40,830 bases of DNA from Gammaproteobacteria bacterium (GTDB lineage: Bacteria; Pseudomonadota; Gammaproteobacteria; Tethybacterales; Persebacteraceae), in the NCBI GenBank assembly GCA_051009035.1, contig JBPCWY010000088.1, forward strand, positions 1 to 40,830, written 5' to 3'. The position numbers and the translations under genes are program-made. Under the pieces are notes generated by a model. The model was not told the origin of the DNA. It saw only the letters and a program-made list of their open reading frames with translations, and did no database searches. Shown piece by piece: positions 1 to 40,830 of this stretch; within the stretch, counting starts at the first letter, position 1; each line of letters begins with the position of its first letter.

Positions 1-6
1 CGCCCG

Positions 7-28
7 CCCCGCAGGCGCGGGGTTTTTT
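7..28 (+). terminator. Intrinsic-terminator-like hairpin closing an off-window upstream gene
   Basis: ccccgc (7-12), loop aggc, gcgggg (17-22), then tttttt (23-28), read directly. Confidence 0.5.
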
Positions 29-93
29 GCGCGCAAATCTCCTTCCCGCGCCGAAATTTATTTCAGCGCGGGGATTGGGAATATCGGATTTTG

Positions 94-102
94 TGGTATA
101 TT
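94..102 (+). promoter_or_regulatory. Extended -10 promoter element TGGTATATT upstream of the GmrSD-like gene
   Basis: tggtatatt at 94-102 (TG-n-TATATT), 48 nt upstream of the ATG at 150. No clear -35. Confidence 0.35.
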
Positions 103-110
103 TCGGCAGA

Positions 111-136
111 CCGCCCGTTTTGGAGGCGGGTTTTTT
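111..136 (+). terminator. Hairpin plus T6 inside the putative leader of the GmrSD-like gene (terminator/attenuator-like)
   Basis: ccgcc (111-115) pairs with ggcgg (125-129), followed by g and tttttt (131-136). It lies between the candidate -10 and the RBS GAGGAG (137-142). Confidence 0.35.
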
Positions 137-149
137 GAGGAGAAATTTT

Positions 150-1784
150 ATGAGACCACCAGAAACACTTCCAGTTGCCGATCTTATTAAGGAGTATAAC
201 GAGGGGCAATTAAAATTGCCGGAAATACAACGAGGGTATGTATGGAAAACATCCCAAATTTGTAAGTTATTGGATTCGCTTTATCGCGGTTATCCGACTG
301 GTTCAATTCTCGTTTGGGAAGCCGATAGAGATACTCCGGTTCGGGATTCCGCGGTTGAGCAAAAAAATAACCATAGATCGCGTTTTTTATTGGACGGACA
401 ACAACGCGTTACATCGCTTATTGCGGCGTTAAAAGACAAGCCGATTAAAGTGAAAGGCAGGAAAGAGCCGGTGAAGGTGGAAATTCTTTTTAATTTAAAC
501 CACTCCGACGATCTGAAATTTAACGAAGAAACGGGGCGGGAAGATGTTGAAAAGGCGACTTTTGTGGTTGCGCAAAAGAAATTTACGCGGCTACCTCACT
601 GGGTTAAGGTTGCTGATGTTTTTAAGGCGGACAACACGGCTACATTTTTGCTAGAGCATAATATTTTTGATCATCCGGATAGAAATAAATATTTATCTCG
701 TCTGGGAAAATTAATGGAGATTAACAAATATGTCTATAAGGTAGATGTTCTTTCGCACGACCTTGATGAAGCCGCGGTGACGGATATTTTCGTGCGCGTT
801 AATTCCTCAGGAACAAAGCTTAAGGGGTCGGATTTGGCGTTGGCGCAAATTACCTCTATATGGAAAAATTCCTTGAAAAAATTTGAGAAACAGCAAGAGA
901 CATATAACTCCAAACAGAGTTTTCCGATGGACATGGGGATTCTGGTTAGGAATTTGATTGCATATGCTACGGGACAATGCAAATTTCACCGCGTGCGCGC
1001 ATTGTCTGCGGAACAATTGCAAGAAGATTGGGAGAAGAGTATTAAGGGAATGGATTTTGCGATTCATTTTGTTCAGAATAACGCAAAAATTTCCAGCCCT
1101 ACCTTGCTTTCATCTCCGTATATTTTAATTACGCTGGCGGCGTATGGAATGCGCCACGGCTATCGCGTGGAAGACGAGGACATAAAGAAACTTTACCGCT
1201 GGGTGATGATGGCAAATGCCAGAGGACGTTATTCTTGGGCTGCCTCGGAGACCGTGTTAGATGAAGATTTGCGTGCTATAAAGAAGGGCGGCGGAGTTGA
1301 CGAATTAATCAGCACGCTGGAACAGAGATTTGGTCGGCTTGATATTTCCGTGGAAAATTTGAAAGGAAGTAGCTACCTGCTTAAATGCATGTTCATGGCT
1401 TTTAAATCCGCGAAAGCCAAGGATTGGTTGTCTGGTCTTGAAATAACAATGTCCTCTACTGGTGCCTCCCACAAATTGGAAGGGCATCATATATTTCCGC
1501 GCGCGTTGCTTAAAAAACACGGCGGTTATCAAAGTAAAGAGATAAACGATATTTCCAATTTGGCGTTTATTTCCATGAAAACTAACAGGGAAATCGGCAA
1601 AAGACCTCCGGCGGAATATATTCCGGAGTTTTGCAAAAAGCGCGGCGCGGAAATATTTGTCGCCCAATGTATTCCGCATGAGAATCCGGAATTATTGAAA
1701 CTGGAATCTTACCCAAAGTTTCTTGAGGAGCGCAGAAAACGGATAACCAAACGGCTTAACGAATTTCTTAATCCGAGTTGGTAA
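150..1784 (+). CDS. GmrSD-family Type IV (modification-dependent) restriction endonuclease: DUF262 N-terminal domain plus DUF1524 His-Me finger C-terminal domain
   Basis: N-terminus has PEIQRGYVW and LLDGQQRVTSL (DUF262 DGQQR motif). C-terminus has EGHHIFPRALL...NLAFISMKTNREIG (DUF1524/HNH-like). The ATG at 150 is preceded by GAGGAG with 7-nt spacing. The track start at 27 is a TTG extension. The gene is AT-richer than its neighbours. Confidence 0.85.
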   Translation: MRPPETLPVADLIKEYNEGQLKLPEIQRGYVWKTSQICKLLDSLYRGYPTGSILVWEADRDTPVRDSAVEQKNNHRSRFLLDGQQRVTSLIAALKDKPIKVKGRKEPVKVEILFNLNHSDDLKFNEETGREDVEKATFVVAQKKFTRLPHWVKVADVFKADNTATFLLEHNIFDHPDRNKYLSRLGKLMEINKYVYKVDVLSHDLDEAAVTDIFVRVNSSGTKLKGSDLALAQITSIWKNSLKKFEKQQETYNSKQSFPMDMGILVRNLIAYATGQCKFHRVRALSAEQLQEDWEKSIKGMDFAIHFVQNNAKISSPTLLSSPYILITLAAYGMRHGYRVEDEDIKKLYRWVMMANARGRYSWAASETVLDEDLRAIKKGGGVDELISTLEQRFGRLDISVENLKGSSYLLKCMFMAFKSAKAKDWLSGLEITMSSTGASHKLEGHHIFPRALLKKHGGYQSKEINDISNLAFISMKTNREIGKRPPAEYIPEFCKKRGAEIFVAQCIPHENPELLKLESYPKFLEERRKRITKRLNEFLNPSW

Positions 1785-1787
1785 TTA

Positions 1788-1820
1788 CCGCCCGCCGCCG
1801 GTTTTGACCGGAGCGGGCGG
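1788..1820. terminator. Long GC hairpin between convergent genes (bidirectional terminator candidate)
   Basis: ccgcccgc (1788-1795) pairs with gcgggcgg (1813-1820), with inner ccgg/ccgg pairing. No strong T-tract on either side. Confidence 0.4.
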
Positions 1821-1848
1821 GATTAAATCCGCGCACATTAGTGGCGGA

Positions 1849-2439
1849 TTAATGCACCGTCAAATCCGGCTCTTTGCTTAAGTCCAGTTTTTTGGCAAGG
1901 CGCGCGCCTTTTTTGTTCATGGTGATGCTGTCGTAAAAATTTTCCATTGCAATATACGCGCCGTTTTTTTGCGCCCATTGCACCATCCGCGGGTCGCTAA
2001 TTTGCCGCCACGACATAATTTCCACTTTCCAGCCGTTTTTGCGCAGGATAGCCGCATCGCCGAGCAACAACGGCTCGTCCGCAAAACCGCAACCGTCGCC
2101 GGTAATCAGCACGGCGGTGTTTGCGCCGCCGGAATACCGCAACGCATCGCGCAACATTTGCGCCGCTAAAAAATCGGCGCACGAAATTTCCGTTTCGGGG
2201 TTGCGCGAAGCGACTTCCGTTTTGTTTTCGCGCAAACCGTAAATCGCCGTGCGCAACAATTCCATGCCTTTGGGCGCGGCGACTGCAACGCTTGCGATGT
2301 TGCGCCGATTGCGCGCCAACTCAAACAAATTCCGAAAATAAATACTGTCCCAGTGCTCCGCATCATAGTCGGTTTGTATTTCCGCCGCGCCGCTCATTAC
2401 CGAATAGGCGTCCATATAAATGTGAATATTGTCGTTCAT
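1849..2439 (-). CDS. NYN-domain (LabA/DUF88-like, PIN-related) protein
   Basis: MNDNIHIYMDAYS...NTAVLITGDGCGFADEP...LRKNGWKVEIMSW matches the NYN pattern (N-terminal acidic residue, xxSGDxD-like ITGDG, second beta-strand block). The ATG at 2439 is preceded by AAGGAG. The track start at 2493 is an upstream extension. Confidence 0.7.
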   Translation of the reverse strand: MNDNIHIYMDAYSVMSGAAEIQTDYDAEHWDSIYFRNLFELARNRRNIASVAVAAPKGMELLRTAIYGLRENKTEVASRNPETEISCADFLAAQMLRDALRYSGGANTAVLITGDGCGFADEPLLLGDAAILRKNGWKVEIMSWRQISDPRMVQWAQKNGAYIAMENFYDSITMNKKGARLAKKLDLSKEPDLTVH

Positions 2440-2663
2440 TGCCGCTCCTTTTTTATTTAAATAAGGGGCGTATTGTATCATGTAAATTTGCAAAAGTCAA
2501 CCCCTATTGGGGCGTGCAGGCGTAAAACGCGCAAAAAAATTTGTTTGCGCGCGGTTTTTGCGAAGATTTTGGCGGCGGTTTTGGGTTTTGCGGGGAATTG
2601 GCGGGGCGCGTTTTTTTTGCGGCGAAACAAATGCGGCGTTTTGGCGGCGGGGGCGTTTTGGTT

Positions 2664-2669
2664 TATAAT
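2664..2669 (+). promoter_or_regulatory. -10 hexamer TATAAT upstream of icd
   Basis: tataat at 2664-2669. GGAG RBS at 2681-2684. ATG at 2691. Confidence 0.4.
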
Positions 2670-2690
2670 TGCAAAAAAACGGAGCATGCT

Positions 2691-3947
<1,257 letters not shown>

Positions 3948-4077
3948 TTGCGCCGCGCGATATAAAATGCGGGCGGCAATTTCTTGCAGGTTATTTTTAC
4001 CAACAAAAAATAAATGTAAAAAATTGCCGTTCCCGCGAAAACGGAAAATTGGATAACGCCGCATGTTTTGCAGGGAG

Positions 4078-4117
4078 ATTCCCGCTTTCGCGAAAATGGC
4101 GGGAGAATAACGGGAAT
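4078..4117. repeat. Degenerate copy of the ATTCC-N8-GGAAT palindromic repeat family
   Basis: attcccgctttcgcg...gcgggagaataacgggaat lies between convergent icd and mltA and is preceded by gggag, as in other copies (agag). Confidence 0.4.
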
Positions 4118-4222
4118 GGCAAACATGACATGAGCGGCGGGGAGCGGGAATTTTTACAACGCCGTATATTTTGCAAAAGGTTTTTGCTTTTACGGGAATA
4201 GAAATGCGCGAAAGAAATATTA

Positions 4223-5371
4223 TTAACGCGGGAGCAGTATAAAAAGTTTGCCGCGCGTTTTCATTAATCCCGCCATTTTTTCGGCGCGCGCGCCGCGGCC
4301 CCAAAAGAAATCGGCGCGGACATTTCCGGCAATCGCGCCGCCGGTATCCTGCGCAAACATTAACCGCCGCAACGGCGTTTTGCCGTCGTCCGGCATTACC
4401 GTGGAAAGCCAAACCGGCGCGCCCGGCGGAACCGCTTTGGTATCCGCCGCCAAACTTCTTTCCGGCGTAAGCGGCACGCCCAAAGAACCGCGGGGCCCGA
4501 AATTAATATCGTCGCGGCGGGTGAAAAAAACATAACTCGGGTTTTCGTTTAATAAATTTCCGGCGCGATGCGGATTGTCGCGCAGCCATTTTTTCAGCGA
4601 AAACAAATTAACATCTTCGCGCCGCATTTCGCCGCGCTCAATTAAAATGCGCCCGATAGAACGGTAAGGATGCCCGTTTTGGTCTTGGTAGCCGACTCCG
4701 ACAATGCGCCCGTCCCGCAACCGCACCAGCCCCGAACCTTGAATGTGCAAAAAGAAAAGCGCGGCTTTGTCGTCCACCCACAACAATTCTTCGCCGGCGA
4801 GCGGCGCGTTTGCGCCGTCAATTTCGGCGCGGGAATAATACGGCGCGACCGCGCCGTTGTTGATTCGCCCGCGCACCCGTTTATTTTGCAGCTCCGGATA
4901 CAGCGCGCCCAATTCTACGCGCAACAAGCCGGCGGGGCGCGCATATACCGGATAACGAAATGTTTCCGACCGCGCGACCGCGCCTTCCAACAACGGCTCG
5001 TAATAGCCGGTAATTAATCCTTCATCGTTTCCGTTTTCGTTTAATAATTGAACCGGCGAAAAATGATTCTCAAAAAAACGCCGCGCGGCAATATCCGAAA
5101 TATTTTCCGGCAACAATTTCGCCGCCGCACAAGGCGCATCCCACGCGCCGCGCAGTTTTTCGCAACTGCGCAAAAATACCGGCAACGTTTTCGCGTGCGC
5201 GTCTTCGGTCCACCCCGGCAATTCTTCCCACGACATTGCGCGGCGGGATGTTTCCGGCGCGACAAAAGCGCATCCGGAAATTAATCCAAAAATTAGCATG
5301 CACAAAAAAATTTGAACCGCGCAAGCCGCGCAATCGCCGCGCGAAATTTTACCCGCCAATATTTTACGCAT
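4223..5371 (-). CDS. mltA: Membrane-bound lytic murein transglycosylase A (lipoprotein)
   Basis: Signal peptide with lipobox (LISGC). Contains MltA domain motifs (ITGYYEP, YRSIGRILI) and a 3D domain (FAQDTGGAIAGNVRADFFWG). The ATG at 5371 overlaps the upstream stop as TAATG. The 492-aa track ORF is an Arg-rich N-terminal extension. Confidence 0.85.
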   Translation of the reverse strand: MRKILAGKISRGDCAACAVQIFLCMLIFGLISGCAFVAPETSRRAMSWEELPGWTEDAHAKTLPVFLRSCEKLRGAWDAPCAAAKLLPENISDIAARRFFENHFSPVQLLNENGNDEGLITGYYEPLLEGAVARSETFRYPVYARPAGLLRVELGALYPELQNKRVRGRINNGAVAPYYSRAEIDGANAPLAGEELLWVDDKAALFFLHIQGSGLVRLRDGRIVGVGYQDQNGHPYRSIGRILIERGEMRREDVNLFSLKKWLRDNPHRAGNLLNENPSYVFFTRRDDINFGPRGSLGVPLTPERSLAADTKAVPPGAPVWLSTVMPDDGKTPLRRLMFAQDTGGAIAGNVRADFFWGRGARAEKMAGLMKTRGKLFILLPR

Positions 5372-6303
5372 TACGCGCGCCCGTAAATCCGGCGGCATGC
5401 CGCTTCCGCTTCCGCGGCGGTGATATGATAACCTTGTCCGCCTTGGCGCGCGGCTTTGACGCCCGCAATGACGGAAGCGAATTGCAATATTTGCGGCCAC
5501 TTCCATTCGCGCTGCAAGCCGTAAATTAATCCCGCGCGGTAGGCGTCCCCGCAGCCGGTCGTGTCCGCCGTTTTGCCGAATGTTGCCGCCGTTGTGCGGT
5601 GCGTTTGTCCGCCGGTATGCGCTTCGGAACCGGCGTCTCCGCGGGTGATAATCATCGTTTGTTTTTCGCCCGTCCGCGCATCGCCCGCGGTTTTTTGGCA
5701 AAATTCGTATTCATCTTGGTTAAAAACGGCGATTTGGCACAGCGCGAGAATCTCCCGCAACTCTTCGCCCGCAAGCAATCCGATTGCTTGTCCGGGGTCA
5801 AAAATAAACGGCGTTTTTGCCGCCGCCAATTCGCGCCCAAAATGCAGCATCGCTTCGCGCCCGTTGGGGCTGACAATCGCCATCGCGGGCGGGGCGGACA
5901 AATCGCCGATGCTTTGCCGGTGCGCTTCGGCGCTTGCGCCGGGGTGGAATAAAATAATTTGGCTTTCGTCGTCGTCGCTTGCCAAAAACGCCTGCGCGGT
6001 ATACGCGCCGCCGATTGTTTTCACATGCAAATCGCTAATGCCGCAACGGCGCAGATGGTCCCGGTAGGGGGAAAAATCTTCGCCCACCGCCGCCATCAAC
6101 AGCGGCGAACCGCCCAGCAAGTTTAATCCGAAAGCGATATTCCCGGCGCAACCGCCAAACGCCCGCCGCATGGACGGGACGGTAAACGCCGCGCTAAATC
6201 CGGCGGCTTGCGGGTCGGGCAGGCGGGCGGCAAAACGCCCGCCGATGCGCATGATGTAATCAAACGCCAGCGCGCCGATAATTAAAACTTCGTCCGTTGC
6301 CAT
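5371..6303 (-). CDS. PfkB-family carbohydrate/nucleoside kinase (adenosine-kinase-like)
   Basis: FDYIM...GGCAGNIAFGLNLLGG...FHPGA...TRGDAGS...DTTGCGDAYRAGLIYGL (PfkB signature 2, DTxGAGD-like). Confidence 0.8.
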   Translation of the reverse strand: MATDEVLIIGALAFDYIMRIGGRFAARLPDPQAAGFSAAFTVPSMRRAFGGCAGNIAFGLNLLGGSPLLMAAVGEDFSPYRDHLRRCGISDLHVKTIGGAYTAQAFLASDDDESQIILFHPGASAEAHRQSIGDLSAPPAMAIVSPNGREAMLHFGRELAAAKTPFIFDPGQAIGLLAGEELREILALCQIAVFNQDEYEFCQKTAGDARTGEKQTMIITRGDAGSEAHTGGQTHRTTAATFGKTADTTGCGDAYRAGLIYGLQREWKWPQILQFASVIAGVKAARQGGQGYHITAAEAEAACRRIYGRA

Positions 6304-6356
6304 GTTTTCCGCGCTATTTTAACGCAACGGGCGTTTTTTTCGGCGCGCGCCGCGCG

Positions 6357-6365
6357 TGCTACAAT
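6357..6365 (+). promoter_or_regulatory. Extended -10 TGCTACAAT upstream of gor; predicts a leaderless mRNA
   Basis: tgctacaat at 6357-6365. The ATG at 6372 is 6 nt after the hexamer. No SD sequence is possible. Confidence 0.45.
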
Positions 6366-6371
6366 AGAAAT

Positions 6372-7715
6372 ATGAAATGCGATTTGCTGGTTATCGGAGG
6401 CGGCAGCGGCGGCGTGCGCGCGGCGCGTTTGGCGGCGGCATCCGGCGCGCGCGTGGTGCTTGCCGAAAAAAGCGCGCTGGGCGGGACTTGCGTCAATGTC
6501 GGCTGCGTGCCGAAAAAATTATTCGTCTTCGCGTCTTCATTCGGCGAAGAAACGGAATGCGCCGCCGCATTTGGCTGGCAAAACGCCGCGCCGGGCGATT
6601 TTAATTGGGATATTTTGCGCGAAAACAAAGACCGCGAAATCCTCCGCCTAAACGCAGTATACGCCGAATTGTTAAACAAAGCGGGCGTGGAAGTCGTCCC
6701 CAAAGCGGCGCGGCTTTTGGGCGGACAGCGCGCGGACATCGGCGGCGCGGAAGTGGAAGCCGAAAAAATTCTAATCGCTTGCGGCGCAGTTCCGGCGCGC
6801 CCGCCGTTGCCGGGGGCGGAGCATGGCGTGTTGTCGGACGACATGTTTTATTTGCCGAAACTCCCCCGCCGCGCGGCGGTTATCGGCGGCGGCTATATCG
6901 CGTTGGAGTTCGCCGGAATCTTATCCGGGCTGGGCGTGGAAACGACAATCTGCCACCGCGCCGAATTACCGTTGCGCGGATTTGACGACGATTTGCGCGC
7001 CCACCTCGCCGCCGAAACCGCCAAACGCGGAATCGCCGTCCGCGCCGGAATCGCCCCCGCCGCGATTGAAAATAAAAACGGCGCGCGGCGCGTAGTTTTT
7101 GCGGACGGAAGCGCGCTGGAAGCGGATTTGGTCCTGCTCGCGACCGGGCGCAAACCGGCGTTTTCCGGACTCGGTTTAGAAGCCGCGGAAATTGTCCCAA
7201 ACGCCCGCGGCTTTTTAGAAACGGACGAAGATTACCAAATCAAAAACCGCCCCGGCATTTACGCCATCGGCGATGTCCTGCAAACCCCGGCGTTGACGCC
7301 GGTCGCAACCGCCGAAGCCGGCGTGTTTATCGCGCGCGTTTTCGGCGGCGACAAAACGGCGGCGGTAGATTACGCGCATTTACCCACCGCCGTATTTTCG
7401 CGCCCGCAACTCGCTACCGCCGGCATGAGCGAATCGGCGGCGGCGGTGGCGGGCATTAAAACAAAAATATACAAAAGCGAATTTCGCGCGATGAAACGCG
7501 GCTTTGCCGGAAAAGAATGGCAAACATTAATGAAACTTGTCGTGCGCGAAGAAGACGGGCGCGTTTTGGGCGCGCACCTAATCGGCGAAGACGCGGGCGA
7601 AATCATCCAAGGATTCGCCGTCGCCCTGCGCTGCGGCGCAAGCAAAAACGATTTTGATTCCACCGTCGGCGTCCACCCGACCACCGCCGAAGAATTTGTA
7701 ACAATGCGCGGCTAA
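6372..7715 (+). CDS. gor: Glutathione-disulfide reductase (class I pyridine nucleotide-disulfide oxidoreductase)
   Basis: VIGGGSGG (FAD), redox-active GGTCVNVGCVPKK, C-terminal HPTTAEEFVTMR interface motif. Confidence 0.88.
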   Translation: MKCDLLVIGGGSGGVRAARLAAASGARVVLAEKSALGGTCVNVGCVPKKLFVFASSFGEETECAAAFGWQNAAPGDFNWDILRENKDREILRLNAVYAELLNKAGVEVVPKAARLLGGQRADIGGAEVEAEKILIACGAVPARPPLPGAEHGVLSDDMFYLPKLPRRAAVIGGGYIALEFAGILSGLGVETTICHRAELPLRGFDDDLRAHLAAETAKRGIAVRAGIAPAAIENKNGARRVVFADGSALEADLVLLATGRKPAFSGLGLEAAEIVPNARGFLETDEDYQIKNRPGIYAIGDVLQTPALTPVATAEAGVFIARVFGGDKTAAVDYAHLPTAVFSRPQLATAGMSESAAAVAGIKTKIYKSEFRAMKRGFAGKEWQTLMKLVVREEDGRVLGAHLIGEDAGEIIQGFAVALRCGASKNDFDSTVGVHPTTAEEFVTMRG

Positions 7716-7793
7716 CGCAAAAATTTTTCCGCCAACCGCCGCCGCGTTTTTTTTGCGCGCGCGGGCGCGGCAAAGGACTGCAAATATTATTTT

Positions 7794-8435
7794 ATGATGG
7801 GCGAAACATTCATCGTTGCGCTGGCGACTTTTTTTGCCACCGTCGGGCCTTTTGATGTGGCGGCGGTATACGCCGCATTGGGCGCGCGTCTTAGCGCGGC
7901 GGAAAAACGGCGCATGGCGGCGCGCGGCGTTTTATTGGCGGGCGCGATTTTATTCGTCTTCGCCTTTGCCGGAGAATCGCTATTGCGCGCGCTGGGAATT
8001 TCGCTGCCCGCCTTTCGCGCCGCGGGCGGCGTGTTGCTTTTACTCATCGGCATAGACATGGTTTTCGCGCGGGAATCGGGCGGCGCATCCACGACAAAAG
8101 AAGAAAACATGGACGCGGCAACGCGCGGCGACATTTCGGTTTTTCCGCTGGCGCTCCCGCTCATCGCCGGTCCCGGCACGATGGGCGCGGTATTGCTTTT
8201 AACCACCGGCGCGGAAGGCGAATGGGCGGCGCAGGCGGAGGTATTATTCGCGCTGTTTTTAATTTTGCTGTTAACTTGGTCGTCCATGCTGGTCGCCAAC
8301 CGCCTGCAAAAACTTCTCGGCATAACCGGAATGCATGTAATCGGCCGCGTCTTCGGCGTTTTACTAACCGCGCTGGCAATGCAATTCATCTTTGACGGCA
8401 TAGCCGAAAGCGGAATCCTAACCGCGGCGGGTTGA
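7794..8435 (+). CDS. MarC-family (UPF0056/NAAT) integral membrane protein
   Basis: Six hydrophobic segments. FPLALPLIAGPGTMGAVLLL is the typical MarC motif. Confidence 0.8.
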   Translation: MMGETFIVALATFFATVGPFDVAAVYAALGARLSAAEKRRMAARGVLLAGAILFVFAFAGESLLRALGISLPAFRAAGGVLLLLIGIDMVFARESGGASTTKEENMDAATRGDISVFPLALPLIAGPGTMGAVLLLTTGAEGEWAAQAEVLFALFLILLLTWSSMLVANRLQKLLGITGMHVIGRVFGVLLTALAMQFIFDGIAESGILTAAG

Positions 8436-8441
8436 TTTTTT

Positions 8442-8450
8442 TGGTATACT
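8442..8450 (+). promoter_or_regulatory. Extended -10 TGGTATACT upstream of the orphan membrane-protein gene
   Basis: tggtatact at 8442-8450. RBS aaaggaa lies upstream of the ATG at 8487. This is the same TGGTATA(T/C)T form as upstream of the GmrSD gene. Confidence 0.4.
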
Positions 8451-8486
8451 AACGGCTAACGGCGCGTTTGCGCGGAAAGGAACAAT

Positions 8487-9020
8487 ATGGAAAAAACAAA
8501 AGATTACCAAGAAAAATCCGAATATTTGCGCGAAGCAATTCGGCTGGTTGAGTTGCGGCTGGAGCAGCAGCAAAAATCTTCCGATGAAAATCAGCGAAAA
8601 GCGGCGTTATTAATTACATTTTGCGTTGCCGTAATCGGTTATTTATACGCCGAACAACCGGACGAGTCCGGAGTATATTTGCCGCTCGCGCTTTGGTGGA
8701 CGGTCAAAGTTATATTGGCGGTTATTTTGGGGGCGGCTGTTTTTTACGGTCTGCAAGTCGTGGATATTAAAAAATGGGGAGTTTCAGGAGCCGACCCCGC
8801 TTATGTAGACTCGCGTTTTGGGTGGGATTTTAATCAAATGGCGGAAGAACTGTTGGATGGCTATAAAGAATGTTTTGATATAAATAAGGGAAATTTAGAA
8901 AAGAAAGTAAAAAAATTAAAAATAGCCAGAAATTTGGGCATACTTGGAATAACACTTTCTCTCCTATGGATTGTTATGGAAAGAATTTCTTATATTGTTT
9001 GTTTTTGGGCGGACAAATAA
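8487..9020 (+). CDS. Orphan 177-aa membrane protein: N-terminal charged helix followed by 3 predicted TM segments
   Basis: The ORF is AT-rich relative to its neighbours, with good RBS context. TM candidates are AALLITFCVAVIGYLY, WWTVKVILAVILGAAVFYGLQVV and LGILGITLSLLWIVMERISYIVCFW. I cannot assign a family from sequence alone. Confidence 0.65.
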   Translation: MEKTKDYQEKSEYLREAIRLVELRLEQQQKSSDENQRKAALLITFCVAVIGYLYAEQPDESGVYLPLALWWTVKVILAVILGAAVFYGLQVVDIKKWGVSGADPAYVDSRFGWDFNQMAEELLDGYKECFDINKGNLEKKVKKLKIARNLGILGITLSLLWIVMERISYIVCFWADK

Positions 9021-9041
9021 TTTAAACCGGCAGTAAACGGA

Positions 9042-9200
9042 TTAAAATCCGCGGTTTTCGCACGAATCGCGTTTAGGAGGATTCGCGGTATTTTCTTCTA
9101 TGGAATCCAAAATCGGCCGGTGACGGACCGCATCGGATTCCGGCGGTTGCGATGCCTCCGGCGGTTGGGCGGGCTTGGGCTTTGTCTCTTCTTCGGGCAT
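9042..9200 (-). CDS. Micro-ORF A, 52 aa, acidic and Pro-rich: MPEEETKPKPAQPPEASQPPESDAVRHRPILDSIEENTANPPKRDSCENRGF
   Basis: Hand-translated; below the 60-aa track cutoff. The ATG is 3 nt after the stop of micro-ORF B. It is a paralogue of ORF B, sharing PPEA.QPP..DA, LDS.EE, DS.E.RGF-stop, with synonymous codon differences (GAT TCG vs GAC TCT; CAA vs CAG; TCC vs TCA). Confidence 0.5.
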   Translation of the reverse strand: MPEEETKPKPAQPPEASQPPESDAVRHRPILDSIEENTANPPKRDSCENRGF

Positions 9201-9203
9201 TTT

Positions 9204-9368
9204 TTAAAATCCGCGGTCTTCGTAAGAGTCAAGTTCGGGGCGCTTCAACGCTTTTTCTTCCGTTGAATCCAAAGCCGGCTGGTTGCTATAGAGCGCATCG
9301 GGTTGCGGCGGCTGCACTGCCTCCGGCGGCGGAGCGGATTCGGCGGGTTTTTTGTATTCTTCCGTCAT
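9204..9368 (-). CDS. Micro-ORF B, 54 aa, acidic and Pro-rich: MTEEYKKPAESAPPPEAVQPPQPDALYSNQPALDSTEEKALKRPELDSYEDRGF
   Basis: Hand-translated. The ATG at 9368 is preceded by GAGGA (9380-9376) with 7-nt spacing and by a near-consensus promoter. Confidence 0.55.
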   Translation of the reverse strand: MTEEYKKPAESAPPPEAVQPPQPDALYSNQPALDSTEEKALKRPELDSYEDRGF

Positions 9369-9399
9369 TTTTGTTTCCTCGTAAAAAACAATCCCCTAC

Positions 9400-9429
9400 A
9401 TCATACCACACCGCCCCCCGCCTTGTCAA
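9400..9429 (-). promoter_or_regulatory. Near-consensus sigma70 promoter TTGACA-18 nt-TATGAT driving the micro-ORF pair
   Basis: Minus strand: TTGACA at 9429-9424 (overlaps the TGA stop of the Type IIG gene), 18-nt spacer, TATGAT at 9405-9400. Confidence 0.6.
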
Positions 9430-12400
9430 GCCCACGGCGGGGGCATTTTTTCGGTTATTGCCGCTGTTTGGGCGAGGGCGGTTATTAGGTGGGCGTAGGC
9501 GCGCTGGTCTTTGTATTTTAGGGTTCGGGTTTTGCGGTCTTTTAGCCATTTTTCGGCGGGGCGGTAGCCGCCTATTGTTAAATTCCATGCCGCTTGGGGG
9601 ACGCCGCTGAAATGGGATTTGGCGTTTATGTTTATTTTTAGCGTTTTGTTGTCCTGCTCCGGTTTGACAAATTCTACAACGCAGGAGTCGCCGTGAAATT
9701 GCACGGCGTTGTCGTCCAGCGATTTTTCTTCCAGCAAATGTAAACGGCGCAATTCGCCGCCGGTTTTTGCCGTCTGCGCGAAATGCGTTTTGTTTTGCGG
9801 CTTGGGAATGCGCGCGAAATTTATTTTTAAAAACTCCGCGTATTTTTTGCGGTAATACGGGTTATGCAAAACCGCGTAGACATAATCCAAAATTTGCGGC
9901 GGCGTTATGCAGTCCGCCCCGCCGTTTTCGGCGTAAGACATGCCGGCGGCGGCGGCGATTTTTTCGGCAAACTCCGGCGCGATATTTGCGCGCTTTTCGG
10001 TTTTGCCGTGCATCTCTTCGTAAAGATACAGCGGAATGCAATAAGTTTGGTCGCTTGCCGCATGCAGGTCGGCGATGCAGGAAGTTATAAAACCCCGGTC
10101 AAAAATTTCTTTTTCCGGGATTGTCCGGGAAACAAGAAGCGCAAGATTATCGCGCTTAATGAAATGGTCCATTACTTTATTTCTGGACCGCCCCAAGAAA
10201 CCGCCGGAGGTTCCGGTATAGCAAATTCGCCGATTGTCAAAAGGGCGATAACAAATATCAGCGTAAACGAATTTTCGTTTCGCTAAATCATTTTTGGCGG
10301 ATTGAAAATTCCAACCGGAAGAATCTTTTTTGTTGCTGTATTTTTGTTTTAATTGTTCCACGCCGAGAGAAAGAAAATCGTTAACAACCGTTTCCAGCGA
10401 TTTTTGTTCAAAATGCACGGACAATTCATCGCACTTTGTCTGAATGCCGGAGTTATACACGGGAAACAAATCCGTAATTGAAACGCCCTCATCGTAATTT
10501 TCCTGCGCGGAAAAATCTTTCGGCAAAAAGAAATAATACGGCGCATGCGGCGAAAGGGTTTGGAGTTTCATGTTTCCCAAATCCGCGCCCAACAAAAAGT
10601 CAAATTTCGCCTGCTGTTTGCCGTAGCAGTCGACGTAAAAAACTTCCGCATCGGAATCGGAGTCGCCGGTTTTTACCATCACGGTAATTCCCACGCCCAC
10701 GCCGATGCTAAAAACATTTTCGTCTTTTCCGCCGCCCGGCTCGGTTTCGCCGATTTTGCCATGCAAATTAAGAATATAAATTTTATCAAAAGCGCGGAGC
10801 AAATGTTCGCGCATCTGCCGGTGCGTTATGCCGCCGTAAAAAGAATTATTAGTAATAAACGCGACAACGCCGCGCCCGGTTTTTTCCGCCACCAGCCATT
10901 CGGCGTTGCGGATAAATTTAATGTAATCGTCGTCCAGATTAAGTTTGCGTTCGCGCAATCCTTTTTTGTAATCCGCCAGCAACTCGATAATGTGCGCGCC
11001 GCGGTTTTGCGATTTTACATTATAAGGCGGGTTGCCCAGCACGACCATCACGGGCGTTTTGTTTTTAACCTCGTCGGCGGCTTGCGCTTCTTCGTCCAGC
11101 CAGCCGATTCCCATTTGGCCGTGTTCGCCGTAGTCCAGCGCATCGGTTAAGAAAACATTAACGCGTTTTTTTGACCGGCGCAACTTCTCCATAATATCGT
11201 TTCCCAACGCCAGCGCAAATTTGATATGGCAAACGCTGTATGCGCTCATCATATTTTCAAACCCGTATAAACGCGGCAACAATTCTTCCAGCGCGTAATT
11301 TTCCCAACCGCCGCGCGGATTGATTTCCGTTTTAATCGTTTCCAAGATTTTCGCCAAAAACGCGCCGGTGCCGGCGGCGGGGTCCAAAATTTGGACGGTA
11401 TGCAATTCCGCATTCGCATCATGCGGATTTTTGGTTTTTCCCGAGTCCGCGAGTCCGCGCGGCGCGTCCTCAAAAAATTCCCGCAAACAATAATCCGCGG
11501 CGCGGACAATAAAATCCACAACGGGCGGCGGCGTGTAATATACGCCCTGCTTGCGGCGCAATTTTCCGTCGTAGCGGTCCAAAAAAGTTTCGTAAAAATG
11601 CATGAACGGGTCGGCGTCCGCGCGGAGGGCAAAAGCGGCGGCGATGTTTTCCATGCTAACGCCGCGCAAATATGCGGCGGTATTGTCGGCGGCGATGGCT
11701 AAATCTTCGTCCAAATCTTGCTGCATAAACTGGTTGAAAAATTTGCGTAAAAACGGAGTCGTGTGCGGCAACAATTCTCCGGCAACGGCGCGCGAAAATT
11801 CATGCGCGCGGTTTTCTTGGTCGGCTTGCAGGCGCGCGGTAAAAAGCGCATATACGGCGGTTTGCGCGAAAATATCGGCAAACGCGGCGGGCGTTAAACC
11901 CTGCATTAAGTTTTTGCAAAATGCTTCGTATAATTGGATTAAATCGCGGTCGTCTTTTTCCATGGCGGCTTCGGCGCGCCGTTTAATTTCTTTGGCTTTT
12001 TGCGCCAATTCCGCGGCGAGTATTTCGGGGCTTGGCGATTCGTTTGCGCCCGCGCCCGCCGCGGCAAAAACGCGCAAAAACTCCGCCAATTCTTCGGCGC
12101 GCGCGGTTGAAACCGGCGGATGCATTTTGCCCCCGCGGATTTCGTCCGCCAGCCGCGCCGGTTTTTGCGCCCGCCCGTTGTCGTAGCGGCGAAATTCCAA
12201 ATAATCGGTGAGGACGAGATTGGAAAATCCGCGGCGGTAGCGTTGCAGCTGTTCCGATTTTTCTTCGCGGTCTAAATTGGCGCCAATATCTTTTGTTTCC
12301 ACATGCCCGACAAGCGCGCCGCTTTTCCATTGCACCCGAAAATCGGGCGAGCAGGAATCGTTGCGCTCGCCTTCGTTAATTGCCTGCGCGCCGGGGATGA

Positions 12401-12530
12401 CGGCGCATAACAGGTCTTGCAAACAGGCGCGGTAGGCGTGTTCTCGCGCCCGTCCGCTTGCGCGTAATTCGGCGGCTTTTTTGGCGTATTCGCGGACGGC
12501 GCGAATATCATTTTGTATTTTTGTTTTCAT
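9426..12530 (-). CDS. Single-polypeptide Type IIG/IIL restriction-modification enzyme: N-terminal PD-(D/E)xK nuclease, gamma-class N6-adenine methyltransferase, Type-ISP/MmeI-like C-terminal specificity domain
   Basis: N-terminus has SPDFRV...GHVETKD (D...ExK). MTase motif X is GVYYTPPPVVDFIV, motif I is ILDPAAGTGAFL, motif IV is VVLGNPPYN. C-terminus has YRPFDNRRICY and IGGYRPAEKWLKDRKTRTL, typical of MmeI/Type ISP target-recognition modules. No helicase domain. The ATG at 12530 is preferred over the ATG at 12578, whose extension is MGFRFCENRQILGRPT. Confidence 0.8.
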   Translation of the reverse strand: MKTKIQNDIRAVREYAKKAAELRASGRAREHAYRACLQDLLCAVIPGAQAINEGERNDSCSPDFRVQWKSGALVGHVETKDIGANLDREEKSEQLQRYRRGFSNLVLTDYLEFRRYDNGRAQKPARLADEIRGGKMHPPVSTARAEELAEFLRVFAAAGAGANESPSPEILAAELAQKAKEIKRRAEAAMEKDDRDLIQLYEAFCKNLMQGLTPAAFADIFAQTAVYALFTARLQADQENRAHEFSRAVAGELLPHTTPFLRKFFNQFMQQDLDEDLAIAADNTAAYLRGVSMENIAAAFALRADADPFMHFYETFLDRYDGKLRRKQGVYYTPPPVVDFIVRAADYCLREFFEDAPRGLADSGKTKNPHDANAELHTVQILDPAAGTGAFLAKILETIKTEINPRGGWENYALEELLPRLYGFENMMSAYSVCHIKFALALGNDIMEKLRRSKKRVNVFLTDALDYGEHGQMGIGWLDEEAQAADEVKNKTPVMVVLGNPPYNVKSQNRGAHIIELLADYKKGLRERKLNLDDDYIKFIRNAEWLVAEKTGRGVVAFITNNSFYGGITHRQMREHLLRAFDKIYILNLHGKIGETEPGGGKDENVFSIGVGVGITVMVKTGDSDSDAEVFYVDCYGKQQAKFDFLLGADLGNMKLQTLSPHAPYYFFLPKDFSAQENYDEGVSITDLFPVYNSGIQTKCDELSVHFEQKSLETVVNDFLSLGVEQLKQKYSNKKDSSGWNFQSAKNDLAKRKFVYADICYRPFDNRRICYTGTSGGFLGRSRNKVMDHFIKRDNLALLVSRTIPEKEIFDRGFITSCIADLHAASDQTYCIPLYLYEEMHGKTEKRANIAPEFAEKIAAAAGMSYAENGGADCITPPQILDYVYAVLHNPYYRKKYAEFLKINFARIPKPQNKTHFAQTAKTGGELRRLHLLEEKSLDDNAVQFHGDSCVVEFVKPEQDNKTLKININAKSHFSGVPQAAWNLTIGGYRPAEKWLKDRKTRTLKYKDQRAYAHLITALAQTAAITEKMPPPWA

Positions 12531-12555
12531 TGTTGGGCGTCCAAGTATTTGTCTA

Positions 12556-12573
12556 TTTTCGCAAAAGCGAAAA
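12556..12573. promoter_or_regulatory. Perfect 7-bp-stem palindrome in the leader of the Type IIG gene
   Basis: ttttcgc-aaaa-gcgaaaa at 12556-12573, 26 nt upstream of the ATG at 12530. Confidence 0.3.
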
Positions 12574-12602
12574 CCCATTTTATACTACAAACCCGTAAAA
12601 AG

Positions 12603-12622
12603 ATTCCCGCTTTTGCGGGAAT
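12603..12622. repeat. 20-bp palindromic repeat ATTCCC-N8-GGGAAT (dRS3-like)
   Basis: attcccgcttttgcgggaat. Confidence 0.8.
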
Positions 12623-12671
12623 GGCGAAAGGGGGAATATTTATCTTTTGCGGATTTTTGGAATGCGAAGAG

Positions 12672-12691
12672 ATTCCTGCCTTCGCAGGAAT
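12672..12691. repeat. 20-bp palindromic repeat ATTCCT-N8-AGGAAT (same family)
   Basis: attcctgccttcgcaggaat, preceded by agag as in other copies. Together with 12603-12622 it brackets a 49-bp block. Confidence 0.8.
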
Positions 12692-12733
12692 GACGGGTTG
12701 GGCAGGAATGGACGGGTTGGGCAGGAATGACGG
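12684..12733 (+). repeat. Tandem 18/19-nt direct repeat, about 2.7 units, seeded from the right arm of the palindrome
   Basis: gcaggaatgacgggttgg / gcaggaatggacgggttgg / gcaggaatgacgg. Confidence 0.85.
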
Positions 12734-12793
12734 AGAGGATGGAAATGGGGTAGCGGCTTGCAGTTAATGCCAAAATGCCGGCTTTTATTCTTT

Positions 12794-13276
12794 TTATTTC
12801 GCCCAGATTCCGCGGCGGGCTTTTTTGGCGCGTTTTTCGGCGGCGGCTAATTTGGCGGGGGTTAAATGAGGCGCGCAGTTTTGTGAAAATCTTTTGTAGT
12901 GTTTGGCGCTTCCCAGTTCCACCATTTTTTCGTTTGCCGAAACGGCGTTGCCGCGCGCATGCATGATTACGACTTTGCGTTTGTATTTGTCTATATCCAT
13001 TACGCGGGCGGAAATTTTGCCGCGCCCCAGCAACCGCGCCAGCATTTTTGTCGTCCGTTCGTATAACGGGTGGTTGTATTCCGGCGCTTGGATTCCGCAT
13101 AGGCGGAATTTGTTGCGCCCGTAGTTTACCGAGTCGCCGTCTACGACGCGAAATTTGGAAGAAGACGCGTTGAGCGTATAAACTTTTTCCGCCGCGTTGC
13201 CCGCCAACATTGGTGCGGCAATTAAAACGGCGCATGCCGCAAGCCGCGCGTAAAATGTTCGCCGCGCCGTTTTCAT
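12794..13276 (-). CDS. Secreted staphylococcal-nuclease-like thermonuclease (SNase fold)
   Basis: Signal peptide MKTARRTFYARLAACAVLIAAPMLAG. Contains VVDGDS...FRLCGIQAPE, DKYKRKV and AKKARRGIW, typical of the SNase family. The ATG is 1 nt after the aceB stop (TAAAATG). Confidence 0.85.
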   Translation of the reverse strand: MKTARRTFYARLAACAVLIAAPMLAGNAAEKVYTLNASSSKFRVVDGDSVNYGRNKFRLCGIQAPEYNHPLYERTTKMLARLLGRGKISARVMDIDKYKRKVVIMHARGNAVSANEKMVELGSAKHYKRFSQNCAPHLTPAKLAAAEKRAKKARRGIWAK

Positions 13277-13277
13277 T

Positions 13278-14840
13278 TTACAACAACGGATAGGCGGCGA
13301 GCGTTAGAAAGCCGGGCATTTCCGTAGCGGTCGCCATGGATTCTAAAATGTCGGCGGCGGCGGACAAGTGTTCGCTTTCGCCGCTTTTTTCCATTTCGTT
13401 TTTGGCGGCTTGCAACCGGCTGGCAAACAAGGACGCGCCGATTTCGCGCCCGTCCGACAACTTCGCCGAATAGCGCATCCATTGCCATAATTGCGCGCGC
13501 GAGATTTCGGCGGTCGCCGCGTCTTCCATCATATTAAAAATCGGCACCGCGCCCGCGCCGCCCAGCCACGCCGAGATGTAGCGCAACGCGACTTGGATGT
13601 TGTTGTCAAATCCGGCGAGGGATATTTCGCCTTCCGGCGCGGTCAAAAAATCTTCGGCGGCGCGTTTGCCGGGGGGGATGATGTGTTTTTGGTGCGCGTT
13701 TGGCATCGCTTCGTCAAACGCCCCGGCGGCGACGGGAATTAATCCGGGATGCGCGACCCAAGTGCCGTCGTGCCCGTCTCCGGCTTCGCGTTTTTTGTCT
13801 TCCAAAACTTTCGCCATCGCGGCGCGGTTGGCGTTTTCGTCGTCGCGAATCGGAATGAACGCCGACATGCCGCCCATCGCGTGCGCGCCGCGCCGGTGGC
13901 AGACGGAAATTAATTCCAGCGAATAGGCGCGCATAAACGGGCTCGCCATCGTAACTTCGGCGCGTTGCGGCAGGACATGCGCGGCGTGCCGGTTTAAGGT
14001 TTTGATGTAGGAAAAAATGTAATCCCACCGCCCGCAATTCAACCCGACAAGCCGCCCGCGCATGGCATGCAAAATTTCATGCATCTGAAAAACGGCGGGC
14101 AGGGTTTCCACCAGCAAAGTCGCCTTGGCGCAGTTTGGCGGCAGGGCGAGTTCTTTTTCGGCGAAATCCATAATGTCGTTCCACAGCGCGGCTTCGCGCC
14201 AGTGTTCGGTTTTCGGCAAATAAAAATAAGGACCGCGGTTTTTGTCATGCAGTATTTTTGCGCAATGAAAAAAGAACAGGGCAAAATCGGCGAGCGCGCC
14301 GGAAAGCGGGCGCCCTTTCCACAAAATATTTTTTTCCGGCAAATGCCACCCGCGCGGGCGGACGATTAAACGGCATTCGCCGTCCGGATTTAACGCGTAA
14401 GTTTTGCCGCGCGCCGCGTCTTCAAATGTGCAATCCCCGCGCGCGGCGTCAAACAGCGCTTGTTGTCCGCGCGCGATGTTTTCCCAAACGGGCGACAGGG
14501 AATCTTCCAAATCCGCCATGAAAACTTTGGCGGGGGAGTTGAGCGCTTGGATGATTTTTTTGCGCTCGGCGGGGGCGGTGATTTCCACGCGCCGGTCCAA
14601 CAGCCCGGCGGGCGGCTCGGCGACTTGCCATTCGCTTGCGCGGATTTCTTTTGTTTCGCCGTGAAAACCGGGCGGCGCGCCTTCGTCAAACCGCCGCTGC
14701 GCTTCGTTGCGCGCGTCCAGCAGGGTTTCGCGGCGGGACGAAAAGCGCGCGGCGATTTTTTCCAGAAACGATTCGGCTTCCGGCGTAAAAATATCCGGAC
14801 ACCATTCGCCGAATTTACCGCGGTTTTTAATTTCCAACAT
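13278..14840 (-). CDS. aceB: Malate synthase A
   Basis: 520 aa. Contains LLDRRVEITAP, KVFMADLEDS, LNCGRWDYIFSYIK and GHDGTWVAHPGLI. The ATG at 14840 is preceded by GAGGA with 6-nt spacing. Confidence 0.95.
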   Translation of the reverse strand: MLEIKNRGKFGEWCPDIFTPEAESFLEKIAARFSSRRETLLDARNEAQRRFDEGAPPGFHGETKEIRASEWQVAEPPAGLLDRRVEITAPAERKKIIQALNSPAKVFMADLEDSLSPVWENIARGQQALFDAARGDCTFEDAARGKTYALNPDGECRLIVRPRGWHLPEKNILWKGRPLSGALADFALFFFHCAKILHDKNRGPYFYLPKTEHWREAALWNDIMDFAEKELALPPNCAKATLLVETLPAVFQMHEILHAMRGRLVGLNCGRWDYIFSYIKTLNRHAAHVLPQRAEVTMASPFMRAYSLELISVCHRRGAHAMGGMSAFIPIRDDENANRAAMAKVLEDKKREAGDGHDGTWVAHPGLIPVAAGAFDEAMPNAHQKHIIPPGKRAAEDFLTAPEGEISLAGFDNNIQVALRYISAWLGGAGAVPIFNMMEDAATAEISRAQLWQWMRYSAKLSDGREIGASLFASRLQAAKNEMEKSGESEHLSAAADILESMATATEMPGFLTLAAYPLL

Positions 14841-15123
14841 GTTATATCCTCGCAAAAAAAACAGAAAAAAACAGAAGCGAATTTTACGCCATGCGCCGCC
14901 CGTTTGCCAAACCCGCCGCGCGTAATTTTACCAACAAAACGGCGGCGGCAAACGCCCAAAACGGAAAATTGCCTGCACAAAATTTCCGCCGCAATTTTAT
15001 TCTACCGCGCGGGAATAAAAAATGCGCCCGCAATGTTTACCGCAAAAAATATAAACCGCCGCATGCAATTTTTTGCCGCGCAATTTGCCGCGGCGGAGTT
15101 TGCAAAAAACGCCGCGTAAAAAA

Positions 15124-15198
15124 TGGTGGGCGCTGCTGGGATTGAACCAGCGACCTCCGCCGTGTGAAGGCGGCGCTCTCCCACTGAGCTAAGCGCCC
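15124..15198 (-). tRNA. tRNA-Val (anticodon CAC), CCA-encoded
   Basis: The reverse complement folds as a cloverleaf: acceptor gggcgct/agcgccc, D arm gctc/gagc, anticodon stem ccgcc/ggcgg with loop ttCACac, T arm gctgg-ttcaatc-ccagc, 3' acca. Confidence 0.93.
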
Positions 15199-15229
15199 CA
15201 AACGCGTATTTTACCGCACGGCGGGGCGC

Positions 15230-16078
15230 TTACAGCCGCAGCGCGCCGTCAAATACAAAATTGATTTTGCCTTGCAGCCACGCCGCTTTGCCCGGACTCC
15301 AGCCGCACAGCAATTCGCCGCCCGGCATCGTAATCCGCACCGGGCTTTGGAGCGCGCCGCCGCGCATTAACACCACCGCCGCCGCCACAGCACCGCTGCC
15401 GCAGGACGGCGTTTCGCCCGCGCCGCGTTCATAAACGCGCACCGCCGCGCCGTCTTTGGTTTTTTGGCAAAAGCCGACATTGACCCCTTCGGCAAACAGC
15501 CGCCGGTTGGTATTGAGCGTTTCGCCGGCGGCGGTTAAATCGTCTTCGGCGGCGGCGATAAATACCGCGTGCGGGTTGCCCAGCGACAAGGCGGCGAAAC
15601 GCCCGGGCAGCGACATGCCGCCTTCCGCCGCCGCCGCCGCATACCAGAGTTGTTCTTTTTTGCGGCTTAATGGAATTTTGTGCGGGGCGAATTCGGGCGC
15701 GGCGAGATAAGCGCGGATTCCGTTTTTGCCCGCGTCTTCGGTTTGGATGGCGGCGGTTTTGGTTTGCAGGCGCAGGCGCGTTTTGGCGGCGAGTTTGGCG
15801 CGCCGCAAAAACGCGTGCGCGCAACGCGCCCCGTTGCCGCATTGCCCGACTTCGCCGCCGTCCGCATTAATGATGCGGTAGGCGAAATCGGCGCGGGCGT
15901 TGCGCGGCGGTTTTTGTAAAATGAGAATTTGGTCGCATCCGATTCCGGTCCGGCGCGCCGCGATTTGCGCCGCCGGAAACGGCTCCGGAAGCGTTTGGCG
16001 GACGGCGTCAATAACGACAAAATCGTTGCCGCAACCGTGCATTTTAGAAAACTTAATTTCGCGCGGGCGTTTACGCAT
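15230..16078 (-). CDS. dapF: Diaminopimelate epimerase
   Basis: IKFSKMHGCGNDFVVID, QCGNGARC and a second catalytic Cys in ETPSCGSGAVA. The ATG at 16078 overlaps the upstream stop (ATGCGTAA). The 457-aa track ORF is an extension. Confidence 0.93.
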   Translation of the reverse strand: MRKRPREIKFSKMHGCGNDFVVIDAVRQTLPEPFPAAQIAARRTGIGCDQILILQKPPRNARADFAYRIINADGGEVGQCGNGARCAHAFLRRAKLAAKTRLRLQTKTAAIQTEDAGKNGIRAYLAAPEFAPHKIPLSRKKEQLWYAAAAAEGGMSLPGRFAALSLGNPHAVFIAAAEDDLTAAGETLNTNRRLFAEGVNVGFCQKTKDGAAVRVYERGAGETPSCGSGAVAAAVVLMRGGALQSPVRITMPGGELLCGWSPGKAAWLQGKINFVFDGALRL

Positions 16079-16925
16079 ACAAATTTTCCCCGCCTTCCGG
16101 GCGCGTTTTAAACCGGCGGTGCAGCCAGTAATATTGCGCGGGAGTTTCGCGCACATGCCCGCCGATGAGCGCGTTGATTCGGACCGCGTCTTGCACGGCG
16201 TCGGGACCGGGAAAATCTTCCAGCGGCGGCGACAATTGAAAACGGTAACCGTCCGCAACGAGGGCGGCGGTAAATATGCGGACTTCCGCGCCGCTGATTT
16301 CGGCAAGCCGCGAAAGCGCCGTCGTAGTCGCCGCGGGCACGCCCATAAACGGCGCAAACGCCGTATTTTTGCGCCGTCCCGCATCGGCGTCCGGCAAATA
16401 AAACAACGCGCCCCCGCGTTTGAGATGGCGCGCGCAAACGAGCATCGCGTTTTTGCCGGCGGGCGCGCCGACCGCGCCGTATTGCGTCCGCAAGCGCGCG
16501 TAAAAGCGGTTCCAAAATTGGTTGTGCAATGGTTTGTAATGAAACAAAATGCGCCCGCCGAGCAAGGCGGACAAGCGGACGCCGCCGATTGTCGCGGCGG
16601 CAAAATGGGGCGCGCAAAAAATTACCGGACGCCGCTCTTGCAAATCTTCTTCGTTGTCCACCGCCAAACGGCGGCGGATTTCTTGTTTTGGCATGCCGAG
16701 AAAAAAACATTCGTCCAAAAATACTTTGCCCAAAGTTTGGAAGTGGCGGCGCAAAATATTTTCCCGTTCTTCGGGCGGCAGGCGCGGAAACGCCAGCGAT
16801 AAATTGCGCGCCGCCACGCGCCGCCGCACGCCCGCCAACCGCGCCAAATCCCCCACCCGCGCGCCCAAAAACCGCCGCGCCGAAAACGGCAAACGCCCCA
16901 AAAACCGCAACGCGCGCATGCGCAT
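16071..16925 (-). CDS. Lipid A biosynthesis lauroyl/myristoyl acyltransferase family (LpxL/HtrB-like)
   Basis: NLSLAFPRLPPEERENILRRHF...VIFCAPHF...YLPDAD. Length and motifs match the LpxL/LpxM family. The start overlaps the mrcA stop as TAATG. Confidence 0.8.
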   Translation of the reverse strand: MRMRALRFLGRLPFSARRFLGARVGDLARLAGVRRRVAARNLSLAFPRLPPEERENILRRHFQTLGKVFLDECFFLGMPKQEIRRRLAVDNEEDLQERRPVIFCAPHFAAATIGGVRLSALLGGRILFHYKPLHNQFWNRFYARLRTQYGAVGAPAGKNAMLVCARHLKRGGALFYLPDADAGRRKNTAFAPFMGVPAATTTALSRLAEISGAEVRIFTAALVADGYRFQLSPPLEDFPGPDAVQDAVRINALIGGHVRETPAQYYWLHRRFKTRPEGGENLYA

Positions 16926-19207
16926 TAAAGCAACCCTTCCGTTTCGTGCGCGGGCGGCGGCGCGTTGGCGGCGGGCAATAATTCTTCGTAAAAATATTCG
17001 CGCCGTCCGGCAGACGGAGAATCGGCGGACAATAATAATCCGTTTTCCGTATTAATATCCGCGGCAATCACCCCCGGTGGCGGGACATATTCCACGACCG
17101 CGCGTCCGGCGAGCGCTTCCGCCATAAAATCGCCCCAAATCGGCAACGCCGCGCGCGCGCCGGTTTCTTTGTTGCCGAGCGAGCGGAGTTGGTCGTAACC
17201 TATCCACGCCGCCGCCGCGATGTTGCCGCCAAATCCGGCAAACCACGCATCGCGGGTGTCGTTGGTCGTGCCGGTTTTGCCCGCCAAATCGGAGCGGTTG
17301 ACCCGGCGCAACACGCTTGCGCCGGTGCCTTCGCGCACCGCGCTTTGCAGCAGGGAAGTCATAATAAACGCGTTGCGCGGGTCAATCGCGCGTTTTCGCG
17401 ATTCAAAATTTAATTCGTTGACGATTAAATTGCCGTCGTAATCTTCCACCCGCGAAATTAAATATTGATTAACCCGAAAACCGCCGTTGGCGAATACGGC
17501 GAAAGCGCGCGCCACTTCCATCGGCGTCGCCGCGCCCGCGCCCAGCCCCAGCGTCAGATACGGCGGGTGGTCTTCGCGCCGAAAACCGAAGCGCGACAAA
17601 TAATCCTGCGCGTAACGCGCGCCGATAAATTTTAACAACCGAATGGTCGCCAAGTTTTTGGAACGGGCAAGCGCGCGGCGCAATAAAATCGGCCCCGCCG
17701 CTTTCCCGTCGTAGTTTTTCGGCTCCCAGCTTTTGCCGCTGCCGGTTTCTTCCGCCGACAAAAAAATCGGCGCGTCCGGAATCACGCTCGCCGGGGTGAA
17801 TCCTTTTTCCAGCGCCGCGGAATACACGAAAGGTTTAATGCTGGAGCCGGGTTGCCGCCGCGCCTGCGTGGCATGATTAAACTGGTTGCGGGTAAAATCA
17901 AAACCGCCGGACAACGCAAGCACCGCGCCGTCTTCCGGCGCCAGCGCAACCAGCGCGGCTTCCGCGCCGGGAAGCGGCATGACTTTAACATTTTCCCCGT
18001 CCGGCATAATCCGCACGACCGCGCCGCGGACGAACTCCGGTTTTTTGCCCCCGCCGGGCAAATGGCGGCGCAACGCGCCGAGCGCTTTTGCCGGGATTTC
18101 ATATTCCTTGCCGTCTTTGCCGACAAGCGACAGGGATTGTTTTTCCGCCGCGGTGACTAACGCGGGCATCAGCCCGCCCCGCGCCGGTTCGCCGTGCAAA
18201 GTTGCGGCGGCTTCGGCGGCGGATAAATTTTGCAAATCAATAAATTTTTCCGGTCCGGCGTAAGAGCGGCGCAATTCGTGCGAGAGCAATCCCTGGCGCA
18301 CGGCTTGCACGGCGGCGGTTTGCAGGCGCGTTTGGATTGTCGTATAAATTCGCAGCCCGCGTTCGTAAGCTTCTTCGCCGAAATGTTCAAACGCCAGCTG
18401 CCGCACTTCTTCGGCGACAAACGCCGCTTCTACCGGAAAACGCCGCGCCGGACGGCGCAACGCGGGCAAATCCGCTTCCGCCAAATCGTCATAAACCGCG
18501 CCGTCAATAATCCCGCCGGCCCGCATCCGCCGCAGGACATGCAGCTGCCGCGCTTTCGCCCGTCCGGGATGGCGGCGCGGGTCGTAATTACTCGGCGCTT
18601 TCGGCAATCCGGCGAGCAGGGCGATTTCGCCGGCGGTTAATTCGTCCATCGTTTTGTCGTAATACGCGCGCGAGGCGGCGGCGAAACCAAACGCGCCTTG
18701 TCCCAAATAAATTTGATTCATGTAGCGTTCCAAAATTTGGCGCTTGCCGAAAGCGCGTTCAATTTTTAATGCGAGCAATGTTTCAGCGGCTTTGCGCATC
18801 AGCGTCCGTTCGCGGGTTAGATAAAAATTGCGCGCGACTTGCATCGTAATCGTGCTGGCGCCTTCCCGCCGCCCTTCCAAATAACCGAGCGCGGCGCGTC
18901 CGACTCCGGCAAAATCCACCCCTTGGTGTTGGAAAAAACGCGCGTCTTCGGTCGCCAGCAATGCGTCTACGAGCATGCGGGGAAATTCCCGAAATTCCCG
19001 GTAGGCGCGTTTTTCTTTGCCAAACTCGCCGATTAAATCGCCTTCGCTGGTGTAAATCCGCATCGGCAAACGCGGGCGGTAATCCGCCAAGGCGTCCAAG
19101 GGGGGGAGTTTTTGATACACCACCGCCAACGCGAGCACGCCAAAAAACGCGGCATTTAACGCGCCAAACACGCCCGCCCAAAAAATACACTGCATCAACC
19201 GGCGCAT
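16925..19207 (-). CDS. mrcA: Penicillin-binding protein 1A (bifunctional glycosyltransferase/transpeptidase)
   Basis: The GT51 motif is EDARFFQHQGVD, with RKAAETLLALKIE. The transpeptidase motifs are SSIKPF (SxxK) and KTGTTND. An N-terminal TM anchor is present. The ATG at 19207 overlaps the pgsA stop as TAATG. Confidence 0.95.
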   Translation of the reverse strand: MRRLMQCIFWAGVFGALNAAFFGVLALAVVYQKLPPLDALADYRPRLPMRIYTSEGDLIGEFGKEKRAYREFREFPRMLVDALLATEDARFFQHQGVDFAGVGRAALGYLEGRREGASTITMQVARNFYLTRERTLMRKAAETLLALKIERAFGKRQILERYMNQIYLGQGAFGFAAASRAYYDKTMDELTAGEIALLAGLPKAPSNYDPRRHPGRAKARQLHVLRRMRAGGIIDGAVYDDLAEADLPALRRPARRFPVEAAFVAEEVRQLAFEHFGEEAYERGLRIYTTIQTRLQTAAVQAVRQGLLSHELRRSYAGPEKFIDLQNLSAAEAAATLHGEPARGGLMPALVTAAEKQSLSLVGKDGKEYEIPAKALGALRRHLPGGGKKPEFVRGAVVRIMPDGENVKVMPLPGAEAALVALAPEDGAVLALSGGFDFTRNQFNHATQARRQPGSSIKPFVYSAALEKGFTPASVIPDAPIFLSAEETGSGKSWEPKNYDGKAAGPILLRRALARSKNLATIRLLKFIGARYAQDYLSRFGFRREDHPPYLTLGLGAGAATPMEVARAFAVFANGGFRVNQYLISRVEDYDGNLIVNELNFESRKRAIDPRNAFIMTSLLQSAVREGTGASVLRRVNRSDLAGKTGTTNDTRDAWFAGFGGNIAAAAWIGYDQLRSLGNKETGARAALPIWGDFMAEALAGRAVVEYVPPPGVIAADINTENGLLLSADSPSAGRREYFYEELLPAANAPPPAHETEGLL

Positions 19208-19782
19208 TATTCCGCCCCCCGCGCACGCCATGCAGCGCGGGCGTATTCCGCCATAGACCACGCGGCGAGCGCCGCCGCCGCCCACAACAACGCGCTTCCC
19301 GCCCAAACGGCGGGCGCGCCCCATAAATCTCCGGCAAACAAAAACAAAACCGCCGCCATTTGCGCGCCTGTTTTCCATTTACCCGCCGCCGAAACTTTAA
19401 CCGATTCGCCCGCTTTGTTTAACGCCGCCCATTCGCGCAATGCGGATACGAATATTTCGCGCGCGATAATCAGCAAACTCGCGGCGGGCGCGGCTTTGCC
19501 GGCATCCACCAACAACAGCAGCGCGGTGACGACCAAAATTTTATCCGCGACCGGATCCAAAAACATGCCGAGACGCGTTTGCTGGCGGTGTTTGCGCGCC
19601 CAATAACCGTCTATAAAATCGGTTGCGGCGGCGGCGGCAAACACCGCGGCGGCGGCGGCGGCGGCGGTTTTTTCGCCCGCCGCCGTCCACTGCGGCAGCC
19701 AAAACACAAACGCCAAAACCGGCGCGGCGCACAAGCGCAACAACGAAAGCGCGTTGGGAAGATTATTGGTTAAATTATTCAT
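19207..19782 (-). CDS. pgsA: CDP-diacylglycerol--glycerol-3-phosphate 3-phosphatidyltransferase
   Basis: CDP-alcohol phosphatidyltransferase motif DFIDGYWARKHRQQTRLGMFLDPVADK. The start overlaps the uvrC stop (ATGAATAA). Confidence 0.92.
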   Translation of the reverse strand: MNNLTNNLPNALSLLRLCAAPVLAFVFWLPQWTAAGEKTAAAAAAAVFAAAAATDFIDGYWARKHRQQTRLGMFLDPVADKILVVTALLLLVDAGKAAPAASLLIIAREIFVSALREWAALNKAGESVKVSAAGKWKTGAQMAAVLFLFAGDLWGAPAVWAGSALLWAAAALAAWSMAEYARAAWRARGAE

Positions 19783-21529
19783 GGATGGATTTGTAAATGC
19801 GTCCCGCCAATCGCGGGCTGATTCCTTTAATTTTAACCAATTCTGCTTCCCCGGCGGCGCGCAACCCGCGCAACCCGCCGAAATATCCGATGAGGCGTTT
19901 GCGCAGTTGCGCGCCGATTCCTTCTATTTCTTCCAGCGCGGAAGTGCGGCGTTTTTTGTCGCGCCGCTGCCGGTGTCCGTTGACCGCAAACCGGTGCGCT
20001 TCGTCCCGCGCCGCCTGCAATAAATGAAACGCCGGGTCGGTTTCCGGCAAAGTTAATATTTCGCCGTCTCCGGTTATTAAAGTTTCGCGACCGGATTTGC
20101 GTTTTTCGCCTTTTGCAATCGCCAACACCGAAACGCCTTCCGGTGCGGCGGAAACCGCCGCCCGCAACTGCGCGCCGCCGCCGTCAATTAACAGCAAATC
20201 CGGCGCGGGCGATTGTTCCGCGGCGGCGCGGCGAAAGCTGCGCGCCACCGCCTCGCGAATCGCCGCCGCATCGTCCCCGCCCGGCGCGGCGATGGCGTAG
20301 CGGCGGTATTGCGAAGTTTGCGGCGCGCCGCCGACAAAAACCGCGCGCGCGGCGACCGGCGATTCGCCCGCGCTGTGGCTGATGTCAAAACATTCAATCC
20401 GAAGCGGCGGCGGCATGTTTAACCGCTCGCCCAGCGCGCGCAATTTTTCTTCCGCCGCGCCTTGTTTTGCGCGGCGCAATTCCAACGCTATGGCGGCGTT
20501 TTTTGCCGCTTCCAGCGCGAGGCGTTTTTGCGCCCCGCGCGGCGCGCGGACAACGGGCAAAGAATCGGGCGGCGGCGGATGCGGGCGGCACGCGGGAATA
20601 ATCGCCGGCGGGTGCGGCATATTTCCGTAGTGTTGCCCGATAAACGCCGACAATACTTCCGCGGGCGTAGCGGCGGCGGCGCACGCCGGAAAAAAACGCC
20701 GCTCCCCCAGCCGCCGCCCGCCCCGCACCATCACCACATTGACGCATGCGCCGGCTTCGCCGCAATGCGCCCCGGCATAATCGGCGTCCGGCGCGCCGGG
20801 GATGTCAATGCAATGGCGCGCGCGGACGACCGACAACGCGCGCAGGCGGTCGCGCAACGCCGCCGCTTTTTCAAATTCCAATTGCGCCGCGGCGTCTTCC
20901 ATTTGCCCGCGCAAACCGGCTTCCGCGCCGCGGCTGTCGCCTTGCAACAGCGCTTTTGCGCCGCGCACATCGGCGGCGTATTGGGCGGGCGGCAGGGCGT
21001 TGATGCAGGGCGCGCTGCATCTGCCGATGCCGTGCAGCAAACAGGGGCGGCTGCGGTTGGCAAAAACGGAGTCGGCGCAAGTGCGCAGCCGAAAAGCGCT
21101 TTGCAGCATATTAATCGTCTCGCGCACCGCCCGCCCGTCCGGAAACGGCCCGAAAGAATCCCCGTCCGCCGCGCCGCGCGCATACATCAGGCGCGGGTAG
21201 GCGTGCGCGCTAAACCGCAGCAGGGGATAGGTTTTGTCGTCGCGGAATAAAATATTGTAGCGCGGGCGCAGGGATTTAATCAGGGCGTTTTCCAGCAACA
21301 GCGCGGCGTGTTCGGAAGCGGCGACGGTGATTTCCACATCCCGCATGGCGGAAAGCATCAGGCGGATGCGGGGCGAGGCGCGGCGGGCGGAAAAATACGA
21401 AGCAACGCGTTTGTTGAGATTCGCCGCCTTGCCGATATAAAGCGCCGCGCCTTTGCCGTCTACAAAGCGGTAGACGCCGGGCAACGGCGGAATGCTTTGC
21501 AAAAAAGCGGGTTTGCCGCGCGCAGTCAT
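19775..21529 (-). CDS. uvrC: Excinuclease ABC subunit C
   Basis: N-terminal GIY-YIG (GVYRFVDGKGAALYIGKAANLNKRV), UvrBC-interaction region, Endo V-like domain, C-terminal (HhH)2 (IEGIGAQLRKRLIGYFG). Confidence 0.95.
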   Translation of the reverse strand: MTARGKPAFLQSIPPLPGVYRFVDGKGAALYIGKAANLNKRVASYFSARRASPRIRLMLSAMRDVEITVAASEHAALLLENALIKSLRPRYNILFRDDKTYPLLRFSAHAYPRLMYARGAADGDSFGPFPDGRAVRETINMLQSAFRLRTCADSVFANRSRPCLLHGIGRCSAPCINALPPAQYAADVRGAKALLQGDSRGAEAGLRGQMEDAAAQLEFEKAAALRDRLRALSVVRARHCIDIPGAPDADYAGAHCGEAGACVNVVMVRGGRRLGERRFFPACAAAATPAEVLSAFIGQHYGNMPHPPAIIPACRPHPPPPDSLPVVRAPRGAQKRLALEAAKNAAIALELRRAKQGAAEEKLRALGERLNMPPPLRIECFDISHSAGESPVAARAVFVGGAPQTSQYRRYAIAAPGGDDAAAIREAVARSFRRAAAEQSPAPDLLLIDGGGAQLRAAVSAAPEGVSVLAIAKGEKRKSGRETLITGDGEILTLPETDPAFHLLQAARDEAHRFAVNGHRQRRDKKRRTSALEEIEGIGAQLRKRLIGYFGGLRGLRAAGEAELVKIKGISPRLAGRIYKSIHE

Positions 21530-21644
21530 GCCGCCATTTTACAACTTTTACGCCGTTTTTAATTTTCCCCCGCGCCGTTGCGGCGGGTAAAATACGGCGG
21601 CGCGCTAATTTGCCGCGCGCATCCGAAACAAGCGGCGCGAAAAC

Positions 21645-22793
21645 ATGAAAAATATTACGCAACTGGGACAGGTTTTTACCCCGCCCGAAATTGTCCGGCA
21701 AATGCTCGCGCTGCGCAAAAACCGCGGTGCGGTTTTGGAGCCGGCGGCGGGGGACGGCGCGTTTTTGCGCGCGCTTGGCGGCGCGGCGACGGGGGTGGAA
21801 ATTGACCCGCATTACGCCGCGCAAAGCGGCGCGCGGTGCATGGATTTTTTTGATTATCCCGTCTCGCATAAATTTGAAACGATTATCGGCAACCCGCCAT
21901 ATGTCCGCTACCAGGACATTCCGCCGCAAACGCGGCAAAAATTAAACGGCGCGCCGTTTGACCGCCGGACGAATTTATATTTGTTTTTTGCCGAAAAATG
22001 CATGCGCCACTTGGCGGACGGCGGCGAACTTATTTTGATTACGCCGCGCAATTTTCTAAAAACAACGGCGGCGGCGCAACTCAACCGCATGCTTTACGAA
22101 GGCGGGACGATAACCGATTTTATAGAATTGGGGGACGCGCGCGTGTTTGACGGGGCGTCTCCCAACTGCGCGATTTGGCGTTTTGAGAAAGGCGATTTTT
22201 CGCGCCGGACAAACGGCGGCGCGCTTTCTTTCGCGCACGCCGCCGGGCAAATTTTTTTCCGCCACGCCGCGGGGGGCGTTTCGCTCGGCGAAATATTTTC
22301 GGTCAGAGTCGGCGCGGTAAGCGGCATGGATTCCGTTTTTGCAAACGCGCGCGGCAACCGCGATTTTGTATGTTCGCGCACGGCAAAAACCGGCGAGACG
22401 CGCCGCATGTTTTACAACATCAACCATCCCGCCCTCCTGCCGCACAAACAAAAATTATTGGCGCGGCGGATTCGCAAATTCGGCGAAGGCGATTGGTGGC
22501 AATGGGGGCGGGCGCATTGTGATTCGCCGCGCCCGCGCATTTATGTCAACGCCAAAACGCGCCGCGCCGCGCCGTTTTTCCTCCACCCCGCGCGCGATTA
22601 CGACGGTTCGGTATTGGCGCTTTTTCCGCGCGGCAAAGCCCGCCTGCGCCCGCTGCGCGACGCCTTAAACGCCGCGGATTGGAACGCGCTCGGTTTTATT
22701 TGCGGCGGGCGTTTTTTATTCGGGCAGCGCAGTTTGCAAAACTGCGTCCTGCCGGAATCATTCGCCCGCTTCGCCGCGCCGGTTGCTGCGTAA
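21645..22793 (+). CDS. Solitary gamma-class N6-adenine DNA methyltransferase (M.TaqI/Eco57I-like)
   Basis: Motif X is GQVFTPPEIV, motif I is VLEPAAGDGAFL, motif IV is IIGNPPYVRY. A C-terminal TRD-like region follows. No candidate endonuclease ORF on either side. Confidence 0.85.
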   Translation: MKNITQLGQVFTPPEIVRQMLALRKNRGAVLEPAAGDGAFLRALGGAATGVEIDPHYAAQSGARCMDFFDYPVSHKFETIIGNPPYVRYQDIPPQTRQKLNGAPFDRRTNLYLFFAEKCMRHLADGGELILITPRNFLKTTAAAQLNRMLYEGGTITDFIELGDARVFDGASPNCAIWRFEKGDFSRRTNGGALSFAHAAGQIFFRHAAGGVSLGEIFSVRVGAVSGMDSVFANARGNRDFVCSRTAKTGETRRMFYNINHPALLPHKQKLLARRIRKFGEGDWWQWGRAHCDSPRPRIYVNAKTRRAAPFFLHPARDYDGSVLALFPRGKARLRPLRDALNAADWNALGFICGGRFLFGQRSLQNCVLPESFARFAAPVAA

Positions 22794-23026
22794 TTATTTT
22801 TTTGCCGCGTTATTTAATTTGTTTTTCTTTTTCCGCAAACTACAAATGCGCGGATAAAAATTGAACCGCCAATACGGCATTGGCGCATGACAATTTAAAA
22901 AAAGAATCGGCAAAAAACGGGAAGGGTAAAGTAAGGGTAAAGTATTACCCATTAAAATATAATTCGGCGCGGCGGATAGGCGGCGAAACAAACCGGCGAA
23001 AAATTTTAATTAATATTTGCGCCGCA

Positions 23027-24070
23027 TTAAATTTCCACGGCGACGCCCGCGCCGGGGGCGGTTTCGCCGATGATTGCCGCTTGCGGGCAGCCGTTGTCCG
23101 CAAAAATTTGCAATACTTTTTTTACCGCCGCGGGGGCGCAAGCGGCGAGCAATCCGCCGCCGGTTTGCGGGTCGGTTAATAATGTTTGCCGCCAGGGCGC
23201 AAGCGCGCCGCCGACTTCGCTTTGATAACTTTCCCAATTGCGCGCCGATGCGCCGGTTGCTTCGCCTTTTTTTGCCAGCGCGCGGGCGCGGATAAAAAAC
23301 GGAATAGCGGAAAAACGCAACACCGCGCGGCATTTGGACGCCCTGCACATCTCCAACAAATGCCCCAGCAAACCGAAGCCGGTAATGTCGGTCAACGCCG
23401 AAACGCCGCGAATGTTTGGCAACGATTCTCCGGCGCGGTTTAATGCGGACATTGCGCCGGTTAATATTTTGTAATCTTTGGCGGACAATTCGCCGCGGCG
23501 GTGTGCGGCGCACATTAATCCCGCGCCGAGCGGTTTGCCGAGAATCAATTTATCGCCCGCGTGCGCGCCGCCGTTTGTCAGGATTTTTTTCGGATGCGCG
23601 CGCCCGACAACCGCCAGCCCGTAAAGCGGTTCCGCCGCCGCGATGGAATGCCCGCCCGCCACGACGATTCCCGCTTCTTTGCATTTTGCCGCGCCGCCCG
23701 CCCAAATTGCGGCGGCTGCGGAATCCGGCAACGCGGCGGGCATCGCCGCCAACGCCAGCGCAAACAACGGGGACGCGCCCATCGCATACACATCGGAAAT
23801 TGCATTCGCCGCGGCGATGCGCCCGAAATCGTCCGGCGAATCCACCGGCGGCGCAAAAAAATCGGCGGTCGCCACGAGCGCGCAATCTTCGGAGATTTTC
23901 CACACGGCGGCGTCTTCGGCGTTTTCCGCGCCCGCCAATAATGCGGGCGGGATAAACGGCGGCGGCAAAACGCCCGCTTCGCGCAACAACGCGCGCAACC
24001 GCTTCGGCGCGATTTTGCAGCCGCAGCCGCCAGTTTGGGCGAAAGAAGTTAAACGGATTTTTTGTTTCAT
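23027..24070 (-). CDS. selD: Selenide, water dikinase (selenophosphate synthetase), Cys-type
   Basis: N-terminal LTSFAQTGGCGCKIAP with TGC codons at both Cys positions. AIR-synthase-like fold motifs are present. Confidence 0.93.
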   Translation of the reverse strand: MKQKIRLTSFAQTGGCGCKIAPKRLRALLREAGVLPPPFIPPALLAGAENAEDAAVWKISEDCALVATADFFAPPVDSPDDFGRIAAANAISDVYAMGASPLFALALAAMPAALPDSAAAAIWAGGAAKCKEAGIVVAGGHSIAAAEPLYGLAVVGRAHPKKILTNGGAHAGDKLILGKPLGAGLMCAAHRRGELSAKDYKILTGAMSALNRAGESLPNIRGVSALTDITGFGLLGHLLEMCRASKCRAVLRFSAIPFFIRARALAKKGEATGASARNWESYQSEVGGALAPWRQTLLTDPQTGGGLLAACAPAAVKKVLQIFADNGCPQAAIIGETAPGAGVAVEI

Positions 24071-24162
24071 GATTAAAATTGTTTTATTAAAATATGCGAA
24101 TTGTAATGCATTTTAAGTTTGGCGGCAAAGCGCGCAGTTTTTTTTTGCCGCGGCGCGATGCG

Positions 24163-24981
24163 TCAGCGGTTGCCGCTTGTCGGAAATTGTTTTGTTTTTT
24201 GTTTTTTCGGCGCGGGCGGCGGCGGCAGTTTTGCCAGCGCAAGCGTAAAATCCGATGTTTGCCAATGCGCGCGAAAAGCGGCGGCGGTTTCGTTTCGGTC
24301 CATGCCGTTTTTAATATAATCGCGCTGAAAAATAATCAAGCGTTTTTCAATATCGCAAAGCTCCGCGTAATGGCGGAGGGTATTGTCCGGGGAATCGTAA
24401 ACCAAACAATTCCGAAAAAGCGGGTTGCGCGTGTCGTTAATACCCGTAATATTTAATATTTCGTGGGCGACGGTTCTGCCGATTGCGCTGTCGGACGCCG
24501 CGCCAAATTCGGCGAAGCAGTTGCGCGGTTCGCCGTCGCCGCTGATGCCGTTGCAAAACCATCGCGCGCGGTTGTTGCCGAGGACGATGCGGACGGCGCG
24601 GGGATATAATTTAATGTGCGCGGGCATGCATTCGCGGCGGAATGCTAAAAACGGCGCGCCGTAAATGCGGTTGTAATCTTCAACAAAACGCGCGGCGAAT
24701 TTGGCGGTTTGCATTCCCCGCTTTTCGCAGCCGCCGCGCCTGCATTTCTTTAACGAAACGCAAAAAGTCCGCCCGTCCCGCCCGGCATTCGCCAAACTAA
24801 AAGCGGGATGCCGCCCGTTATCCCCGCCTTCGTAAGCGGTCAATGCTTCCAGCACGAAACTTTTTTCCATGCCGACCGCCCCGGCAAAGCCGAGAATTTT
24901 CTTTCCGCCGGACGGCGCATCTTCCGCCGCCAGCGCAAAAGGCGAAAACAAAAACGGCAATAAAACAAAAAACATTTTCAC
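24163..24981 (-). CDS. Hypothetical Cys-rich secreted protein
   Basis: GTG start at 24981 with AAGGAGG 8 nt upstream. Signal peptide is (M)KMFFVLLPFLFSPFALAAE. At least 10 Cys. No family recognised. Confidence 0.6.
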   Translation of the reverse strand: MKMFFVLLPFLFSPFALAAEDAPSGGKKILGFAGAVGMEKSFVLEALTAYEGGDNGRHPAFSLANAGRDGRTFCVSLKKCRRGGCEKRGMQTAKFAARFVEDYNRIYGAPFLAFRRECMPAHIKLYPRAVRIVLGNNRARWFCNGISGDGEPRNCFAEFGAASDSAIGRTVAHEILNITGINDTRNPLFRNCLVYDSPDNTLRHYAELCDIEKRLIIFQRDYIKNGMDRNETAAAFRAHWQTSDFTLALAKLPPPPAPKKQKTKQFPTSGNR

Positions 24982-25125
24982 GGCATACGCCTCCTTTCGT
25001 ATTGCAAAAAACGCCGTTAATTTTTAGGAATGCATTATACCAATTTATTAATTTTTATAAATATTGTTGCGGATTTCATTGTTTACGGGGTTCCGTTTTT
25101 CGCGGGTCTCCGCTCCCCTCCGTCT

Positions 25126-25261
25126 CTCCATTCCTGCGAAGGCAGGAATCTTTTTGTCGGCGACGGCTTATTCCTTCGTTTAATATAATGGAAACAGCGG
25201 AAGTTTGGCAAATTCATGTCCCGCAAACGGCAAAGAGATTCCTGCCTTCGCAGGAATGGAG
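25126..25261. mobile_element. NIME/MITE-like composite element, copy A: 84-bp core flanked by perfect 26-bp terminal inverted repeats that contain the 20-bp palindrome
   Basis: The left end ctccattcctgcgaaggcaggaatct (25126-25151) is the exact reverse complement of the right end agattcctgccttcgcaggaatggag (25236-25261). Confidence 0.8.
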
Positions 25262-25321
25262 AGTATGGGGATTTTCGCCGGAATAACGGCGGCGGCGGGG
25301 CGCGCAATTAAACGGGCGCAA

Positions 25322-26548
25322 TTAGGGAATTATGCCCTGCTCTTTTAATTTTGCGATTAAATATTCCATGGCGCGGTTGCCTTTGACGCTGTTGCATGCG
25401 CCGCACAGCAGTTGCAAGTTATCCGCCGTGTTTTGCCCGCCTTTTGATTTCGGTTTTTCATGGTCTACCGTCATATTGCGGAACGGAAAATGGTGGCGGC
25501 AACCCGCGCAATTTCCTTCTTGTTTGCCGTAAAGCGTGTGCGCTTCTTTTTTCGGATTTACCATGACCGCGCCGTTGTCCGTGCGCGCGGGAAAATCTTC
25601 GCGCGTAATTATTTTTTTCCACGCGCCTTTCGTGGAAAGCATGTCCTGCGCGTTTTGCAAACGCGTTTTGATTAACTCCCCCGCCTTGTTTGATATATCA
25701 ACGCCGAGCCATTGGCGGTTTAGCGTTTCGGCGGCGACAAGCGTAGTCGCGCAACCGCAAAACGGGTCCAGCACGACATCGCCTTCGTTGGTGGACGCTT
25801 TGATAATCCGTTCCAAAAGCGCGAGCGGCTTTTGAGTCGGGTAGCCGGTTTTTTCTTTGGAAAAACTTTTAATCATAATAGAATCCAAAATATCCCCGTT
25901 GCTGCAATTCCAAGTATCCTCAATCGGGATTCCTTTTCCCGTCGGCGCGCCGCCGTCCCGCCGCACGTATCCTTCCGGATACGGAATATATTCTTTGCAA
26001 AAAGTAAACTTCGGGCTTTTGGCGTAATACAGCAAAGTATCGTGATTCCGAATAAACCCTTTCTTTTGCGTTTTATAACCGGACACCCAGCCAATGCGCC
26101 AAATCAATTCGTTGCGAAAATTGCGCGAGTCAAAAACCGCGTCCATCAACAATTTTAACGAATGCGACATGGTCGGGTCGCAGTGCAGGTAAATGCTTCC
26201 CGTTGATTTAAGAATGCGGTGCATTTCTAAAAGGCGGCGCGCCATAAAAATTAAATACGCTTTGTCGCCTTTGCCGCCGGTCATTCCCGCCGCGTCAATC
26301 ACCGCCGCCAACGCGGGATGCCGCTCGGAAATCTGCCCGACCCATGCCAAATCTATGTCGTCCAAAGTCCACGCGTCCTTAAAAGACGCGCCCGCCGCCT
26401 TACTTCCAATCGGCGCGGCGTAATCGCGGTTGGAATTGAACGGCGGGTCAAGATAAATTAAATCCGCGCACTCGGAATTTAAATTATCCAAAATATCAAT
26501 ATTGTCGCGGATAAACAGCGTCCGGTTTTTGACATTCAATTCGGGCAT
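25322..26548 (-). CDS. Beta-class (N4/N6, PF01555-type) DNA methyltransferase fused to a C-terminal HNH endonuclease domain
   Basis: Motif IV is IYLDPPFNS. Motif I is VLDPFCGCATTLVAAE. The C-terminus has CAGCRHHF...VDHEKPKSKGGQNTADNLQLLCGACNSVKGNR (CxxC...DH...N...CxxC HNH). The ATG at 26548 has GAGGAG upstream. Confidence 0.85.
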   Translation of the reverse strand: MPELNVKNRTLFIRDNIDILDNLNSECADLIYLDPPFNSNRDYAAPIGSKAAGASFKDAWTLDDIDLAWVGQISERHPALAAVIDAAGMTGGKGDKAYLIFMARRLLEMHRILKSTGSIYLHCDPTMSHSLKLLMDAVFDSRNFRNELIWRIGWVSGYKTQKKGFIRNHDTLLYYAKSPKFTFCKEYIPYPEGYVRRDGGAPTGKGIPIEDTWNCSNGDILDSIMIKSFSKEKTGYPTQKPLALLERIIKASTNEGDVVLDPFCGCATTLVAAETLNRQWLGVDISNKAGELIKTRLQNAQDMLSTKGAWKKIITREDFPARTDNGAVMVNPKKEAHTLYGKQEGNCAGCRHHFPFRNMTVDHEKPKSKGGQNTADNLQLLCGACNSVKGNRAMEYLIAKLKEQGIIP

Positions 26549-26628
26549 TTGCGCCAATTCTCCTCGGGTAAAACATGTTTTGTAAAAACGCGGCAAAAAA
26601 ATTTGGCGCGTTTTCGCCGTTGTTTTGC

Positions 26629-26634
26629 ATTATA
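26629..26634 (-). promoter_or_regulatory. -10 hexamer TATAAT for the MTase-HNH gene
   Basis: Minus-strand ggTATAATgc at 26634-26629. No convincing -35. Confidence 0.35.
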
Positions 26635-26720
26635 CCGAATTTTCTTAAAAACAAACCGCGCCCGCAAAATTGCGAAAGGCGGCGGTTTGCCTGTTTTCGG
26701 GGCGGGACGGGCGGACAAGG

Positions 26721-26726
26721 TATAAT
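26721..26726 (+). promoter_or_regulatory. -10 hexamer TATAAT for selU; predicts a 5' UTR of only a few nt
   Basis: ggTATAATgc at 26719-26728. The ATG at 26739 lies 12 nt after the hexamer, with no SD. Confidence 0.4.
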
Positions 26727-26738
26727 GCCCGTTAAAAT

Positions 26739-27773
26739 ATGAATTTACCTTGGGACGGTTTTGACGGGATACTTGATGCGCGGTCGCCGGCGGAGTTTGC
26801 CGAAGATTGCATTCCGGGCGCGGTTAATTTGCCCGCGCTTTCCGATGCGGAGCGCGCCGAAGTCGGGGCGTTGTATAAAAGTTCGCCGTTTGCCGCGCGG
26901 TTGCGCGGGGCGGGATTTGTCGCCGCCAATATTTCCGCGCATTTGCAAAAACATTTGGCGGCGCATCCGCGCGAATGGCGTCCGCTCGTGTATTGCTGGC
27001 GCGGCGGGCGGCGGAGCGGCGCGGTGGCGGAAGTGTTGCGCCAAATTGGATGGGACGCCGCGCAACTTTCGGGCGGGTATAAATTTTACCGGCAAACGGT
27101 CATCAACGGCATTTGCGAATTGTCCGCGGCGTTGCCGTTTTTTGCAATCGGCGGAAAAACCGGCGCGGGAAAAACTTTGCTGCTCGCCGCGTTGCGCGAC
27201 AACGGCGAATCGGTTTTGGATTTGGAAGCGCTGGGCTGCCACCGCGGTTCGGTTTTTGGCGCAACCGGCGCGCAGCCGTCCCAGCGCAAATTTGAATCCG
27301 CATTGTTTGAAGCGATGCGCGCATTGCCGCAGCATGCGCCGGTTTTTGTAGAAACGGAAGGGCGCAAAATCGGCGCGTTGCATGTGCCGCGCCCGTTGTT
27401 GTTTGCGGCGCGGCAAGCGCCGTTGTTTTATGCGGAAGCGGAATTGGCGGCGCGGGCGCGGCGGGTTGCCGGGGATTATGCGGCGTTTCAAGATTCCGCC
27501 CTTTTTGAATCCGCGCTCGCCGCGCTGGGAAAATACGCCGCGCCGCGCCGCCGCTATTGGCGGGAATACCACGCCCGCGGCGAATGGGAAGCGCTTGCCG
27601 CCGATTTGTTGTCTTCGTTTTACGACATCGGTTACGAAAAATCGCTCGCCGCAAACTACGGCAAACCGGCGGCGGTTTTTCGCGCCGACCCGAATTGCCC
27701 GCAAGCGCTCCAAAAAACGGCGCGCGCATTGGCGCAAAAAGCGCGATTATGCGCGGAAGGTGGTAAGATATAA
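26739..27773 (+). CDS. selU: tRNA 2-selenouridine synthase
   Basis: Rhodanese domain with active-site YCWRGGRRSG. P-loop GGKTGAGKT. Length is similar to MnmH/YbbB. Confidence 0.9.
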   Translation: MNLPWDGFDGILDARSPAEFAEDCIPGAVNLPALSDAERAEVGALYKSSPFAARLRGAGFVAANISAHLQKHLAAHPREWRPLVYCWRGGRRSGAVAEVLRQIGWDAAQLSGGYKFYRQTVINGICELSAALPFFAIGGKTGAGKTLLLAALRDNGESVLDLEALGCHRGSVFGATGAQPSQRKFESALFEAMRALPQHAPVFVETEGRKIGALHVPRPLLFAARQAPLFYAEAELAARARRVAGDYAAFQDSALFESALAALGKYAAPRRRYWREYHARGEWEALAADLLSSFYDIGYEKSLAANYGKPAAVFRADPNCPQALQKTARALAQKARLCAEGGKI

Positions 27774-27776
27774 CGC

Positions 27777-28271
27777 ATGCTTTTTATTTCCGCCGCCGTA
27801 GCCGGATTAATCAACGCCCGCCAAACGGAAGCGGAGCGGCGGCGCATGCAAGCGCACGCCGGGCGCGTTGTCGCGTTGCGGGCGGGCGCGTTGCGGTTGT
27901 GTTTTCGTTTGGATGCGGGCGGATATTGGCGCGCGGTTTTGCCGGAAGTCGCCGCGGACGCCGAAGCGCATTGGCGCGGGGCGGATTTGCATTTGGACGG
28001 GGACGGCGCGTTGTTGCGCGATTTGAACGGCGCGTGGGAGCGCAATTCGCCGCGCCAAATTCTCGCCGAAATAATGGGTGCGGACGCCGCCGGTTTTTGC
28101 GCCGATGCGGCGGCGCGTTTGGATATTAAAAATATTTTAGTAGCGGGGGGAGTCGCCGCGCCGCCTTCCGCCGTTGCCGAATTTAACCGCAACGCGGCGG
28201 CGGTGGCGCAAAAAAGCCGCGAATTAGAATCGCGCCTCGCGCGCTTGGAGGGACGGCATGGCGAAACCTAA
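27777..28271 (+). CDS. Possible UbiJ-like (SCP2-type) ubiquinone biosynthesis accessory protein
   Basis: The assignment rests on pattern only: N-terminal ...MQAHAGRVVALRAGALRLCFRLDAGG and C-terminal coiled coil SRELESRLARLEG resemble UbiJ organisation. Weak. Confidence 0.35.
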   Translation: MLFISAAVAGLINARQTEAERRRMQAHAGRVVALRAGALRLCFRLDAGGYWRAVLPEVAADAEAHWRGADLHLDGDGALLRDLNGAWERNSPRQILAEIMGADAAGFCADAAARLDIKNILVAGGVAAPPSAVAEFNRNAAAVAQKSRELESRLARLEGRHGET

Positions 28272-28800
28272 AATTATTAAAAAATATTCCAACCGCCGTT
28301 TATACGACTCCGGACAAAGCCGCTACATTACTTTGGACGAGTTGAAAAAAATGGCGGTGGATAACGAACCGTTCCGGGTGTGCGACGCCAAAAGCGGCGA
28401 AGACATCACCCGCGCGGTGTTGTTGCAGGCGTTGCTTGCCGAAGATTCCGGCGGGGAGCCGGTGTTGTCCGAACAAAGCTTGCGCAATTTGGTGGCGTTT
28501 TTTCACGGCCCGTTTCGCGGTCCGATGGCGGTTTATTTTGAACAGTGCCTGCCCGTGTTTTTGGAATCACAGCGCAAACTGCGGGACAAATTCGGCGCGT
28601 CCCTTTCCGCCGCCGAAATGGAAAACATCGCCGCGTTGCAGGGCAGAATGACGCGGCAGGTTTTGGAGCAGTATGTTTTTGGCGGCATGGAAAATTTTCT
28701 AAACGCGCAAAACCAGATGCGCGAAAACATGAAAAAAATGCTCGGCGGCGAAATGTTCGGCATGCCCGGTTTTTTCAATCCTCCGGACGACAAGAAATAA
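28258..28800 (+). CDS. phaR: Polyhydroxyalkanoate synthesis repressor PhaR
   Basis: IKKYSNRRLYDSGQSRYITLDELKKM...RVCDAKSGEDITRAVLLQALL is the PhaR N-terminal DNA-binding signature. GGAGG RBS lies 6 nt upstream. Overlaps the previous ORF by 14 nt. Confidence 0.9.
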   Translation: MAKPKIIKKYSNRRLYDSGQSRYITLDELKKMAVDNEPFRVCDAKSGEDITRAVLLQALLAEDSGGEPVLSEQSLRNLVAFFHGPFRGPMAVYFEQCLPVFLESQRKLRDKFGASLSAAEMENIAALQGRMTRQVLEQYVFGGMENFLNAQNQMRENMKKMLGGEMFGMPGFFNPPDDKK

Positions 28801-28863
28801 ACCGCGCAGGGCGGCGGCATACATAAATTACATAAAAATTTTCCATTGCTCGCCCCCGACAAA

Positions 28864-28963
28864 TGTCGGAGGCGAGAAATTAATAGATTAGAAAAAGCGG
28901 GGAAGTTGGGCGAGTTTGCATTCCGCACGCGGCAAAGAGATTCCTGCTTTTGCAGGAACGGAG
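28864..28963 (+). repeat. Partial copy C of the NIME/MITE-like element (core plus right terminal repeat; left repeat missing)
   Basis: tgtcggaggcgag...ggaagttgggcgagtttgcattccgcacgcggcaaagagattcctgcttttgcaggaacggag aligns colinearly with 25157-25261. Confidence 0.7.
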
Positions 28964-29109
28964 AAATAAGGGGCGGGAAATTGTCCGGATTTTAATGCCG
29001 TTTGTTTGCTTTTATAATTTGCGGGCGTAATTAAAAGCGGGAAATAAAAGCGGGCAATTTTTATATTGCGCCGCAATTTGTTTTACCGCCGCGGGGTTTT
29101 TTGCGGGGG

Positions 29110-30822
29110 TTATGTTTTTATTTTTTGGCGGACGGTTTCGGCGGCGGAAGTTAGGGGGAGCATTTCGCTTTTGTCCGCCGTCCGGTGTTTGTATTCGGTT
29201 TCGCCGTTTGCCAAAGCGCGCGCGCCGATGACGAGGCGGTGCGGGATGCCGAGCAAATCCAATTCGGCAAACATGACTCCGGGGCGCAAATCGCGCTCGT
29301 CCAATAAAACATCTATTCCGGCGCGGCGCAGTTCGTCGTATAATTTTTCCGCCGCCGCCATGACTTTTTTGTCGCGCGCGCCGATGACCGCGATTACCGC
29401 CTGAAAGGGCGCGATGGCGTCGGGAAAAATCATGCCGCGCGCGTCATGGTTTTGTTCCACGGCGGCGGCGGCGATGCGGGTGATGCCGATGCCGTAGCAA
29501 CCCATCATAATCGGCAGCGCGCCGCCTTCGGGGGATTCTGCCGTGGCGGACATGGCTTGCGAATATTTTGCGCCGAGCTGGAAGATATGCCCGACTTCTA
29601 TGCCGCGGCATTCCAGCAGCGTCCCGTTGCCGTCCGGAGACGGGTCGCCCGCGGCGGCGCGGCGCACATCGGCAAAACGCGGCTCCGGACAATCGCGCCC
29701 GAAGTTTGCGCCTAAATAATGGCGTCCGTCTTCGTTTGCGCCGCAGGCAAAATCGGAAACCGCCGCCAACCCAAAATCGGCAATGACGGGCAGGGGCATA
29801 TTCACCGGACCCAAAGAACCGAAACCCGCGCCGGCGAGCGGCTTGGCTTCTTCCGCCGGAAGCAAATCCGCGCCGTTGCCGATTTCCGGCTGCGCCGCGG
29901 CTTTGGTTAAATTTAAAGCATGCCCGCCCTGCAACAATACCGCCGCGGTTCCCGCCGCACCGCGCACTAACATGGTTTTAATATTGCGCGGCGGCGGCGG
30001 CGCGCGCTCCCCCAAAAATTCGGCGAGCGCGGCGATTGTGGCGACGCCGGGCGTGTCTATTTTTTGCAATTCTTCGGCGGGGGGCGGGCGTTTTTCCGTC
30101 CCCGGCGGGCAGGCGGCGCGCTCCAAATTGGCGGCGTAACCGCTTTCCGGGGAATATAAAACCGTTTCTTCGCCGGAATCCGCCAGCACCATAAATTCGT
30201 GCGATATTTTTCCGCCGATTGTTCCGGAGTCGGCTTCTACCATGCGGTAGCGCAAACCGATGCGGTCAAAAATGCGGCAGTAGGCGCGGCGCATTGTTTC
30301 GTAACTGCGCCGCATTCCTTCTTCGTCCATGTCAAAAGAATAGGCGTCTTTCATTATAAATTCGCGCGCCCGCATGACGCCGAAACGGGGGCGGATTTCA
30401 TCGCGGAATTTGGTTTGGATTTGGTATAAATTGAACGGCAGCTGGCGGTAGGAAGAGACATGGGCGCGGACGATGTCGGTGACCATTTCTTCGTGGGTCG
30501 GCGCGAGGCAAAAATCGCGCCCGCGGCGGTCGGCAAAACGCAGCAATTCCGCGCCGTATTCTTTCCAGCGTCCCGATTCTTCCCACAGCTGCGCGGCATG
30601 CACGGCGGGCATTAAGATTTCGGCGCAACCGGCGGCGTCCATTTCTTCGCGGACAATGCCGGCGATTTTGCGCGCCGCGCGCCATCCGGCGGGCAACCAC
30701 GAATAAATTCCCCCCGCGTGTTTGCGGATAAAGCCGGCGCGCAACATGAGGCGGTGGCTGGCAAGCTCCGCTTCGGCGGGCGCCTCTTTTGTGGAATGAA
30801 TAAAAAACAAACTCGCGCGCAT
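29110..30822 (-). CDS. proS: Prolyl-tRNA synthetase (bacterial type with INS editing domain)
   Basis: MRASLFFIHSTKEAPAEAELASHRLMLRAGFIRK...FRDEIRPRFGVMRAREF (class II motif 2)...GCYGIGITR (motif 3). An alternative ATG lies at 30831. Confidence 0.95.
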   Translation of the reverse strand: MRASLFFIHSTKEAPAEAELASHRLMLRAGFIRKHAGGIYSWLPAGWRAARKIAGIVREEMDAAGCAEILMPAVHAAQLWEESGRWKEYGAELLRFADRRGRDFCLAPTHEEMVTDIVRAHVSSYRQLPFNLYQIQTKFRDEIRPRFGVMRAREFIMKDAYSFDMDEEGMRRSYETMRRAYCRIFDRIGLRYRMVEADSGTIGGKISHEFMVLADSGEETVLYSPESGYAANLERAACPPGTEKRPPPAEELQKIDTPGVATIAALAEFLGERAPPPPRNIKTMLVRGAAGTAAVLLQGGHALNLTKAAAQPEIGNGADLLPAEEAKPLAGAGFGSLGPVNMPLPVIADFGLAAVSDFACGANEDGRHYLGANFGRDCPEPRFADVRRAAAGDPSPDGNGTLLECRGIEVGHIFQLGAKYSQAMSATAESPEGGALPIMMGCYGIGITRIAAAAVEQNHDARGMIFPDAIAPFQAVIAVIGARDKKVMAAAEKLYDELRRAGIDVLLDERDLRPGVMFAELDLLGIPHRLVIGARALANGETEYKHRTADKSEMLPLTSAAETVRQKIKT

Positions 30823-30857
30823 GCGGCGCATTTTACCGCATTCCCGCGCGGGGCGGA

Positions 30858-32804
30858 TTATCCGCCGTCCGGACTTTCAATATTTTTCTTAATCTCCATC
30901 ACTTTGGCAAAGCCGCCGCTGATGACAATTTCGTCCCCGGCGCGCGCCGTGCGGCGGGTGTCTTGCGCGTTAATAATTTCGCCCGCGCGCAGCCACGAAA
31001 TAACCTGGCAACCTTCCAAGGCGGTTTCCAAGGAAGGAATGTCTTGTTGCGGGACGCAGCCGACAAAAGTTTCGGCGTTTTCGGGGTCTTCCAAATCGGC
31101 GGAAAATTCGCCGGTAAAATACGGGTTTTCCCGGTCGCGGGCGCGCAAAATCGCCCGGTTGACGGCTTTGCCGTTCATGCGGTAGCACGCGTTTGCGGTT
31201 TTTTTCGCCGCCGAAAAACCGAATTCATACACATCAAGATACGCCAAATCGGCTCCGGCGGAGACGAGTTCGTTGGCGCGTTTGACCGTGTCGGCGCGGG
31301 CGATAATATAAATTTTTGGATTAAGCGCGCGCGCCCGCTGCACCGTGGTTTTGGAATCCACCGCGTCAATATAGGACATAATCAACGCCCGCGCGCGCAT
31401 AATATTCGCCCCGGTCAATCCTTCCACGCTGGATGATTCGGCGTATAAAACATGGTCCGCGCCGCCTACGGTTTGCAAAATTTGGTAGTTTTCTTCCAAT
31501 GCGACATAGGGCAAGCCGATGTCGCGGAGGATTCCGGCGACGGCTTGTCCGGTGCGCCCGAAGCCACAAATAATCACATGGTCGGAAAGCGCCATGGTTT
31601 CGGATAAATTTTCGGTTACTTTTTTCGCCGAGGCGAGCCAGTCGTCGCGGGCGAAGTAGCGGACGAAACGCTGCCGCTGCCGCCACAAAAACGGAATGAC
31701 GATTAACGCCGCCAAGTTTGCGGAGAGGAGAAGTTGAAAAACGCCGTTGTCTACCATTTCGGAAGTGCGCGCCAAAGTCAGCAGCACAAAACCGAATTCG
31801 CCCGCGCCGCACAGCAGGACGGCGGTGTAAATCGCGGTTTTGGCGTGCGCGCCGAGAATGCGCGTGCAGCCGTAAATTAACGGCGCTTTGACGGCAATTA
31901 ACAACGCCGCCGCGCCCAGTGCCAGTGCCCAATTTTCCAGCAAATAACCCGGGTCTACCAAAATCCCCAGCGACATAAAAAAGAATCCGAGAAAAATGTG
32001 GCGGAAGGGTTCTACGATGCGCGAGACGCGGTAGCGGTGCATTGTTTCGGACATTAAAATTCCGGCGACAAACGCGCCCAAGGCGTAGGACAAACCCGCC
32101 CACGCGCTAAATCCGGAAAGCGCGATAATTAGCATCACTAAATTAAGCATGTAAAGTTCTTTATTGCCGTAGCCGGCGACAAAATTTAACCAGCGCGACA
32201 TCGCCGGTGCGCCGGCAAACAGGACAATCGCCATAATCGCCGCGACTTTAACGCCGACTAATGCGGCGGTATTCAACGCCGAAGACGCGCCGAAACTGGA
32301 CGAAAAAACGATAATGAGCGGGATGACCGCCAAATCTTGAAACAATAAAACGCCCATCGCCCGGCTGCCGGACGGGGAATTGAGCGTGTTTTCTTCAATT
32401 AAAATCTGGCTGACAATGGCGGTGGACGACATGGCGGCGACCGAACCGACAAGCAACGCCAGCGGCACATCGCCGTAAAAAAACCATACCGGCATCCCAA
32501 AAAGCATTCCGGTCAAAAAAGTTTGCGCGCCGCCCAGCCCGAAAACATAGCGGCGGATAGTGCGCAGCCCGCTGATGCTGAACTTGAGCCCGATAGTAAA
32601 CAGCAGAAAGATAATGCCCAACTCGGCGATAAAATGCGCCGTCTCGTTGTCGTGCAGCACGCCCAGCCCGCTGGGGCCCACGCACGCCCCGGCGATAAAA
32701 TAGGCGGGGACCGTCGGCCAGCGCAGCATGGTTAAAATCATAACCATGCCAAACGCCGAAACGGCGAGCAAAACAATAACGGCAATAGGGGGAAGTTCGG
32801 GCAT
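30858..32804 (-). CDS. CPA2-family monovalent cation:proton antiporter with RCK/TrkA-N and TrkA-C domains (KefB/KefC/YbaL-like)
   Basis: About 12 TM N-terminal Na_H_exchanger-type region, then VIICGFGRTGQAVA (Rossmann GxGxxG) and a C-terminal TrkA-C-like region. Confidence 0.85.
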   Translation of the reverse strand: MPELPPIAVIVLLAVSAFGMVMILTMLRWPTVPAYFIAGACVGPSGLGVLHDNETAHFIAELGIIFLLFTIGLKFSISGLRTIRRYVFGLGGAQTFLTGMLFGMPVWFFYGDVPLALLVGSVAAMSSTAIVSQILIEENTLNSPSGSRAMGVLLFQDLAVIPLIIVFSSSFGASSALNTAALVGVKVAAIMAIVLFAGAPAMSRWLNFVAGYGNKELYMLNLVMLIIALSGFSAWAGLSYALGAFVAGILMSETMHRYRVSRIVEPFRHIFLGFFFMSLGILVDPGYLLENWALALGAAALLIAVKAPLIYGCTRILGAHAKTAIYTAVLLCGAGEFGFVLLTLARTSEMVDNGVFQLLLSANLAALIVIPFLWRQRQRFVRYFARDDWLASAKKVTENLSETMALSDHVIICGFGRTGQAVAGILRDIGLPYVALEENYQILQTVGGADHVLYAESSSVEGLTGANIMRARALIMSYIDAVDSKTTVQRARALNPKIYIIARADTVKRANELVSAGADLAYLDVYEFGFSAAKKTANACYRMNGKAVNRAILRARDRENPYFTGEFSADLEDPENAETFVGCVPQQDIPSLETALEGCQVISWLRAGEIINAQDTRRTARAGDEIVISGGFAKVMEIKKNIESPDGG

Positions 32805-32825
32805 TAATTCCGGCGAAATTTAAGA

Positions 32826-32831
32826 TATAAT
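32826..32831 (+). promoter_or_regulatory. -10 hexamer TATAAT upstream of efp
   Basis: tataat at 32826-32831. RBS aaagga at 32846-32851. ATG at 32864. Confidence 0.4.
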
Positions 32832-32863
32832 CATTTTACTGGAAAAAAGGACGCTTAAACAAC

Positions 32864-33430
32864 ATGGCAAAGATTTCCGCGACCGAAGTGCGCGCCGGGA
32901 TTTTAATTGAAATGGAAAAACGCCTGTGGCGCGTGGGCAAAGCGCGCCATGTGCATGTCGGCGGGCGCGGGGGCGCGTATATGCAGGTGGAGGCGAAAGA
33001 CATTGAAACCGGCGGCAAAAACAGCTTCCGCCTGCGCACCGACGACAAGGTGGAGCGCCCCTTCGTGGAACAGCGCAAAATGCGCTTTCTTTACCGGGAC
33101 GGGGAAGAATTTGTGCTGATGGACGAGGAAAATTTTGACCAGATTAATCTGGGGGCGGATTTTTTTGAAGGGCGCGAAGGGTATATGCTGCCCGACACTG
33201 CGGTGGAAATCAATTTTTACGAAGGGCGCGCGATTGGCGCGACTTTGCCGTCTTCCGTGGCGCTGCGCATCGTCAATACGGAGCCGCAGGCAAAAGGGGC
33301 GACGGCGACATCTTCCTACAAACCGGCGGAAATGGAAACGGGTATTACGGTCATGGTCCCGCCGTTTGTGGCAAGCGGCGAAAGCATCCGGGTCAACACG
33401 GACAGCGGCGAATATATTGAGCGGGTATAG
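32864..33430 (+). CDS. efp: Elongation factor P
   Basis: 188 aa with a three-domain EF-P pattern. The beta3-beta4 loop reads HVGGRGGAYMQV, with Arg at the position of E. coli Lys34. Confidence 0.95.
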   Translation: MAKISATEVRAGILIEMEKRLWRVGKARHVHVGGRGGAYMQVEAKDIETGGKNSFRLRTDDKVERPFVEQRKMRFLYRDGEEFVLMDEENFDQINLGADFFEGREGYMLPDTAVEINFYEGRAIGATLPSSVALRIVNTEPQAKGATATSSYKPAEMETGITVMVPPFVASGESIRVNTDSGEYIERV

Positions 33431-33448
33431 CGGGCGGGTATAGCGGGC
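33423..33448 (+). repeat. 13-nt tandem duplication (gggtatagcgggc x2) spanning the efp stop codon
   Basis: Identical units at 33423-33435 and 33436-33448, followed by a partial third unit, gggt. Confidence 0.85.
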
Positions 33449-33501
33449 GGGTTTGCGCAGTTGTTTGCGCGATTATCCGCCCGGCGCGCCGCCTTTTTTT
33501 G

Positions 33502-33635
33502 CCATTCCCGCGCAGGCGGGAATCTTTTTGCGGTTTGCGGGGTATGAATCCGCCCGACATTTGCCGTTTCTACTATATTAAACAAAGGAATTGCCCGCTA
33601 TCGGCAAAGAGATTCCTGCTTTCGCAGGAATGGAG
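33502..33635. mobile_element. NIME/MITE-like composite element, copy B (inverted relative to copy A)
   Basis: The left end is ccattcccgcgcaggcgggaatct and the right end is agattcctgctttcgcaggaatggag. The core aligns by eye, with most positions matching, to the reverse complement of the copy A core (tttgcggtttgcggggtatgaat...ctatattaaacaaaggaat). Confidence 0.8.
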
Positions 33636-33835
33636 AATATCTTTTGTTTTTCGGCATTACCGCCCGTTTGGGATTTTTGGCGGACAGGAATGACAGCGCG
33701 GGGAAGCGGCGCGGGGCGGAAATGGAATTGGGCGGCGGGCGGCGGAAAAACGCGGTTTTGTTGCGGAAGTTTTCCCCAAAACGGGGATATTTTTATTTTT
33801 TGGCAAAAAAACGCCGCAATGCGCGATTAATGCCG

Positions 33836-33841
33836 TATAAT
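33836..33841 (+). promoter_or_regulatory. -10 hexamer TATAAT upstream of the cold-shock gene
   Basis: ccgTATAATatg at 33833-33844. ATG at 33889. Confidence 0.35.
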
Positions 33842-33888
33842 ATGCGCCAGCCGCAAAGGCGGCGATACTGCAACAAAGAGAAAACACA

Positions 33889-34107
33889 ATGACAGAAGGA
33901 ACGCAAGTGACCGGCAAGGTCAAATGGTTTAACGATGACAAGGGCTTCGGCTTTATCTCGCGCGATGATGGCGAGCGGGATGTCTTCGTTCACTACAACT
34001 CCATCAACGGCAGCGGGCGCAAAACTTTGCGCGAAGGGCAGGAGGTCAAAATGGAAGTGACCGACAGCAAAAAAGGGCCGCTCGCCAATAACGTAACCCC
34101 CCTCTGA
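33889..34107 (+). CDS. Cold-shock protein (CspA family, S1-like CSD)
   Basis: GKVKWFNDDKGFGFI (RNP1) and DVFVHY (RNP2). Confidence 0.95.
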   Translation: MTEGTQVTGKVKWFNDDKGFGFISRDDGERDVFVHYNSINGSGRKTLREGQEVKMEVTDSKKGPLANNVTPL

Positions 34108-34159
34108 TTTTTCCCGCCGTTTTCGCCGTCCCTGCGGGTATGGGGGCGGCGTGCGGCGG

Positions 34160-35368
34160 TTAATTTCCGGCGGTTAATTTCTTGTAAATTTCCGCATCCG
34201 TGGCGCCTTCGGTGCCGAAGACCAGCACCGCGCTTTTGGCGGTTAATCCCGCCCGGCGGCGCATCGGCGAACACGCTGCTGCTAAAAATCCGGCAAGCCC
34301 CGCCACGCCCGATTCGCCGCCTTCCACCGGCGTGCGGCGGCGCGCCAAATGCCGCATTAGCGGCGGAATTAACGCATCGTCAATTAACATAAAATTGCGC
34401 GCGCCGGGTTGTAAAATCTTCCACGCCAGCTCCGAAACTTCGCCGCAACTCAACCCCGCCATAATCGTTTCTTCGGCGATTTGGACTGCCGCAGCCCGCC
34501 GCAAACGGGCGCTTTCGTGCAAACACCCCGCCAACGACGGCTCCACAACGGTCAATTGCGGGGACGCGCCGAATTTTCCGGCGGCGAATTGATGGCGCAG
34601 CCACGCGGATACGGCGGCGGCTAATCCGCCGACTCCGCCCTGCACGAAAACATGAGTCGGCAAAACGGGTATTTGCCGCAACGCTTCTTCCGCCATGACG
34701 CTGTATCCCGCCATCACTTGGCGGGGCATTTCGGCATATCCGGGATAAGAAGTATCGGAAACGACAAACCAGCCGTTTTTTTGCGCATCGGCGGCGGCGC
34801 GGCGCACCGATTCGTCGTAGTTGCCGCGAATCCGGACGACTTTTGCGCCGAATGCTTCTATCGCCCGTTTGCGCCCTTCGCTGACTTCGGCGTGAATATA
34901 AATGCGGCAGCGGCAGCCGAACATTTTCGCCCCCCATGCAACGGAGCGTCCGTGGTTGCCGTCCGTTGCGGAGGTTACCGTAATGTTGCGGACATGCGCC
35001 GCATACCCGCCCGCCGCCAGCGTTTTGCCGTCCGGCGGTTTGCCCGTTGCGCGGCGGATGTGCGCGGCGAGCAGGCGCGAAACGGCAAACGCCCCGCCCA
35101 ACGCCTTAAAACTTCCCAGCCCAAACCGCCCGCTTTCGTCTTTGTAATAAACGCTTTGCACTTTTGCGCGCGCCGCAATTTCTTCCAGCGAATGCAGCGG
35201 AGTCGGCGCGTAATGCGGCCATTTTCGGATTTCCGCAATCGCGCGCGCGCCGTCCGCGCGGGGCAGGACGGCGCGGGATTGGCGCAAATGCGCGCCGTCG
35301 TCCGCGCCCGCATTGCGCAAAAACCGCGTTTCGGCGGTTTCGTATAACGCCCATTCCGCCGGAGTCAT
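34160..35368 (-). CDS. dpaL: Diaminopropionate ammonia-lyase-like PLP enzyme (fold type II)
   Basis: ESGRFGLGSFKALGGAFAV (PLP-Lys motif as in YgeX/DpaL). About 400 aa, longer than threonine dehydratase-type paralogues. The ATG at 35368 overlaps the upstream stop as ATGA. Confidence 0.7.
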   Translation of the reverse strand: MTPAEWALYETAETRFLRNAGADDGAHLRQSRAVLPRADGARAIAEIRKWPHYAPTPLHSLEEIAARAKVQSVYYKDESGRFGLGSFKALGGAFAVSRLLAAHIRRATGKPPDGKTLAAGGYAAHVRNITVTSATDGNHGRSVAWGAKMFGCRCRIYIHAEVSEGRKRAIEAFGAKVVRIRGNYDESVRRAAADAQKNGWFVVSDTSYPGYAEMPRQVMAGYSVMAEEALRQIPVLPTHVFVQGGVGGLAAAVSAWLRHQFAAGKFGASPQLTVVEPSLAGCLHESARLRRAAAVQIAEETIMAGLSCGEVSELAWKILQPGARNFMLIDDALIPPLMRHLARRRTPVEGGESGVAGLAGFLAAACSPMRRRAGLTAKSAVLVFGTEGATDAEIYKKLTAGN

Positions 35369-36117
35369 GCCGCCTCCCGCAACAACGCGCCAAAACCGGA
35401 CAACGGGCGGGCGCATTGCAAAAGCCGCGCGCCGTGCCATGCCAAAATTTGGTTGCTGGTTAAAACTGGAATCCCCGCCGCCCGTTCAATTTCTTCCGCA
35501 ACTTCCGCGGCGCGCAACGCGGTGCAGGAAATAAAAAGCGCGTCCGCTTGCGGGCGGACGGCGTCCGCGGCGTAGCGGACGACCGCTTCCGGCGGAATAT
35601 CGGCGACCAACACATCGTCGTCAAAACCCAGCCCGTTGATGTTAATTACTTCGCGTCCGGCGGCGGTTTGACATTCGCCGAGCGCGCGGTTAATTTCCGC
35701 CGAATAGGGCGTTAGGATGCTGAGTTTTTTAATATTCAACGCCGCGCACGCCGCATCCAAAGCGGCGAGCGGCGTAGTGACCGGCGTTTGCGGGTGCGCC
35801 GTTTGGACGAGTTTGCAAACGGCGTCCCCGCCGATGGCGGCGCTTCCGGAAGTGCAGGCATACACCGCCGCATCAACGCCCCGCCCGGGCAAAAGTCCGG
35901 CGGCGGCGCGCGCAATATCGCCCCGCATCGCGCGCAAATTTTCCAGCGTCAGCGGGTTGGTATTTTGCACCCGGTTGACAAACATCTCCGCATCGGGCGG
36001 CAACATGCGCGGTAAATCGCGCTCAATCGTTAAATCCGAAGCAAGCGCAATAACGCCGAGGCGCTTGGTTTTCGCCGGACAAAGCGCGCCCTGAAACGCA
36101 ATTTGATTAATTTCCAT
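35365..36117 (-). CDS. Asp/Glu/hydantoin racemase-superfamily protein (maleate isomerase / arylmalonate decarboxylase / EutA-like)
   Basis: 250 aa. RLGVIALASDLTIERDL...AVYACTSGSAA...LFISCTALRA has two Cys-containing half-site motifs typical of this superfamily. The ATG at 36117 has GGAG 8 nt upstream. Confidence 0.65.
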   Translation of the reverse strand: MEINQIAFQGALCPAKTKRLGVIALASDLTIERDLPRMLPPDAEMFVNRVQNTNPLTLENLRAMRGDIARAAAGLLPGRGVDAAVYACTSGSAAIGGDAVCKLVQTAHPQTPVTTPLAALDAACAALNIKKLSILTPYSAEINRALGECQTAAGREVININGLGFDDDVLVADIPPEAVVRYAADAVRPQADALFISCTALRAAEVAEEIERAAGIPVLTSNQILAWHGARLLQCARPLSGFGALLREAA

Positions 36118-36297
36118 AACACCCGCTCCGGTAAAAATTTTCCCCGCCGCCGCATTTTTTCCATGCGCTTGCGCAAGCGATTTTAACAATATTTTTCGCG
36201 GCAACAAATTTCGCGGCAATCATTTTTGCAAAAATATATTCCGGCGCGTATTTGGCGCGCAACAATATCCCGCCGGTGCCGTTTTTTGCGCGCGCGG

Positions 36298-36322
36298 AAA
36301 AAACGCCGGACAAAACACCGGC
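36298..36322 (-). terminator. Rho-independent terminator after the M24 peptidase gene
   Basis: Minus strand: gccgg-tgttttgt-ccggc-g-tttttt (stem 36322-36318 / 36309-36305, T6 at 36303-36298). Confidence 0.55.
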
Positions 36323-36348
36323 GGGAAAAAACATGACAGCGGGCGCGT

Positions 36349-37530
36349 TCATGCGGCGGGAATTACCGGCAATTCTTCCGCGGCGGGAATGGTTAACAAT
36401 TCCGCTTCTTCGCCGACGGCAATATTTTCTTCGCAAACCATTTGCAATCCTTCGCCGGTTTTGACGGACGGCTCAACCGCCAAAACCATGCCTTCCCGCA
36501 AAACCGTTTCATCGTGCGCCGCCAAAGACGGCGGCTCGGTCAGCTGCACGCCAATTCCGTGTCCCATTCGCCCGACATCTCCGGCTTCCGAAAGCGTCTC
36601 CCGCATCGCCCGCCAAACTGCGGCGGCGGTGTTGCCCGGACGGGCGGCGGCGATGCCCGCCCGCATCGCGCGGTGTAATGCGGAATGCGCTTTTTGCGCG
36701 CCGTTTGCCGCTTTGCCGACGGCGTAGTTGCGGTCAAAATCGCAAAAATAACCGTCGTATACCGCGCCGATGTCAATCATCAAAACTTCGCCCGCCGCCG
36801 GAGTGGTATCCTGCGGCGGCATAATCACGGTGTCATATCCGCCCGCACCGGACGCCGCCGCCAAATACGGGATTTCGTCCGCGCCGTTTTGGAGAATGTC
36901 CGCCTGCAAACGGCGGCAAACCGCGCTTTCGCGCAAGCCGTGCGCGCCCTGCGGCAACGCGGCAAATGCGGCGGAAACGGCGCGCGCGCTGTATCGGATT
37001 TTTTCAATTTCGCGGGGCGATTTAATCATCCGCTGTTGTTGCAGCAACGCGGCGCAATCGCCGATTTCGCCCGGCAACGCGGCGCGCAATTTTAACCAAT
37101 CGGCGGGCGGCATGCGCAGCGCGCTTTCCGCGCCGAGCGCCATTCCGATTTTTCCGCCCATGTCGCGCAACACCGAAACCAGCAGCGAAACGCCTTCGTC
37201 CTGCGGGCGCGGCGAAGGCCAGCAGCGAATATCGGAAATCCAAGTTTTTGCCATTCCCCGCGCGCCAATTTCCGGAATCACCGCAACGGGTTTGCCCCGC
37301 GCCGGAATCGCCAAAAACCAGGGACGGGTCGGGCTTTGCCAAAAGCGGGTGAGAAAGCCGCTGAAATATTGAATATCCGCGGCGGCGGAAAGCAACAGCG
37401 CGCCAAACCCCGCCGCCGCCATGCGCCGCTGGACGGCTTCCGCGCGCGCTTCGTATTCTTCCGCCGCAAAACCGCGCGGCGGCGCGGGCGTTATTTTGGC
37501 GTTCTCTTCCGGCAAAACATTCTCCTCCAA
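36349..37530 (-). CDS. M24-family metallopeptidase (Xaa-Pro dipeptidase/creatinase/ectoine-hydrolase-like)
   Basis: Creatinase-type N-terminal domain plus a pita-bread C-terminal domain (IDIGAVYDGYFCDFDR, GHGIG, LAVEP). The start is uncertain: TTG at 37530, or TTG at 37515 (6-7 nt downstream of GGAGGAG). Confidence 0.78.
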   Translation of the reverse strand: MEENVLPEENAKITPAPPRGFAAEEYEARAEAVQRRMAAAGFGALLLSAAADIQYFSGFLTRFWQSPTRPWFLAIPARGKPVAVIPEIGARGMAKTWISDIRCWPSPRPQDEGVSLLVSVLRDMGGKIGMALGAESALRMPPADWLKLRAALPGEIGDCAALLQQQRMIKSPREIEKIRYSARAVSAAFAALPQGAHGLRESAVCRRLQADILQNGADEIPYLAAASGAGGYDTVIMPPQDTTPAAGEVLMIDIGAVYDGYFCDFDRNYAVGKAANGAQKAHSALHRAMRAGIAAARPGNTAAAVWRAMRETLSEAGDVGRMGHGIGVQLTEPPSLAAHDETVLREGMVLAVEPSVKTGEGLQMVCEENIAVGEEAELLTIPAAEELPVIPAA

Positions 37531-37568
37531 AAAAATAAATTATACGCCGTTATGATAAAGTTGCGGCA

Positions 37569-37949
37569 ATGCAAAAAGCGCTTCGTTTGTTTTTGATTTT
37601 GGCATGCTGCGCGGCGGCGGCGGAAGACGGCGCGCGGTTGTCGGACGCCGAAATTCGCGCCGTATTAGAAAACGCCACGGCGGTTTACCGGGACGGCGCG
37701 CGGCAGTTTTTTGCCGCCGGCGGACGCACCGAATATTTGACCGCCAAAGGGTTGCCGTCCGCCGGACAATGGAACGTGCGAGGCGGAAAATATTGTTCGG
37801 TATGGGGGGCGGGCGCGCCGTCCTGCTACATCGTAACCCGCCACGGCAAAGACAACACCGGCGGCAAAAACGCGCCGGTCCTCCGCTGGGACGGCGAATA
37901 CGAAGCCGCCGTATATCCGGGAAATATTCTCCGCCAAAGCGAAAAATAA
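37569..37949 (+). CDS. Small hypothetical secreted protein
   Basis: Signal peptide MQKALRLFLILACCAAAAE. Two conserved-looking Cys (GGKYCSVWGAGAPSCY). No family assigned. Confidence 0.5.
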   Translation: MQKALRLFLILACCAAAAEDGARLSDAEIRAVLENATAVYRDGARQFFAAGGRTEYLTAKGLPSAGQWNVRGGKYCSVWGAGAPSCYIVTRHGKDNTGGKNAPVLRWDGEYEAAVYPGNILRQSEK

Positions 37950-38190
37950 CCGCGCCTTTCGCGTTTATCCCCGGCGTTTATTTTCGCCGCCGTTGCATAA
38001 AAAACCCCGCCAAAATGCGGCGCAAAAAATCCGCACCAACAAAAAACCCGCCCGCTGTTTTGGCAAAATTAAAAGCGCGGGATTAAAAACCGGAGCCGCC
38101 CGTTTTTTTCCAAAACGGCAAAACGCCGGACGCGGCAAATTTCCGTTTTTGCAAAAAGCGAAATTCCAACGCCGTGCGGCGGCGGAAATT

Positions 38191-38199
38191 TGCTACAAT
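38191..38199 (+). promoter_or_regulatory. Extended -10 TGCTACAAT upstream of alaS; near-leaderless
   Basis: The 9-mer is identical to the one upstream of gor. The ATG at 38208 lies 8 nt after the hexamer, with no SD. Confidence 0.45.
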
Positions 38200-38207
38200 G
38201 CGAAACC

Positions 38208-40830
38208 ATGAAATCCGCCGACATCCGCGAAAAGTTTTTGCAATTCTTTGAATCGCGCGGGCATGCGCGCGCGCCGTCTTCGCCGTTAGTGCCGGCAAAC
38301 GACCCGACTTTGCTTTTTACCAATTCGGGCATGGTGCAGTTTAAGGATGTTTTTTTGGGTTTTGACAAACGCCCGTACAACACGGCGGCGACCGCCCAGC
38401 GGTGTTTGCGCGCCGGGGGCAAACACAACGATTTGCAAAATGTCGGCTATACCGCGCGCCACCATACTTTTTTTGAGATGCTGGGAAATTTTTCCTTCGG
38501 CGCGTATTTTAAAGAAAAAGCGATACCGCTGGCGTGGGAATTTTTAACCTCGCCGGAATATTTGGGAATCGCCAAAGAGCATTTGTGGGTTACCGTTTTC
38601 GGCGGCGGAAAAATATTCGGCGCGGACGCGCCCGCCGTGGCGGCGGACGAAGACGCGGCGGCGTTGTGGAAGGCGGAATTAATCAAAGCCGGTTTCAACG
38701 AAGCCGAAGCGGAAAACAGAATCGCGCGCATTCCGACAACGGACAATTTTTGGATGATGGGCGAGACCGGTCCGTGCGGTCCGTGTTCGGAAATTTTTTA
38801 CGACCGCGATGGCGGCGCAAAAACATTCCGCGGCGAAGACGAAAAATATGCGGACGAGTGCGTGGAAATTTGGAATTTAGTTTTCATGGAATTCAACCGC
38901 AACGCCGCCGGCGTATTAAAAAAACTCCCCGCCCCGTGCGTGGACACCGGCATGGGATTGGAAAGAATTTCCGCCGTCATGCAAAACGCAAAAAGCAATT
39001 ACGAAACGGATTCGTTTTTTGCGCTGCTTGCCGAAGTTAACGATGCCGTCAAAAACGCGGGCGGCAAAGATTGCGGCGGAAAATACGCGCCTTCGCACCG
39101 CGTCGTCGCCGACCACATTCGCGCCGCCGCGTTTTTAATTGCGGACGGCGTTTTGCCCGGCAACGAAGGGCGCGGTTATGTCCTGCGCAAAATCATCCGC
39201 CGCGGATTAATCCACGGCGGCAAAGCGGCGCAAAAAAATAATTTCGGCGCTTCGCCGTGGTTTTGCAATTTGGCGGGCGCGTTACCGGATATTATGGGAA
39301 GCGCGGGCGATATTTTGCGCGGCAAACGCGAAGAAATTAAAGAAGTTTTGGAACGCGAAGAAAGCGGGTTTTACAAAAACTTTTTGGACGGGCGCGCGCA
39401 TCTGGCAAAAAAAATAAAAGCGGAACAAAAACGCCTCGGAATCTCCGCGGACAAATCCGGCAAGCCGCCGAAGACCTTGCCCGTATTTTCCGGCGAAGCG
39501 GCGTTTGAGCTTTACGATACTTACGGCTTTCCGGCGGAAGCGACGGAAGATTATATCCGCGAGGATAAATATTTTTCCGGCATAGACATGGAAGCGTTTG
39601 AAAAATGCATGAACGAACAGCGCGCCCGCTCGCGCGCGGCGATGAAATTTAATATCGGACAAAACGCCGCGGAATACGGCGGCGCGGCGACCGAATTTAC
39701 CGGCTACGAAACTTTGCGCGGCGAAGCGGAAATCGCGGCGATTTTTGTTAACGGCTGCGCCGTGCAAGAATCGCGCGCCGGCGAAGAAGCGTTGCTCGTC
39801 CTAAACCGCACGCCGTTTTACGCGGAATCGGGCGGGCAAACCGGCGATGCGGGCGCGCTGCGCAAAAACGGCGCGGCGGCGGAAGTGCGCGATACGCAAA
39901 AAATTCGCGCCGATGTTTGGGGGCATGCGGCGCAAATTACCGAAGGCGCGTTTGTTGCCGGCGACAAAGTGGAATGCGAAGTAGACGCGCCGCGCCGCGC
40001 AAATATCGCGCGCTGCCATTCGGCGACCCATCTTTTGCACGCCGCATTGCGGCAAGTATTGGGCGCGCATGTGCGGCAAAAAGGTTCTTTGGTCGCGCCC
40101 GCTTATTTGCGTTTTGATTTCGCGCACGGCGGCGCGCCGACCGAAAAACAACTGCGCGAAACGGAAGACATCGTCAACGCGCAAATCCGCGCCAACGCCG
40201 AAGTATTAATAGAAACCATGAAATACGACGAGGCAATCCGGCGCGGCGTTACGGCGTTGTTCGGCGAAAAATACGGCGATGTCGTGCGCGTTGTCGCGAT
40301 TGATTCCGGTTTTTCCGCGGAGCTTTGCGGCGGGACGCATGTTGCGCGGGCGGGCGATATTGGTTTTTTCCAAATCGCATCCGAAGGCGCGGTCGCCGCC
40401 GGCGTGCGCCGCATAGAAGCGGAGTGCGCCGCCGCCGCCGTCTTGCGCGCGCAAAACGCCGCGGCGCAGTTGCGGCAAATCGGCGGCATCGTCAAAACGC
40501 CGCCCGACCGCGCGGCGGAAAAAATATCGCAAATGCGCGATTCGTTAAAAGACGCGCAAAAACAAATCGCCGCCATGCAGCGCGCGCAAAACGCGGCGCA
40601 AACGCGCGATTTAATTTCGCTGGCGGAAAACATTAACGGCGCAAAAGTATTAATCGCGCAAATCCCCGGCGCGGACGCCGCCGCCTTGCGCGAAGCCGCG
40701 GCGCAGTTGCGCGGCGAATTGCCGCAAGCGGCGTTATTTTTGGCGGGAGACGGCGGCGGGAGCGCGTCTTTTGCGGCGTCCGGCGCGGGCGGCATCAGCG
40801 CGAAAGAATGGATGAACGCGGCGGCAAAAG
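38208..40830 (+). CDS. alaS: Alanyl-tRNA synthetase, 3'-truncated by the window edge
   Basis: Hand-translated from the ATG at 38208: MKSADIREKFLQFFESRGHARAPSSPLVPANDPTLLFTNSGMVQFKDVFLG...RAGGKHNDLQNVGYTARHHTFFEMLGNFSFG. The frame stays open to 40830. It is absent from the ORF track because no stop codon lies in the window. Confidence 0.95.
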   Translation, partial: MKSADIREKFLQFFESRGHARAPSSPLVPANDPTLLFTNSGMVQFKDVFLGFDKRPYNTAATAQRCLRAGGKHNDLQNVGYTARHHTFFEMLGNFSFGAYFKEKAIPLAWEFLTSPEYLGIAKEHLWVTVFGGGKIFGADAPAVAADEDAAALWKAELIKAGFNEAEAENRIARIPTTDNFWMMGETGPCGPCSEIFYDRDGGAKTFRGEDEKYADECVEIWNLVFMEFNRNAAGVLKKLPAPCVDTGMGLERISAVMQNAKSNYETDSFFALLAEVNDAVKNAGGKDCGGKYAPSHRVVADHIRAAAFLIADGVLPGNEGRGYVLRKIIRRGLIHGGKAAQKNNFGASPWFCNLAGALPDIMGSAGDILRGKREEIKEVLEREESGFYKNFLDGRAHLAKKIKAEQKRLGISADKSGKPPKTLPVFSGEAAFELYDTYGFPAEATEDYIREDKYFSGIDMEAFEKCMNEQRARSRAAMKFNIGQNAAEYGGAATEFTGYETLRGEAEIAAIFVNGCAVQESRAGEEALLVLNRTPFYAESGGQTGDAGALRKNGAAAEVRDTQKIRADVWGHAAQITEGAFVAGDKVECEVDAPRRANIARCHSATHLLHAALRQVLGAHVRQKGSLVAPAYLRFDFAHGGAPTEKQLRETEDIVNAQIRANAEVLIETMKYDEAIRRGVTALFGEKYGDVVRVVAIDSGFSAELCGGTHVARAGDIGFFQIASEGAVAAGVRRIEAECAAAAVLRAQNAAAQLRQIGGIVKTPPDRAAEKISQMRDSLKDAQKQIAAMQRAQNAAQTRDLISLAENINGAKVLIAQIPGADAAALREAAAQLRGELPQAALFLAGDGGGSASFAASGAGGISAKEWMNAAAK

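Follow-up and report, generated by a model that had tools for sequence, protein, structure and literature searches.

The strain-variable islet at 8443-12555 of this gammaproteobacterial DNA holds two separate units, a Type IIG restriction-modification (R-M) enzyme and a conserved pair that consists of a three-helix inner-membrane protein and convergently encoded cytosolic micro-proteins, with no cyclase gene adjoining the pair. Positions refer to the whole 40,830-nucleotide stretch that was analyzed (GCA_051009035.1 JBPCWY010000088.1:1-40830), here called the window. In the literature on PycTM and Pycsar, and on SLATT proteins together with small or proline-rich proteins, we did not find such a pairing described.

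Extent and content of the variable islet

The earlier note had read 8442-13276 as a single island of five elements, namely the membrane-protein gene, two micro-ORFs, the Type IIG gene, a repeat block and a secreted SNase. All five were found in place between the marC-family gene (7794-8435, + strand) and aceB (13278-14855, - strand), both assigned with Pfam. However, it is the 4.1 kb from 8443 to 12555, with the membrane-protein gene, the two micro-protein genes and the Type IIG gene, that form the variable block, and the repeat block and SNase gene belong to the backbone. The block was recognized from a split contig path. In the cave-metagenome run X1 the path forks at 8442; the depth ahead of the fork is 23.1, and beyond it the island path has 18.1 and a minor contig 5.4. 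This contig of 210 nt comprises 8413-8442, 41 other letters and then approximately 12556-12623 with 6 mismatches, and 12556-12592 is single-copy in the genome. A minor strain that lacks the block co-occurs in the same cave metagenome, represented by this one 210-nt contig with 30 of the 41 middle letters seen. The membrane-protein, micro-protein and Type IIG genes share one presence/absence block in the cave population. All runs in which the sequence was found are DNA runs, and the three show no variation within the membrane-protein/micro-ORF module.

The left junction of the block falls at the TG of an extended -10, TGGTATACT, and a perfect palindrome, TTTTCGCAAAAGCGAAAA (12556-12573), marks the right junction and is retained in the variant without the block. 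Neisserial minimal mobile elements are variable cassettes, often of R-M genes, between conserved genes; here, a palindrome pair likewise edges a strain-variable cassette without an integrase. On the marC side, synteny is uninformative, marC being missing from two of the same-genus genomes (G001 and G003). The shift in composition against the GC-rich flanks is present but uneven across the elements. The block as a whole has a GC content of 49.7% vs 56.5% for the genome, with 40.1% in the 177-aa gene, 50.7% in the Type IIG gene, 56% in the micro-ORFs and 53.4% in the SNase gene. An Rfam scan of 8200-13400 gave no match.

The intact Type IIG enzyme is encoded on the - strand at 9426-12530 and has 1034 aa from the ATG at 12530. 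Its open frame extends to 12578 (9426-12578), but the start at 12530 is favoured because the block boundary at 12556 falls inside the longer frame; homologues align from residue 22-30 on. The PADLOC check that the earlier note had suggested called it as REase_MTase_IIG (4.8e-225), and Pfam gave Type_ISP_C (7.3e-70), N6_Mtase, MmeI_Mtase and Eco57I. The motifs PD...ETK, DPAAGTGAF and GNPPYN can be read in the sequence. By domain content, it is a conventional Type IIG enzyme that unites in one uninterrupted chain a nuclease (PD-ExK), a methyltransferase (gamma-type, N6-adenine) and a specificity domain (Type-ISP-like). It resembles the Type IIG/IIL enzymes of the MmeI family (7lo5) as well as LlaGI and LlaBIII in its N-terminal PD...ExK nuclease, in a gamma-class N6-adenine methyltransferase with DPAAGTGAF and NPPY, and in the C-terminal Type_ISP_C specificity domain. 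The relatives in the PDB (7lo5, LlaBIII 4xqk and LlaGI 5ffj) cover residues ~311-1019, and these solved enzymes are only ~30% identical to it. Residues 329-1015 align to 849-1525 of LlaBIII, i.e., to its methyltransferase and specificity part only. Unlike the Type ISP enzymes, it carries no helicase-like ATPase, and no helicase match was found with Pfam.

The SNase-family nuclease, predicted to be secreted, is encoded at 12794-13276 (- strand; Pfam SNase PF00565, 1.1e-13, residues 56-159) and has a hydrophobic N-terminus. In each of the three same-genus genomes (G001, G002 and G003), aceB is immediately followed by a homologue with 53-56% identity. This conserved adjacency rules out the SNase as island cargo and makes it a conserved backbone partner of aceB. 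In the repeat block (12603-12748), two ATTCCY-N8-RGGAAT palindromes (12603-12622, 12672-12691) accompany a tandem repeat of 18/19 nt (12684-12748). The dRS3-like palindromes and tandem repeats described earlier are thus present, but as members of a genome-wide family rather than as part of an island. The 1.9 Mb genome has 277 such palindromes, which excludes an island-specific scar; the window has 6 sites vs 0 expected, and the segment 12660-12700 alone has ~160 blastn matches in the genome. The palindromes share with the neisserial dRS3/NIME repeats the 20-nt form ATTCCC-N8-GGGAAT, a very high abundance and frequent pairing at ~70-110 nt. The host is an uncultured cave MAG, and none of the tested neisserial DNA uptake sequences were enriched in its genome.

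The membrane protein and its micro-protein partners

The gene for the 177-aa membrane protein lies at 8487-9020 on the + strand. Three hydrophobic helices are found in the protein, and the AlphaFold2 model (pLDDT 92) places helices at residues 2-55, 67-92, 104-111 and 115-176. The extended -10 promoter that had been noted for this gene is there at 8442-8450 (+ strand), as read from the sequence; a good -35 was not found for TGGTATACT, which is also absent from the promoter-scan list. Contrary to the earlier description, the protein is no orphan. A word-index homologue search recovered the query alone, and the apparent orphan status is an artefact of that search, as the full HMM search, run across 1.84 billion representatives, retrieved 142 cluster representatives at E<=1e-3, with 53 at E<=1e-10. 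The protein belongs to no Pfam or NCBIfam family, and Pfam returned nothing informative for family members, including longer and possibly fused ones; one of 550 aa resembles an over-extended frame. The Pfam SLATT models (SLATT_1-5) matched none of 55 family members at E<=0.01, nor the 177-aa protein at E<=10. A Foldseek search with the high-confidence model gave no match at E<=0.001 in PDB or BFVD and returned generic helical bundles only. Searches against phages and plasmids with tblastn gave no real match, and those against PHROGs only marginal matches, none real.

The micro-ORFs had been described as two convergent genes. They are convergent with the 177-aa gene, but mutually they are in tandem and co-directional with the R-M gene. 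Gene 1 (9204-9368, - strand) encodes an acidic protein of 54 aa with 9 prolines and the end ...DSYEDRGF, with a GAGGAAA ribosome site 7 nt ahead of its ATG, and gene 2 (9042-9200, - strand), which starts 3 nt after gene 1, encodes 52 aa with the end ...DSCENRGF. The two are tandem paralogues (52% identical, E 4e-13) with a dN/dS of 0.47 and indels that keep the frame, and a peptide profile run against the genome found the two window copies only. Upstream, at 9400-9429 on the - strand, lies a near-consensus sigma-70 promoter with an extended -10 (TTGACA-18-TGnTATGAT, 11/12 matches), which is the top site of the 5.1 kb scanned and overlaps the Type IIG stop codon. As described earlier, 21 nt separate the stop of the 177-aa gene from that of the nearer micro-ORF, with no terminator-like site between them.

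At every locus examined, approximately a dozen distinct sites, the membrane gene is faced by one or two genes for proline-rich micro-proteins, which are convergent with it and lie -16 to +260 nt from its stop. These loci are the window, the paralogous sites L008 and L010 in G001 (the pta site also as L060), a site in G003 (L009, also L062), and L026, L027, L028, L029, L032, L036/37, L038, L039/40, L059 and L061. The frames of the two genes overlap in L010 and L032. When the search was started from the peptide profile, all four new matches had a convergent family member adjoining. Thus, the suggestion that the membrane protein and the small peptides form a conserved unit holds from whichever partner the search is started. 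The partner does not follow restriction genes; the micro-ORFs track the membrane gene, which rules them out as R-M controller proteins.

Across the loci, the micro-proteins have ~25-60 aa and are rich in proline, and at their C-terminus, or close to it, they share the motif Y-x-[KR]-x-G-[LFW]. Beyond this short motif and the proline richness, similarity between the window peptides and those of distant lineages is 19-30%, and net charge is not conserved. A clear Shine-Dalgarno site precedes 10 of 14 micro-ORFs. Their dN/dS is 0.27-0.54, and differences by codon position (61/49/89) are in excess at the third. In the last 20 codons of four lineages, each pair has 4-10 synonymous vs 1-5 non-synonymous codon differences, and the 13-residue tail KPVD[YH]GAYQKRGL varies at Y/H alone. 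Substitution patterns of this kind argue that the micro-ORFs are coding and that their C-terminal motif is under purifying selection. In G001, two paralogous modules have unlike peptide tails, ...GAYIKHGWWS and ...TNYKGL.

Likeness to PycTM

In Pycsar, PycTM acts as the transmembrane effector (Tal et al., 2021, as summarised in PMC11224242). The PADLOC PycTM model PDLC02364 was matched by 28 of the 55 family members (best 1.5e-9) and the CBASS 2TM effector models by 3/55. When the family was aligned to PycTM-type proteins with hhalign, the probability was 96.3% over 154 columns (E 1.6e-9); the lead sequence of the comparison set (L047) adjoins a true PycC (2.7e-102). The window's own 177-aa protein gives a weak PADLOC match to PycTM (E 0.008), short of any sensible threshold. 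PycTM (PADLOC PDLC02364/02363) and the CBASS 2TM effectors are of similar size, ~160-200 aa. The likeness to PycTM extends from an N-terminal cytosolic helix, which ends in a conserved acidic/Lys-Ala motif and leads into a TM hairpin, through a helical cytosolic segment to the last TM helix. Based on these profile comparisons, we regard the 177-aa protein as remotely homologous, over its full length, to PycTM, an abortive-infection effector.

The family differs from Pycsar in that a PycC cyclase adjoins none of its loci; in the window, the neighbours of the 177-aa gene are marC on one side and the micro-ORFs and Type IIG gene on the other, with no cyclase. It differs from PycTM in that its constant partner is the convergent micro-protein gene. 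On the downstream side of five cyclase-less PycTM-type loci (L051, L052, L054, L055 and L057), the convergent micro-ORF was absent. L055 has a proline-rich convergent ORF of 90 aa at a distance of 366 nt. PycTM-type proteins are common without cyclases (they occur in 20 of 401 genomes, and 2 of the 12 loci fetched show a cyclase), and therefore the resemblance to PycTM leaves a defence role unproven.

Proposed function and alternative readings

From the gene content and its comparison with relatives, we give about an even chance to the reading that the islet carries two independent defence-type units, of which the second is a peptide-controlled membrane effector. That the effector is held in check by the small proteins is a reasonable hypothesis because the membrane protein appears to be a remote, full-length homologue of PycTM. 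The protein would be a latent membrane-permeabilising effector, and in its clade the micro-protein would replace the cyclic-nucleotide input. The C-terminal motif may let the micro-protein dock on the bundle of cytosolic helices, formed by the N-terminal helix and residues ~93-150, and so keep the effector closed. The near-consensus promoter would drive the micro-protein genes, whose transcription, with no terminator in the way, would run on into the membrane gene's 3' end and probably also cut effector expression by antisense or collision effects. If the peptide, which is short, disordered and presumably labile, were lost, the effector would be released and the cell halted; phage shut-off of host expression or proteolysis could cause such a loss. 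The pair would follow an abortive-infection or toxin-antitoxin logic, and the restriction enzyme would be a defence-islet neighbour and not a component. More tentatively, the pair might be a cyclase-free offshoot of Pycsar/2TM, in which a convergent micro-protein gates the pore protein as a ligand and the two genes act as a suicide or defence switch that senses host gene expression.

The alternative that survives best, which we nevertheless regard as unlikely, is that the pair has no defence or toxin role. Many bacterial small proteins modulate membrane proteins, and the pair might be a housekeeping or stress membrane device with small-protein modulators, its defence neighbours reflecting variable regions generally. 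The frequency of PycTM-type proteins without cyclases would fit this, as would the metabolic or housekeeping-looking neighbours at 7 of 12 module loci (a BCCT transporter, RecQ/PPDK, a PF04199 cyclase with a short-chain dehydrogenase, ankyrin proteins and others). However, few genomes carry the family and its distribution is patchy (5 of 401 class genomes, 4 of 61 relatives), its presence differs between strains, its gene is AT-rich relative to the host (40% vs 56.5% GC), modules with unlike peptide tails are duplicated within one genome, and one copy is broken by an IS element. Each of these features is typical of accessory conflict genes.

In an improbable second reading, the pair would resemble a type I toxin-antitoxin system, with the convergent transcript acting as an antisense RNA on the 3' end of the membrane gene and the peptides being secondary or dispensable. 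Type I toxins are small hydrophobic peptides, in some cases with a convergent antisense partner such as bsrG/SR4 and txpA/RatA, whereas type II systems are co-directional operons with a labile protein antitoxin. The module is like a toxin-antitoxin system in having two parts, one of them a potentially harmful membrane protein as candidate toxin and the other a short product from a strong promoter, and in having paralogous modules with distinct partner sequences; convergently overlapping 3' ends are also a feature of several type I pairs. An antisense mechanism would account for the convergent orientation retained at all loci across gaps of -16 to +260 nt, for the missing terminator in the window and for the strong, constitutive-type promoter on the antisense unit. 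In contrast, the peptides keep their C-terminus despite many synonymous changes in its codons, Shine-Dalgarno sites are retained, indels between copies keep the frame, and there was no Rfam match. The partner is a conserved translated micro-protein and not a pure RNA, and the candidate toxin, with 177 aa and three helices, is far above the size of type I toxins and is no hydrophobic peptide of <60 aa. The convergent arrangement at all loci also separates the module from the co-directional operons of type II.

About equally improbable is the arrangement that the earlier note had proposed, in which the membrane protein, peptides and Type IIG enzyme form one system, with restriction acting first and the peptide-restrained abortive-infection effector as back-up. 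In its favour, all three were gained or lost as one 4.1-kb block, and the promoter of the micro-ORFs overlaps the stop codon of the R-M gene. A distant Type IIG paralogue (32% identity) in G007, a genome from the same taxonomic family but a different genus, shares an ATGA overlap with the start of a co-oriented gene of the 177-aa protein family, and DNA methyltransferase/HNH genes adjoin the module in L008 and L038. However, the G007 locus is decayed: its enzyme gene is frameshifted, and an IS element interrupts its membrane gene. Enzymes of Type IIG work without partners, and the Type IIG homologue loci of relatives (L019-L025) have no member of the 177-aa family within ~1.5 kb. R-M or RT genes adjoin 5 of 12 module loci; an R-M gene is missing at most of the loci, and those that adjoin are of unrelated types. 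What lies beyond the module at the pta site varies among G001-like strains: an EcoRI-type MTase with GmrSD_N/HNH, an RVT_1 gene with a 463-aa protein, or a 645-670-aa protein. The membrane/peptide pair thus stands as a unit, but the Type IIG enzyme is not its constant partner. A looser link to defence islands, or an occasional functional link of the module to restriction, is possible. We consider it very improbable that the protein is a genuine Pycsar-type effector, suggested by its PycTM homology, that answers a cyclic nucleotide from a cyclase elsewhere with the micro-ORFs being unrelated, since the genome's sole class III cyclase domain (PF00211) sits in an 883-aa frame on another contig, no family locus has an adjoining cyclase, and the constant presence of the micro-ORFs would be left unexplained.

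Nothing else in the region is unusual: the Type IIG enzyme stands alone, the secreted nuclease is conserved, and the repeats occur throughout the genome. To our knowledge, membrane effectors of the PycTM/2TM type have been described only as the output of defence systems that signal by nucleotides. A clade without a signalling enzyme that is always paired with a tiny translated gene points to another mode of control for such pores. With a module of <1 kb and a clear, mutable motif, this is directly testable, and the pairing supports the view that unannotated micro-proteins may be working parts of bacterial conflict systems.

Gene order and extent of the strain-variable block

The ORF listing and family scans bear out the order of five elements which an earlier note described between the marC-family gene (7794-8435, plus strand) and aceB (malate synthase; 13278-14855, minus strand). 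The gene for a 177-aa membrane protein (8487-9020, plus strand) is followed on the minus strand by two small ORFs from the ORF listing (52 aa, 9042-9200; 54 aa, 9204-9368) and a Type IIG restriction-modification frame (9426-12578). A repeat-rich spacer without strand (12579-12793) then leads to an SNase-family gene (12794-13276, minus strand). The small ORFs are paralogous (52% identity, E 4e-13). The note called them convergent, which holds relative to the 177-aa gene only; mutually they lie in tandem, spaced by 3 nt, in the same direction as the restriction gene. A near-consensus promoter, TTGACA-18-TGnTATGAT (9429-9400, minus strand, 11/12 matches), tops all candidates in a promoter scan of 5.1 kb, and the first small ORF is preceded by the ribosome site GAGGAAA. 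The gap between the stops of the 177-aa gene and the nearer small ORF was measured at 21 nt, and a scan of this gap found no terminator-like site, both as previously noted. The AT-richer composition claimed for the island is uneven: GC is 40.1% in the 177-aa gene, 50.7% in the Type IIG gene, ~56% in the small ORFs and 53.4% in the SNase gene, against 56.5% for the genome.

The variable part of this region was delimited from public cave-metagenome DNA runs containing the window sequence. In one run, X1, the contig path forks exactly at 8442, with a depth of 23.1 ahead of the fork, 18.1 along the island path and 5.4 on a minor 210-nt contig. The minor contig consists of 8413-8442, 41 unrelated letters and a 91%-identical copy of 12556-12623. 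The unrelated letters start with CCACCGACAATATCGCGCGGCGCATTTAAT, a string absent from the whole assembled genome. Since 12556-12592 is single-copy in the genome, a stray repeat is ruled out and the contig represents the homologous site. As this one short contig joins 8442 to approximately 12556 through 41 nt, we infer a co-occurring minor strain without 8443-12555, the stretch that comprises the 177-aa gene, the small-ORF pair and the Type IIG gene. The strain-variable block is 8443-12555 (4.1 kb), and the island of 8442-13276 first proposed was too wide. The right junction (12555/12556) is the start of a perfect palindrome (12556-12573).

Neither the SNase gene nor the repeat block, both initially counted into the island, belongs to it. 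An SNase homologue (53-56% identity) lies immediately after aceB in all three same-genus genomes checked, which rules out the SNase as island cargo. The two palindromes (12603 and 12672) are members of an ATTCCY-N8-RGGAAT family with six sites in the window (0 expected) and 277 in the 1.9-Mb genome, and were rejected as an island scar because the same repeat occurs genome-wide. Paired palindromes, 69-108 nt apart, are found at 12603-12691, 25130-25257 and 33504-33631. They have the neisserial dRS3 form, and this MAG may be a case of NIME-like repeat arrays beyond Neisseria proper. Of the neisserial DNA-uptake sequences, six were tested and none was enriched in the genome (0-2 copies each). Separately, the signal-peptide region of the SNase gene (13201-13214) has seven clustered differences between the window (APMLAG) and all contigs of three public runs (APILTS); of six affected codons, four are altered at the third position only. 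Either the allele is a distinct one or the MAG consensus contains an artefact.

Pairing of the membrane protein with convergent micro-proteins

In every readable locus of the 177-aa family, the membrane gene faces one or two convergent small ORFs, whose stops lie at -16 to +260 nt relative to its own stop. The window and a site in the same-genus genome G003 (L009) have two small-ORF copies each. The remaining loci are two paralogous sites in G001, also of the same genus (L008, L010), two distant gammaproteobacterial MAGs of 4-5 Mb (L026, L027), two metagenome contigs (L028, L029), the genome G235 (L032), and three more distant groups, with members of 223-227 aa (L036-L040), in two of which gene callers had already called the 53-54-aa genes. 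Conversely, a peptide-profile search gave four further called peptides, all adjoined by a convergent 174-189-aa gene of the 177-aa family (hmmsearch E 1e-46 to 5e-55). Two of these re-sample the pta sites of G001 and G003, and therefore approximately a dozen distinct sites back the pairing. Within this genome, the peptide profile matches the two window copies only. For the membrane protein and the peptides, the synteny check proposed in the earlier note thus succeeds from either partner: the PycTM-like membrane protein and the convergent micro-protein genes, which are predicted to be translated, form a conserved reciprocal pairing. We found no description of such a pairing in the literature. 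This module anatomy, with the pair as a functional unit, is very probably correct.

Comparison of the copies indicates that the small ORFs are coding. A clear Shine-Dalgarno site precedes 10 of 14, indels between copies preserve the frame, dN/dS is 0.27-0.54, and differences summed by codon position are 61, 49 and 89. In the last 20 codons, pairs among four lineages have 4-10 synonymous and 1-5 non-synonymous codon differences, and Y/H is the sole varying residue in their 13-residue tail KPVD[YH]GAYQKRGL. No Rfam family matched in the module region. The peptides are hydrophilic and proline-rich with variable charge, and share the core Y-x-[KR]-x-G-[LFW] across lineages. This core is C-terminal in most of them (e.g., DSYEDRGF, GAYQKRGL, GAYIRQGW, PIEKGL) and internal in a distant group (e.g., PLEKGW). 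The two modules of G001 differ in their peptide tails.

The PycTM-like membrane protein family

The 177-aa protein matched no Pfam or NCBIfam family, and a word-index search returned the protein itself alone. It is not the orphan it was first taken for, since a full profile search against 1.84 billion representatives recovered 142 proteins at E<=1e-3 (53 at E<=1e-10), most of them 160-230 aa long. The family is rare: among 61 relatives it occurs in four, and among 401 genomes of the class in five. Among 55 aligned members, the PADLOC PycTM model PDLC02364 matched 28 (best 1.5e-9), PDLC02363 matched eight and CBASS 2TM effector models matched three. In hhalign, the family aligned over nearly its full length with an alignment of PycTM-type proteins of the same class (96.3% probability, E 1.6e-9, 154 columns), a set in which one sequence has a true PycC cyclase as its neighbour (2.7e-102). 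AlphaFold2 modelled the 177-aa protein with confidence (pLDDT 92): a long N-terminal helix continues into TM1 and is followed by TM2, a loop with conserved G..G..P, and another long helix whose end forms TM3. Foldseek with this model found no informative structural neighbour.

No cyclase adjoins a gene of the 177-aa family at any locus examined. The sole class III cyclase domain of the genome is within an 883-aa frame on a different contig. Because PycTM-type proteins commonly occur without a cyclase, the resemblance alone is no proof of a defence role. In another genome, a separate locus (L046, G398:C86, 1946-3459) has a PycTM-type gene next to those for a PycC cyclase and for a match to the PADLOC 'E2' model (5.7e-85), which makes it a Pycsar locus whose accessory gene is ubiquitin-conjugating-like.

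Place of the restriction enzyme and proposed mechanism

The neighbours of the module vary, and are of defence type in 5 of 12 loci, with metabolic or transport genes at the rest. Besides the window's own Type IIG enzyme, these are an EcoRI-type methylase with a GmrSD_N/HNH nuclease (G001), a reverse transcriptase with a 463-aa protein (a related strain, at the same pta site as G001), a methyltransferase-HNH fusion (one further locus), and a frameshifted Type IIG paralogue in G007, from another genus of the same bacterial family (L058, G007:C1:1511500-1522500, 4000-7708). At this decayed locus the paralogue is split into 506-aa and 178-aa frames, and an IS5-like transposase gene (313 aa) interrupts the 177-aa family member beside it, leaving that gene in pieces. 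At the pta site, cargo beyond the module depends on the strain, both G001-like and G003-like (L008 4699-6894; L060 1-2225; L062 57-1994 / L009 1442-3454). It comprises the methylase and nuclease, the reverse transcriptase and 463-aa protein, or a 645-670-aa protein without Pfam or PADLOC match, and the site resembles a defence hotspot with the module as its anchor. A long tandem array also lies upstream of G001's pta (L004/L008, ~2970-3400 of L004), encoding GGNFVLHF repeats in one frame and KMQHEI(S/P)A repeats on the opposite strand.

The Type IIG frame matches PADLOC REase_MTase_IIG (4.8e-225) and the Pfam families Type_ISP_C, N6_Mtase, MmeI_Mtase and Eco57I, and contains the motifs PD...ETK, DPAAGTGAF and GNPPYN. 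Similarity to the solved relatives 7lo5, LlaBIII and LlaGI is confined to the methyltransferase and specificity part, and a Pfam scan found no helicase domain. A start at ATG 12530 (1034 aa) is favoured because the block boundary falls at 12556, which agrees with homologues aligning from residue 22-30 onwards only. Judged from its sequence, the enzyme is intact, conventional and self-sufficient. Paralogues are many in the lineage, with at least four matching frames or fragments in this genome (contigs C2, C17 and C67, and 9426-12578 of the window). Up to eight matches per relative genome is unusually rich for such small genomes (here 1.9 Mb).

The earlier note considered a joint machine of the membrane protein, the peptides and this enzyme. 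In its favour, the restriction-modification gene is inherited in a block with the module, and in G007 the stop of the Type IIG paralogue overlaps the start of the family member by ATGA. However, many module loci have no restriction-modification genes, and homologues of the enzyme in relatives (L019-L025) have neither the membrane gene nor small ORFs within ~1.5 kb. Membership of the enzyme is thus improbable, while the pairing of membrane protein and peptides stands.

For this pair, we tentatively propose that the membrane protein would be a latent permeabilising effector, which the micro-protein would keep closed through its conserved tail. Read-through antisense transcription could act as a second brake on effector expression, and the effector would be released when the peptide supply is lost. 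We consider this mechanism possible, though far from assured. Nothing out of the ordinary is seen in the Type IIG enzyme, the SNase or the repeats.

Follow-up and report, generated by a model that had tools for sequence, protein, structure and literature searches.

A tandem pair of orphan proline-rich micro-ORFs, probably a small partner module carried with a Type IIG restriction enzyme

In type II toxin–antitoxin (TA) systems, the partner genes normally point in the same direction. The toxins of type I TA are hydrophobic peptides shorter than 60 aa, and convergent, 3′-overlapping antitoxin RNAs exist in these systems. SpoIISB is a protein of 56 aa. This small, natively disordered protein neutralizes SpoIISA, a Bacillus toxin with three transmembrane (TM) segments, and SpoIISC, a tandem duplicate of SpoIISB, acts as a second antitoxin (PMC4926146, PMC3057836). 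Some antisense RNAs have a second function in coding for a small protein, as SR7/SR7P of Bacillus subtilis does (PMC7834092). Here, we describe a locus within a 40,830-nt stretch of DNA (hereafter, the window) in which two micro-ORFs lie between a Type IIG restriction-modification gene and a convergent gene encoding a small membrane protein (Table 1). The tandem micro-ORFs are probably a small partner module carried with the restriction enzyme. Our preferred explanation, to which we assign a probability of roughly 0.35, is by analogy with SpoIISA/SpoIISB/SpoIISC: the locus would encode a labile micro-protein of the cytosol, partner to the convergent three-TM protein, within a low-GC, mobile Type IIG cassette.

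Table 1 Features of the micro-ORF locus in window coordinates.
Feature	Positions	Strand	Remarks
Membrane protein gene, 177 aa	8487..9020	+	Convergent to the micro-ORFs; GC 40%; candidate partner or target of the micro-proteins
Micro-ORF 2 (ORF2), 52 aa	9042..9200	-	MPEEETKPKPAQPPEASQPPESDAVRHRPILDSIEENTANPPKRDSCENRGF; net charge -4, 19% Pro; tandem paralogue of ORF1
Micro-ORF 1 (ORF1), 54 aa	9204..9368	-	MTEEYKKPAESAPPPEAVQPPQPDALYSNQPALDSTEEKALKRPELDSYEDRGF; net charge -6, 17% Pro
Shine-Dalgarno (SD) GAGGA and spacer	9369..9380	-	GAGGA at 9380-9376, 7-nt spacer to the ORF1 ATG (9368)
Sigma-70-type promoter of the micro-ORFs	9400..9429	-	11/12 match to consensus plus extended -10 TG
Type IIG / Type ISP-like restriction-modification gene, 1034 aa	9426..12530	-	Same strand as, and upstream of, the micro-ORFs

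The promoter comprises a −35 TTGACA (9429-9424), an 18-nt spacer with an extended −10 TG (9408-9407) and the −10 hexamer TATGAT (9405-9400), with a predicted transcription start site near 9393. The Type IIG gene ends in a TGA that lies inside the −35 element. The IIG gene and ORF1 are in the same frame, and stop-codon read-through from one into the other is blocked in the window by an in-frame TAG (9401-9399). ORF2 starts 3 nt past the ORF1 stop; it lacks a good SD, and its translation is therefore likely to be coupled to that of ORF1. The promoter, the SD-to-ATG arrangement and the coordinates of both ORFs had been put forward in a sequence-only reading of the window and were all recovered where it placed them. 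That reading also called the ORFs unannotated, which is incorrect: ORF1 is the NCBI hypothetical protein ACR2P5_03935 in MAG GCA_973583445.1, and ORF2 is likewise called there as a gene for a hypothetical protein. The window and this MAG differ at 33 sites in 19 kb, none of them inside 8073-13721, and strain comparison is therefore uninformative on selection acting on the ORFs.

The proposed paralogy of the two ORFs was borne out, with peptides 52% identical (pairwise BLASTP E = 4e-13) and DNA 73% identical, including two 3-nt indels that preserve the frame. Start, stop and frame are intact in both copies despite ~27% nucleotide divergence. Different codons are used at 7 of the 29 residues identical between the peptides; every synonymous difference quoted in the earlier reading is present (GAC TCT vs GAT TCG, CAG vs CAA, TCA vs TCC), and the internal motifs LDSxEE and DSxExRGF are kept with synonymous changes. 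Identity by codon position was 0.72, 0.81 and 0.66, the third position being the least conserved. The Nei-Gojobori dN/dS between the copies, a calculation that the earlier reading had proposed, was 0.47, which on just 35 synonymous sites is only marginally significant as a value below 1 (Fisher p about 0.03-0.08); one antisense frame gave a similar ratio. Codon-usage log-likelihoods, trained on the window's long genes, were +0.37 (ORF1) and +0.24 (ORF2) bits per codon, while the other five frames were negative or near zero at both ORFs. We regard ORF1 and ORF2 as real paralogous micro-ORFs, probably translated and apparently served by a strong promoter of their own. Their predicted products (pI 4.3 and 4.8) are strongly hydrophilic, carry no signal sequence and are probably disordered.

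The micro-proteins belong to no recognised family, in line with the earlier reading, which had recognised none. No entry matching either peptide was found in Pfam (hmmscan, E ≤ 1), NCBIfam, PADLOC, PHROGs or the PDB. An exhaustive HMMER profile search of 1.84 billion representative proteins returned the window's two peptides and nothing else, a k-mer protein search with a peptide returned the query alone, and about 15 billion predicted proteins yielded no homologue apart from the two. The peptide profile gave no match in genome and metagenome contig DNA, and Rfam cmscan over 8000-10000 on both strands (E ≤ 1) gave 0 matches. The exhaustive profile search likewise revealed no relative of the kind expected if the region were the decayed remains of some known Pro-rich gene such as a TonB/TolA linker, a possibility that had been raised for these ORFs.

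Counterpart loci were instead found through synteny, bringing the known loci to three. A TARA scaffold (L004) carries a Type IIG gene 59% identical to that of the window, a promoter overlapping the IIG stop, a 53-aa ORF and a convergent gene for a 179-aa membrane protein; on a sponge-holobiont contig (L006/L010), a membrane protein gene faces a 25-aa ORF. The two membrane proteins are 44% and 42% identical to the window's, respectively. The three loci come from one marine gammaproteobacterial MAG and unclassified marine contigs, and at least one of them is host-associated (sponge holobiont). The −35/extended −10 promoter, SD and ATG are kept at the same relative positions in all three independent loci: the TARA scaffold has TTGACT-18-TG-TAGAAT, again overlapping the IIG stop, followed by AAGGAGG, with a stop-to-ATG distance of 60 nt as in the window, and the sponge-holobiont contig has TTGACA-17-TG-TAAACT followed by AAGGAGA.

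The peptides of these loci have in common the N-terminus MPE[DE]xKP, proline richness and the C-terminus R-[GR]-[FL]-stop. MPE[DE]xKP is kept while the Pro2 codon varies synonymously (CCC and CCA, with CCT in a remnant). Length (25-54 aa) and net charge (-6 to +5) are not conserved, the TARA and sponge-holobiont counterparts having charges of +5 and +1 and pI values of 10.3 and 8.3, and the interior is not alignable across loci (BLASTP E = 3.6). We propose that the micro-proteins form a lineage-restricted family, recognisable only by the N-terminal MPE[DE]xKP, PP motifs and the C-terminal R-[GR]-[FL]. The last four codons are nearly identical in nucleotides at all loci (CGC-sGA-TTw-TAA), and in the sponge-holobiont contig the R-G-L codons form the 5′ arm of a 9-bp intrinsic terminator with its loop on the stop codon, so part of the C-terminal motif may reflect an RNA or DNA constraint.

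These comparisons bear on the view that the ORFs are lineage-specific neutral or decaying sequence, transcribed from a promoter at the 3′ end of the IIG cassette and with no selected peptide function, which we consider unlikely. Such sequence would be expected to lack homologues among the roughly 15 billion predicted proteins, to have an unconserved interior with twofold length variation, and to leave remnants like those in two of six IIG relatives (L009 and L014), where the micro-ORF has collapsed to ATG-CCT-TAA and the membrane gene is absent; these remnants show an IIG gene that has outlasted its ORF. The dN/dS estimate, with its few synonymous sites and its antisense equivalent, is compatible with neutrality, as is a 152-aa chance ORF that overlaps the region on the opposite strand and illustrates how easily long open frames arise here. 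Neutral DNA, however, would not keep the promoter, SD, ATG, MPE[DE]xKP and R[GR][FL] while flanking proteins are only 40-59% identical, and it accounts poorly both for two diverged copies that retain start, stop and frame and for a codon-usage score that is positive in the ORF frame only.

The convergent membrane protein is predicted to start with a cytoplasmic helix, which is followed by a TM hairpin (about residues 39-57 and 62-95) and a soluble segment with the conserved sequence DIKKWGVxGAD...FGxDFNxMAExLL, and to close with a C-terminal TM (about residues 146-173). AlphaFold2 gave no usable model of it (pLDDT 48, whether run alone or on a 3-sequence alignment). The protein belongs to no Pfam family, a PDB profile search with it gave no match, and neither did a comparison with viral contigs, plasmids and phages. 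A k-mer search returned only the protein itself, missing two homologues present in the collection, so the size of the family is a lower bound. An intact micro-ORF faces each of the three membrane-protein homologues found (3/3), a co-occurrence that is anecdotal because only three loci are available. Peptides and the cytoplasmic segments of their cognate membrane proteins differ in the sign of their net charge (-6/-4 with +1, +1 with -3, +5 with -6), a trend that at n = 3 is suggestive only.

According to our preferred explanation, ORF1 and ORF2 would encode small, proline-rich, probably disordered cytosolic proteins, produced at a high level from the near-consensus, constitutive promoter, with transcriptional read-through from the IIG gene probably adding to this. 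The micro-proteins would bind cytoplasmic parts of the ~177-aa three-TM protein and hold it inactive, acting as an antitoxin-like or regulatory partner that was tandem-duplicated in the window, much as SpoIISC duplicates SpoIISB. The micro-ORF/membrane pair would move with the Type IIG gene as a single horizontally acquired cassette, possibly supplying that cassette with a membrane-effector or addiction layer. The unalignable interior and the 25-54 aa length range count against this explanation, being unusual for a specific binding partner.

A serious rival, which we hold to be possible though doubtful, is that the module is a transcription unit with a regulatory role in cis: convergent transcription from the strong promoter would run toward or into the membrane gene, acting by transcriptional interference or as a 3′-overlapping antisense RNA, with the peptide secondary. 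Translation of the small ORF would set the reach of the transcript, through Rho shielding or through occlusion of a terminator that overlaps the stop codon, and the PP motifs could make the read-out responsive to translation status. The genes are convergent in all three loci, and in the window only 21 nt separate the stop codons of the membrane gene and ORF2. No intrinsic terminator was detected on the minus strand from ORF2 to the far end of the membrane gene, so the transcript is expected to overlap the 3′ end of the membrane gene there. Owing to a plus-strand GC skew of +0.19 to +0.28 across the membrane gene, the antisense RNA over it would be C-rich and G-poor, resembling a Rho utilisation site. 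The terminator embedded in the last codons of the sponge-holobiont ORF, the nucleotide-level conservation of the 3′ end, and a peptide interior, length and charge that are unconstrained between loci all suit this model. So does the position of the membrane gene 0-51 nt behind a same-strand gene in 3/3 loci, which leaves scant room for a promoter of its own, and dual-function antisense RNAs encoding a small protein provide a precedent (PMC7834092). On the TARA scaffold, however, a strong hairpin lies between the convergent genes from about 12 nt past the stop codon and should block antisense read-through whatever the translation. RNA folds at the ORF ends of the window were no better than those of shuffled sequence (z = -0.5 to -1.5); only the TARA hairpin and the sponge-holobiont terminator exceeded their shuffles. 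The Rfam search was empty, the RNA of the small ORFs has no notable complementarity to the 5′ region of the membrane gene, and a pure act-of-translation model does not need LDSxEE and DSxExRGF to be kept with synonymous changes.

The enzyme encoded upstream of the micro-ORFs is a clear member of the Type IIG / Type ISP restriction-modification enzymes, matching Type_ISP_C (7e-70), N6_Mtase, MmeI_Mtase and Eco57I, as well as PADLOC REase_MTase_IIG (748 bits); a search of genome contigs with the IIG protein gave no match. To our knowledge, micro-ORFs are no component of such systems. The IIG gene (GC 51%) and the membrane gene lie in a low-GC island between flanks of about 60%, and the genes flanking the cassette differ between the window and the TARA scaffold. 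The sequence-only reading had suggested a link between the micro-ORFs and their neighbours. This is supported by the whole arrangement on the TARA scaffold and by the micro-ORF/membrane pair on the sponge-holobiont contig, but not by the six IIG relatives at 47-61% identity, none of which, the closest (61%) included, has an intact module. The IIG enzyme thus does not need the peptide, and it is with the membrane gene, not with restriction activity, that the micro-ORF is linked. Judging from the remnant sequences, the micro-ORF and the membrane gene were lost together in L009 and L014.

The same data render it very unlikely that the micro-proteins serve the Type IIG enzyme as accessories, for instance by moderating restriction as an acidic DNA mimic or an anti-nuclease, an idea also voiced in the sequence-only reading. 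The ORFs do lie directly downstream of the IIG gene on the same strand, their promoter overlaps the IIG stop with the 60-nt spacing shared by the window and the TARA scaffold, and the window peptides are acidic. Acidity is nevertheless a property of the window pair and not of the family: with charges of -6, -4, +5 and +1, the counterparts being basic or near neutral, the reversal argues against a DNA mimic. No Pfam, PHROGs, PADLOC or PDB match connects the peptides to Ocr- or ArdA-like anti-restriction proteins. Furthermore, the intact ORF is missing from the six IIG relatives, and in the sponge-holobiont contig the 110 nt upstream of the promoter encode no IIG-like C-terminus.

Tandem precursor-like small genes with a conserved C-terminal motif and a membrane-protein neighbour could also suggest precursors of a secreted or modified peptide (RiPP or signalling), processed or exported by that neighbour. 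We consider this extremely unlikely, and the corresponding suggestion in the earlier reading found no support. The cassette has no modifying enzyme, protease, ABC exporter or leader/double-glycine motif, and maturation or export genes are likewise missing from the island and the flanking DNA. The peptides are strongly hydrophilic, without a signal sequence, and their genes face the membrane gene instead of sharing an operon with it; Pfam and NCBIfam gave no RiPP-family match.

An orphan module from three marine loci is well supported by these sequence comparisons, and we see no major surprise in it. If the pairing is functional, it would bring to the TA and defence-accessory modules a new sequence family that joins a micro-protein with a membrane protein and rides with a restriction enzyme. 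Its small protein would be invisible to all sequence-based homology detection and yet traceable by synteny and two short terminal motifs, a case useful for small-protein annotation and for understanding how restriction-modification cassettes gain addiction or abortive-infection functions. A bolder proposal, which we regard as improbable, is an undescribed defence cassette of three parts, comprising the Type IIG gene, one or more micro-ORFs and the convergent three-TM protein, in which the constitutively over-produced, labile micro-protein, or its translation, would serve as the fuse of an effector that disrupts membranes. Once phage takeover shut down transcription or translation in the host, or once the cassette itself was lost, membrane damage would follow, providing a second line behind restriction.

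Unlike in type II TA systems, the genes are convergent. Compared with type I TA and dual-function RNAs, the candidate toxin of 177 aa is atypical and a hairpin lies between the convergent genes in two of the three loci (TARA and sponge-holobiont). The likeness to SR7/SR7P-type RNAs consists in a short, predicted strongly transcribed unit convergent to a neighbouring gene, whose 5′ part encodes a peptide (about 25-54 aa here) and whose window transcript is predicted to overlap the 3′ end of the facing gene. PycTM and the 2TM effectors, which belong to the Pycsar and CBASS abortive-infection systems, resemble the membrane protein in being small helical proteins with a TM hairpin amid defence genes, and their PADLOC profiles (PDLC02364 and PDLC00700) showed weak similarity over the hairpin (E = 0.008 and 0.013). 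These E-values fall short of significance; PycTM was matched by two of the three membrane homologues, far below significance and over hydrophobic helices only, and the locus differs in having no cyclase, nucleotide-binding domain or nearby CD-NTase. We know of no PycTM or 2TM effector paired with micro-ORFs.

The closest analogue is SpoIIS, although no SpoIIS family was listed among the Pfam (E ≤ 1 for the peptides, E ≤ 10 for the membrane homologues) and NCBIfam results. In SpoIISA (248 aa), three TM segments occupy the N-terminal part and a cytosolic domain the C-terminal part, whereas the 177-aa protein here places its soluble segment between the TM hairpin and the third TM. The spoIIS genes, found in Firmicutes, share one operon and a single direction, in contrast to the convergent loci of a marine gammaproteobacterial MAG and unclassified marine contigs. 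The resemblance lies in the design: a multi-TM membrane protein with very small cytosolic partners, a partner that is natively disordered (as predicted for the peptides here), a tandem duplication that produced two neighbouring small genes, which have their own promoter, and a functionally critical C-terminus in the small SpoIIS partner, to which the conserved C-terminal motif of the micro-proteins may correspond.

The promoter, SD sequence and two tandem proline-rich micro-ORFs (ORF1 and ORF2) that the sequence-only reading had described downstream of the Type IIG gene were all located on the minus strand where it had placed them, and the IIG stop codon TGA lies within the -35 TTGACA. The two peptides share 52% identity (BLASTP E = 4e-13) and their DNA 73%, with two 3-nt indels between the copies; 7 of the 29 identical residues differ in codon, and the synonymous differences quoted in that reading are correct. 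The feature is thus real and was accurately described, except for the label "unannotated": both ORFs are called genes, deposited as hypothetical proteins in the NCBI MAG GCA_973583445.1.

Coordinates of the micro-ORF pair, its expression signals and the neighboring genes
Feature	Coordinates	Strand	Remarks
Promoter -35, TTGACA	9429-9424	minus	read from sequence
Promoter -10, TATGAT	9405-9400	minus	18-nt spacer to -35; 11/12 match; extended -10 TG
SD, GAGGA	9380-9376	minus	7 nt, then ATG at 9368
ORF1, 54 aa	9368-9204	minus	
ORF2, 52 aa	9200-9042	minus	3 nt beyond ORF1
Type IIG / Type ISP enzyme gene	9426-12530	minus	Type_ISP_C 7e-70; PADLOC REase_MTase_IIG 748 bits
177-aa helical membrane protein gene	8487-9020	plus	convergent, downstream of micro-ORFs
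Junction of MarC gene with membrane gene, window	8436-8486	same strand	
Junction of Opp-type ABC ATPase gene with membrane gene, L004 (TARA scaffold)	9901-9904	same strand	4-nt overlap
Junction of ValS gene with membrane gene, L006/L010 (sponge-holobiont locus)	L006 657-664	same strand	

The coding statistics of the pair, a small sample, favor the proposed frame. Identity between the ORFs at codon positions 1, 2 and 3 is 0.72, 0.81 and 0.66, respectively, and dN/dS is 0.47 over 35 synonymous sites (Fisher p ~0.03-0.08), with values of 0.46-1.5 in other frames. Codon-usage log-likelihood, trained on the long genes of the window, reached +0.37 and +0.24 bits per codon for ORF1 and ORF2 in the proposed frame only, scores comparable to that of the adjoining 177-aa gene; the remaining five frames scored below or close to zero. 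ORF1 shares its reading frame with the IIG gene (9368-9428), an in-frame TAG (9401-9399) standing between the IIG stop and the ORF1 ATG; L004 (9094-9156) has no in-frame stop from the IIG TGA to its micro-ORF and carries an additional in-frame ATG at the predicted TSS (9130). Opposite ORF1, the promoter and the 3' end of the IIG gene, the plus strand has a 152-aa ORF (9152-9610); this ORF is unsupported, with a negative codon-usage score over the micro-ORFs, and most likely arose by chance, the sequence being GC-rich.

The peptides had no match in Pfam, NCBIfam, PADLOC, PHROGs or PDB sequences, and Rfam gave none for window 8000-10000. Searched by k-mers, 5.8 billion clusters yielded the peptide query alone, a HMMER search of all 1.84 billion representatives with a two-peptide profile recovered ORF1 and ORF2 alone, and back-translated peptide patterns matched nothing among genome and metagenome contigs. 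As these searches returned no relatives, a decayed TonB/TolA-like fragment, the alternative named in the sequence-only reading, is unsupported. ORF1 and ORF2 represent a new orphan micro-protein family, set within an arrangement (IIG gene, micro-ORF, membrane-protein gene) that is both conserved and mobile. That they encode a RiPP or secreted peptide is highly improbable, given that no maturation or export genes were found.

In the 177-aa protein, an N-terminal cytoplasmic helix is followed by a TM hairpin, then by a soluble segment and finally by a C-terminal TM. It matches no Pfam family and shows sub-significant similarity to PycTM / 2TM-effector models (E = 0.008 and 0.013); its AlphaFold models (pLDDT 48) were unusable. 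The GC content drops from ~0.60 to 0.40-0.53 over roughly 8.4-13.2 kb (40% in the membrane gene, 51% in the IIG gene), which indicates a horizontally acquired island. The low-GC stretch (8400-13300) spans the 177-aa gene, the micro-ORFs and the IIG gene, and probably also takes in the minus-strand gene at 12794-13276 for a 160-aa SNase-like secreted nuclease. In reverse complement, the window corresponds to CCYFMT010000031.1 from GCA_973583445.1 ("Gammaproteobacteria bacterium"). Over 19 kb (1-19368), 33 differences separate it from this matching contig (L001), 31 of them substitutions and 2 single-base indels; they cluster outside the island, with 0 within 8073-13721. A Logan assembly of SRR33949959 contains an identical 4.3-kb copy (8413-12693); these are therefore two strain variants with an identical cassette. 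About 7 kb away from the IIG cassette, a gene at 27-1784 (plus) is of the GmrSD_N (DUF262) type, going by the Pfam label on its MAG match (L001 17585-19219), and may encode a type IV restriction enzyme; defense genes may therefore be plentiful in this region.

Synteny revealed counterparts that sequence searches had overlooked, and three loci are known: the window, L004 and L006/L010. The k-mer search with the membrane protein overlooked homologues present in the collection, and family size and co-occurrence are lower bounds. The L004 IIG homologue is the second-closest to that of the window (59% identity). A promoter (TTGACT-18-TG-TAGAAT) again overlaps the IIG stop, followed by AAGGAGG and ATG, and in both loci the ATG is exactly 60 nt from the first base of that stop codon. 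The 53-aa micro-ORF (MPEDRKPPQNPPAPAAVRAQPRPQNKENSKFDYPDKRGNSNPVPKSWETNRRF) is followed by a strong hairpin and a convergent 179-aa protein, 44% identical to the window membrane protein. Since the flanking genes of L004 are entirely unlike those of the window, the three genes move together. Scanning with the membrane-protein alignment identified JAAGOD010047328.1 (L006), a locus that a Logan contig (L010) covers at greater length; L010 derives from SRR11301537, listed in work on the holobionts of sponges at a hydrothermal vent in the Okinawa Trough (PMC8518922). Here valS is immediately followed by a 175-aa membrane homologue (42% identity), which is faced by a promoter (TTGACA-17-TG-TAAACT), AAGGAGA and a 25-aa micro-ORF (MPEDNKPAPVPQDFRPPAYPQKRGL), whose final codons and stop are enclosed by a 9-bp intrinsic terminator; the 110 nt that precede this promoter show no resemblance to an IIG C-terminus. 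In 3/3 loci the membrane gene starts 0-51 nt behind a same-strand housekeeping gene, so that its own promoter would have little space; no obvious one was seen, and these genes may depend on read-through transcription.

The intact module is absent in six IIG relatives (47-61% identity; L003, L008, L012, L013, L014 and L015). Directly past the IIG stop in L009 and L014 stands a remnant of the collapsed module, TGTGGTAGGGTGAAATTATGCCTTAAAAACCGCCGATTC, made up of an extended -10, an ATGCC start and AAACCGCCGATT, the 3' end of the L004-type ORF, joined through deletion; both cassettes lack a membrane gene. This common remnant (L009 8133-8235; L014 5678-5780), from one metagenome, reads extended -10, ATG-CCT-TAA, then AAACCGCCGATT. 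The accompanying IIG genes (P0008 and P0011) share ~76% DNA and 69% protein identity, and yet identity rises to 95-98% over their last ~80 nt and the ~100 nt of 3' flank beyond, which points to recent 3'-end recombination or a conserved cassette-end element.

Promoter design and SD are common to the four intact peptides, as are an N-terminus M-[PT]-E-[ED]-x(1-2)-K-P with synonymous Pro2 codons (CCC, CCA; CCT in the remnant), a proline content of 17-28% with PP motifs, and a C-terminus [DNK]-R-[GR]-[FL]-stop. Such retention of signals and terminal motifs across loci whose neighboring proteins stand at 40-59% identity argues against neutral or decaying ORFs, which we consider unlikely. The peptide interior is not conserved (window vs L004, BLASTP E = 3.6), length varies from 25 to 54 aa, and net charge is -6, -4, +5 and +1 (pI 4.3 to 10.3). 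This charge reversal between loci, together with the IIG relatives that have no intact ORF, renders improbable an IIG accessory or the DNA mimic that the sequence-only reading had proposed. The last 12 nt are near-identical in every copy (CGC-sGA-TTw-TAA) and form a terminator arm in L010, so a constraint on RNA or DNA may account for part of the C-terminal motif. A cis-acting translated antisense or transcriptional-interference unit, for which SR7/SR7P is a precedent (PMC7834092), would accord with the convergent geometry, the absence of a detected terminator in the window, the Rho-utilisation-like antisense composition, the overlap of the L010 terminator with the stop codon and the unconstrained interior. 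We regard it as a serious but doubtful alternative, as the L004 hairpin, the internal motifs kept between the window paralogues and the failure to find significant RNA structure speak against it. The 11-mer GGATTTTAATC has one copy spanning the conserved W-D-F-N codons of the membrane gene (8825-8835, plus) and one in the region of the ORF2 stop (9040-9050, minus); it would be the same sequence in both RNAs, hence unable to pair between them, and the repeat is probably a coincidence.

The tightest association of the micro-ORF is with the membrane gene: an intact micro-ORF faces 3/3 membrane-gene homologues, and both are missing together in the 2 remnant cassettes. The locus is most plausibly a small-partner/membrane-protein module of a known general kind. 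In our leading reading, which we hold tentatively at a probability of about 0.35, the micro-ORFs would yield abundant, disordered cytosolic micro-proteins that bind and restrain the convergent 3-TM protein as an antitoxin-like partner, with a tandem-duplicated copy in the window. The net charge of the cytoplasmic segments of the membrane proteins (+1, -3, -6) opposes that of the cognate peptides (-6/-4, +1, +5), a trend that, at n = 3, lends weak but intriguing support to such a pairing. In the SpoIIS system, the 3-TM toxin SpoIISA is neutralized by a small natively disordered antitoxin whose C-terminal residues are critical, and a tandem duplicate of this antitoxin is a second antitoxin (PMC4926146, PMC3057836). 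Although the micro-ORFs and membrane protein have no sequence relationship to SpoIISA/SpoIISB/SpoIISC and their gene orientation is unlike, the logic of the pair is similar, a functional analogy rather than family membership.
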